Below, piece after piece: positions 1-64,000 of a DNA stretch of 64,000 nucleotides. Position numbers and translations under genes: made by a program. Source of the stretch: Takakia lepidozioides (lineage: Eukaryota; Plantae; Bryophyta). The notes beneath the pieces are model-generated. The model searched no databases. It worked only from the letters and a program-made list of their open reading frames with translations, and was not told the DNA's origin. The stretch spans positions 1,426,001 through 1,490,000 of the forward strand of contig CM060733.1 of NCBI GenBank assembly GCA_030704615.1. Direction: 5' to 3'. Each line of letters begins with the position of its first letter. The stretch's first letter is position 1.

Positions 1-242
1 GACTAAATTAGATGCAGTTCCTATCCAAAGGTGGAACCATTTGGTTTGATATGACTTCATCACACTCTTTCCAGACAACCACGTCTGAACGTCTGAACAC
101 AAACAATGAACCGTATGAAAACAGCATTCACTAACACTTTGTATCATACACAACAAGAGTACCTAAACCACACGTGCTCTGGTTCCTTACCTTGATTATG
201 CTTTGGTTCATGTAATGTAACACCCTGAGGCCAGACCTCCAA

Positions 243-612
243 AGCATACAATTTTCAGGCCAAGTTGAATAAAGGCAAGCTTGCTGCAATTGACCCCAAT
301 AATTCAGAGTAGTTTGACTCCCAAAACCATCCAGGGGTTTAAAGAATTCAGCATACAATTTTCAGGCCAAGTTGAACAAAGGCAAGTTCTGCAATTGACC
401 CCAATAATTCCTAGTAGTTTCACTCCCAAAACCATTCAGGGGTTAGAAAAATCAGCATACAATTTTAAGGCCAAGTTGAACAAAGGCAATCTTGCTGCAG
501 TTGACCTCAATAATTCGTAGTAGTTTCACTCCCAAAACCATCCAGGGGTTAGAAAAATCAGCATACAATTTTCAGGCCAAGTTGAATAAAGGCAAGCTTG
601 CTGCAATTGAAT
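243..612. repeat. Tandem repeat, ~105-bp unit, ~3.5 copies
   Basis: AGCATACAATTTTCAGGCCAAGTTGAA..AAAGGCAA recurs at ~243, ~350, ~454 and ~560. Confidence 0.9.
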
Positions 613-906
613 TCAAGCTTGCTTGTATTCATATTCTGGCACACCCTAAGCTGCAACAACCACCAGAAATATCCAAGTATCTGGTCAGGAAAACTTTTGC
701 GTCTCTAGTTGACAGTAGTACTACCAACTTTAGACCCAGCTTGTGATGCTCTTACAATAATAAGCAGTAATCGAAGTTTTGCAAAACTTGGAATATCCCT
801 CCTACATCTAGACCCATTCACAGGAGTTGTAATGTCTCATCACATGAGACTTTCTGCTTAGAACTTGGATTATCATTATACAAGGAGAGAAGAGAACTGC
901 TTGCTA

Positions 907-2877
<1,971 letters not shown>

Positions 2878-4372
2878 CTTCCTCCCTCCCGCTGACTGTT
2901 CACTGAAGAAGAGCAGGCGCAGCCACCGGTCACATACGAAGAGGCTCTCGTGCTCAAACCCATTCCAGCCATCACAATTTCTCTAACAACCCAAAATTCT
3001 CCGTGGTCTCTCGCAAATTGGGTGTCGAAGTTCTGTACTCAAACTGCCTGGCAAATGTCTTACGAGAGACCGAGAAGCTTGCAAGTGCGATTGTAGATTC
3101 GAGCTTCCAGTAACGAGACAAAACGCAGGAATCACTAACAACATCGAAGTGTGGAGTGGACGCTCTTGTGAACAACGTGAGTGTGACGATCCGTCAACGT
3201 AGAGATGTGACTATCGTCGATGATGGTTGACGCTTCAACGTAACCATGTGTTTCGTCGATTATGGAGAGATTTTAGCTCATTTCGTGCACTGGTTCAGTT
3301 GTGTTTCTCTTCTCGTTCTTCCGCAGCTGCTCTCTCAAATCTCTGTCGTGTGTGCAAATTACTTAGTCAGTTGGAATTGGAAACTTTCTTGTCGATCTGC
3401 GTTTTTAGTTTTGCAATTTTTCGTGCACCACTGCTGTCCAACAGGAGCCAGGGTGTTTGAGGAAGAGGTCAGATCTCTTGTCTGGTCGGTTCTTCAGACT
3501 GTTGAGTTTTCTTGGTAATGCTCTGATTGCTTTCCTTGGCTTATGTCGTTATTTCATATAAATCCAAAATATTGTTGCGTGGGCAAGCGAGGATCCAGCA
3601 CTGGTGTTCTTAGTTGTAGTCCTGTATATTTCTTGTTTCAGCATATCCTTTCTCTGGATTTCTTTCGAAGATCCTCTGGTCTCGTGCGTCTTTCGGGGGT
3701 TCTGACTCGAAAGGAATGTGAGAAACCATTCGAGTATCTGTGTCGCGCTGTTATTTGAGGCTCTTCATAAGTCTTCAAGGAGACAGTAAACCAAGACGAT
3801 TAAAATTGTCAGACAAGCTATTCCTCTACGGCTTTGTACGTCACGACATCGAGAGCTTCAACGAAATATAGGATTTCAAATCAGGAAGTCAGGAGATTTC
3901 AAGTCAAAGGCAGGAAATATAGGTTTCCTCGCTTGAGGTATGTTTTGCTTGCATCTGGAACATCGTCGTGATACCAATAGCAGTAGATTCCTAAGGGAGA
4001 GATTGGACCGCTTGATGAGAATGATGAAGGGCTGTGAGCCGTGGCTACGGCGCACCCTCGATGGTACCCGCACCCTTCTGAGTTGGTGATAGGGTCATGG
4101 AAACTCCATTTGTATCTGCCATATTGTACAGGAGACAGCATCCGGTCCAAGAAATTGTGAATTGATTCAAGGCTAGCCTCCTCCTCACCCTAGATTGCAT
4201 AATGATATTAAGGCAGCCCTCTATCTTAACCTAGATTTGACTTGGGGACTGTTGTGCAAGCAGGCATACACTAGTGCAAGGAAGGTAAGAAAGAAATGAT
4301 GGCTCATAATTCTACATGGTAAGGCTAACAGACGCACTGTTTGGGGATTGATGCTGGCAGAAAGGGAAAGAA

Positions 4373-7006
4373 ATGACGATCTTGTACGCTTTAGTGGCGA
4401 GAGGCACTGTGGTACTCGCTGAGTTCAGTGCTGCATCAGGAAATGCAAGCACCATAGCACGCCGTATTTTGGAGAAGCTGCCCACAGGTGGGGACAGCAG
4501 GGTCTCATATTCCCAAGACCGACATATTTTCCACATCATGAAGGCTGATGGCCACACCTTTCTTTGCATGGCCACTGACACGTTTGGAAGTACAAGACCT
4601 TACTTTTTCCCTACATCAGGTTTATGAGTCTGATTGTCATCCATTTACTTCTTGTTGTTAGCATATGCTGCTTCTGTTGTTGATTTTGAATTGATTGACC
4701 CATATCTGGTTGGAACAATCTTTACCCTTTGTGCTTCTTTCTGTTGGGAATGGGACTCTGATTACCGAAATTTCCAACAAAACTGGAGCCTTCACAAGCA
4801 ATTGCAATATCTCTATAGTTCAGTTGTGACGAGGGAAATAGGTGGGAATTGTTTGTTGTCTCTTGTACCGTGAGTGCTGGGATCTCATGCCTGCCACTTG
4901 GAATACCAGATCATGCTACAATGTACATGGACCGGGAATGGTATTTGTGTGAATGTCTTTGACAGAGAATATACTCAGGAGATGTTGTTTACTATGGCCT
5001 TGTGGCCATAGACACTGTCTTTGAGAATGTACTCATAAGACGTTGTTTGCTGGAGCCCTGTCCTTGAGAGAGAGTGAGAGGCATAGAAATTTATTATTCA
5101 GAAGGTTTGGCTTGCCAAAGCATTATGGTAGGGAAACAGAAGTGGGTAGAGGGAAGAGGGAAGGGATGAGGGCCGAAGGGGTCCTCACTTCAATTGCTGT
5201 GAAGTCACTCAAGTAGTGGGATTGACATTAAAAGCGAAGTCTACTCTTTGTTTTCCAGATTTTTTCATGACAACACCTAGCCATGGAAGTGAATATCAGC
5301 CCACCCAGTTCAGGCTAAAGCAGACCCAACCTTTTAGTATATGTCGAGGCCCTTGAAATGAGAAAAAAGAGGTGTGGTGACAATCTTTAGTTGTTTCGAA
5401 GAGGTCTTCTCATTTAGTACCCATTACATTGCATCAGAAAAGGACCCCACCCCACCACATGCCTTAAGAATGTACCATATGGGTTCCCTTTTTCCCTGTT
5501 ACTATAATTTACGATACAGAAGTAGTCAACAAACTCTTAGTTCAAAGTTTCAAGTGTGGGGCCTTTAGGATCCTGGATATTTTTTCATTCAAGGCTGTGA
5601 AGAATTTGTTCATTTACATTCGCGTATTGAGCAGTTCCTCCATGGCCTTTTGCTTTTAATCTCCCAGCTGACTTCTCCACAGGGAGTGAAGAAAGGAAGT
5701 AATAAAATAATTATATTATGTCCACGGGAGGTTCAGATAGCACAGCAGAACAAGAGAGACAGAAAGATGTGCGCAGGTTGGTCCTTACTTATTGGGCAGA
5801 CAGAAGTCAGATTTACTGTTCCAGGTTTGCTCATTTGGCAGGGCGAATTCCTTTTGCATATTTGGAGGATATTCACATGAGATTCATGAAAACCTATGGT
5901 CGTGTAGCGTCCACTGCACTAGCATATGCAATGAACGATGAGTTCTCAAGAGTTTTGCACCAACAAATGGAGTATTACTCAAGCAACCCCAATGCAGACA
6001 CGATTAACCGGGTCAAAGGCGAGATTGCGGAGGTATATGTACATGTCCTCCTGCTCCAGTGACCCCAGTCCGCTCTGCTTCCTGCTATTCCTTTCATCCT
6101 TTCAAGATAGCACAGTATTTCGTATGTGTTCTCTGCTCCTCTGTGTCTGTCTGTCCTTATGTCCATCTCTCAGTCAGGAGCTTCAGGCTGTCGTCACGTG
6201 AGCCTTCATCCTTTCAAGCTATCGGCTCTCTATTGCCTGTTCTATTTCTCCCTCTTTTTCTGTTGTGTTGGAATCTGATTCAGGATTATTTTGGGCTTTT
6301 AGTGTTTCTGAAGTGTGCAAGTGCTGAGCAGGTCCGGGCAGTAATGGTTGAGAACATTGACAAGGTCTTAGAAAGAGGGGATCGCATAGAACTACTGGTA
6401 GACAAGACATCCACTATTCAGGACAACACATTTCGCTTTAAGAAGCAGTCACGGCGTCTTCGGCAAGCTATGTGGATCAAGAATGCCAAGCTTGTGTAAG
6501 TTACCATTGTACTTCTGCACTAGGCTTGCTTATTTAGTTGAAAGATAGGATCTGGGAAGCTTGTGCTATGTGTGTGAGAGAGAGGCGATAACCACAAGCA
6601 CGGCTGTTTCCAGAGGCGGCTCTGGTCACCTCACCTCATATGATGGTGTTAGGTGTTTGACATGTAGCCTTGTGTCATGGAAGGTACATGGACTGGTTTC
6701 ACCCTACTTCCTGCGGTTTGTGGGTTGTGTTTTTGGGAACAGTTACCAGTTTAAAAATCTTCTTGCAGGATAATCCTTGCAAATGAAATGGCCTTCATAG
6801 ATAATGATCCATTGATGACATCCCTTATGCCTTACTCTTACCTGTTGAGTCAATATTTACATCTTCATGCTTACAATTAACCGCCAATGTTTGTGCTTGG
6901 CCACATCTTTTGCAGGGCTTCATTAACTTGTCTCATCGTGGTATTACTCTACATCATCATTGCTTTCTTCTGTGGGGGCATCTTTCTCTCTTCCTGTCGC
7001 TCCTAA
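4373..7006 (+). CDS. VAMP714: Longin R-SNARE, VAMP71 family (VAMP714-like), 4 exons
   Basis: Exons 4373-4589, 5842-6032, 6332-6495 and 6916-7006 join in frame with GT-AG introns. Longin domain (MTILYALVARGTVVLAEF), synaptobrevin motif (ENIDKVLERGDRIELLVDKT) and C-terminal TM helix. Confidence 0.95.
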
Positions 7007-8586
7007 ATTGGCTGGAGCTTCTCCTTGTCAGAAATAGTACCCATTTCCTAGTACTCAATGCATGTCCATTGACCAGGTGATTTTCCAGGCTGTACATACT
7101 AAAGCAGTTGCTGTAGTTGGCAGGGCAACAAAGTCCATTTGTACCCTTGAGAACGCTTTTGTTATGAGGGTTGCTATCTGGTGGATACCTGGGAGTCCAG
7201 AGAAGGGTAGTAACATTGGTTTCTAGCCACCTTGACCTGGGGTTCAGGTGGGTCTCTAGTCTCTAGCAGCACCATCAGTTTGGAAGTGATTGTCATGATG
7301 TTGATAATTGGCATCTGCAGTAGGCCAGTTGTCATGTGGGGGTGTGGTTTAGTGCATATTTTGGACTTCGTTCCCATACCATGAAGGATCCACTGCCATG
7401 GTTGGTAGAAAGTGAACTGGGACAGTTGTGAGCCTTAAGCCAGTTATGAAGGTTGGCACAGAAGAGATGAGTACTTGGGATTGGTAGTTTCCAGTGTTGT
7501 TTTACTAGTGAGATTTGTACCTGAGTTTGCCCTGTGAAATTATTTGGAGAGGGACTTTGAAGTGCCGGATACAAGGTCAAGCAAACGAATTCCAGCTGTC
7601 CAGGTCTGTACGATGGCTGATGGATCCATGAAGCCAGTATATCATACTCTGTTGGCAAGTGGCTGCTGGCTGTCAACCAAGATTGTTACCAAACTTATTG
7701 AGGTTTTATCAGTTTACTTGATGAGCGGAGTGTTGAGAAGACTCGCCTAGATTCTGAATTGTGTGAGGGTCGAGAACAATGATTCATATTCAGCTGATGT
7801 GTTGCGGCTTAAAATTTATTCGTAACAATTTGAGTGTACCACTATTTTTTTAAATCTCTTGGCCAGTGTTATTTTCTTCCCAAGTTGAGGTGCCCAGTGC
7901 ACTTCATACACCATTTGTTGGGGGCCCAGAGGTCCTCTGGTACACAGGTCTGTTTGGAGAGATCCCTCTCTCTAACTCAATCCGGAAGTATGCGCTGTAA
8001 CACTGAAATTCTGGACCCTTGATGCCAAATCTGAATGTCAATTACCTAAAGGAAAGAACATCTTGCTTAAAAAAACTCTCCTGGTTCTCATACCCGAAAG
8101 GAAGTTGACTCCACGGATCAGCAAGGAATAAACACAAATGCACTCCTCTGATATTCAAAAGTAAGAGCTATCGCCGTGTGCTGTTCCTCTAACATCCCCT
8201 CCACAATGTTGAGAATTGAGAAGCAGTTAGTCACTCACTGGAGATAGACATGAATATGTAGAGCAGTTTCATTCGGGCCCTGATTCTAGAGTGGTCCAGG
8301 AATTACTGTGGCCCAGGAATTATACAACGTGTGCTTGTTAGCTTCCCCAGCAAAGCTCGTATGAGATCACAATTTCAGGCTACCTGTTCTATAGCTTCAC
8401 AGATCATCACCAGAAAAAAGATGGAAGAACAGTACTAGGTAGATGACGTGATACATTTCAGGAATGTATCTTAACTCATTCCAGGTTTTAATATGAACTC
8501 TAACCGCCATTAGGGTTGTGCACGACCTTACAACGTGGGTTTGAATTTGGTGCATGCAATCATCTCTCTCTGTTTTGGGCTCTTCG

Positions 8587-8587
<1 letters not shown>

Positions 8588-8631
<44 letters not shown>
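8588..8631. repeat. (CT)n microsatellite upstream of the BAF60 start codon
   Basis: About 20 CT units directly visible. Confidence 0.95.
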
Positions 8632-8634
<3 letters not shown>

Positions 8635-8689
8635 AGCTGCAGAGCACCACTCTAATCTCGTGTGCGGGCACGCACACAGCAAGTGCAGG

Positions 8690-10559
8690 ATGCAGAGCGG
8701 GGGAGCGTCCTCGAGTGGGGCGACGCCATCGCCCCAGCCATCGCACACCCGCATGGCCTCGCCTGCAACTCCATACACACCGCACATGCCTGCCATGCCT
8801 CCGCCCTATTCCGCTGCTGCCAACAACGCCAAGCGCGGTCGCGTTCGGCCAGTGCCAGGGGGCGGAGGGAGCTCCTCGGCATTCAAGGGTGCAGAGATAA
8901 CGCCCGCAGCACGGAGGAAGAAGCAAAAGATAACGGAGAAGATGATACCTGAGAAGGTAGCGGCGCTATGCCCCGAGTCAGCCATATACACCCAGCTGTT
9001 GGAGTTCGAGGCGCGCGTGGACAAAGCTCTTACTCGGAAGAAGCTGGATATCCAGGAGGTTGTGCGATCACCTCCACCGGTGCAACGTACACTGAGAATG
9101 TATGTGTTTAACACTTATGCTAATCAGATCCAGAATCAGAACAACAATCAGGGCCAGAATAGTGTTTACGAACAGCCGTGGAATCCTGGGGAGCCCCCAT
9201 CTTGGACGCTACGGGTGATGGGCCGTTTGGTTGAGCCAGAAGAGAGGGACGCAGAAGGCAGTACAAAGCCAAATCCTGCGCTTCCCAAGTTTTCGTCTTT
9301 CTTTAAGAGAATTATCATACAATTGGACCCAAATCTATATCCGGAGGGTCACACAATCATCTGGGATGGAGTGCGAGCGGCTAACCATGTTGAGGGGTTC
9401 GAGATAAAGAGGAGGGGGGATAGGGAGTGTATGGTGAGAATACGGCTGGAGATGGATTATACCCCTGAGCGATTCAAGCTGTCGGCGCCTCTCGCCGAGC
9501 TCTTGGGCATCGAGGTGGATACAAGACCGCGCATCATCGCAGCGTTGTGGCAGTACATCAAGGTTAAGAAACTACAAAATCCAGGAGACCCGACCCTCAT
9601 CAACTGCGACCCTGCTTTGCATAAGGTTATGGGCGAGGAGCGCATAAAATTCGCATCAGTTTCTCATAGGCTTCATCAGCATCTATCACCCCCACAGCCC
9701 ATTCATCTTGAGCATAGAATCAGGCTTTCAGGAAATGTCCCTGCAGGCAACGCCTGCTATGATATGGGGGTAAATGTACCTGCCACCTTGCAAAAGGAGA
9801 TGACAACCTTCCTAGCCAACATTGAAAAGCACAGAGACGTTGACATGTATGACGATTTGATCACTAGTTCTATTCGCAAAATCAATGAGCACCGCCGCCG
9901 GCGTGCTTTCTTCTTGGGCTTCTGTCAGTCCCCAGTTAATTTCATCAATGGCCTCATTGCCTCCCAGAGCCGGGACATCAAGATGGTAGTGGGTCAGGGC
10001 AGCCGCAATTCTGAGAAAGAGAGGCGATCTGACTTCTACCATCAACCATGGTATGCCAACCTCCCTCTATGTGTTTGTATTACGAAGTTCATAATGCTAC
10101 TGTTTTGCGTCATTGCTCAGAATTTGGATGCCCTCTGACCTATTTGACATCATCCTAAAAGGCATGATGTTGACACTGGCACTGTTACTATAGCTCATTA
10201 TTGATGCAGAAGTGGGCACATTGTACTTTGGTTGTAGGACAGGTAAGGCAACTTTGAAAAGGGAAAAACAGAACCATCTGGATATTGCAGATATTCCACA
10301 TGTCTTTGTATGTATGAAACAAATTAAAATCGTGTAGGGGGGGCAAGGTTTTTCGAATGCCATCATGCATGTGAAAACACAAAGCCTCTGTTTTTTTGAT
10401 ACTTGAGCAACTTGGGGGACAGTTTCTTGGTTAGGGTAGAAATGACGGCTACTGCCGCTACTTATGTATAAAGGGTGGCGTTTCAGGGTTGAAGATGCAG
10501 TCATTCGATATTTGAATCGTCGACCAGCAAAGGTCTCAGATGGTCCTGGGAACACTTAA
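8690..10559 (+). CDS. SWP73: SWI/SNF complex subunit BAF60/SWP73 (SNF12 homolog, SWIB domain), 2 exons
   Basis: Exon 1 8690-10050 (LCPESAIYTQLLEFEARVD; SWIB TRPRIIAALWQYIK). Exon 2 10487-10559 completes PW|VEDAVIRYLNR..*. Confidence 0.95.
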
Positions 10560-12447
10560 AAGTCTTGTACCAGCCTTAGCCCGTGTTCTCATGACAGTAG
10601 GGAACACCAACAGCTATGTCCACGAGGAAGAGCTGAACTGTAAGTGATAAGACGCACAACTATGGGCAGCACTCACTGCCCTTGCTTCCCACTGGAGGCC
10701 ACGAGAGAACAGCTTGGCTGAAGAAAGGATGATGTGGCATTTTTCAAAGTTTGGGCTGGCAGTTACATCTAATTGGCACAGGCTTGGGAGAAGGGGAATG
10801 CGGTAGACCACTTGCTGGTTTGGACAGGAGGGAATTTGGTACCAGAGAACTGGGCAGCCGAGGAGTTATTGGACCTTTACTTGGTGACCCATAACCCTTT
10901 GTAACACAGGTTGGTGCTTTTGAGTGCTTGTGCTGTCTTGAGGATACATGCTCTGATAATTCAGGACAAACGAGAGGGATGTAGACAGTAGTCTGTGTAG
11001 TTTCTGGGTTTGTCAAAGAAGCACCTTGCCCTTTTAATCCCTTGTTCAACAGGACCTGTAACTGGTTCTCTCTAAGGCTTTCTTGGTAACAATCTCTCTT
11101 CCAGTAAAGTTCAATTAGGAGAGGTTGGCAAATCAGAGAATTGGTGCAGCCTTTGACTTCCAGAAGTATGCAAATACTGAATAATAGTGGCTGATGCCAG
11201 GTCGCCTTGCTTTGCAGGTACACCACCTTGGAGCTGAGGATCGGGGCTGCAGCTGGATGGACGTTTATAGCCCTACTTACCATGAGATGTGAGTCAAATA
11301 CTCATCCACACATGACACTGAACATGTGTCATCATCTCTCCCATGGTACTTGAATAAGTGATGAAATAAATGTCAACCACCAGACAGTCACAGCATTCTC
11401 TTTCTGGTCCCATATCAGCTATTAGACTTTACTTGCCTTGCAGCAGGAAACATGCAGGTGGAGATATGCAAGTCTCAGGTTGAGACTCAGATGACATTTT
11501 CATGCAAAACATCTTGCCCACCATCTGTCTATCTCATTATGCAAGTTTTGCACATTTGGCTGATCACACCAAGGCATACAATTTTCATGGATATACAAGA
11601 AGCTGGCTGCACATGGTCACTGTTTTCATAATCTAGCTGTTCTCTTGTCATTGTTGCTTGGGCATGTTAGTAGGTGGCTTGGACTCGGAAATGTTTTGTC
11701 AGGAGCACACAAAACAACTAACTACAAATACAAGTTCTACAAACAGAAGATTTAGTGAGTGTAGTGCAACTAAGAATGGCAGGCAAAATTCAATTGAAGA
11801 TGTGAGCGCAGGTGTGAACACTCCCCAATCAAGTGCAAGCAGCACTCCAGGTACTTCGTTCTTCTGTAGTTAGGAAGAGCACGGCCATCAACAATTTCTT
11901 TTTCAAAACGCATGTGTGATTGCAGCCAAGAAGACGATGCACTCACAAGGGTGCCTGAAAGCACAGACATCTGAAGATTTGAAAGCGAAGTCCCACAGTG
12001 ATACAATAAGCGAGAGCGTGATTGTTCCGTAGTACGTGCAACTTGTATGCTAGCCTCTACACGTGACCTCACATTTCACCCATTCCAACACAAGTGCCCT
12101 CCCTCTCCATTGGCTGCTCCAATCCTCTCCCTCTTTTCCACCTTCAGGAATAGCCCCTGCCAGGGGACCCAAACATTTATCCACGTGACATTTCACAGAT
12201 TTTCACAGCTTTTTGTACTAACTTGCAATGCAGATGCCTTCAGCCAAAACTTTCAAGCAACTGAATCCTCTGGAACTTTCTACTAAATTGGCCTTTTTTT
12301 TTGCTTGTAAGCATATTCAAATGATATGAAACTTCCACAGCACCTGCCGCCTCATAATGCACTTTCTAAAAATAAAAATAAAATGTTTTTTTTTTCATAT
12401 TCAAATGACAGGTGAAAGAGGTATTTACCAGTGTTGTGCGGGTAAGT

Positions 12448-12964
12448 TAGTGCCTTTTTAAGGAACCCACGGGGGTCGGGTATTTTTTTGGAGCCTAGTC
12501 CGGGTTCAGATCCTGGTTTTGGAAATTTGGAAAATCTGGGTCCGGGTTTGGGTCCTTGGTCCGGAGGGCACAACTCTGCAACACCTGGATTGAACCCACA
12601 ACCACTTTTGAGGTGATATGTGGCCATTACCTACACATAATACGCCTGGTTATGAAACGTGGTGATGATGACATGGCACTATGGCATCCTATTCTTGTTC
12701 TACGCTAAACTAGCTTCTGACCTTCTGTAGTGGCTACAATATTGCAAAACCTACCAAATCTAAGGTGGACCCCGCATGCCCCATCTAAACTTAAGACCCC
12801 GATCCTGACCTGCTACATGCCCCGTGGCTAGCGGATTTTAACGGATTCTGGACCTAGCAGTCGGGGTCGGTTCGGGTTTGGGTTCATTTCAAAAATGAAC
12901 ACACGTCAGGTTCCGGGTAACCTGGATCCCCAATCCGCCGGGGTCAAACCCCGGATCCGCACTA
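12448..12964. mobile_element. Possible degenerate non-autonomous DNA transposon (hAT/MITE-like)
   Basis: TAGTGC..GCACTA ends and clusters of CCGGG/GGGTC(G) motifs near both ends. No clean TSD. Confidence 0.3.
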
Positions 12965-13453
12965 TCAAGGGTAGGGGCCTGATTTGTGAGCTGTCGCTTG
13001 TCGCTTCCAGGTGTTTTCTCTTTCAACAAAAAAAAAAAAGACATGAAACTTCCACAGCACCTGCCTCATAATGCACCCCCAGCCCCACCTATCCCTCCAT
13101 CTGCAGACTTTTTGGGAGGTAAGGGAGGTAATGGCCGGGGAAGGTAGATCAGGAAAATAGCACCAATGCGTGTGTCTGCGGCTCTCCTTAGCAGGGAGCC
13201 AACAACACAATAACATAAATTGACAGACACATCGAAAGGAAGCTTGTGCGGTAGGTGACCCGAATACAGGGATAGACAACGTGTAGCACCCCACAGACAA
13301 AGAGTCTGCACAGTGTCTGCATGCTTGCCTACAACAGCCCGCACTCTTGCATGTCCTCGTGAAGAGAGCTAAGTTAGCAGAGAAGAGAGCAGCTGGTCAA
13401 AGTTGGCAGTTGAAAGTAGAGTCTCTGGTTCGAATTACAAACTTTGAAGGAGA

Positions 13454-16400
13454 ATGGCGAAAACTGTGAAGCTCAACACGGGGGCCTCCATCCCACTGCT
13501 GGGGCTGGGCACCGTGGCCATAACTGAAGCTCACGAACAAGTGAAGGCTGCCATCCTCACTGCTATTGAGGTACTTCTGACTCTCTGATTGATCCCCTCT
13601 AGTGGCAGCTGGAAAAGATGATTCGTTATCGCCATCCCGCGACCCCGCAACCAAAACCCCGCCTTTGCATAGATGCCCATGCGTGTAATTGGCGGCAGAG
13701 TTTGGTACTTGCTATAGAGCACCTGGGGATAACTGGTCCAATCAGTAGCCTCGTGGTTTGTGGAGGTCTGCTTTTTAATGGTCCGTAGGGGGAAATGGTC
13801 AGGTGGGCTACAGGCATTTTGATACGGCCGAGCTATATGGGACTGAGGCACCTCTGGGCGATGCTCTTTCTGAAGCTTTCAAGAGTGGCTTGGTGAAACG
13901 TGAAGAGGTATTTGTGACGACGAAGTTATGGTGCACCCATTATGAACCTGAGGACGTTCTTCCTACTCTCCAGAAGAGTCTCAGGTACAAGGGTGCAGTT
14001 CGTGCATGCATTGAAAGTGGAGAGGCTGAGACTGTGTGTGTGGGGATAGGGGAAGTAAGGGGGGAGGAGGACAGGCAGGTGATTATGTTTTTCCAGACTT
14101 TCTCTGGAAAGGAATGGTTCGTAAAATCACCTTCAACTCGATGCTCTTGTTTAACCCAGAATCCAGGTGCCCTGCAGCGTTAGGCTTGTGATGACTGGAC
14201 TCTCGAATTGAATACAGCAGGTGCAGTTAGAGTCTTTTGTATGCTTTCAAAGACAGTTTCGCTTTAGAGTAGTTGAAATTACACAGACGAGGATCACAGG
14301 CATCCTCTGTGCCTAGAGTAGGTAGGCCCTTGAGATCATCCTTAAGGTCCTCGCCCATGTCACAAACTGGAAACTAGTCCAGGGAAATTTTATGCCTAAC
14401 TTCATAGAGGAAAAGGGCTTGTCTTGTCACGAGAAGAAAGGATTGGACCAGATCCTTTAATTTTTTATTAAGCAAAAACTAAGAGAATACATCAAGGCAC
14501 ATCACCATATCTCTAGGTTACCCTATTGTATGTCACTTTTTTCACCCTACTGGAGATCGGGGTGGGTGGTGGGGATTTGGAAAAAAAATTCAGTTTTCAC
14601 ATTCATGGTACTGTGATACAGAGTTTACCAAACAATCGGAGTTGAGATTGTTTAGTATGTGGACTGCAGGTCTGTGACCAACACATCAGCCATAGCCTTT
14701 ACTTAAGCAAACTAGTGCTTACTGAAAATCACATCAATCTTTGCCACCTTCAAGTCTGAACATTGTATTTCTCTATGAGGACAGTTCTGTTTCAGCAAAG
14801 TAATACTTCCCCATAGCTCAAAAAACTCAGAAACTGAGACCATTCTCAGTCTTCCACCATTGCCAGGATGGCATGCCCTGTCATGTATCAATCCAAAAAG
14901 ACGTCTCCAAAATGAGAATGCTCTGCTGGACTGTAAACTGAACTCGATCCAGGTCCAGATATGTTTCCAGATTTCAAAGAACATCGCTTCCATAAACTAC
15001 TTCCCTCACAGAAGTATGAAGTTGTCACCAATTGTTGTACCATTCTTCCCAACGTGCCTTGTAGCAACACTTACACATGTAGCTTAGATATCCATGAAAA
15101 GTGAAGGACCCTCACCTGCGCTCGTCCCAAAAACCAGCACATCCAATGGAATGCGTGTTGGTGAGGATGTGCGAGGTGAGTAGCAGGTCTTCCTGCTTGC
15201 TATCGCTGTTGCTGTCCAACATGCAAATCAAAGCCAATGCAAGAGTACAAGAAAGGGTGTAATACTTGCACAGAACTTTGAAAGCTTGAGGTAGCCCAGC
15301 CTGCGACATAACTTGTATCCAGCAAGCAATTGCAAAACATGTGTAAAGGCAGAGTGTAACTTCCTGTTCATGTCAACAAGGGAGCCATGGCTTCCTTATA
15401 ACAAGGTAGGAGGTTCGACCAACACATTCAAAGCCAGGCTGCGCTTAAACCTTGCGACCCGCATCCCTATTTAAACCTCTTATTGCTAAGCTCTATGAGC
15501 TGTGTGCCCAACACCTTGTCGTTAGTTTCAGGAAGCCGCTAGTCGTACTTAGCCACCTTCCGTATATGAGTATTAAATTGCAGGGGTAGGGTTCTGAAAC
15601 CCTATGTTAAAGCAGCACATGGGCCCTCAATAAATCCTCAAGGCCTTAGGCCGGGGAATGAATTTGCAGCAAGTCTATTTGAAAATTTCAGGACATCCAT
15701 AGGAAAAATCAACTTTCCACCTAAAATACTCTACCCAAGATTAAAGAGAGAGAGAGAGAGAGAGAATGTACTCATAAGACGTTGTTTTCCGTAGAGAGAG
15801 AAAGAGAGAGAGAGGCCTAAACACTCTGGAGTGTTCCCTCCAAATGTTGACTATGACATACTCTTATGAGCATAGATTCCAGCCGGATGCTATCTCTCCC
15901 CAGCCAGATGTGGAAAAAGAAAAGGAATGAAATGAATTGATGTTTATATTGACAGCGGAAAGCTCAAAGAGCTTATGATTGAAGCACTCATTGTGTTGGT
16001 CTCCCATCCAAAGGCACCCCCACTCCATGATTCTTCATAGTAGCCCTCCAAAGCATCCATGTAGAGTCCGAAAGGGGTAGGTGAGAGAGGGCAGCCCTGT
16101 TTCACGCCGATGTTGCTATGCACTTCCGCTGAGAATTCCTCTGTGACCCCTTGACCTTGGCAATGACAGTCTCGTACATGGATAAAATGGCCCATATGAT
16201 ATCCGGAGGGACCCCTATTCTTTGTAGTCTGTACAGAAGGAGGCAATCAAAAGCCTTTCAGAAGTCTACAAAGCATGCATACGCAAGTATTTTCAAATGA
16301 GTCGTGACCTTCTTGGTTGATCTAAGTGCAGATATCCGGCTCGGAAGTTTTTGATGGAGCCCTAGGTAGATTTTATGCACACAGGTATTCTGCCAGTCGA

Positions 16401-18498
16401 TGACGGATTCGAGAGTGGCATTGAATGTCTCACAACAACCCGTAGAACATGGAGGCCTCTCCTATGCTTTGGATCTGAGAATGTGTTGAAGATACTCTCT
16501 GATCGTGGCATGGATACTGCAGAACTTTGCAGCTGGACTATGTGGACCTGTATTTGATGCACTGGCCTCTGCAGCTGAAGAAGGATACTGAATTGCTTTC
16601 TAGCACCAAAATGGACGTTCTACCAACTGTGGATTTCAAGAGCGTTTGGCTTGAACTGGAACAAGGTGTTCATAGAGGACTCACAAAGGCCATTGGTGTC
16701 AGCAATTTCAGTGTCAAAAAGCTTGGGGACCTTCTTTCTTATGCCACGATTCCCCCAGCTGTTAATCAGGTAAAATGGTTCCCAGTGTTTGGCGGAGGTT
16801 GACGGAGCATGCCCTCTAGCGCTTCTCTGTTTTCTGTTGAGTTAAAGTTGGCCTGCCTACAAGGAATGTGCAGGCAAACGCCACAGGAAACGAGTAATGA
16901 GCTCTTTGAGCTTCCAGCTTACACTCAGTGACCCTGTGGCCTTAGTAAACTGATTTATTTCATGAGGCTCTCCACCTTAGAGAATCTCTCAACGTTGAAT
17001 TATAGTTTTGAGGAGCCCACTTCCTTTCTTGTATCCTACTTTCTTTTTTCCCATGATTGATCTCTCTTATACATCATTATATACATGCTGGGTGTGTGGG
17101 AAACCCATGCAATCATTTGTCATATCCTTACTTTCTAGTCTGTGTGTGGGAAATGAGACAGGTAGAGATGAGTGTATGCTGGCAGCAGAAACAGCTGCTG
17201 GACTATTGTACCAGTAAGGGCATCCACATCACCGCGTACTGTCCGCTTGGTGCACCTGGAACTCCATATTCAACTCTGTCTGGCACAGTTCTGAACAACC
17301 CAGCCTTGGAGGACATTGCCAAACTGCATGGCAAAACAACTGCACAGGTAACAAAGAAAAGCTTTTCACATGACGGTAGTCAGCTGAAAAAATCTGGACT
17401 TAACGTTGATGTTCTTTGTTGAGTGTGATGAATATGTAGGTGATAGAGATCTAAAATAAACTAGTGACCCAGGAGTCAGCTCACCAAGCTTGAATGGACC
17501 CCTGAACACTGACCAGAAAATAAGGGGGGCTGTATTTGACATTGGACTGGTCATGCCCCTCAGTACCATTATTGAAGAAGGGATAATGAGATTCCTATTT
17601 CAGAGCATGTAAATGAAAAATTTGTCGTCCATTATCTAGCCAGATGATGTACTAAAGACTACCACGTTGATCTGCAACTTTGGCCACCAACGGTCACCTT
17701 TGGATATTTCAATAGGCCGACCTCCTTTTTGTTTGGCCACCCTCCGACTCACATCATCATTCTGTTCTATCCAAAGGGAGCTGCTGGCAATCATGGTGGC
17801 CCTCCCAAGTTCTTTTAACACCTTTGACTGGAGATGTACTCCACACTAGAAAACTCCACTCCTATCGCAGAAATATGACCGATTTGAATGTATGAGCAAT
17901 TTCAGAGTCCTGCCATTTCTCTCTCTTTGCATGCCATCTAGGTGGATGTTGTACTGTTATTTCTCTCTCTGTTCTCTACTTTCATGTTTCTTTCATCTGT
18001 CTTAAGTAAATTTGTACACCTTCTGATCTGTACAGTAAAATATTGGTATGTGATTTTCCACCCTTTTCACCAAATCTTACTTTCGCAATGGAGTCTCAAT
18101 GAGACTCTAGTAATGACTATCAATCTTGTTCAAATTTGTGAGATTTGGCTCAGAGAGATGAGCATCAACCACCGGTTGGAAGGCACAAAACTTTGTTATG
18201 TTGACTGCCATTTCCCACCTTCCGCTCTGTCCTTCTAAGCAAGGTTTTATGCGCTGGAATGGGGTTGCAGGTTGCACTGCGGTGGATTGTGGAGAGTGGA
18301 GCGAGTGCAGTGCCCAAGAGCTATAACCCCAGCAGGCTGTTGCAAAATATTTCAATATTCAACTGGTGTCTGACTGAGGAAGATCACAAGAAAATTGCTG
18401 CATCACTTCCACAACAACGTGGAGTAACTGGAGAAAATTTTGTAGGAGTCAATAGTCCCTACAAGACAATCCAGGAGCTATGGGACAGCGAAGTTTAA
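13454..18498 (+). CDS. Aldo-keto reductase, plant AKR4-type, 5 exons
   Basis: Exons 13454-13570, 13803-13984, 16523-16769, 17162-17347 and 18271-18498 join in frame. GYRHFDTA, catalytic Tyr (ELYG), TTKLW, LDYVDLYLMHWP, AIGVSNF, VNQVE and VPKS are all present. Confidence 0.93.
15980..16200 (-). mobile_element. Non-LTR retrotransposon RT fragment in AKR intron 2
   Basis: GVKQGCPLSPTPFGLYMD matches the LINE RT motif G.RQG.PLSP.LF. Confidence 0.75.
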
Positions 18499-21400
18499 GG
18501 TAATCTGGCAACTTCATTCTGCGTTCACATCAAAATCTGATTGGCAAAATGAATCACGTTTTATTTACAGTATGGCACATGGTGGAAGAGGGAGCGGCCA
18601 CATGTGCGTGCAGTGTTATTCCTAGGGATGATGTGCTCGCAAAGTCTGGCCTTCTGCTGTTGCAGCTGAGATCAAAGTTGCTGAAGTCTCTCTGTTGGGT
18701 GTGTGGACCTCCGGCCGTAACGTAAATTTCGTTCTTTCTTTCCTTGCTTTTCTTTTTCTCTCTCGCTAAGGGCCTGTTCTGCAACATTGTGTGGACTATG
18801 TTGCAGATACTCCGGGGACCTCTGAGAAGATAGGTGGACCCACTTGCCAAAACCACTCGAGGAATTAACCTCTTAAGCTTGAAGCTTATTTTCATGATGC
18901 TAATTGACACTCAACAATGCGACCTGCCATATGATATACGCCATAACTGCATGGTCAATAATAAAGTAAATCCTCTTATCAGTGTTTTGAGCTTTAAGGA
19001 GAGGAATGCAATGGACTTTCTTATATACCTCTAGGCAGATGCAAATACTTTGATGTGCAGATCAGGTAACTGAAATATACTGACGAAAAACTGACGTCCC
19101 CACACACTTGCTATTGGATTAGTCACATGGTTTCGTTTTATGATTTGTTTATTTTCATCTGAAAAATTGTTTGTCAGTGGTTTCTTGCGTTTCCAGTTTG
19201 ATCCTTGGGTGCTGTGGATGTTAGATAGTCTGGAAAGCTTATCTTGATGGAAGGGTGATGAGTTTTGTTCATCACTGGAAACCGTAGCTTGATGGAAGGG
19301 TGATGCCCTCATCACGAACTTCAGGGTTTTGCAGGCCACCATGCAGTCATGGTAGAACTAAATCAACCCGACGCCGACCTTACAATTTAAGGCATGAATG
19401 GAGTCTTGGCAGGGCAGTCTTTGAGGGTGAATAGTCATGGATGGTCATGCCTCTCTTAGCCTAGCATTTAGTGAAAATCGACCACTCACGGCATCCCTAC
19501 CTCGGCAAGCATAATTACAGCTCCCCATGTCACTGATGCAAAGAGAAGGGGTTTAAGTTAATATATGTGTCGACTAGGGCCTTATATTGATACTACCTCT
19601 AGTGGTGATATAAAAGATGAAGATGAAGAAAAGGCATGCCAAGTAGAATTGGACACTAGGAATAATGTAAGAATTGTCAAGTTATTTAAGTAGTAGTTTT
19701 GTAGTAGTGTGAAATTGGCTAACTATTATCGTGCAAATTTGATTTACATTAGACCTATCCAAGTGACAAAAAGAGGTGTCAAGATAACCTTAGCATCTGC
19801 GAGTGCTTATCATCGTCATTTGATGTTTATCTTTCTCTAGTTCAGTTGGCGGTGAGCTTGCATGTGTGTCAGTGAGTTCTCCAAGGTATGGAGTGCACTA
19901 GGCTTGACAAGTGTTAGATTTGCTGATGTATGTAAGTATCATATCAGTCAAGGAGTAATCTACAATAATATTATTGTCCTACAGATGACAATTTTGGTGG
20001 TGCAGTATGCACACAGAGGTGCAACAATTCTTCATGGGCATATCGCACCAACCGTGCCCTTTGTTATGGGTGAGGCAATTCCCACCCAACCATCATCCCA
20101 CACTCGGAGCAGATATGAACCTCTTGGCTCATCATAGGATTTGATCCCTCTCATTAGCAGTGCGAGTGTTTAAAGATAGGTTTGTCGTATCGCTAATGCA
20201 AAGATATTTCAATATGACAGAATTCTTTTTATATGGACTACAACAAATCCTTATGGACTTTTGTAATAGTCCATAATTTCTAGCCATTTGCTTTTTTGAT
20301 TATGGGACTTGGAATAAGCGGAATATATGTAGTTGAGCCTTTATAGCTTAGTCCCTTTGTACTATCAGCATTGTCACTTAGGAATATGACACTTTACAAC
20401 TAATCAAGGTCCCAAAAAACAATGCAGTGACAGCATTTTTGGTCCACCGTAGGCTGCAACTACCCGGCACCCACGGACCCCCATCACCACTAGACCCGCG
20501 AATTGGCTTGGTTTATTCCGCAATACCAATTTATCTATGTACCACCGATCACCACTACTCAAGACAAGGAGAATTCAACTACTCCTCACTAAGCCTTCTT
20601 GACAATTTTTACCTCAAAACACATGTCGAAATCCCATCATATCTCAAGAGCCACATCCACATTGATAGTAGATCTCCACTCGAGGTGGCAATGCCAGAGC
20701 TAGATGAGTTGAAACTAGAATACAGGGCCATGTGAGTGAGGGCCTCCTCCACTCTAAGCAACTCGGCATAATCCGAGTTTGACGACGCCCGCCTTTCACC
20801 CACAACAGCAGACACACCCTCCACAGTAGACGAATCTTGCAGCACTCTAACTTCAGTCACAAGAAAGCCTTCAACTACTAGCATATTGGAGTTAGCAACA
20901 AGCTCAGGGCCTGCGCAAAAATCTTCAGCTCTAGTCTAACCATAAGGGCCTCAGCTCCACTTGCTCAAACTCCAAGGAATTCAACCATACAACTGCCATT
21001 TCCAAATGCTGCGAGAGAAGGCGAGAAACCAGAGAGAAAACAATTAACAGTGGGCTGGCGCGCCGCCATCGCTGCCCCTTATCAACTAAAAGCCTTCCGT
21101 AATCAGAGCCTGAGAGGGCCTGAACCCTCTCTACATTCAATGTGCAAAAACTTGTCTAGCGTCTCCATTAAGTTTTGTGCCGGGATGTGATTCTCATTTC
21201 CCCTAAGGCACGGTCAATTTAGGGATGCGCAGCTCCAAGAAACAGCGTGCTGTGCTAAGAACAAAGGTACACGAAGAGGAATGACACCAGGCCTGATGAA
21301 CGTCACACATGCACAAACAACACCACATCCAGAGCTCTGTCGCAAGACAAGTACTGTGGGTATAGCCCCTCACTTGTCCCACTAGGTACCTATGGACCTG

Positions 21401-21599
21401 CCAATTTGAAAGACTAATAATGTTTTCTTGTTTTTAAGGAAACAGGGCCCGGAGCGACAGTAGTTCACTGCTGAGTCACAATGTCTCAATAAAAATACAA
21501 AAAACATTATTATTATTATTATTATTTTCCTACTAATGCCGCCGGTGGGACAAGCGACCAGCTGCTGGTTTATGTCACTTCTTGGTCCTAGCTTTGTGT

Positions 21600-22897
21600 A
21601 TAGAACCATACAGCCTCAAGAGTGGGTGTTCCAATTGCGGAGGCTTAATGACCTGTTACTTCCAGCAGTTAACTTGATGAGGGTATTTCTGGAAAGGTGT
21701 CAGTGGTGGCTGCAGTTCTGGGGTCACTGAATGTACGAACCAACATGTCTCTTGAAATCACCTAGTATGGTCTTGATCCTAGCTCTGAACACAGAACTAT
21801 ACATCCAGAAGAGTGGGTGTACCAATTTTATAGACAAAGAGTTGGTATCTGAGTACAGTAGTAACCTGGATGAGGGTGGTTGCTGGCGCAAAGAGCGTGC
21901 TTCTAAGCTCTCGGCCTTCCTCTGGATAATAGCTCATCAGATCCTGCCAGTGAATGTGTTCATGAAATTTGATAACTTGGACTATTCTATGTGTCCAAGA
22001 AACCAGGAATCTTTGGAGCATTGCCTCGTAACATGTCCCAAGGCAAAGAAAGCTTGGTCCTTGGTTATCTCCTTCTATTCCAATTGGGAAACTATTCTTG
22101 TTCCTCCTCCCCCCTCTCTTTTTCTGCTTAACATCAGTCAGGACAGGCCTATGATTAAATGCCCATTATGGGGCTGCCTGAGAGCTCATACCTGTGGGCA
22201 ATCTGGAAATCACGGTGTGCTTGGATTTTCCAAGGGAAAAACCCCAATCTCAGATCTTTGATGTTTAATATTTATATAGATCTAATGATTGAGGGGAGAA
22301 AATGTTGGATCTCTTTGTGTCCAGCTCTTCCCCGAGCTTCAAGTAGGCGCAGGCTGCAGCTTCTCCAGAGGTTTGATCTCAACTGGGGCAAGGATGGCAT
22401 CATCGGCACTCGCATTTCCGACTCTTCAGTATAGTGGAAAGACTCCATCCCCCCTCAATGGGAAATCTTCGGCTGAAGGGGAGGAGATGGACAAGCGTGC
22501 TAGGGACTCCAAGTTTAAAGCTCAGCTTAAATTTTAGGGCTCCGGCTTCTTATAGATTGCCACTGCTGGACTTACATTGTTGCGGATCTCTTCTCCTCAG
22601 GATTATGCCTCTCACTGATTCTTTGTAGCTACTCCTCTCCTTCATAGACACCCTCTCTCTTAGCTTGCAGGCACTATGACAGTTCTAGGCATCGCATTCA
22701 TTCCTTGCTCTGATGTCTTAATAACATTTGCTCTCTAGGTAACATTTGCTAGAACTCTCCTTTGAGCTCCTGGTTTTTTGGTCACGGGGTGGTATCCCCA
22801 TTGTAAGCCTTCATGACCCCAGGGTGATTTTTTTTCCGCTTCTTCTAATATATTTCCAGGGCCTCTGTCCCCAGTTCCGTTAAAAAAAAACAAAAAA
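21600..22897 (+). mobile_element. 5'-truncated L1-clade LINE (zf-RVT region, 3' UTR, A-rich tail)
   Basis: KLSAFLWIIAHQILPVN..CPRNQESLEHCLVTCPKAKKAW and LWAIWKSRCAWIF; A-rich tail at 22882-22897. Confidence 0.8.
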
Positions 22898-22934
22898 CTT
22901 TATTATTCTGAATGGGGATGGTACCCTTATTAAC

Positions 22935-25030
22935 TTTATAAGCAGGGGCGCAAAATGCCCAGAGTACAGAGGAAAAAAAACCTCGATAACGAGTGCCATA
23001 GAGGCTGATCCAGGAAGGCAATGCTTCATGACCAAAGGAGCAGGATTACAAGGAGTGAACAACCAAGATAAACTATATACTACCACGAGTTCTTCTATAG
23101 GGCTCAGAGGACATGTGAGCATTTGACTTTCCTTTCCGTAGGGATCTCCTGTGCCTCCAGTTTACTTCAGATTTGTCACCATCCTGGAGAGATCGACGAG
23201 CACTATGTGAACTGCCAGCTTGGTGGGATGGTGCCGTGCCATTGTACTCTCGAATCCGAGTGTTTGGTGCAGATAACACCTCTTTTTCCCCAAGCGTTGT
23301 CAAATCACTACAGGAAAAAAGGGGGGTTAGCGACGCCTACCCCCCTTGGCTCCCCCCTCAAGTGGGAATTTTCAGGGGGGTTGGATCTACGACCCCCCTG
23401 GCATCGCCTTAAGTCCGAATTGCGACGGCCCCATCGATTGCTCCGGGGTTTAGTGACGGTGTAGTGAATTCATGGAGCAGTTGAGTCTTCCTTCTCTGAT
23501 TGCATCTGCAAAAAGCTTCCCCCATGACCCGCCAAGCCTTACGAGCCTCAGACAACAAGTCTGAGTGAACCTTAAACAAGTTGCTCCAACACAGATCGGT
23601 TTGCTGTAAAAAATGAGCGAACATCTTGACTTCGGAATATTCCATAGCGTGTAGGCTCTAAGAGTCGACCATACGGGACATGTGCACCATAAATCCTCAT
23701 GATAGAAATTCAAAAGTAGAATCGAGGGATCAATCACAACAATATCTTTCTAGGAAGAGTAGAAAGAGAGAATGAAGCTCCAAGTTCTGGACGCATGGAG
23801 GCAAGTGAGGAAACAACGTTCCACGGTTTCTGGAACCTACGATTGACAAGAAGAGCAGAAGGTAGAACCATTAGAGAAAATGGCACGTACAGGAAGAATC
23901 TTGTTAATGAGTTTCCATTAAAAACCACTAATTTTTGCTTCTCTGTCCTTCCTCCATATGTCGGACCCATGTCTTTGTCCAAGAGGTTGGGCAATTGTGT
24001 AAGTGTGTCCAGACCACTTAACATTAAAAGAGTGGGGTTCGACTGAGTGTCCGAAAGCACTACGGGAACTACTCGGAAATAACCTTTACTACTAGACAGT
24101 CGTAAAAGACAATTTCATGCCACGATGGCGGCACTCATCGCACACGGAAGTTGTATAAACGACGTCAAGTTGGATGTCATTTTTTTGGAAATCTTTATTT
24201 TGTGGGAAACAAAAATGAAGATAATTGCAATAATTCGGAGTGGTTTTAAGCACGGGAGAAACGACTCCAAGACCAAAATCCGTATTCCTAATAAATTCAG
24301 TTTTATGTTTTTTTAATTCCTCTACTCTACCAAAAAGGAGCTTACAAAAATTATCTAGAGCTCGATCTGGAGTAAACCAAGATTTGCTAAAATTTCAGCT
24401 TTCCTTTGGTAGATTGCTATTAACATAGTGCTCAAGGTGGGAGGATGGCTTCAGTTCCAGGATGCTCTCCTATGCTCTTGCTGCCCTTCAGGCTTATTGG
24501 AAATACTGGAACTACCTTCTATGCTATCAGGTCCCAACACAAGTCTGGCCCATTATTAAAGCTTTATACAGGGATTGGAATACCCAAATCTTTGTCTATC
24601 ATAAGCCTGCTACTTAACTATGACACCACTGCTAAGAGCAGAGCCTTTCACTGCCCGGTCTTCAAGTGCCTTAGAAGCTCCACGCTTTGGCACATTTGAA
24701 AGGCAAGATGCGCCTGGACCCTTTGAGGTACTACTTGCTCATTGTCTGCCTTGTTGTCTCGTGTTTTCTGGAACCTGCAGATTGAGGCAAGGAAAGCGTG
24801 GTCAAAACTTTGTACATATATCGAAAGGTCCCCCCAACACGTTGCAACCATCCATTTGGCCTTCTCCACCACTTGGGCAAGAAATGACCATTTGTGCACC
24901 CCCTCAACGCTGCCAGTTTGCATCTGGACAGCCCTCCCACCAGTCGGTTAGAGAAATCTCACCAGTGCGGCACCATAATTTGACAGAGAAATCAATTGGC
25001 GCCATATCAAATCGGCGGTTAGACTTCAGT
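22935..25030 (-). mobile_element. Degraded LINE remnant, opposite orientation
   Basis: Fragmentary ORF2-like peptides (DLGIPI; TLWNIPKSRCSLIF) and a 3' end at ~22935-22980 resembling that of the neighbouring LINE. Confidence 0.55.
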
Positions 25031-25663
25031 TTCACTGAACTTCAAAGCTAAATTAGATTTCTTTCTGTGAGCTCTCCATGTGCTTAGCATGCTACTGCTT
25101 CACCATCGTGCACACTGGTGGTCTCTTCAGTTCGGGGTGTTACTGCCTATGTTCTCCTCAACCCCCTACGGGGATTGCTTCGGATAGGCGCTAGCGACCT
25201 TAGTTTTTTCTCTTCTCCGCTCTGGAGGCTAGTTGTCCTATCACTGACTACGGTCTGTGTGCCTCATGGTGTACCCCCGGGGTTTTAATTTTTTTTCCCC
25301 TCAAATATACTTAATCTAGGCCCACTGCCCCCTGTTTATCAAAGGAAAAGAATAAATAAATGGGAAGAAAAGCTCTATCTATAGGAAGTTAAGGGTTCAA
25401 TAAAGCTCTTGTGACTGATATTTATCTTTAATTTATAAATATAATCATTTTTATTTATAATTATTATGAATTTGGTAATGTCCCATTATCGAGTCCAGTG
25501 GGAGGACAATTATCAGATAAACTTTGGCCTGATCTATGTCCTCATGATTCGTTCTATTTTACCTCTAGCAGTGCCATGGAGAAAGACTGCCAAACTTGAT
25601 GGGATACACTGATGAGATCTTATTAGATTGTTGTGCATTGTCGCTACCTACCTTTGTTGGGGC

Positions 25664-26161
25664 TGTAATGGCCAGATTCCTTCTACCTACCTTTTCGACA
25701 TTGGATGAACAGACGTTGGATGATGACCGTTGAAAAAGGGCTTGGATGAAACAACTAGAAACAATCTATTTTTAAACTAAGTATTGTCTTATGTTGACAG
25801 CTAGTTTATCTCTAAAATAGAATGAGGTGGCGTCCTATCTGGACAGACACCCGGATGGCATCCAAGTGACCAATCAGGGCTTATCACTTGGTTAGATAAG
25901 ATTGTGGGCCTTCGTTTATAAAGAAGATCAACACGACGCTTAAGGCGGCGGTGTACGTTTGGTGTGAAACCCTACTGTACTTGTGTGGGAGTTTTGGATG
26001 AAAAGGATGTGAGTAAGGATGTGTTGTTAAGCTGTGTGAGTGATTTCTGACTCCTCTCCGTTGGATCCTGCCTATCTCGCTAGCCTGCTTTACCAAGCAT
26101 ACATCCCCCTTATAGCTCAATACCCCTAGAGGAAGAGGAATAACGGGGTGGGCAAGAATCT
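25664..26161 (+). repeat. Element A 5' terminal repeat (A1)
   Basis: Near-identical to 61403-61900 (roughly a dozen differences by eye). Confidence 0.95.
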
Positions 26162-26172
26162 TGGTGGAGATG
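26162..26172 (+). promoter_or_regulatory. Primer-binding site of element A (tRNA-Ala type)
   Basis: TGGTGGAGATG directly after A1, complementary to a ...CAUCUCCACCA tRNA 3' end. Confidence 0.75.
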
Positions 26173-26334
26173 GGGTTGCAGGATTTCGTTAATCATTAGC
26201 TGCATATTCTTCCTTGTACGTCAGGTAGCTGTATGCCGACACTGTTACCATGGCGGTGCTCTACTGTTTCAGTTCTTGCTCGTGCTTTTGCTTGCTCCTG
26301 ACTTTCACAGTATCTGCTTACACTTCTGCAACCT

Positions 26335-26853
26335 GTGGCAATGGCCCCGTCTTTTGATCCTTCAACTGACACAGAGCTCAAGGAGTACAAGGAAACTCTT
26401 GCTGGTCATTTTGAGTCGATTTTCGCCAGCATTGTGCGTGCTTCGGTTGATCCTAGCCTGGTGGGTGAAGTTGCTTATCCGCCCCTTAGTGCCCCGGTTG
26501 AACGCCCTGAATTAGTACTCGACACACCTTCTGATTACTGGGTGGCTCAGTTTGAGTTGACCGCTGCGTTGGAGGGTCTGAAGCCCACCCACATCCCGCA
26601 AGAAGAAGCGGAGCAGCGGCGGAAGTGTATCCAAGCCTTTGAAGGGGCCCGAGCGGCCAAGGCCCTGCAGCGACTCTTTGTTGCGGAGATAGCCCGCAAG
26701 CTTCCATTATCTGAGGCCAAAGACAAGCTCTTGAAGGGTTGCCGGCTGTCGTGGGCTGAACTTGGTATTCCGCAATTCACTGTAGCTGGGGAGGTTGTTG
26801 GCGAGTGTGAGAACTTCCTTCCACCCAAATTACCCAGTGCGCATCGTCTGTAG
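26335..26853 (+). CDS. Uncharacterised 172-aa ORF just downstream of the element A PBS
   Basis: Protein-like composition, same orientation as the element, no recognised domain. Confidence 0.4.
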   Translation: MAMAPSFDPSTDTELKEYKETLAGHFESIFASIVRASVDPSLVGEVAYPPLSAPVERPELVLDTPSDYWVAQFELTAALEGLKPTHIPQEEAEQRRKCIQAFEGARAAKALQRLFVAEIARKLPLSEAKDKLLKGCRLSWAELGIPQFTVAGEVVGECENFLPPKLPSAHRL

Positions 26854-27419
26854 GAGCTGGTGAAAGGTGGCAGTTCACTTGTCTTGGCCAACCTGCGGCC
26901 TACCTGGAAACCTGACTACAATGTGGACATCACTTGGGATGACCATGTCGCAGGCATTCCCGTCTCTCGCTTTCCTCATACTGTGCATGATATTTTGATT
27001 TTCCCTGCTCTTGTGTTTAGACAGGAATGACTGGGTTACTACTTGCCTGGCTTTCATGTTACTAATTATCCAATGCATACACTGTTTGCTGCATTACTTA
27101 ATCTTATCCGCTCCATTGTTCGCATGGCTTTCTGACTCAAAATGGACGAAGAATTGTGGCACTTTCTGGATGAAGGTGTTTACATGCTTCACAAACACAG
27201 GTTCATAAGTGGCTATTGTATCAAGGACTGGGAGTCCAAATTGCGTCCTGCACGATCCTCCAGTAGAAGGTAACCACTTTGTTTTTTTAAATACGACCAA
27301 CTATAATGCCTGTCACTACTCGGTCTGACAAGGAGCCCTGGAATGTGCTAGATGAGTTGCATGATGTGGATCTTACTGATGATGGGAAAGATGATGGTGA
27401 CACTCTTCCTGATCCTATG

Positions 27420-28190
27420 TCTGTTGAGCTCTCATTCTCAAACTTGTTAAGGTTTCTGTTATTGAAGCAGAGGTGAAAAAAATATTAGATGGTCATCATG
27501 AATGCTTATTTAGGGTTTGTTTGTGAAGAGGTGAAAAAAAAAGTCGAGCTCTATCATTGTCAAACTTCTTCAGGTTTCTGTTATTGAAGAAGAGGTGAAA
27601 AAAAAACCAGATGGTCATCCTGAATGCTTATTTAGGGAATAAATTAGGGATTGTTTGTGAAGAAGAAACTTGAGCTCTACCATTGTCAAACTTCTTCAGG
27701 TTGTTATTGAAGAAGAGGTGAAAAAAAACCAGATGGTCATCATGAATGCTTATTTAGGGTTTGTTTGTGAAGAAGAGGTGAAAAAAATTGAGCTCTATCA
27801 TTGTCAATCTTGTTCAGGTTTCTGTTGATGAAAAAGAGGTGAATAAAAAATCAGATGTCATCATGAATAAATTAGGGTTTGTTTGTGAAGAAGAGATGAA
27901 AAAAAACTTTGAGCTCTATCATTGTCAAACTTCTTCAGGTTTCTGTTATTGAAGAAGAGGTGAAAAAAAAAACATATGGTCATCATGAATGCCTATTTAG
28001 GGTTTGTTTGTATAGAGGACGTGGAAAACAAATGAGCTGTCATTGTAAAACTTGTTCAGGTGCCTGTTATTCAAGAAGAAGTGGAAAAAAAAACAGATGG
28101 TCATCATGAAGCTCATTTACGCAATGCTTCTGTAGAGGCCGTGAAAAAATAAAATGAGCTTTCATACTGACACTTGTCCATGTTTGGCAG
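27420..28190. repeat. Tandem repeat, ~120-bp unit, ~6 copies
   Basis: GAGCTCTATCATTGTCAAACTTCTTCAGG.. recurs at ~27427, 27546, 27672, 27790, 27911, 28034 and 28156. Confidence 0.92.
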
Positions 28191-28471
28191 GCCCTCGAAC
28201 AAAAAAAAGTTTTTTTTTTTTTTTTTTTTTTTTTTCTTTGGCCCGGGGCAATATTGGGGGTGGGGGTAGAAGTGGTGTGCGTTGACGCACTCAATTTTAG
28301 AGGCTCGTTAACCAAACCCAATGAAAAAATAAACTACATTTCATAACGAGACATCGCCTGCTTGTCCAGATTTAAGAACTGTGTATACATGTTATACAAA
28401 CAAGGCAGCCCTTTCCGACATTGCGAAAAATCGCAACATATGCAACACTACTCGATATTGCCAATGTCTCG

Positions 28472-28965
28472 CTACAAAAGTGTCCGTACCTCACCAGGAC
28501 CTAGTGTCGCCTGGTGAATGATTTGGTCTCTTTTGGGATCACAATACATCCTGTGCAAAAAGATGTAGTAAAGATGCTTGCAGGGAATCAATTTCCCTCT
28601 CTTTCCTAGAGCTTCCTCACGCATGCACACGAAGTTGGGACAGGTACATCCCGGAAAATTTCCCACCGTCACCTGATAGGCCCTGTCGTGCAAAACAGAC
28701 CCAGATGTGAAGTATAAACCCGTCCATACCCAGGTGAAGGTACTTCCATAGTTCCTGTTACCCGGCCCGAAGTAGTCTGGCCGATTCCACCTTCGCATCG
28801 TGATCAGGCCCGAAGCCACTTGATGCACTGTTTTGCCATTCCTTCTTGTGGGGATGCGAAGTTATCGTCTGGAGGAGGCACCATAGCAGCAAGGCCACCA
28901 AGGGTCGACGCCACAGATCGGTGCAGACAAAAGCTGGCGTCTTCCAACTTGCCCATCTCCAGTTT
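28472..28965 (-). pseudogene. SWIM zinc-finger protein fragment (frameshifted, probably transposon-associated)
   Basis: YQVTVGNFPGCTCPNF..IPCKHLYYIF fits the SWIM CxC..CxH pattern. Confidence 0.7.
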
Positions 28966-29209
28966 GTCAATGATCATCCTGAAATCATGATCATGAAAAA
29001 ATTGAGTGTGTTGACGCACTCAGTTCTCGGGGGGGGGGTTGGTTTCCCCCAAAACCCGCCGGGTACCCGGGGTGAAAATCCGGACCCGCACCTGTCGTCG
29101 ATAATCATCCTAAAATCATGATCATGAAGAAATTGAGTGCGTTGACGCACTCAGTTCTCCTGGGGGGGGGAGGAGAGGGAACCAATATATATATATATAT
29201 ATATATAAT

Positions 29210-30104
29210 GGTTATCATACAATCTGTCACGATGAGATGTCGCCGGGAGCTGGCAAGCTACTTGAAAGCCTCGGGATGCGGATTATCAGACCTGGAACTG
29301 TGTCAACAGCCTATATCTGACAAAGGGGGATTGCCCAGGACAAGGTGGGTTTCAAATACTTCGTTTTTATGCCTTCTCTGTTGAAGTTCCACTGTACTGA
29401 CTGTTATGAAGTCATGTTATTCGCACTGCCTGAATTGAGTGCTTCAGCGCACTCAGTTATGGCGGTGCATGAGCAATGACTCTGAACTAGTTCCATCCAG
29501 AATGGGTCTGCACTCCCACCCATATGTGCTATGAAACATTCCTCACTAATTATTGTCCTCTTCATCGCAGACCCGTCTATTTGAGGCCGTCTGTCTCTGA
29601 GGGTACATCCATTGTCGACTCCCACCATAGTGGTGGAGTTCGAGCTTCATGGGGATGATGTTTCATAAACGAGAGGTTCGATCTTGTCGTCGAGACGACA
29701 TGCACTACAACTATGTCGACTCCAACGTATGTTTGCGAAAGCCAAATGGAACGCCTTGGAGAGGGGCTCGTGAAAAAAGCCCGGCTTTTATCCAAACGAT
29801 CATTGAGAGTTGTTCTCGGCCAGGGGCCCGCATCATAGATCTCACTCTCGGCACATGTTTCTCTTCTTGCCTTTGTCATCGATTTCTTTCTTCTGCACCT
29901 TCTTTACTCAATATTCTAAAACTCTAATTCCTTCAATTTGTCTCTTGCAGGCGCTTCTTACCATGCTTGCAAGGCAGATGGCAGGCACTTGTTTGGTATG
30001 GAAGGAGATGCAGATATTTTCACTGGCCTCCTCGCCGAGTTGCAAGGGGGCGCGTCTACCTCCAATGTCAAGGATGTCACTGCGCAAATTGATATCCTCG
30101 ACGG
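29210..30104 (+). pseudogene. Intron-containing N4-C/N6-A DNA methyltransferase-like gene fragment; split by element B, C-terminus at 43496-43535
   Basis: EKSPAFIQTIIESCSRPGARIIDLTLGT[C]ASYHACKADGRHLFGMEGD after removing a GT-AG intron (29857-29950). Resembles the C-terminal SAM-binding half of beta-class amino-MTases. Confidence 0.6.
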
Positions 30105-31083
30105 TGTCGCGCGGCTTTTACTCACCCATCCCTTCGCTATCCGAGGCGGAAACTCCAAGATAAAAAGTGGAAATCTCTAAGTACTCAGCCCGCGCAGAAC
30201 AATCAGTCATGACCTACAGCTAGTGTATCATGGGTGTTTCCTATTTGTTTCCCTTTCCGCATTCATCTTAGCTACCTTACCATTGATAATTAAGTATCAG
30301 TTTGCTTCATCAATCTATCGGTTTCCTTCACTCATCCATTCAATCCACAGCTTCACTCAGATCTCTCTACACAGTGTGATTGTATCGTATAAGTATCAGA
30401 TTATGATTTATCAGGTATCAGGCCGAAGCCATTATGTCTCTAATCTGCTCTACAATATCACTACAGCTTTGCATATAACAAGCATCTACTAATCCTCTTT
30501 CCTCCTTCACCGTGCTCTCCATCTTTTGCTTCCGATCTCCGCTCCAGCCTGACTAAGAAGTCCTCTCCGAATAATGATCCTCATTCCCCCGTTTCTCCCT
30601 TTATCTTCCTCTCCGCGGTTCTAACCGTTTCCCTCGCTAACCATTGTCTGTGAACTAAAATGTTCCCTTCGCAGGTGTTGTTCCCCACAGTCGTTCCCTG
30701 TCCTACTCTTCGTTCCCTATGATGTGACCGCTGTGTCAAGCTGTGACTGGCTGTGTGAAACTGTGACGGGCTGTGACTGGCTGTGCGACTGTGTTTGGCT
30801 GTGTCGGGCTGTGACTGGCTGTGTGGCTGTGTGGCTGTATCGGCTGTGGTGCTGCTGTGACGACTGTGACGGGCTGTGTTGGCTGTGTTGGCTGTGACGA
30901 TTGTGACGGGCTGTGTTGGCTGTGTCTGCTGTTGATGACTGTGACGGGCTGTGACGACTGTGTAACCCCCCTCTACAGTGCGCTGCTGTCACCCCTAAGC
31001 TCCTGTTGGTCTCAGTCTGTGCAAAAATTAAGGGTACCCTACAGATCCCGTATAAGTGTCTAAGTCCCTACAGTCCTCTAACA
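30105..31083 (-). repeat. Element B 3' LTR
   Basis: Matches 42434-43490 except for small indels and minisatellite copy number; PPT adjacent at ~31087-31099. Confidence 0.95.
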
Positions 31084-31099
31084 TTACCCCTTCCCCCTC

Positions 31100-34000
31100 A
31101 AAAACCCGTGTCCTCACGGTTTACTGTTTCCGAGTAGCAAACCTTTGTGAGTGAGCACCTTGTTGACGTTGAGAGTTTCGTGGCGGACTGTGTGTACGAG
31201 CCCGAGGTCTGTCTTTGGTTGACGGAGATGTTGATCACTACCTGGATAAGTGAGGCCCTCTGGAGGCTGATATCGAGGTAACCTTTCCGGCATAGGAGAC
31301 CCCCGTCGCTTCTTTTCTGCCATCTAAATTGCATAGTTTCTCCCATGTCAAAAGAATTCTGTGAAGAAACAGTTGTATCAGAATCCTCATCACCTCTCAG
31401 ATGTTTTAATTTTCGAACCTTTTGTGGAATCATCTGGGGCATACAATGCTGTCCTACCATGTCTGGAAGTTTGCATTTTACAACTGGTGTAACCGCTGAA
31501 CAACAAAATTGGTGTAGACACTGAGCTCCTTGTCTGTCCAGGAGTGGGGTGGGTACCAATTACTGGGTGCAGCGTGCAAGTACTTCCTGCCACATGTCCC
31601 TTATAGAAAATGTCATCAAGTCCGAATTTCTGTGTTGACAAATGGTTGCAGGCTGCTTGAAACCGTGAACGAATTTGAGAATCCTTTTGCATCATAACTT
31701 TTGGGTCATATAGGTACATATGAGGTGGCACCGAAGGTAATACCCAATGATCTCCACTGGAATAACTTTGAAAGCGTGTTTGCATCTTTTGTTGCTCAAT
31801 GTGTAACGTACCAGAAAACAAGCAGCGTTATAGCCCGCACCCATGACAATACTTGCTATCTCCTTGGTCTTGGTATAAATGAGTCCATGTACAACCTGGA
31901 AAGCAACCAATTCTCAACATGGCACCTGCCTCGTGCCAGTATTGTGCAAAGTGATGATCTTCAATATGTCGATTGTTTGGAAGAACTTTAGTCCTAGTTG
32001 CCACTGGCAGCCAAATACGCATGATTTGGTAGTAATGTGCGAATGACTGCGGAGGACTAAATTCTTTCCAAGCCAAATCCAACATGATGGGAATTTGGTT
32101 GAAGGCATAATAGCCCTGCTTGTACTCCCTTGCAGCTGGAGTTTTAGGTGGGTTAAAAGCGGCATTGCCCCATACCTCCGGCTGTGGTGGCTGTGGTGTG
32201 GTTGTAGTAACCACAGGTTCAGCTACTGGTACACTGACCTGTTGTGGTGGTGGTGGGTACTGGCTCCTGTATCATTGGCATCTCCTGCACCTCCTGTGAA
32301 GACTGAAAAGCCAAAGTTCTGGCTTGTAAATAAGAAGCCATTAGCTGTTCCTGAGGGATATAGACTCTTTGGTCGATGTTTGAAGTGAGGTCTTCCACTT
32401 GAGTCTGGAGTCCGTCTACATCCTCTTGTAATTCTGCTATCCTACTATAGACATTGTCTATAGTAGTTGTGGCAATGTTCTGCACCTGCAGCCTGAGCTC
32501 ATTCATCTCGCTTTGGGTGAGCTTCCGTGGGGCTTTGCCCTCTACTGGCCCTTGTACTAACCAGACCTGCATAAGGCTGTTATCCACCAAGCTGCTTGTG
32601 GTTCCCCTGAGAGTTTGCTCCTCTCTTAGCTTGTACAATTCCAACTGCTGTTGTAAAGCCTCCATGCGCTTCGCCTGTGGCTCAACCAATTGCGCATAAG
32701 CAGCAAGTAGATTATTGGCTTCCTTCCAAGCCTTGTTACTGACCGCGATTTCATTTCTATTGGCCATGATGGTTTGTTGCAACTCCACGATGTGTTTCTC
32801 TTGATCAGCTTTCTGCCTGTATTGCTTGAAAGTATCTTCATTGCGACAGATTGTATTCTTCATATCGACAATGAGCTTCATTTGCTCAACATTCTCTTCT
32901 TCTGCCTTCGTACATTTTTCCGCTTGACTGTTTATTTCTTTTTTGTTGATTGGTCAAGCATAGTTGTAAATGTAGCACATTGTATCGCCATCCTGTTATG
33001 CACTGTCTGCAACTCCGTATGTAGTGCATTCAGTTCTTGCAACTTGCTTTCATGCTGCACCTGCATTTGGTATAGCTGTTGCTTATGTGCTTCGTGCAAT
33101 TGGTCTTGCGCGAGGCCTGCCTCAATCAATTGTTGCTTGGCCAATTGCAAAGCCATTTCTGTATTGCCCAAGTCCTGCTTCATCTTGAGAGTGACCTCTT
33201 CATCGACCTTGTTTGCACACTCAGTGGCAAGTCGAGCCTCAAACTCCTTCCTGAGTTCCTCTTTCAAGGCTGTCAATGGGTAATTGGAACATGGGATTTG
33301 ACATAAGTCCCCAACAAATTAAGTGTCCTGCCTATGGAACTCTCAGCATTGCCTGTTGAGGGTCATCATGGTGAGGTTGCTGCTGTTCCTCCTGATCTTC
33401 AACAGTATGATGTCTCACTAACCATTCAGGCCATTTGTCCCACCGGATTTTCTTCCTGAACTACTTCATCTATCATCGGTGCTACAGTGTCATGACCTTC
33501 CGCCTGTGGTACCTCCGACACAGGTGTGTGTTATTATATGCACCTCAGGATTTCCCTTGGGCAACTGTTGCACCTCTGGGGATTTCTGTCTCCTTGACCA
33601 GACCAAGAATATTCATAGAGAAGGTCCCCTTCTCTATTTCTGCCACTATCTGTTCTGTAGTTGGAATATCTATCCCTTCACTTTCCAAATCAATTATTTC
33701 GGGTTGAGCTGCATGGATAACTTGTGACCTTGTGACAAGTCGTTCAAGTGGCTGTGATGGTTGTGATGCAAAAGTAACTTCCTCCTCCCTCTCTGAAGGT
33801 CCTGCTTCCAGTATAGCATTTGTCTGTGCTGCTGTGCCCCTTCCTGGCCATGAGCTTTGGGAAACATTATCATGCGGAATCCGTGAAGCCAGTGGATCCG
33901 CCACTACAATCTTTCCCCCTTCTCTGCCTCTTAGTCTCGGGTTGTGCTGCTAGTCCACCCTCACTGTGTGAAGAGCCTTGCTCTTCCATTGCAGTTGTTT

Positions 34001-35209
34001 CTGGCTCAAACACTCCATTTCCTTCCTTTCTTGTGCATTAAGTATGCCAGAATTAAGGATTATTTGAGCAATGATTGGGCCAGACACTATGATAGGAGAC
34101 TTTTGCGGTAGTACCTTGTAATCTTTTCATCTCCTCTACCAGTGCGTTGTACATTATGTCCGCCCATTGTACCTCTTGTCCCTTCAGGCCTTTGAGTATT
34201 TCCTCTGTGAAGGATCTGCTCAAATATTGTTGGTTCTGTTTCAGGGCAATCAGAACGTTCAATACCTGGCCTATCTCTTAACCCTGGGTACACAGCTTTG
34301 GTACAAGCATAACCCTGAGTTTTAAAGAAACTCCTTCTTGGAATAAGTCCCCTATTTGCAGTCTTGCCTGTGTTCCTCCACATGCACCTGACCTGCTGGC
34401 AATCGAAACAATTGCTGGAGGTATAGGGGAGTAATCATTAATTCAACTCCCTTCACCGTTGTTGTTCCTGTCCTTGGCTCAAAGTTCTGCAAAAATTGTA
34501 ACATGTACTGTCTATGGTGTAGTGTCCAATCTAGGCTTTGCAATCCTTCCAATCTCAGCTCCTCCAGTATCTTTATCGCCTGTGGGGTAGCCATCGTTTG
34601 TTTCTGCAGAATTGTGGTGCTCTTCACCCTGATTTCCTCCATTCCTCTCACTCTCTTCATTTTAGACTCACAGAACTGCTTTGGCTGTAACAACTGCAGG
34701 AATGCCTGTAGTGCACAAAGCATAAACGTATGGTTGCCGCAGAAAGCTATGGGTAATTTCTTGTAAGCCTGCGGGGCTTGCAAGCATTGCTCAAGAGAAA
34801 AGCTCTGCTCTGTCCTTTCGTGTCTATGCCACTGCGTAAGTAATATTGCGAGCGTATAGTCTGTTAGTTCCTCCATAGTTTCCAAGTTATAGCATTTATG
34901 GCCTGTCCTGTCGAGACGCCCGTTACTCAGAACGACGCCGCCTCTTGCGCTCAATTTCCCTCCATTTTCTTGATCCTTTCTCTGGTTTTCTATTGGCTGT
35001 ATCCGCTGTGACTGGATTTTAAATTTTATCTTCTTTAGTGGACTTTCCCTCTTGGATAGTCCACTAGGATCACACATGTGACAAGAATTCGGCTTTTCTG
35101 TACTTGCCGTTCGTTCCGTTTCCCTTTTTCCGTACTCATTAATGGGCCCGCTTTCATCCCTTTTGACGGCCGTTCTTGTCTTCTTTCTTTTTGACACCTG
35201 TCCTTGCAC
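31100..35209 (-). CDS. Element B accessory ORF region 3' of pol (frameshifted; coiled-coil rich)
   Basis: Consecutive same-strand ORFs 35209-34352, 34262-34053, 33904-33545, 33276-32932, 32881-32219, 32214-31828 and 31910-31692; Q/E/L heptad-like stretches. Confidence 0.6.
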
Positions 35210-35339
35210 TTCATTGTCTGCTGTGTGTCGCCCCTGACCTCCACGTGTCTATTTTTAAAGTAATTTCCGTTTCCTCTTCCGTCATCCATTTTCCTGAAGT
35301 TACTGTGTGGAGGTGACAGGTTGGGTCATACTGTGTTAC

Positions 35340-35700
35340 GCTGTGATAGTCTGTGATGCACTGTGGAGCTGTGATAGGCTGTGACAAGCTGTGGTAGGTT
35401 GTGATAGGCTGTGTTGCGCCTTGCGGGGCTGTGATAGGTTGTGTCACATCGTGAGGGGCTGTGATAGGCTGTGTCACTCGTGGGCTGTGATAGGCTGTGT
35501 TGCGCTGCTGGGCTGTGATAGGTTGTGTCACGTCGTGATGGGCTGTGATAGGCTGTGTTGCGCCTTGCTGTGGTGATAGGTGTGTTTTCACGTGTGATGG
35601 GCTGTGATAGGCTGTGTTGCGCCTTGATGGGCTGTGATAGGCTGTGTCACGTTGTTGGCCTGGTCATATGTTGCTGGGGGGTGATAGGCTGTTACTTTCT
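35340..35700. repeat. GGCTGTGATAGGCTGTGT minisatellite between pol and the accessory ORFs of element B
   Basis: Directly visible degenerate repeats. Confidence 0.85.
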
Positions 35701-38700
35701 GGGTGTCACCCTGGTCATATATGCTGGGCTAGCGACAAGTGTTCCATACTCCGTTCGTAACACTGGTGCAGCCCGTGACTGTTCTTGCGGTTGTATATGC
35801 AAATCATGCTGCAGGGGTTTGTCATGGATACCACTGTACCCCTTCAACTTATTTGCATTGACTCTTCCCAGCATTTCTTTGTTAATGGTTTGTAACATGG
35901 CGGTGTTGTTATCATACATCTTTTGTATGACATAAGGTCCTTTCCACGGTGATTTAAGCTTAGAAGCTTGAATCTTTCATTTCTTCTGCAACCATAGAAC
36001 CAAATCCCCCGTCTTAAAAGTCTTTATCTTGCCTTCATCAAAATGTTCCTTTCGCTTCATCTGAATTCTGGTCATATTATCAGCTGCATCAGCACGTACT
36101 TCTTCCACATGGTATAATTCAAGTTTCCTGACCTTGATGGAGTCTTGCAATTCCATTCTTTTTCCCCACTCCGTTCTCATGGTAGGTAACAGGAATTCCA
36201 CTGGAAGTAGGCTTCCATGCCATAAACTAATTGGAATGGTGTATACTTAGTGGTGACTTTATATGAGGTCCTGTATGACCACAAAGCTGTCAGCAGCTTT
36301 GTATCCCAATCCGTTCTGTTTGCATTGACTATCTTAGCCAAGATAGTACATAGTATTTTGTTGGTAGCCTCTGCCTGCCCATTACCCTGTGGGTAATATG
36401 TTGTACTCTTTCTATGCACAATCATAAACTCTTTAGTCAACAACTCAATGGTCTCATTCATGAAGTGACTTCCTTGATCACTGATAAATTCTAAGGGACA
36501 GCCAAATCGTGTAAGTATGTTCTCGTACAGGAACCTTGCTGTGGACTTGGCTGTGTTGTCCCTCAAAGCTTTAGCTTCCACCCACTTTGTAGTATAATCA
36601 GTGGCTGTAATTATGTACCTGTTTCGTGTATTCTTGGATGGTGGGTTAATTGGTCCAACAAAGTCTAGTCCCCATTTCTGAAATGGTTCCGTAGGCATTG
36701 TAGGATGCAAGGCCATCCTTCCAGATCTCTGCAAAGGTCCTAGCCTCTGACATTCATCACACTTCTGACAATACTCGTGTACATCTTTGAACAAAGTAGG
36801 CCACCAGTATCCTGCGAGTAGTATCTTTCTACTGGTAGTCTCTTCTCCAAAATGACCTCCAGCCACTCCTTTATGAACTTCCGCCAAAACTTTATTTACT
36901 TCATGGTGGTACAAGCATCGTTTTAGTACTCCATCAGGTCCTAACTTATACATTCTGCTTCCTACCATAGTATAAGGTAAAGCTTTGATAGCGATTCTCT
37001 TCCTCTGCTCCTTACCATAACTAGGTGGGCACTGACCATGAGCAAGGTAGTATCTGATTGGCCACTGCCAATCTAACCATTCATCTGCACTTCCTTGCAC
37101 CTCCATTACAAATAAACTCGCATCAGGTAACTGATCGTCCACTCCTGTGGCGGCCTCTCCTGTTGTTAGTCGTGACAAATGATCTGCCACAAGATGCAAA
37201 CGGCCAGGCTTGTAAATAACCTCGAACTCAAACTCATGCAAGATTATTAACCACCTCGCTATCCTTCCACTTATCAAAGGTTTGTTCACCAGATATATCA
37301 GAGCCTGGTGATCCACATAAAACATAAACTTTCTTCCCAATAGGTAATGCCTGAATTTTTGACTGCATAAATCATTGCCAATGCTTCTCTTTCCGTTGTG
37401 CTATAGTTCCTCTCAGCACTGTTCATCAACCGGCTAGCATAGTACACAGGTGAATCTATATTCCCTGTAACATTCTGGGCTAACACCGCTCCCAACGCTT
37501 CTCCTGATGCATCGCAGTGAACATGGAATACTACATGCCAGTGAGGGTTTATCAGCACAGGTGTAGTTGTTACTGACAGTGTAAGTTCCTCAAATGCCTG
37601 TTGACATTCCGTTGTCCAGGCAAACACTGCATCTTTCTTCAATAGTTTGCTCAATGGTGCTGCTATTTGTGCATACCTTTTGACAAATCTCCTGTAATAA
37701 CTGGTTTGCCCAAGGAATCTCCGTAGACTTTTAACATTCACTGGTGGTGGAGATGCTTTAATGGACTCCGTCTTTCTGGGATCCACAAGGAGTCCCTTCT
37801 TACACACAATGTGTCCCAGAAGCACCCCTGAGTTCACACAGAAAGTACACTTCTCTGGATTCAGGCCCAGACCTCTCATCCTGCATCTGGCCAAACATAA
37901 CTCCAATTTATGCAAGTGTTCACTCTTAGAGCTGTACACACTGAAATCATCCAAGAATACCTGCATGAAATCATCCAGATACTCATGAAAAGATTCACTT
38001 ATCACTCTCTGAAAGGTCGCTGGTGCATTACAAAGTCCAAAGGGCATGACTTTGTATGCATAAGCCCCCCAGTCTGTGATGAAAGCTGTTTTCCCTTGGT
38101 CTTCTTCTGCCACTTGCACTTGATTATAACCACTGAAGCCATCCATGAATGAGTACATCTCATGGCCTGCCACAGTGTCTAATACTGCTTCTATGAATGG
38201 CAAAGGGAAAGGATCTTTCTTCGTACAAGCATTCAGCTTCTTATAGTTCACACATACTCTTAGTTTGCCATTCTTCTTGGGAACTATAACAATGGGTGAC
38301 AACCAAGTTGTATACTCTATTGGGTATATAAACTTAGCCTCAGCCAACTTCTTTATCTCTTCTCCAACCTTCTGTGCGTAGTTGGGATTCATTCTATACC
38401 TCGCCTGCTTGATTGGTACTGACCCTGGTTCCAGTTCAATCTTATGCTGACAGACTTCAGGTGGTATCCCTTTTAGATCCTCATAGCTCCAAGCAAATAC
38501 ATCTCTGTATTTGATGAACAAGCTTTTAGCTTCTTCGAAGAATTCCGGCTCCAAATCAGCTCCTACTTTCACCATCCTCGGTTCCTCCTGAGTTCCCACA
38601 TTTACTTCTCTCACCTGCTCATCAGCTGTGATTGTCCAACCAGTCACCACTTCATCCTGTAAGCTCACAGTGGCTGGTTCTTCTAGGATTTCTATTTCTC

Positions 38701-41700
38701 CTTCTCTCTCTTCATAGAAATGTAATGGGTAAATGCTAGTTTCCTCTTCAGTTGGTGTTGCTGTCACTACACCACAGCAGATACCTCTCAAACAACTTAG
38801 GCTTTCCAGCCGCATCTCTGCAACCTGCTCCCACTCTGGGTGTGCAGCAAATAGGGTAGCTTCCTGCTCCTCATCCAGTCCTCCTCTCCAGTCATACTCT
38901 CTGACTCCTCGAGGTCTTCTTGTAGCAGGTAATCTACTAGATTTCTTTGTGGTAATTTGTATCTCGTGTATCCCATTATGCACGGTTAGTAACTGAGAAT
39001 TCCAGTCATGGAATACCCTGGCCTGTTTCAGCCACGGACGTCCCAATAATAAGGAGTAAGCCTCCATGACTTCATCCATTTTTAATACAGTTACTGTGAT
39101 CATAAAGATCATTTTCTGTATCTGTATCTTAACTCCTCTTATTAATCCCAATGGCTGCACACTTCTTTGATCTGCCATTGTTACTGTAAATGGGGCTGGT
39201 TTCATGTTACTTAGACCAAGCTTCTTTCTTAATTGGTCTGTCATGATATTTACTCCAGAACCACCATCTATCAGTACATCAGTTAGTTCTGTGCTTCCAA
39301 TTCTCAATTGGATTACTGGCATAGAATCATCAAAGTCCATGACTGGTTCTCGCCCTTCTGGCTTCACATTATAACTGGTCACCTTGCTGTTCAGGTCTGT
39401 GTTTCCTGTCTCTTGGGCAATTCGATTGATTGCTTGATACAGCCTGTGCCTACAATAAGGTGCCACAGCTAATAGCTGTCCAATGGTAATTTCTGCTTTG
39501 GTCTGACATATTACTGCAGCCAAAGTCTCTTCATTACTTTGCATGTCTGCATCTTCTTTTTCCTTTCTTCCTCACTCCCTTCTTTTTCTCCATCCGAATC
39601 AGAGGAATTAGGAATATCAGTACTCTTTTGCATTTCCCTTATAGTATCTGCCACTTCCTTGTGCAGTTCCTTCTCATCTTTCCAAGTCTCTTCATCTTCA
39701 GGCATATCATTGCCACTTCCAGTCTCATCTTCTTCCTCTTCTACTGGAGGTATTAGTTTGGCTTTACTTCTTGTTACTATCATTGTACTTACTTCTGGTA
39801 CAACACATGGCCTAACCATGTGAGCTGCCACCACTGGGCCCTCATTCACATGAGCTCTCATCTCATTCTGGTGTCTTATCCAGAATGAACAGGCTGCCTT
39901 GCGATGTCCTGGCTGATTACAATAGTAACATAGCTCTTCACCATTGGGTCCTCGCCCTTGGTCTGTTCTTGGATTATTTCTATAATCCTGATTCCCGGGC
40001 TGGTAATTCCCCTTGGATTACCCTGATAGTTGCCTCTGGAATTTCCTTGGTAATTCCCTCTTGAATTACCTCTCCCTTCCATGCCATTGTTATAACCACC
40101 AGACCTACCATAGTGGTCCTGATCATTGTTTCTTCTTGGCTGGGGCTGCACCTGATGCACCCTTACTTGCCTAGGTTCTCTTGCAGCTGTCCTTCTGTTG
40201 TAGTAACAATTCTCAGTAGAATGGTTATCCATTTTACAGATAGTACAGTGTTTCTCCTTCATGTGCATTCTGTGGTGGTATGGCCTTCATTCTGGCACTT
40301 TGCACACCATACACCCTTCCTCCAATGTGTTGCAGCCTCTGTGGCATACTTCTTCAAGATTTCTTCCAATTTTTTTTCATAGTTATCCCTCTTCAACTTC
40401 TCCTTTCTCTTACTCTTTCTTTTTAGTTCTTGCTCTTCTTCTTCATCTGACTCATCCTCAGAGTCCTCATCTTCTTTTTTCTCTCTCCTGAGCATTCCCA
40501 ATTGCTCAATTCTGTTCGCAGTTTCAAATGCCTCCTCCACTGTATTGTGGGGTAACATATCCACTTTCTTTTGCAACTCTGGTCTTAGTCCACTCACAAA
40601 CCAAGTCTTCTGTAAACCGGGTGCTGGTACTGCAGCCAGCTTTTTCATCATCAATTCCATCTTCTCCATATACTCTTCAACAGTTTCATGCTTCTTCTGC
40701 TTCAGCTGTTGTAAACTTCCATACACTTCATCCTCAGTTTTACTTGTCCTGAACCTATTTCGAAATGCTGTATTCAAGCCATTCCAGGTTAGGAAATGAT
40801 TATCAGGAAATCTTGCATACCATTCACTTGCTTTCTTGATAAGTGAACAAGGAAACAGTCTCATCTTGGCATCATCGCCATTCTCATTGTTCACTATACA
40901 CATGTGCTCAAATTGGCTAATGTGTACATCGGAATCCCCTTTTCCTGAATATATTGGAAAGGGTGGTTTTGCCCGTGTTGGTTGTAACGCCATCTGTGGC
41001 CCTACCTTCTGCCCACTGACAGGTGCTGGCACCCTTGCTGGTGCTGGTCCTTCTGGACCTGTTGTTTTTGTGGTGGATCTTCCACCAAGTGGTGGCCCTT
41101 GAGCACTCCTTGCTTCTGGCCCCACGATATTCACAGTATTCCCAGCTTCAGTTGCACTACTTCCCACACTCCCTGTCCCCCCAGAGCCAGATCCAGGCAG
41201 CCCGCCTGATCCCCCTGAGCCGACACCTTTGTTGGCCTGTGATCCAAGTGCTCCACTTGATCCAGGTCCAACGGGTTGGGATGTCCTGGTTGTAGTCTCA
41301 ACCTCAGCTGTTGGGTCTACTTCTTCATATTCTTCCTCTTCTAATTTCTTCTCTCTGTTTTCATCCTCCAAGTTCTGCCCTTGGGTTTCTTCTTCACTCA
41401 TGTAACTCAACTGTAATGGTGTTGGAGAGTCTGAACTCTCCGTTGGCTCTGCCACATCCTCTTCTCCTTCTTCATCTTCTGCTTCAGAAACTGGAGTTCC
41501 TGCTTTTGGTGTTCCATGCCAACTCTTATCAAAGATTTCTGTCAAGTCTTTTATCCAAGGATGTACCTCAGATCTTTCACCTCGTGATTGATCTTCTTCC
41601 TGTACCAATTCCCTTAATCTTTCTTGCAAAGAAACAGAAGGAGTGGCATCCAACTCTAGTTCTTCCGGTATAGGTGATGCACTCTTTGATCTTGATGGTG

Positions 41701-41824
41701 TGAGGGGTCCAGATGATTCCCCTATGTCTATTCCTCTCTCCCAAAGATATGGATAATTAGCTTTCAGATAGCTTTCTCTTTTTGCTGAATATCTCTGTCG
41801 TCTAGCTTCTCTTTCATCACTCAT
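35692..41824 (-). CDS. Element B Gag-Pol polyprotein (several small frameshifts)
   Basis: Gag 41824-40259 with CCHC knuckles; protease LIDGGSGVN; RT VFLDDF; RNase H CDASG..TTEREALA; integrase HHCC, GLDFVGP, SDQG, GQAEATN; WKGPY at ~35940. Confidence 0.93.
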
Positions 41825-41845
41825 GTCCCATGTCTTTCATTTCTT

Positions 41846-42400
41846 TTAATGTGGCAATAACCAAAACTCTCTTCTGTAATATCTCTCGTATATGCCTGGG
41901 TTTCTTTCAAGCTTCAATGCACCCTTGGCTATACTTGAAGTCTCCGTTACCATATAACCATATGGCAAACAAGTCTGAAAAGCTGTTCTTGGTGTGAGTT
42001 TGATCCACAAAATATCCTTTGGAATCCAATTCTTTACCAGTACAAGCTCTTCATGCATATGAGTATAAACATTCACCTTTCTTTCTTCCCAGCCTTCAAA
42101 CTCTACTCGTTTAATGGATAGCAATGCTATCACATAAACCAATGTTGGTAACCAACGTGCTCTTCCTCTACAGGCTACCTGATAAATCTTTATCACTCCT
42201 TTCTCCAGACCCCATTCTGGATCAGCATCATGCACTCGTTTAAGAATATTTTCTTTACAACCGTCTGACAATTCCAAGAACCTTTGAAAGAATTGTTTGG
42301 ACAATCTTTCTTCCTTCGTTCCACAGGGAATTTGATTCACTTCAAATTCTTTAATGGTCCAACCACCATGATCCCACCAGATGCCTGTCACATCTGGTTG
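41846..42400 (-). CDS. Element B short ORF upstream of gag, unknown function
   Basis: Open frame of ~180 codons between the PBS and the gag start. Confidence 0.4.
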   Translation of the reverse strand, partial: QPDVTGIWWDHGGWTIKEFEVNQIPCGTKEERLSKQFFQRFLELSDGCKENILKRVHDADPEWGLEKGVIKIYQVACRGRARWLPTLVYVIALLSIKRVEFEGWEERKVNVYTHMHEELVLVKNWIPKDILWIKLTPRTAFQTCLPYGYMVTETSSIAKGALKLERNPGIYERYYRREFWLLPH

Positions 42401-42420
42401 TTCATGTCCCAGCTCCCCAG

Positions 42421-42431
42421 TATGGTCGCCA
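42421..42431 (-). promoter_or_regulatory. Element B primer-binding site (tRNA-Arg type)
   Basis: TGGCGACCATA, 2 nt downstream of the 5' LTR. Confidence 0.75.
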
Positions 42432-42433
42432 AA

Positions 42434-43490
42434 TGTCGCGCGGCTTTTACTCACCCATCCCTTCGCTATCCGAGGCGGAAACTCCAAGATAGAAGAGTTG
42501 GAAATCTCTAAGTACTCAGCCCGCGCAGAACAATCAGTCATGACCTACAGCTAGTGTATCATGGGGGTGTTTCCTATTTGTTTCCCTTTCCGCATTCATC
42601 TTAGCTACCTTACCATTGATAATTAAGTATCAGTTTGCTTCATCAATCTATCGGTTTCCTTCACTCATCCATTCAATCCACAGCTTCACTCAGATCTCTC
42701 TACACAGTGTGATTGTATCGTGTAAGTATCAGATTATGATTTATCAGGTATCAGGCCGAAGCCATTATGTCTCTAATCTGCTCTACAATATCACTACAGC
42801 TTTGCATATAACAAGCATCTACTAATCCTCTTTCCTCCTTCACCGTGCTCTCCATCTTTTGCTTCCGATCTCCGCTCCAGCCTGACTAAGAAGTCCTCCT
42901 CCGAATAATGATCCTCATCTCCCCGTTTCTCCCTTTATCTTCCTCTCCGCGGTTCTAACCGTTTCCCTCGCTAACCGTTGTCTGTGAACTAACATGTTCC
43001 CTTCGCAGGTGTTGTTCCCCACAGTCGTTCCCTGTCCTACTCTTCGTTCCCTATGATGTGACCGCTGTGTCAAGCTGTGACTGGCTGTGTGAAACTGTGA
43101 CGGGCTGTGACTGGCTGTGCGACTGTGTTTGGCTGTGTCGGGCTGTGACTGGCTGTGTGGCTGTGTGGCTGTATCGGCTGTGTCTGCTGTGACGACTGTG
43201 ACGGGCTGTGTTGGCTGTGTCGGCTGTGACGACTGTGACGGGCTGTGTTGGCTGTGTAAGCTGTGACGACTGTGACGGGCTGTGTTGGTTGTGTCGGCTG
43301 TGACGACTGTGACGGGCTGTGTTGGCTGTGTCTGCTGTGACGACTGTGACGGGCTGTGACGACTGTGTAACCCCCCTCTACAGTGCGCTGCTGTCACCCC
43401 TAAGGCTCCTGTTGGTCTCAGTCTGTGCAAAAATTAAGGGTACCCTACAGATCCCGTATAAGTGTCTAAGTCCCCTACAGTCCTCTAACA
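42434..43490 (-). repeat. Element B 5' LTR
   Basis: Direct repeat of 30105-31083, followed by TSD GACGG at 43491-43495. Confidence 0.95.
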
Positions 43491-44049
43491 GACGGTGACG
43501 ACAAAGACTTGGACAATGACTTTTCATGTGAGTAAGTTCATTTTTTGTCTATTTGATCCCTATGTATATGCTCTGTCGCGTCCCCTTCTGTTGTCTGATT
43601 GTTACCCAAATGGTGCATTTCTGATTGCAGGAATGTGAACGCACTCCCGTGGCCCCTGTCTTCCATATACTTGAGGGACTTGTGCTGGAGCCCACCTCCA
43701 ATATTTGGTTGGATGGATGGAGGATGAATGTTTTGGATGGATGAACCCCGATTGGATGTACACTGTGGATGAATGTTGCATGCATGGATGGTCCCATGGA
43801 TGATGTCAGTGCGCAGTATCATGCACAGGGGCGGGATGGCGAGGTTCACTGTCGGGGTTGAGGTGGGTCCTAAGGCTAACAAGGGTTAGGGTTTCTGTTT
43901 GGGGTTGCAGGGTTAATATGGATGAAGACGTGTTTCTGCGGTAATGGATCCTCTTCCACGGAAATAGACGCCGCATCTTTCCCAAAACCATGCCACGTGT
44001 CATGGGCTCACGCCAGGCTCCTGGGCTCACAGGCTCCTGGGCTCACGTG

Positions 44050-47000
44050 GCTAGGCTCACACTCTAGCATCCCCCATACCAGTCCGACCCAAGGGGTCCC
44101 TCCAGCCTCTGGTAATGTGCCTAACCTAAATATTCAGGGCATTTGTGATGCTATGGCTACGCTGTCTAGTTGTCCAACTCTTATGCAACTCTTTTTGGAT
44201 AAACAAGTAGGTTCGCCTTCAGTTACCAAGCTCAAGGAGGTTCATCGTGCTCACAAACGTTTTTATCCTGACTATGAGGTAGGCCAAGACTTTGACAACT
44301 TCCTCAATTTTTTTGAGATGAGTGTCAAATTCAATGAGCTGCCAGCTTCTATGATTACTGATTCCTTTCGTTTTTGCCTCAAAGGTGAGGCTCGTGACCT
44401 CTTTGAAGCTAGTATCAAGGATCAGGGTGAGTTGCGATGGGGAGTGGCCAAGCAGTTGGCGCAGTTGAGGCTAACCCAAGAAAAGCACGGACACAATTTT
44501 TGTCACGTGGTGTAGGAAAGTCCCAGACAGCCTGAATTTTGGCAGGGTCAGGGCTAATGCCTTGGGCTGAGAGAAGGTGGCCAAGAAAATGAAGCTCCGT
44601 CATGCACAGGTCACATTTCTTAGCTTTCACTTTGAGACCTGCTCTTCTAAGCCTGCACAAAATGCGCTTCAGATCCAGCATGTGAGAATCAAAGTCAGCG
44701 AGTAAACGTTGATATCATCAACATATACCAATGCATATTCCCAGCGCAAGTTCCCTTGAACAACATCCATGAGACGTTGAAAGGTGGCAGTGACATTACA
44801 TAATCCAAAAGACATGGTTTCAAACTGAAAGAGGCCCATCTTACAGGTGAACGCAGTTTTCTCCTTGGCTGACTCTGTGAGTGGAACCTGCCAAAAACCC
44901 GCAGCAAGATCCAAGGAAGAGAAGAGAGTGGCACCATTAAGTTGATCCAAACGAGGTAATCTTTTTTTGTTAGGGCATTGAGACGTCGGAAGTCAACACA
45001 GAAACGGGTGGTACCATCCCTTTTGGCAACCAACACGATGGGGCTGGCCCAGGGGGAAATAGAGGGTTTAATAACTCTTGCATCAAGCATCTTGGTCAGT
45101 TTGATTTGCATAATTTCGCGCTCCTTGACACTCTCTCTATAAGCATACTGTTTGACAGGGCTACCTTCAGTGATAATGTCATGATGAAGAACCTCGATAC
45201 GTCCCAAATCATGAGAACCAGGACTGAAAACATCAAGATTGTCACAAATAATATGATATAAACGAGACTTCTCATTGTCAGTGAGACCAGAGCCAATTTT
45301 GATATCAGTCAGGACTTGATCAAGATGAGCAGATTGTGCATGAGTGAGGGGACTGACCGGGGGTGCATCGACAGATTGTGCTAGGAGATGCAATTTGATC
45401 TACAGGATCATCAGACAGACCAATGTCAGCAAAACTTAAAGCATGTTGCACCTCTCATAAATCTGTCAATGGGGTGGCAGTGAGTCGAGCAAGGACCTAA
45501 CCCTTGCGGATGGTGATAGGTATGTGTTCTTGGTTGGCAACAAGAAGTCTGAGCTCCCCTCGAAAGCCCCGATCCAGCACCCCAGATGCAATCAAACAAT
45601 GTTTAGAAAGCATCAAACGTTTCCACCCTTCGACTTCAAGATAATGACCTTGTGGACAAAGAAATGTGAGGCCAAGAGAAACTATCTTTTGGGAGGAGGC
45701 AGGGATAACGAAGTCAGCGGGAGTGCGAAGAAGAGTCGTGTTACCTGGGATTGGAATGGGAGGGCCACTCTTCTTACCAGGCAAAGGTGGCTACCATTGA
45801 TACAGGGTGAAGGGAGCCGTCTTGGCAAAGTTAAAGTAGCGTGTCCAGTTGTATTGCTCACCCACCTGCCGCTTTGTTTCAGCAACAAGGGTTTGCATGT
45901 GGGAGAGATGTGCAGTGGCACAACCAGCAGGCAAGGAGACAGAGTTGAGCTGCACCTTGTGGGGGGAGGAGCTGCCACTGGCAAGCCACATGACGTTTTC
46001 AACCACATCAATTTTTGCACCTGCAGCACACATCCAATCCAAGCCTAACAACAACTGTTCACCAATGGTGACGATACAAGTCAGTGTGACCGACTTGCAA
46101 CTGACCTTAATGGGGACGGTGACCAAACCTAGGGGTTCATAACGTGTGCCATCTGCAATGGTCACCTGCAGACCCTTGGCTGGAGTGAGCTTGAGACCAA
46201 GTAGTCGAACCACGGACAATGGAACAGCAGACATGGTACAGCCTGTGTCAACAACACATGAAAATGAGAGGTGCCCTATGTGACATTGAGTCATGAGAGG
46301 GTGCACTCTCTCCTTCCTAAGCTTTCTATTGGCTTCACAATGCATCAACTTGATTTCATTGGACAACATTACAAAAACAATGGAGTCATCCTTCGCATGG
46401 TGTGTGGGAGACTGACCTGCTTGGCCCCTTCACAAGCGATCGGGTTTGTTTAAAGGCTGTTTGCCCCTCTGTAAACGTTGAATACGTTTGTGTTCTTCAA
46501 TCATACCAGGGACAAGAGCGGCATAAGTGAAGAATCGGGTCCAGTGCTCAAGTGACCCACAAATGAAACAGACCACACGTTTACCTTGAACCTCATACCG
46601 TGGGCCAGTCTAAGTGTGGCCACGATGAGAGTCAGCAGGAGGAGGCTTGGCAGGTGCAGCCCTCCAGGATCCTTCTGCCCTCACAGCCTGAAGCTGAGTA
46701 TGCAGCTCTTGTTGTAGGTTTTTAACTTCCTCCAGCAATGTGGGAGAGGCCTCTGTAGAGCCACCCTTAACCATGGCAACCCCATGAGAACAGTCGGAAG
46801 CATGCTGATGAGCAGAATGAACAACAGGCTGACAACCTTTGCCTAGTTTAACATTCTTAAACCGCATGCACTCATCCATCATCTCTACCATATGCCTCTC
46901 ATTGCGATAAAGATGCTTTTGTAGGTAGACTTGATCAGAGGCAGGCAATCTGGTAATGAAGTAGGTTTTAAGGATGGCAGTGCGTTCAGAAGGTACCGGA

Positions 47001-49167
47001 ATGGCCTTGACCACCGTGGTTTTCAAGTCAGTGCAGACATGCCCATCAATTACACCATGCATGATCGTCCTTATCAACCTGGTGAGAGTATCTGGAAATA
47101 CTATTATTATCGTCGTTTCATTAAACACTTTGCTCACATTGCCGTTGCGCTTAATCAATTGTTATGCAAAGATGTTCGTTTTCTTTGGGGCAAGTCCCAA
47201 ATCACTGCTTTTGAGAAACTCAAAATTGCCCTCACCAGTGCACCCATTCTAGTCTTTCCTGATTTTTCCCTACCCTTTATTCTTCAAACTGATGCCTCTG
47301 ACCTGGCTGTTTCAGCTATCATATGCCAAAAGAGACATGGCAGGGAACATGTGGTGGCCTATGCTTCCAGGCGGCTTGATAAACATGAAAAGAACTATAG
47401 TATCACTGATAAAGAGGGCCTTGCAGTCATTTTTGGGGTTAAACATTTTCGGCAGTATCTCCATGGTTGCCCCTTTGTTATTCAGACTGATCATCTTCCA
47501 TTGAAGGCTCTCAAAACCCCACGAGCACTCTCGGGACGCTTGGCTCGGTGGTCACTTACTCTTCAAATGTTTGAATACGACATTGAGTATAAGAAGGACA
47601 AAGCCAACAGCAATGCTGACGCTCTCACACGCACAGAGACTAAGTCCTCTGACCTTTATGTTACTTTAGATGACCTTGCCCACTGCTTACCATCTACTGC
47701 TTCACCCTTGCCTTCTTCCTCTTCTGACCAGTCCGATTTACTTGCCTTGTTTGCCATTGTTCCTCTTCTTCCACCTGATCTCATGTCTGAATGGGATTTG
47801 CTCTCCTTTTCTGCTGGTTGAAGTTGGTTTAGAGTGTTGTACTGTCACTGTGGTCATATTCTAGGTATGATATCACTCTCTCTTCTGTGATTGAACTGTC
47901 ATTTTCTTCTTCTAGTTCTGGTTTTGGCACTGAATCCTCTCCATAGGGAAATTTGCTTCTGTGCTTCATTGTCCTTGGTTGCATCTTCATGAAGTCACCC
48001 TTGTCACTCAGTTGAGCTGACAGCCTTTCCCTGGAGATCACTGAGGCGGACACTCCGATAGGCTCACACTAACCCAAGGGCTGGCTATGGCAGCTGCAAC
48101 CATGGAGGACCAACTTCACCAAGCCCTCCTCCAGAAGTGTAAGACCAACACTCATCTGTCGGGCCTATCTTCCCGTCTCCTTAGGCAAGTCAACTATCAT
48201 CTCCCCTCTCATCGGGAGCATGAAGGTAAATTGCTTAAGGTAGTTCATGTTCATGGGCAAGAGACTGCCGTGGAGGTCCCTACTAGGATGCTTGCGTTGC
48301 TTGAGCTTTATCATTGCTCACTATATGTTGGTCATCTAGGCGTTGACAAAACTGTCAAGCGACTCCAAGAAAAGTACCATTGGAAGGGGTTAACTAAGGA
48401 TGTGGCAGATTTCATTTTTAAGTGTGTTACATGTAAGTCTAAAACACTGCTGCCTAGGACCATAGCTCTTCTTAAATTACAACCAATTCCGGTGACTGAG
48501 ATGTTTGCCCGAGTTGGTCTTGATCTTGTTGGACCCCTCAGAACTACGACTAAGGGCAATAGCTACATATTCTTCTTTGATGAAATCCTGCTACGCCATG
48601 GTTGTCATCTTGAAATTTTAACTGATCAGGGTACGGAGTTTTGTAATCAACTTATGGAGGTTGTGTGCTTTAATTTAGATGTCAAGCATCGCTTGACTGC
48701 TCCCTGCAACCCCCAGTGCAACGGGCTTACAAAGAGGTTTAACAAAACCATGTGCCAGTTGTTAGAAAAGAATGGGGCTCTCACTGAAGACTGGGATGTT
48801 ACTCTACCCATTCTCATATTTGCCTACAGGACCTCAGTGCATGCCATCACTCGCTTTTCCCCTTTTGAATTATTGTATGGCCACAAGGCTCGCACCCCTC
48901 TTCATGTCCCTGTGCTTCAAACTCAGGTTGAGGAGCCCATCATATGGGAAAACTTTCTTACTCACCTCACTTCTCATCGTTTACGTTTATTAGAGACTGT
49001 TAAGCACAACATTCAGGTTTCTCAAGTTGCTCACGCTAGAAATTATAACCGTAGGGTTGTTTACTCTGAAATTTTTTCTCTAGGCCAGACTGTTTGTGTT
49101 CGATTGCAGCTTGGCAAACAGGTTACCAAATCCAAGATGCGGATCGATGGGCCTTATCTGATTCATG
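44050..49167 (+). pseudogene. Element A gag-PR-dUTPase-RT-RNaseH-integrase remnant with internal inversion (~44467-47100)
   Basis: Gag start on +. Protease VVDTG, dUTPase and RT YVDD on -. RNase H (QTDASD..DKEGLA) and integrase (GHLG..CVTC, GLDLVGP, TDQG, GPY) on +. Confidence 0.88.
45497..45784 (-). CDS. dUTPase-like domain between protease and RT of element A (inside the inverted block)
   Basis: DFVIPASSQKIVSLGL..GHYLEVEG..IASGVLDRGFRGELRLLVAN..ITIRKG resembles trimeric dUTPase motif III (GVID.DYRGE). Confidence 0.75.
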   Translation of the reverse strand: MPGKKSGPPIPIPGNTTLLRTPADFVIPASSQKIVSLGLTFLCPQGHYLEVEGWKRLMLSKHCLIASGVLDRGFRGELRLLVANQEHIPITIRKG

Positions 49168-49872
49168 TGTCATGCGCATACATATCGCTACACAACTACA
49201 TCGCTGTCCAAAACCACACAACACGTGCACACCACACACTAGTATACCACTAGTCCACCACTAGTCCAGCCACTAGTCCAACCACTAGGCTACAACTAGT
49301 CAGTCACTAGGCTGCCACTATGCTGCCCACTATGGCAGTCACTAGTCCACACAATGATAAAGAAGAAGAATACAAGCACAAGCTCATGCGAGCTCACAAA
49401 GCTGAAGCATAAACTCAGGCATATATAACCTCATCACTCAAATACAAGTCAAGCCAAGTGCACCCCACGCCATGGGGAATCCACACTACGGCGCCATAGC
49501 TAGGCGCGGTGAGGCTCAACTCGAGAAAGATGAGCCTTCCGCGCTTGCCGTGAAGATAACCACTCCAGGGCCTAAATCTTCCTTGACCCCTGGATTGACA
49601 CTTGGGCCAATCCCAAATGTCAATATGTAAAAGCTAGCTATTTCCTAGCTAGTTTCACACTAGTGGTAAAATAACTTGACAGCTGTCGTGCGCATACATA
49701 TCGCTACACAACTACATCGTTGTCCAAAACCACACAACACATGTGCACACCACACACTAGTATACCACTAGTCCACCACTAGTCCAGCCACTAGTCCAAC
49801 CACTAGGCTACAACTAGTCAGTCACTAGGCTGCCACTATGCTGCCCACTATGGCAGTCACTAGTCCACACAA
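49168..49872 (-). repeat. Element D 3' repeat block B1-GC-A2-B2
   Basis: 49168-49354 matches 49684-49872; 49355-49681 matches 60609-60935. Confidence 0.95.
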
Positions 49873-50131
49873 TCGCCCCCCTAGCTGGTGCTTAGGTCCC
49901 TCTAAGTCCAGGTAGCCACAAGATGTGATAGTGACCATAGCCTCACTAAGTCCTCCACCACTATCCCTACTACACTCAAACTCGATAGATCAAGAGGCCG
50001 GGTGCAAGAGTTGCCCCATCGTTAGTCGCCGTCTTGCAACCTGTGAACTTGAGCTTGGGATCTCATGTATTGACTCCTATGAGCTTGGCCTCCCATGTCT
50101 TGTTAGCTGCCTCCAGTCATGTCCACTGCCA

Positions 50132-50274
50132 CTATCCCAAGCAGTGTGGACACAACCAATCTCCGTCAGGAACCTTCTCAAGAGGTGGTGTCAAGCATCC
50201 CATATGCCAACCCCTTGAGCATCGATCACACACCAGCATGGTGGCTGCCCTTTGGCAGACCCACAGAGCATGCA
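50132..50274 (-). CDS. PHD finger at the integrase C-terminus of element D
   Basis: With one base restored in the G-run at ~50248-50250: CMLCGSAKGAATMLVCDRCSRGWHMGCLTPPLEKVPDGDWLCPHCLG* (C4HC3). Confidence 0.9.
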
Positions 50275-53200
50275 CCTCAAACCTGCAGGTACCACTGCCA
50301 AGTTTGGGTCAACTCTGCCATCGACATTGGGAAGGTGACATGGCGCACAATTACGCACATGGTCCTTCCAAGTCATGCCATCCCGACCCTCCAAGATCAG
50401 GACCCCTGAGGGCAACACCTCTCGAACCCTCAGAATAACACGCCCTGCAGTAACATCCAGAGTCGTAGGAGCAGTCTGCTGCAAATAAACATAGTCACCA
50501 GGGCTAAACCTCCGAACCCCAGGACGATATCCTCCACCACGTATAGTGGCATACCTCAACGTATCACGGTGCTGTGCAATGGCAAGGTTCTCAAAAGCCA
50601 TGGGCATGACTTTCTTGAACAACTCTGCACGCTGATCACATGCACGTACCCACACGTCCGGATCGTCAAGGTTAAGGACTTGAGCAGTGTCCCTACGAAT
50701 GGCTGCAGGCAAATCCGGCTCTCGGCCAAAGAGAAGGAAATATGGTGAGAAGGAGGCAAGTGATGCTTGTTTGCTGAACCTGTAGCCCATGGCTAACCAA
50801 GGAACCTGAAGATCCCAATCTCCTAGGTGTCCCTTCTGCAAGCCATACTTGCGCAAACCCCTCTTCACCGTCTGAACAACTCTCTCTGCTAAGCCATCGG
50901 CCTCAGGATGATCCCGAGAAGTGGTGCGGTGGTCTATCAAGGCTTTATCACACAAAGCCTGAAACTCCCCCAAAAACTCTCTCCCTTGGTCCGTGAGTAC
51001 CTCAGCTGGAGCACCAAATCGGCTAAGCACACGATCCAAGAATGCATACGCAGCCCCCTCACTAGCCTTGTCAGGCAATGGAACCAACTCAATCCACTTG
51101 GAGAAGTGCTCCACCATCACCAACACATATCTGTGGTGGCGCATAGTCAGTGGCAACGGTCCTGCGAAGTCAAGACTCCACCTGTAGCCCAATCCCATGA
51201 TTGGTAAAGGATGCAACTGTGGTGTAGGGGCGTTGAATGAAGCACGCACCCTGTCACACACCATGCACCTAGCCACGAACTGTTGCACCTCTGTATGCAT
51301 ACCACGCCACCAATACTGCCCCTGCAGTAAACTGTGAGTGCGTCGCACTCCAAAATGCCCCAACTCCTCATGGGCATGCCGCACTAACCGTGCACGCTGT
51401 GTGGGGTGAGGCACAATCCTCACCCGACCATCCTCCCACACTCGAAGTAGGTGTATCCCCTCCCACTTGAACCTCTTGGCTCGTTGCAGGATCCGATCCC
51501 TCTCCCTGGCAGTCACAATGGCTGCCGTGTCTCCCGTGCGGAGGTAGTCCAACACAGCCGAATCCTCATGTATATCTCTGGCACCACCTAGCTCATCACT
51601 AGCCTCAGGGTCCTCAGACACTCCGTCTACAGTCATCCCTGTTGTAGGTCCAATCTGACCTCCCGATGCCAAGATACACAAAAATGCAGATGCGTGCCAT
51701 CCCGGCACCATCTCCTCGTCCGTCTCACCATGCCACCGAGCTCCAGTGTCATCCTGCTGGCTCATGCATGGATTGCGACTCAATCCATCCGCATCCCGAT
51801 TGACCAAACCCGGTCGATGCACAACCTGAAAGTCATACTCCTGGAGTATAAGTGCCCACCGTGCAAGCTTCCCCGTAAGCTTGTCTGACTCCATCAACCA
51901 CTTGAGTGGCTGGTGATCCGTGACAAGGGTGAAAAGATTGCCGTATAGATAGCACCTGAAGTGTGCCACGGCCCACACTGCAGCTAAGCACTCTCCCTCA
52001 TATGAGCTGTACTTAGCCTCTGCAGCGTTGTTCGAGCGGCTAGCGTAAGCCACTACGAACTCTCTTCCCTCATCATCCACCTGTGTGAGCACCGCTCCAA
52101 GCCCCAGCATGCTCCAATCCGTATGCAGCTGAAAGGGACGCCCCCTGATAGGTCGTCTCAAGATAGGCGCCGAGGTCAACCTCGCCTTGAGCTCTTGAAA
52201 AGCTCGTTCCTGCTCATCTTCCCACTGCCACTCCTGGTCCACCTTGGTCAGCTTGGTTAGAGCCTTTGCAATGGTACTAAATCCCTTGACAAACCGTCTA
52301 TAATAGTTTGCCAACCCCATGAAAGCTCGAACTCGGCTCACATCCGTGGGGCGTGGAATTTGTGCAATGGCCTCTACCTTAGTCTGCTGTACCCCCAATC
52401 CTCCAGGATATATCATGTGACCCAGATACTCAATCTGGTTGTGGAAAAACTTGCACTTCCCCGGATGCAACTTCAATCCGTGCGCTCTCAAGCGCTCCAA
52501 TACCACCTGAAGGTGTCTCTCATGCTCCTCCATCGTAACACTAAAGATGATGATGTCATCTATGTAGCACCGAGCAAAGTCCACCCCTGCTAGAATCCTA
52601 TCCATGACTCTCTGAAACTCTGCAGGAGCATTCTTAAGCCCAAATGGTAAGAACCGCCACTGATATAGGCAATCCTTGCCGTGCTCATTGATCCCCCAGA
52701 ATGTCGTCTTCTGCTTGTCCGCCTCCTTGATTGGCAACTGGTGATATCCGGATCGTAAATCCAAAGTGCTAAAGCCTTAGCATGCCCGATGGCATCAAAG
52801 ATCTCCTCTGGTGTTGGCATGGCATACTTATCGGACTTGGTCTGACGATTTACAGGCCGGTAATCACCGCACATACGTCTCTCCGTCCAATTGCCATAGA
52901 CATCCTTCTTGGCTGGCATCACTGTGGCTGAAGCATACTCTCCACCAGAGAGCTCCACCAAACCTGCCTCCCAGAGATCTTGAGTCCTCATCTGAATCAA
53001 AGACCTCTCCATGTCACTGTATCTATAGGGTCTCCGAAAGATTGGCGTGTCAGTGGCCAACTCAATACGGATCTCTTGACCCTTCAGTGCTCCCAAGTCC
53101 TTCAAACTGAAGGCAAAGCAATTCCTGTAAGCCCTCAGGAACCGCCGTATACGTCGTCTCTCTCCTCCGGTGACAATGGGTCCAATGTCAGGCTCCCAAT

Positions 53201-56200
53201 TGTCCTCCGTAACTGCAACCTTAAGTCCAGTGGGCTTAGAGGTAGAGGACGCGTCCAGTGGTTGCTATGTTGCAACCTCTTGAGCAGTACTCCCTGCCTG
53301 CTCAGTCAATGACAAGGCCTCATCCTGCCCCATCATCTCATCCTTGAGGACCTCCTCAACCCGAGAAGAATCCCCAACCTCATCCATCACAGCCGCCTTG
53401 GCTGCCAACTCCCTCTGAACCTCGAGCACCTCCCACGTGTGCCATGGATGCATGCACCCCGTGGTCCTCACATGCTCGCCCCCACTCACTGCCTGTACCG
53501 TCTCGGTAGGCAGAGAGACCATTGAGGGAAGTGTACTCCGCACTCTGCGTTGCTCAGCCAGAGCCAAGCTGATAATCCAGGTCAAGCAATTGAGATCCAT
53601 TGCTTGCCCCAACACTTGACGACGTGATGCCTCAGAAAGAGACGACACCGCCGTGGTACCAGTGGTAAAACCCATTGCCCGCTCACGCTCGTCAGCATTA
53701 GGCTCCACTAACTGCTGCAACTGAGCATCCCACAGGAGGCCAGGTCCACTATCCCGGAAAGCATGCGATCCTGGGAAGCTGAGCAGTGTAGGTAATGCTG
53801 CTCGTGGTTGACCCACCTTGTTGACCACTGCCAAAGGCGAACGGTCATCGTGTCTCACACGTTGAGACTGCCTCCCTGTGTCCAGAATGTATCCACTGTG
53901 AGATGTGCTGGCCGCTGCACCCCATCAAATGCACGCTTGAGCAGTGCGGGTGGCATCAAGTTAGTCCACCATAGCCGTGGACGATGAGCCCGTGACCCCA
54001 CTGTAGCTGCATCTAGCAACACTGCTGACCCAAGCCACGACCGGACTTGATGCACACTGGCCATCACCCTGGCCCGAGAATCGCCCATACATTCTCCAAG
54101 ATGTATGCTGGAGATACAGCTTGATGAAGCTGCAAGTGGCGCAAAACCCGCACCATCTCCCAAAACAGACCCGACCTCGAGTCTCGCAATCCATTGCCAT
54201 GCCCGGCTGATGAATGCCCTTGGCAGGGCCAACCTGCCACTACCAGATCAATGGAGCCAACCCGCTCCAAATCCTGCGCCCCCAGCAACGAAATGTCTGC
54301 TGGCAAGGCCTGCTGATATCCACGAATTGCAGACACCGACAACAACTCAGGGTACCGCTGCACCAACTGAGCAACATGGCGAAGTGAAACGCGTCGTGCA
54401 GTCTCATCCCTCTCCACATACAGGTAACGCCGAACTCGTACACCTGCCTGTAACACAGCAGCCAATCCGGTGCTGATCCCGCCAAACAAGTCCAGAAGAC
54501 AAATGCCTTCATCCGGATACTGCCACACAATAGGTGTGGTGTCCAATGGAGACAATTGAGGTGGTCCTGGTGCAATCCCCACACTCTCCTCTCTCCTGAC
54601 GGTACAAAAGCCTCCACCCAGGCTTGTTGCACCCGTCGATCAGCATCCCGCTGCAAATCCTTGCTCGTGCCCCACAATGGAGTCTGAGCAACCATGGTAG
54701 GCAACTCCGCCATACCATACATGTCATCCTGCTCTCCCGGAGGTGGTACATCCTCTGAATGAGCATTGCCCTCAAGCAACTCTCTAGGCCAACTCACTGC
54801 CGCTGTGAATGCTGCTAGTGTCGGCATCTTGCCTCGCTGGGCAACCGCAACTCCTCCTATGAACGTCACAGGGAGCTGCACACGCCGGCCCTCCCCTGAC
54901 TGCCATGCAGGCCTATAGGAAGCTGACTCCTCCCAAAAATCCAGGGTGAAGCCCATGGGGTACAACACTGCCCCACCAACCAGGACATCGTATGAGACTG
55001 CGTCTGTCACAATGGCCTTGGCTCGCATCACTGAGCCATCTGTAGGGTGATCCGGCCGTAGTCTGATAGCCAACTCACATTGTGTCATGCCCCGAGCCTG
55101 CTCCGATCCTCCCAGAGACGTCTGTATCTGGAAAGGACAAGGCTCCATATCCGCCTCCGTGAGGCCCAAGCCTGCAATAGCAGCTCTGCCCAGCATCAAT
55201 GGCTGAGCTCCCGAGTCCAACAAGACCCGCAGTGGCCGGTACCTCTTGCCTGCCGGTCCACTCAAACAGAAAATGCCATCCTGGTTGTCTAACATGACAA
55301 CTCCAGGTGTCACCATGGCGCGCTCAATGGCTGGCCTAGCTGGCAGCTCCATCAACCTGGCAGCTGCAGCTTGCCATGGCGCCGCCGTGGCAGTCTTGAC
55401 CCTCAAATCCGAGGATCCCTCCGGCACTACACCTCCCACTATCTCCGCAGAAGATGAAGTAACCTCCCCACTCTCACAGAGTGTAGCTGCCAGCCTGAAC
55501 ACCTCAGCTGGTTTACCCCCGGCGTCGCAATCATGGTAGCCGAGAACAATGGAGCCTGGCACACAGATGTGGCCGCTCCTAGCAGCACACTAGCTGCCGT
55601 AGCCTTGGCAACACTAGGTAGTGGTGCTACCCGTGTAGCTCTCCCCAATGGCATAGTAACCTCCGCCTCGGTAACAGTCGGGCGAGAACTAGGTGCCATG
55701 GATGGCGTCGACACTGTCTCCGCCAATGTGAATGACTGAGGAAGCCTAGCCTGACGGCTTGCCTCCCCACGCTGTGGATCCAACTCCACCTCTGCACCTC
55801 GTGGCTCAGGAACTCGTGCTGCTCCTCGAGTCACGGCTGCAGCAGACTCCACCTGCACTAGTGGTAGTGCTGCTCCACACATGAATCCCATGCCTCCCAT
55901 ATCTCCTCCCTCAGGAGCAGGAGGTGGACCATCCGGCCTTAGAGCCGGTACCACCTGAGCTGTAGCCATGGCAGCGAGCCTCTGCTCTAGCTGCTGAAGC
56001 CGGTTGGCCATGCCTTGGTCAACACCCTGACCTCCGCGTCCTTGGCCACGTTGAGCTTGCCCTTGGCCTCGTGGCTGGCCACCTCGTCCTCTCTGGGCTG
56101 CTCCACCTCGCCCCGGCCACCATTGTTCCCTTGGAACTGGCCTGGGCGCAACTCAGGATGCAAACCATAACACTGGGCCTCTCCATGCCCGTGCTTGCCA

Positions 56201-57428
56201 CAATGCCCACACTGCAACTGTGCAGGCTGTGCATGTGCCGACCCTTTGCCTCCCTCTGGGCAATCCTTCTTGACATGGGGTCCTCCACATGTCCAGCACA
56301 CCACATCCGCCCGTTGTTGGCCAGCAAATGAAGGGAGAGACCCCTGCATCTGAGGTCCTCTCTGCCCTTCCCTGAGCTTCACCTGAGCCCCCTTGTTGCC
56401 TTGAGCACGTTGAGGTAGTGGTTGGCTAGGAGCACCACTACCCCGTGGTGTCTCCTTAGCAAATCCCACCATGACCACTCGTTCCTCCACCATGTTGAGC
56501 TCTATCCGCTCTGCCAGCAAAAACACATTTGCTAAGGTGGGTTGGGCCGCTTGTAGGAGAGTTGCATCCCGCACCCTTCTCCTCAGCTCCTTGTCCAATA
56601 TCCCATACCAGAATTGGACTGCCTGAGCTTCCGTAACCCCTTGGGTTACATTTATCAAGCGCCTCATGCGAGTGAAAGCCTCCCTCAAGCTCTCGGTCGG
56701 CTTCCGTTGGAACTCTTGCAAGCTCCGCAACTTCTCTGTCCTCACCCCTTGGTAGTTCCCTCTCAACTCTTCGAAGAACTCCACAACAGGGTTGAAGGCA
56801 GGCACGGGTGCTAGTGCTGGTGGTAGTGGCTTGGGTGGACGTCGTAGCTACTGTACCACCAGTCCCACTAGTTCCACTGCTACTTGCTGAAGCTGCCGGT
56901 GCAGCGGCAGGTGTAGCCACTGCCCTCGTGGCTCTAGTGCCCCTAGTGATGGAGACATAGTCGGGTGACCAGTACATCCTCCACTCCTCGATCTCAACCT
57001 CATGCCCCCGCCTGAACTCATGGTAATCATCCATAGGCGGCCCCTCAAGGTGCTGAAACAGCCCTTTCCATGCCATGAAACGGCGTAAATAGTTGTGGAT
57101 TGCGCATTTGCTGCAAATCACACCAACTATCAAACTCTTGGATAAAATCATCCAACTCGATGGTGCCCACCGCCCCAGAGTACCTTCGTGGCCCCTTGGT
57201 AGCTCCATACATCTCCTCCATTGTGTCCCACAACAATGGCAAAGAAACAACTTGCACCGCCGGTATGAGTCCTCCTGATTCACAATCCGAATCAGAACCT
57301 TCCGTGGAAGACACAGGAGGTGAAGGTGGCCTAAACCGCACACCTCGTCTCGTGTACCCACTAGTATCGCTAGTGCTCGAACCGGCACTGTCCCCAGCAA
57401 CTAGTGGCACCTCCGTGTTGACACTCAA
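50132..57428 (-). CDS. Element D polyprotein: Gag-CCHC-protease-DNMT-RT-RNaseH-integrase-PHD (frameshifted as assembled)
   Basis: Gag DDFIQEFDSW; knuckles CWTCGGPH and CGHCGKHGH; protease LLDSGA; RT CYIDD; RNase H HTDWS..YEGECLA; integrase GHFG..CMVC, SLDFAGP, TDQG, GLAER. Confidence 0.93.
53560..54510 (-). CDS. DNMT3-like cytosine-5 DNA methyltransferase domain within pol of element D
   Basis: Motifs I DLFGG, II YVERD, III ADI, IV GWPCQGHS, V GLRDSRSGLF, VI ILENV, VIII AHRPRLWWTN, IX ERERAMGF and X RRQVLGQAM, spread over three frames. Confidence 0.93.
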
Positions 57429-58099
57429 CCGGTCATGAACATGTCCCTAACCCCTCTCCACAAGGTAACCGGGTAGAGAACCTGTTGCGGCTTATGGTTT
57501 GGAATACTAAGTTCCTAACATAGCCTACACCTGTACCTGCATCCACCGCAAGCACTCCTATGGTTGGCTGGTCATCACCTCCAACCTCACCACAGGAAAA
57601 CAATGATGGTCTGGCTGGTCATCACCCCAGCCTCACCATCGACAGCATGCTCTAGGACTGGCCGGTGATCAAATCCGGACCAATCACCTATAAAAACAAG
57701 CGCCCACACAAAACTAGCATGGCGCACAGTCAAGCATGCAGGTATGGAGGGGATCCAAACACAAGAAATCAGAACGACAACTCCCCCACACCAAAAACAA
57801 CTCCACGGTGTTGCTCCTGCAAGGACACCCCAGCCCAAACCCGGACTGACTCTTGCCTCCACCTACGGAAAGGTCTTGGCCTAATGAGAGGGTGGAAACT
57901 ACGAGGAAGAGAAGCTAAAGCAATGCCTAACCCCAGCATGCCCTCATCCCAACACTCTTCCTCTCCTCTCTTCCCTCACTTGCATGACCATGGGAATATC
58001 ATGAAGATACTCCTCAAACCGCCCTCCACGAGCTTCAAAATTCGGCCTTCCAGACCACATGCCAGTCCTTAGGCAGTCCACCAGTGCCTCCACGAGTCA

Positions 58100-59125
58100 G
58101 CACAGGCCCACACAGCTCACTGGTCACAGCCGTCACAGTCCCACAGGCCACTGGCACAGCCTGTCACAGCCCCTCATAGCCCGTCACAGCTCGCCACAGC
58201 CTGTCATAGCTCGTCACAGCCCCCACACAAGCCTGTCACAGCCCCGCCCAGCCCATCACAGCCCCACAGGCCACTGGGCACAGCCCGTCACAGCAGCAAG
58301 CTCGCCACAGCTCGCCACAGCCCCTCACAGCCCCAAAGGCCTCAGGTACGGCCTGACACAGCCCTTCACAGCCCGTCACAGCCCCAAAGGCCTCAGGCAC
58401 AGCTTGTCACAGCCCCTCACAGCCCTCACAGCCCCAAAGGCCACGGGCACAGCCTGTCACAGCCCTCACAGCCCGTCACAGCCCCACAGGCCACTGGGCA
58501 CAGCCTATCACAGCCCCGCACAGCCCGTCACAGCCCCCACAGGCCACTGGGCACAGCCTGTCACAGCCCCTCACAGCCCCAAAGGCCACGGGCACAGCCT
58601 GTCACAGCCCCTCACAGCCCGTCACAGCCCCACAGGCCTCAGGCACGGCCTGACACAGCCCCTCACAGCCCGTCACAGCCCCAAAGGCCTCAGGCACGGC
58701 CTGTCACAGCCCCTCACAGCCTGTCACAGCCCAAGGCCTCAGGCACGGCCTGTCACAGCCCCTCACAGCCCATCACAGCCCCCAAGGCCACCGGCATAGC
58801 CCGTCACAGGCCCTCACAGCCCATCACGACCCCGAAGGCCACCGGCACAAGCCCTCACAGCCTGTCACAGCCCCGAAGGCCACCGCGTAGCCCGGCACAG
58901 CCCTCACAGCCCTGAAGGCCACCGGTGCAGCCCGGCACAGCCCCTCACAGCCCCAAGGCCTCAGGCACGGCCTGTCACAGCCCGTCACAGCCCAAAGGCC
59001 TCAGGCACGGCTTGTCACAGCCCGTCACAGCCCCAAAGGCCACGGGCACAGCCTGTCACAGCCCCTCACAGCCCGTCACAGCCCACAGGCCACTGGGCAC
59101 AGCCTGTCACAGCCCCGCACAACCC
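58100..59125. repeat. ~1-kb CACAGCC/CTGTCACAG minisatellite in the 5' leader of element D
   Basis: Directly visible degenerate array. Confidence 0.92.
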
Positions 59126-59589
59126 TCAAGCCCCATCCATGGCCGCTCTGGCAGTTTAGCCATTTCTCCAAGGGGTTTAGCCACGCCAAGCTAGGGTTTG
59201 TGTCTCTTGGACTCTAGGCTTCTTTCCACCGAGCTATGGCGGCTGTGAGGAAATCAGCAAGGTTTCTTGCTCTTTCGGCTCCCACACACCACCATAGTAG
59301 CCCTAAGCCATGAGGTGGTTGCCACAAACCAAGCCTTCTTTCTCACTTAGCCTCCCCAAACACGCCACTAAACTCAATGGCAAACAACCAAGCCCTGCTG
59401 GTTCCCAGCCCTTGTGAGCACTCATTCAAGCACTCTCCTTGGCCATAGCATCTGTCTTAGAGCCTATTCCAGCCCCCTACACCTGCTGCTTCAAGAGTTG
59501 CGCTCCCTTCAAGCTTGAAGTTGAAACCCCAACTCACATAGGCCCTACAAGTGCTTTTCTTTCACTCCAAGTGGAAACCAGCCCTAGAC

Positions 59590-60000
59590 CTTCCGTTCTA
59601 GCTCTCTAAAGCTTGAAAACAAGAGCCTCAATGGGCTGAAGGCATGCTCCACACATGCCCCACTCTCACCATAAGAGAATCAGCTCCTTTGCTTCATTTC
59701 TTGCACCCACAAACCTGAAAATACAAGCTTCAGCAGGCTGAAAGCATGCTCACATGCCCTACAGGGAAACCAGCCCCTTCCTTCCTTTCTTGCACTCCCA
59801 CACCTGAAAGTGCAAGCCTTCACCAGGCTGATAGCATGCTCCACACATGCATTGCCCTCACATAAGGGAAGTCAGCCCTTCCCTCTTCCTTGCTTGCCCT
59901 CCAAGCTTGAAGATGGAAGCTTCAATGAGCTGAATACATGCTCCACACATGCAACCTCTTCACACAAGAGATATCAGCCCCCTATCTTGGCTCCTTGATG
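59590..60000. repeat. Degenerate ~100-bp repeats in the leader of element D
   Basis: GCTGAA.GCATGCTCCACACATGC..CAGCCC recurs about 4 times. Confidence 0.6.
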
Positions 60001-60608
60001 CTCTCTAAGACAAGACTAAGCACTCCACATCCTTTGCCAAGCTCCTGAAACCCTAAGGCTTACATTTCCAGCCACAAGACACTTCTCTTGTGGTGCAAGA
60101 GCTCTTCTTCCAAGCTCTGAAACCTAGGTGCACTTCCACCTCTTAGCTCCTGTTCCAGCCCTGCTCTTGCCATGCCAAAAGCCCACCATACTCCACAAAG
60201 TGCACTGATTTGCCCCAAGCCAAATCAGCCCTTTCGCTTGGTCTTGCAATCCTTCACACAATGAAAGCTCGCATTCCCAAGTCCAGTTCTCAGCTTTGCC
60301 ACCAAAGCCACTATAACCTGCTCTTGACTGGTCTTCTTCCCAATCGTGCTTGCTTATGCATGTACACAATCTGAAACCATCAAGGTGCTCTGGAATTACC
60401 TGCAACATGGTGCTTTCATCTCTGAAGCTGAAGATCGCATGCCAAGGTTTACCACCTCGTAACCCACATCGCCTCCGCTTCTAACAACCAAGAGCTCCAC
60501 GGTGCTCCTTGCATAACAACCTGGTTTCTCTCATTCTCAAGCAAAAACCACAAGTGCTACAACTAACTCGTATTTGGCACTCACAGATACGAGCTCATCT
60601 TTCTCGAG

Positions 60609-60935
60609 TGATAAAGAAGAAGAATACAAGCACAAGCTCATGCGAGCTCACAAAGCTGAAGCATAAACTCAGGCATATATAACCTCATCACTCAAATACA
60701 AGTCAAGCCAAGTGCAACCCACGCCATGGGGAATCCACACTACGGCGCCATAGCTAGGCGCGGTGAGGCTCAACTCGAGAAAGATGAGCCTTCCGCGCTT
60801 GCCGTGAAGATAACCACTCCAGGGCCTAAATCTGCCTTGACCCCTGGATTGACACTTGGGCCAATCCCAAATGTCAATATGTAAAAGCTAGCTATTTCCT
60901 AGCTAGTTTCACACTAGTGGTAAAATAACTTGACA
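60609..60935 (-). repeat. Element D 5' terminal repeat (A1)
   Basis: 327 bp; about 2 substitutions versus 49355-49681. Confidence 0.95.
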
Positions 60936-61391
60936 CATGCGATTCTGCTTGGTCGGCAGTAATGTCTTCTTCCTCAGCATCCTCCTACGGCGGAGATTGC
61001 AGGGACTGTTCATGTTTCTCAACTGGTCCCTTCCAAGCTGCAGTTTGATTTGACCTGCATCAACGTGGAGAATCGGCATGTGGTTTTAACTCCGAAGAAG
61101 CGTGCTCGGCTTGATTCTGATTCAGTTGCTACCTAGACTTCCTCATGACACTGTCTTTATTCAGTTGCTCCCTACATAGGATCTCTCTCAGTTTTCTTTC
61201 TAGTTCTTTAGGTTGCACACCTCACAAGATAGGGTTTTTCCACAACAAGGTTTTGTCCTTCGCTCAAATTGCAGAGCAAGGTTTTCCTTGTTGCGGTTTT
61301 TCCATCCTATCTTGGTGTGATCCTGCTCCCTGTCTTGAGCATAATGTTTATTTAGCTAGCTCACCGGAGCTCGCTTCTCTGTGTGCCAGGA

Positions 61392-61909
61392 GGCTTTACA
61401 TATGTAATGGCCAGATTCCTTCTACCTACCTTTTCGACATTGGATGAACAGACGTTGGATGATGACCGTTGAAAAAGAGCTTGGATGAAACAGCTGGAAA
61501 CAATCTATTTTTAAACTAAGTATTGTCTTATGTTAACAGCTAGTTTATCTCTAAAATAGAATGAGGTGGCGTCCTATCTGGACAGACACCCGGATGGCAT
61601 CCAAGTGACCAATCAGGGCTTACCACTTGGTTAGATAAGATTGTGGGCCTTCATTTTATAAAGGAGATCAACACGACGCTTAAGGCGGCGGTGTACGTTT
61701 GGTGTGAAACCCTACTGTACTTGTGTGGGAGTTTTGGATGAAAAGGATGTGAGTGAGGATGTGCTGTTAAGGTGTGTGAGTGATTCTGACTCCTCTCCGT
61801 TGGATCCTGCCTATCTCGGTAGCCTGCTTTACCGAGCATACATCCCCCTTATAGCTCAATACCCCTAGAGGAAGAGGAATAACGGGGTGGGCAAGAATCT
61901 GGCTTTACA
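61392..61909 (+). repeat. Element A 3' repeat block B1(9 bp)-TA-A2(498 bp)-B2(9 bp)
   Basis: GGCTTTACA at 61392-61400 and 61901-61909 flanks the 498-bp repeat. Confidence 0.9.
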
Positions 61910-63222
61910 GGGCACACTACTTAAATGTTTCCTACAAGTGATAACAGTATACCAACAATCCATAGTTTTCATATCATCCACCACAATCACGGCCTACAAT
62001 TGAATCACATCGTATGGCATTAGTTTGCATGTATGTATGACACACGTGATTGCAAATTTTTTGCTGTCTGGGTGTTCAAGTATAACCATTTGGGTGCATC
62101 ACAAAAGATCTACTGATGCACACATTTGGAGAGAGGGATGGAGAAGAGGGAGAGGAGAGAGCTCTTGATGCCCTTACATCTGTAACAAAATTGAGTATCA
62201 GTGTTAGCTGACAGAACTAAAACTTGAGAAAGATCACAAAAAACTCAACTTCTTAGCCAAGTGGACTAGTCAAATTCTGAGCTGCAATGGGGAGTCGAGA
62301 GAGGGAGGCCACTTCCTACTCTATGGATATACTCGAATAAGAGGGATTGGCTATGAAGACTTTCTGCTATCCGGATGACCAATCAGAATCGTAGTTGTTT
62401 GCACAACTCTGAAAGCTTAAAAGGAGCTTCTCTCGAGCAGTGCAAAGCACACCGGTATTTGCTTTGATGGGGGCATTGTTGGCCCCTTCAAATTTGTTTA
62501 ATCTTCTGCTTGTGGATGGAACATCAGCATCATGTACTGAGAATTTTCTGCGACCACCTGGGGAATGCAGCCAGTGCCCTGGTGCTCGCCCTGCTCCATC
62601 AGCCAGAGAAAGCCTTTGAACAATGTGAACTGGTGCAAATACTCTTATATTTGTCTGCCCAACCCTGTATAATGGCTGATAGAATCAAAGAAAGAACAAA
62701 GTCCCTACTATTATTCTTAGGATGCAACTTGAGCTTTCCTCGAATCGGACCGAGGTTGCAGTTGATACCTGGCAGTGGTGGGTAGGGGTTTCCAGTCTTG
62801 GCCTCTAGTTGGTCCTTGCTGGACAAATGAGCTGCGATGAACGGTTCAGATCCCCCCAGAACAAGCTGCGGAGTACCATCCAGAGTAGACCTTGAGCTCG
62901 CAGACCTATACAAGGGAAGAAAGAAATAGTCGTTATTTGATGTTGAGGACAGACATGTTCAGACTCTCCCAATAGAACTGGATCTAGAGCAGTCAGATCT
63001 TGATCTTCGAAGTTCTATGGCTCCCATTTGGCCGTGCCCAGAAAGAAGCCAATCCACCACAGATGCGAGTTCAATCTGTCTTTGCATTGTATGCTAACCT
63101 AGTTTTACACTAAAACGGATACAAGAAGGCCTGGTAAGTAGAGATTGAACTATTACAGGTACTTAAATCTAGCATTGTGACCCTTGCCATTTTCTTTGTG
63201 AAGCAAATACACATGCACATTT

Positions 63223-63666
63223 TTATGACACAAACCGGGCTAGTTGCTTCTGGTTCAACTTGGCTGCTTCTTCAGTACGCTTCTTGGCGGCTTTGATCTC
63301 AGTGCTAACACAATCAAACATGAAGAGAAATTCGCGCATAGTTTTGAACAAGTCAGTTTGTTTCTCTTCCTTCATTGTTTCGCCGAAGTAGGCAGCCAAA
63401 TCCTTCAGTTTTCCCAATGACGTGTTTGCAAGGGTTTGCAAATCTACCATCTCCTTTTTGGTCTTTTCTGCAAATGGACACAGGAGGTCTTGGAAACACT
63501 CCTTGTATTTCACATCCATGCTGGTTGGAAAGGTGCTGGTTTCTTGGATTTCTCTAACGAGTAAATCCACACCTCGTTCCAGCTCTTTGAGACTGGAATG
63601 AATTCTCTCTAGGCTCAAGTTAGCTGCAGACTTGACTTCTTTCATTTCCAATGCCAATTTTCCAAC
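63223..63666 (-). CDS. Formin, last coding exon (C-terminal FH2 region); gene continues beyond the window
   Basis: EVKSAANLSL..LKELERG..FAEK..LAAYFGE..DLFKTMREFLFMF; acceptor TTGCAG upstream of 63666. Confidence 0.8.
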   Translation of the reverse strand, partial: VGKLALEMKEVKSAANLSLERIHSSLKELERGVDLLVREIQETSTFPTSMDVKYKECFQDLLCPFAEKTKKEMVDLQTLANTSLGKLKDLAAYFGETMKEEKQTDLFKTMREFLFMFDCVSTEIKAAKKRTEEAAKLNQKQLARFVS

Positions 63667-64000
63667 CTGCAACAATATTGGATCTCTGGGTTTACATCAA
63701 AATGGCTCAGAGAAGAAAGCAGTTAGAGAGAGGGTTGGAGGGAACCAGCGCAAGAAATAATACCTGGACACCGATAGGAGAAGAGGAAGAAGAAACTACT
63801 ACCTCCACATGAGGCCCAAGGGCACAAGGACCCACAGAAATTAGGACTACAACAGAAAACCAAACAACTGTCCAAGAAGCCAACATTGCAGGAGAATGTA
63901 CTCATAAGACATTTGCCATAGCCTTGTGGCCAGAGACCCTGCTCCCAATTTGGGCAGAACTTGAGGGAAATATTGCAGGAGAGAGAGTGAGAGGGCCAGA

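Follow-up and report, generated by a model that had tools for sequence, protein, structure and literature searches.

A young Gypsy retrotransposon of Takakia lepidozioides with a DNMT3-like methyltransferase and split repeats, a probable member of the KnitGypsy-Dnmt3 family

The presence of a DNMT3 in a Gypsy retrotransposon is already known from KnitGypsy-Dnmt3 of Klebsormidium, which carries the enzyme in its polyprotein and has DIRS-like repeats (de Mendoza et al., 2018; PMC5890265, available text); the element is named again in the accessible part of bioRxiv 10.64898/2026.05.21.726589. A single assay of this family has been published; in it the K. nitens domain failed to methylate yeast DNA, as did DNMT3B, and the outcome was called inconclusive (PMC5890265). 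The same paper describes SymbioDIRS-Dnmt3 of dinoflagellates, likewise a retroelement with a DNMT3 proposed to act on its own cDNA, which methylates CG de novo in yeast. That enzyme was captured independently by a DIRS element with a tyrosine recombinase (PMC5890265), whereas the element analysed here has a DDE integrase and 4-bp target-site duplications. Other LTR elements with methyltransferases are the EpiLTRs and DAM-LTRs, but the DNMT of EpiLTR is sister to DNMT4 and accompanied by DAM and a chromodomain (bioRxiv 10.64898/2026.05.21.726589, accessible part). Chlamydomonas Gypsy-7a has a PHD finger like the present element, but no DNMT is among its domains as listed in bioRxiv 10.1101/2022.06.16.496473.

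We analysed a window of 64,000 nucleotides of Takakia lepidozioides, which holds a Ty3/Gypsy element with the order A1 - PBS - leader - gag - PR - DNMT - stop - RT - RH - IN - PHD - PPT - B1 - GC - A2 - B2 (Table 1). It very probably belongs to the Gypsy-DNMT3 (KnitGypsy-Dnmt3) family. In both elements a Gypsy polyprotein ordered PR-RT-RH-IN contains a DNMT3-like domain that is intronless and unpermuted, both show purifying selection on the DNMT, and both combine a DIRS-like repeat layout with Gypsy domains, as judged for KnitGypsy-Dnmt3 by a legend in PMC5890265. The K. nitens protein P0230 (PR-DNMT-RT-RH-IN), which may or may not be the copy of PMC5890265, is 50% identical to the window element over 797 aa of RT-RH-IN. 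In both quick trees a 99% branch puts P0230 on the PR-DNMT-RT side; the RT tree had a single DNMT-less outgroup. An earlier note on this DNA had spoken of a distinct system. Given the Gypsy DNMT3 with DIRS-like repeats in PMC5890265, and the domain order and identity shared with P0230, this was overstated, while the young copy, PHD finger, split LTRs and possible self-priming that it listed are all present. The text of PMC5890265, figures aside, mentions neither a PHD finger nor self-priming, and likewise no leaky stop, no target duplications and no internal attachment site.

Table 1. Features of the Gypsy element and its flanks, in window coordinates.
Feature	Position	Strand	Remarks
Whole Ty3/Gypsy element	49168..60935	minus	11,768 bp, TG...CA ends
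Target-site duplication CATG, 5' side of element	60936..60939		4 bp
Repeat A1	60609..60935	minus	327 bp, begins TGTCA
Putative self-primer inside A	60773..60789	minus	17 nt, complementary to PBS
Primer-binding site (PBS)	60593..60609	minus	adjoins A1
Tandem repeat array in leader	58098..59135	minus	~10- and 51-bp units
gag	56011..57221	minus	frame-broken; PF03732 weak, E 0.0024
gag Cys/His knuckles (n=2)	56260-56298, 56170-56211	minus	
Aspartic protease region	54900..55330	minus	PF13650 weak, E 0.029
Protease motif LLDSGA	55206-55223	minus	
DNMT3-like C5 cytosine methyltransferase domain	53562..54516	minus	motifs I-X unpermuted
DNMT motif I LDLFGGISTG	54466-54495	minus	
DNMT motif II LYVERD	54406-54423	minus	
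DNMT motif IV PCQG	54217-54228	minus	Cys codon 54223-54225 = TGC
DNMT motif VI ILENV	54088-54102	minus	
DNMT motif VIII AHRPRLWWTN	53960-53989	minus	
DNMT motif IX ERERAMGF	53667-53690	minus	
DNMT motif X RQVLGQAMD	53595-53621	minus	
In-frame TAG, then CAA CCA	53259..53267	minus	UAG CAR YYA readthrough context, ORF1/RT boundary
Reverse transcriptase + RNase H	51830..53201	minus	YIDD 52555-52566; single frame break near 52775
Integrase, zinc finger + D,D(35)E core	50700..51410	minus	core 51160-51177, 50983-51000, 50878-50892
C-terminal PHD finger	50141..50274	minus	frame break near 50250
Polypurine tract (PPT)	49873..49885	minus	immediately 5' of B1
Repeat B1	49684..49872	minus	189 bp, ends CACGACA
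B1/A2 junction palindrome GACA-GC-TGTC	49677..49688	strandless	putative integrase attachment site
Repeat A2	49355..49681	minus	
Repeat B2	49168..49354	minus	
Target-site duplication CATG, 3' side of element	49164..49167		4 bp

The insertion lies within an older Gypsy element, at the integrase end, and the youth of the present copy is evident from the repeats: the A copies differ at two positions in 327 bp, and between the B copies (189 bp) there are two substitutions and a single gap of 2 bp. Its PHD finger, although itself frame-broken, is 70% identical to the end of Marchantia P0059, which has PF00628. Eight of the twelve indel sites listed for the element lie in runs of at least three equal bases, against a background of 27%, so some of its frame breaks may be assembly errors or slippage; both breaks in the DNMT fall outside such runs. 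CpG is depleted (o/e 0.53), a ratio in which host and element methylation are inseparable.

The methyltransferase motifs I to X are read in unpermuted order with the Cys, Glu and Arg codons intact, as the earlier note had it, and its first piece matches Pfam PF00145 at E 1.3e-12 (48.2 bits, cut-off 22). The domain is spread over three frames with breaks at ~54088 and ~53889, and the whole enzyme thus cannot be made from the window copy as assembled. Its affinity was examined by sequence and fold on P0001, a homolog with an intact frame that shares 78% identity with the window piece. The best match of P0001 was DNMT3A (E 6e-12, colinear), ahead of DRM2 (1.6e-4) and HhaI/HaeIII (3.5e-4 or weaker). 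Its predicted model (pLDDT 76, pTM 0.82) retrieved with Foldseek, among the matches listed, only DNMT3A/B/C and the DNMT3A-3L/3B3 complexes, at E ~1e-16. Sequence and modelled fold thus support the view, also that of the earlier note, that the domain is closer to DNMT3 than to DRM; it is also closer to DNMT3 than to DNMT1/2 and the bacterial enzymes. As the outgroups of the DNMT tree were bacterial and viral only, a host-DNMT3 origin rests on these PDB matches and the available text of PMC5890265.

We then consider whether the domain could be a one-off, neutrally decaying fragment of a host gene captured by this copy, for which the two frame breaks might speak. The chance of this is negligible: the breaks are not shared by other copies in the same organism, the homolog searches returned 70 and 48 homologs and 418 clusters at E<=1e-30, and the domain has a fixed position, congruent trees and low dN/dS. 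The order PR-DNMT-RT was found in 49 of 56 testable related loci (PR or RT was absent beside the DNMT in the other seven) and again in P0230, and protease-DNMT proteins occur also in Marchantia and Sphagnum. RT and DNMT trees recover the same clades (Mantel rho 0.69, with 0/999 permutations as high), and agree closely inside the PR-DNMT-RT group (rho 0.98). Between lineages the dN/dS of the DNMT is ~0.08-0.19, similar to PR and gag, with dS near saturation (pS 0.64-0.76) and pairs that are non-independent; these values exclude neutral evolution and support purifying selection on the predicted enzyme in streptophyte algae as well as in seed-free land plants. In the main JGI group the value is 0.58 (0.39-0.60 for the other domains), which reflects decay after insertion. 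KnitGypsy-Dnmt3 was described as an acquisition of the K. nitens lineage (PMC5890265, available text), whereas here we see a high-copy land-plant family whose relatives occur in Marchantia, Calypogeia, Sphagnum, Mesostigma and chlorophytes. What had been a curiosity of one species becomes a lineage that is old and under selection. It occurs in Marchantia, a liverwort model for which methylation mutants, methylomes and transformation are available, and there it can be tested why an element should carry its own silencing enzyme.

The DNMT had been placed inside Pol and assumed to be packaged with it. It does lie between protease and RT, but outside the RT-bearing ORF: it ends ORF1 (Gag-PR-DNMT), which an in-frame TAG at 53265-53267 separates from RT, so that packaging with Pol is not what this arrangement suggests. 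A TAR-CAR-YYN is the last in-frame stop before RT in 55 of 64 loci, and six more have a stop at the same place. The form TAG CAR YYA is exact in the window, L036, L073, L075, L078 and L082, and CAR YYA is known in plants as the signal for readthrough in TMV (PMC2754532, accessible part). In most loci of the main JGI group, however, the codons are CAA CCC, which depart from the TMV consensus by one base; P0231 and P0086 have no stop between DNMT and RT. We nevertheless regard readthrough as likely from the sequence context. If the conserved stop is read through at a low rate, the DNMT would be made at Gag stoichiometry and RT/IN would be rare; its place ahead of such a stop makes production at Gag rather than Pol levels likely. 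Literature searches returned no prior description of a DNMT closing ORF1 before a conserved stop in readthrough context.

Intact copies would then probably make an abundant Gag-protease-DNMT protein, with the DNMT at its end, and package the enzyme, which would methylate the cDNA or circle ahead of integration; new copies would thus already be methylated on arrival. We lean slightly towards such activity of the predicted enzyme on the element's own cDNA. Conservation of catalytic residues is consistent with it, as among 203 full-length homologs the catalytic Cys is present in 199, the Glu in 202 and the motif VIII Arg in 196. The domain may alternatively be kept for another role, such as RNA methylation, an action on the chromatin of the insertion site or, in trans, of other copies, by which the element would limit itself and spare the host, or service as a DNA-binding structural part of the particle. 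These options are discussed in the available text of PMC5890265, alongside the negative yeast result of the K. nitens domain; Gag-level expression would suit a structural part, and the motif IV Pro is replaced by Glu in 84 of the 203 homologs. We consider this doubtful, though, since Cys, Glu and Arg are nearly invariant, the predicted fold matches DNMT3, a DNA enzyme, and the related SymbioDIRS domains methylate CG de novo (PMC5890265). Taken as a whole, an explanation in which the window element is a young, frame-broken copy of a DNMT3-carrying Gypsy family that makes and packages the DNMT, methylates its own cDNA and integrates by an internal cut is the one we favour, by a modest degree.

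Perfect primer/PBS pairs whose sequence differs by lineage were found for the window element (17 nt) and for the main JGI group (11-12 nt), L082 (13 nt) and L075 (16 nt). These compensatory changes in four lineages, of which literature searches returned no prior description for this family, strongly suggest self-priming of reverse transcription, which we hold to be highly probable. Elements of the Tf1/Tf2 type prime themselves, with a PBS complementary to an LTR stretch instead of a tRNA, as in the window element, but they have ordinary LTRs and are not known to carry a methyltransferase. Self-priming of LTR elements is mentioned in the accessible part of PMC2864245. The 17-nt primer inside A is likely the 5' end of the transcript, and this RNA end would pair with the PBS 3' of A1. 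The positions of PBS and PPT further suggest that ordinary LTR-type reverse transcription would yield a linear DNA B-A...B-A, which implies that the true LTR is B+A.

The integrated copies look different. Split direct repeats of the form A1...B1-A2-B2, with a stored copy of the end junction and a proposed circular intermediate, are known from the tyrosine-recombinase elements Ngaro, PAT and VIPER. The window element is like them in layout and stored junction, but has a Gypsy RT, PBS, PPT, DDE integrase, TG...CA ends and 4-bp duplications; the Pfam scan of the element found no tyrosine recombinase, and a DIRS/Ngaro identity was rejected, since the element has rve, H2C2 and a D,D(35)E core. An identity with Troyka was rejected as well (CG...CG ends, 3-bp duplications and animals only, according to the available text of PMC12440569). 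Nor does it fit the canonical Ty3/Gypsy layout, as the B adjacent to the PPT is missing at the 5' side in the window and at 25 of 25 loci, and the element ends with B. Of these 25 upstream A repeats, 21 start with TGTCA. LTR finders miss such elements, which have no matching full LTRs and in many copies no repeat at all.

Exact 4-bp duplications flank the window element and seven of ten complete JGI elements; the other three have no exact duplication, and none of 5 bp was seen. The junction GACA-GC-TGTC is exact in the window, L026, L033, L073 and L082, and carries one or two transitions in L045, L070, L072 and L075. Split repeats that end at a palindrome inside the LTR, together with 4-bp duplications, argue for an integrase that cuts an internal junction, probably of a circle; literature searches returned no prior description of this combination. 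Cutting at the internal site we consider probable, and a circle specifically as the substrate is marginally favoured. The linear cDNA ends would be left unused for integration and joined to each other, giving the A2/B2 joint. The integrase would cut the internal B/A palindrome with a 2-nt stagger and insert with a 4-bp duplication, leaving A...B-A-B. The A2/B2 joint of the window element has the sequence expected when the predicted right end of the cDNA is fused to its predicted left end. Such joints are precise in the window, L033, L070 and L072, while that of L045 has a 19-nt insert and that of L057/L058 retains PBS sequence, as expected of end-joined cDNA ends. A short form A...B, seen in 14 distinct insertions, would come from one-LTR circles or a double cut, or could stem from B1/B2 recombination or assembly collapse. 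The circular intermediate that the earlier note had mentioned thus gains support from junctions, joints and duplications, but the mirror form A-B-A...B, predicted by a symmetric two-LTR circle, was found at 0/25 upstream ends. Two unit-length, circular-looking contigs (L075, L082) were not accepted as real circles, as collapsed repeats give the same picture.

Foamy virus integrase cleaves 2-LTR circle junctions (PMC1180852), and in the Panganiban-Temin circle model (PMC11054761) as in the window element, where this is a prediction, an integrase cuts a palindromic CA-nn-TG junction. In those systems the cDNA ends form the junction, the role of which is disputed according to the accessible parts of these sources, whereas in the window family the LTR itself contains the palindrome, at which all observed insertions end. 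The repeat anatomy makes for a natural test of whether a DDE integrase can take as its normal substrate a junction that is internal or in a circle, a question that goes back to 1984-1988. It is also conceivable, though we find it rather unlikely, that no circle is involved: RT would jump from the right to the left cDNA end, or two cDNAs would join head to tail, and the integrase would cut internal junctions of a linear molecule, with B1/A2 templating both ends. A junction copy as template for the rebuilding of ends has been proposed for tyrosine-recombinase elements with split repeats. This could account for the one-sided layout, and four of six joints are precise and share one base, which is what a programmed jump between templates would produce; the two joints with inserted or primer-derived sequence are instead typical of end joining, and internal cutting is still required. 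Linear DNA is, moreover, the accepted substrate of retroviral integration (PMC11054761, accessible part).

The conserved B/A junction contains a CG and a symmetric CAG/CTG, which raises a reading with the DNMT as an integration switch: by methylating the palindrome of one LTR copy it would block the integrase there and explain A...B-A-B without A-B-A...B. The absence of the mirror form agrees with this, as does the co-occurrence of DNMT and split repeats from Klebsormidium (PMC5890265, by its legend) to the window. Yet the timing of strand synthesis could produce the asymmetry without methylation, and the 14 short-form insertions show that the second junction is often lost or cut, so we think it improbable. 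Equally improbable is its extension to a green-plant-wide LTR lineage with a mid-LTR attachment site and obligate integration of end-joined circles, in which a co-packaged DNMT3 methylates one of two palindromes and the integrase opens only the junction that gives a viable provirus. If true, circles would be genuine integration precursors steered by element-encoded methylation.

The named Sphagnum proteins are 55-70% identical to the main JGI group, which is not clearly higher than its identity to Marchantia. For the host of the window element, a SWIB/SNF12 gene pointed to a seed-free land plant, with Diphasiastrum (68%) and Riccia (67%) as the closest matches that carry a name and angiosperms at 59-64%. 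In a related clade that includes chlorophytes the DNMT lies between RNase H and integrase (RH-DNMT-IN), an arrangement of which literature searches returned no prior description; no locus of this clade was found in viral contigs, which held one distant DNMT (L081, 34%). Prokaryote genomes gave three distant bacterial DNMTs and one true element, L082, which is likely a contamination of a prokaryotic bin. These elements inflate the DNMT3 gene counts of bryophyte and algal annotations, as well as those of a few prokaryotic bins.

The earlier note had placed a DNMT3-like cytosine methyltransferase inside the Pol of this Ty3/Gypsy element, and motifs I, II, IV, VI, VIII, IX and X were indeed found in unpermuted order at 53560-54510 on the minus strand, with the catalytic Cys codon at 54223-54225 as read before and a PF00145 match for the first DNMT piece (E 1.3e-12). 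The domain is flanked by the protease on one side and by RT, RNase H, a D,D(35)E integrase and a C-terminal PHD finger on the other. In this copy it is split across three frames (breaks at ~54088 and ~53889), and ~9 frame changes disrupt the coding region of the element. Contigs from four public runs, representing at most three samples, were aligned to the element and showed that the family is diverse and multi-copy (143,258 pieces aligned in one run, identity classes from <90% to >99%) and that other copies lack the frame breaks seen here. Eight of 12 listed indel places lie within runs of at least three equal bases, against a background of 27%; the two DNMT breaks lie outside such runs. Part of the frame breaks may be assembly errors. 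The element resides in the genome of a seed-free land plant.

For structure comparisons we used P0001, an intact homologous protein 78% identical to the window DNMT piece. Its top match among solved structures was human DNMT3A (E 6e-12, colinear), then DNMT3B/C, in line with the proposed affinity to DNMT3 rather than DRM; DRM2 gave only a partial match (E 1.6e-4), and the matches to HhaI/HaeIII were weak. The structure predicted for P0001 (pLDDT 76, pTM 0.82) retrieved DNMT3 structures throughout among the Foldseek matches listed. The catalytic Cys, the motif VI Glu and the second motif VIII Arg are retained in 199, 202 and 196 of 203 full-length homologs, respectively. In 84 of these 203 a Glu takes the place of the Pro that precedes this Cys, which is unusual among C5 methyltransferases. 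The proposed descent from a host DNMT3 rests on the sequence and structure matches of P0001 and on PMC5890265.

Homology searches yielded 70 and 48 homologs, the named hosts being Marchantia, Calypogeia, Sphagnum, Klebsormidium nitens, Mesostigma and Haematococcus, and an exhaustive search gave 418 clusters at E<=1e-30, the best 150 of which were inspected. The best 80 of 166 confirmed metagenome matches were taken; with locus L082, 56 had room for a test of domain order, and 49 of them carry protease-DNMT-RT. So does the K. nitens protein P0230, 50% identical to the window element across 797 residues of RT-RH-IN. Forty-two of 253 proteins, Scenedesmus included, show an alternative order, RT-RH-DNMT-IN-PHD. 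Quick trees were built for RT-RH (39 rows: 14 PR-DNMT-RT, 24 of 54 RH-DNMT-IN and one outgroup) and for DNMT (51 rows); both recover the same subclades and separate the two arrangements at 99%. Path lengths correlate between the trees (rho 0.69, 0/999 permutations as high), with rho 0.98 within the PR-DNMT-RT group and 0.29 within the RH-DNMT-IN group. Between lineages the DNMT dN/dS is 0.08-0.19 (dS near saturation, pairs not independent), resembling protease and gag and slightly higher than for RT and integrase (0.01-0.08). In the main JGI group, whose copies have undergone decay since insertion, the values for all domains are 0.39-0.60. Judged from these comparisons, the methyltransferase is a real part of the retrotransposon and is under selection, and the homologs, shared order, congruent trees and low dN/dS exclude a one-off capture of a host fragment by the window copy.

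The RT-RH-DNMT-IN-PHD clade is large (among P0075-P0253; e.g., P0135, a Scenedesmus sp. pol, and P0243 of Haematococcus), and its named members are chlorophytes, beyond the published streptophyte range. Two family members, complete or partial, are filed under bacteria (L082, titled uncultured Synechococcales, and P0050, named Candidatus Obscuribacterales) and are likely eukaryotic contamination of bins. Locus L070 carries, beside its main element, a second, divergent DNMT-like domain (3660-4546, minus strand; 35%) with RT/RNase H/integrase remnants downstream.

The earlier note had also suggested a distinct system. A real, selected methyltransferase element stands, but its family was already published in 2018, as that of KnitGypsy-Dnmt3, described as a DNMT3 within Gypsy Pol with DIRS-like repeats and Ka/Ks <0.2 (PMC5890265). 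The main text of that paper contains no 'Marchantia', 'PHD' or 'target site'. As far as their available text goes, a 2026 preprint (bioRxiv 10.64898/2026.05.21.726589) and PMC12344493 treat the family as streptophyte, so land-plant members may already figure in their trees or supplements. PHD fingers are reported from green-algal Gypsy elements (10.1101/2022.06.16.496473, 10.1101/2021.11.30.470311). Compared with KnitGypsy-Dnmt3, the present element adds a wider host range, a probable ORF1 position and, as its chief new feature, an inside-out LTR with a putative internal integrase site. In the open-licence literature outside Repbase we found none of the following described for this family: a readthrough stop, self-priming, an attachment site within the LTR, or the order seen in chlorophytes.

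The placement inside Pol holds only in part: the domain does lie between protease and RT, but ahead of an in-frame TAG. In 55 of 64 loci the in-frame stop closest to the start of RT has the pattern TAR-CAR-YYN; in three others the codon that follows this stop is mutated, in three a later stop comes after it, and three are rearranged. The exact TAG CAR YYA, the TMV readthrough signal, functional in plants (PMC2754532), is shared by the window element and five loci from two other lineages, and the main JGI group has CAA CCC after the stop. Many predicted homologs terminate just past DNMT. The conserved context and these endings suggest that DNMT is likely the end of an abundant Gag-PR-DNMT protein and that RT/IN are likely produced by readthrough. 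The arrangement is not universal, since P0231 and P0086 have no stop between DNMT and RT.

The split LTRs noted earlier proved to be arranged as A1 (327 bp)-PBS-body-PPT-B1 (189 bp)-GC-A2-B2, with TG...CA ends and a 4-bp target duplication, CATG; A1 and A2 differ at two sites, B1 and B2 at two sites and one 2-bp gap. Self-priming, also raised before, gains from a 17-nt PBS complementarity within A and from perfect primer/PBS pairs of 11-16 nt in three other lineages, whose sequences all differ, a covariation that supports it. The PBS follows A and the PPT precedes B, an arrangement from which ordinary reverse transcription should produce B-A...B-A. Yet no B stands ahead of any of the 25 upstream A repeats (from 23 distinct insertions), and 21 of these repeats begin TGTCA. 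Exact 4-bp duplications border A start and B end in seven of ten complete JGI elements, and the B/A junction GACA-GC-TGTC is retained in lineages whose DNMTs are ~50% identical. On this evidence we are fairly confident that integrase uses an internal attachment site.

At the A2/B2 joint the right end predicted for the cDNA meets its predicted left end; four such joints are precise and two contain extra sequence. The simplest reading of the repeats is that the cDNA ends would be joined and integrase would open the molecule at the internal palindrome, and a circle is, by a small margin over even chances, the probable substrate. Cutting of two-LTR junctions is reported for foamy-virus integrase (PMC1180852), while the accepted precursor for integration is linear DNA (PMC11054761). 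A linear template jump instead of a circle is a minority possibility. Joints in L057 (13282-13570) and L058 (5531-5819) keep PBS sequence and one in L045 (10837-10857) has a 19-nt insert, resembling aberrant two-LTR circle junctions. A short form, A...B without any repeat (e.g., L028, L032, L038, L042, L047, L051), was seen at 16 loci (14 distinct insertions) vs seven (six distinct) with B then A; four of six complete short elements have exact 4-bp duplications. It should be incapable of replication. One-LTR circles or two cuts in one molecule would account for it, but so would recombination between B1 and B2 or a collapsed assembly. A symmetric circle should also give rise to the mirror form A-B-A...B, which was absent among the loci examined (25 upstream A ends). 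Here the methyltransferase could act, and protection of one attachment site by it seems improbable as its role. The role we favor, slightly more likely than not, is that a putatively active DNMT would be packaged with Gag, freed by protease, and methylate element cDNA ahead of insertion. Methylation of cDNA was also proposed for KnitGypsy-Dnmt3, whose yeast assay was negative and inconclusive (PMC5890265). A structural role, or one that targets RNA or chromatin in trans, is a rather unlikely alternative.

Features of the window around and within the DNMT element
Feature	Position	Strand	Remark
Protease motif	55206-55223	minus	upstream of DNMT
In-frame TAG CAA CCA	53259-53267	minus	between DNMT and RT
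Second LTR element	30105-43490	minus (gag-pol)	~1-kb TG...CA LTRs; no DNMT noticed
Older decayed Gypsy sequence	43880-49253	both	
Dispersed repeat	25664-26161 and 61403-61900		499 bp, 97% identical
Tandem arrays	243-616 and 27423-28185		~105-bp and ~121-bp units
VAMP-like exon	6008-6499		host gene; by eye
SWIB/SNF12 gene	8504-10138		host gene
Formin FH2 exon	63223-63696		host gene

The DNMT element is inserted at the integrase end of one older Gypsy element. The LTRs of the second LTR element and its 35.3-35.7 kb region carry tandem repeats that are 67-78% like the leader array of the DNMT element.
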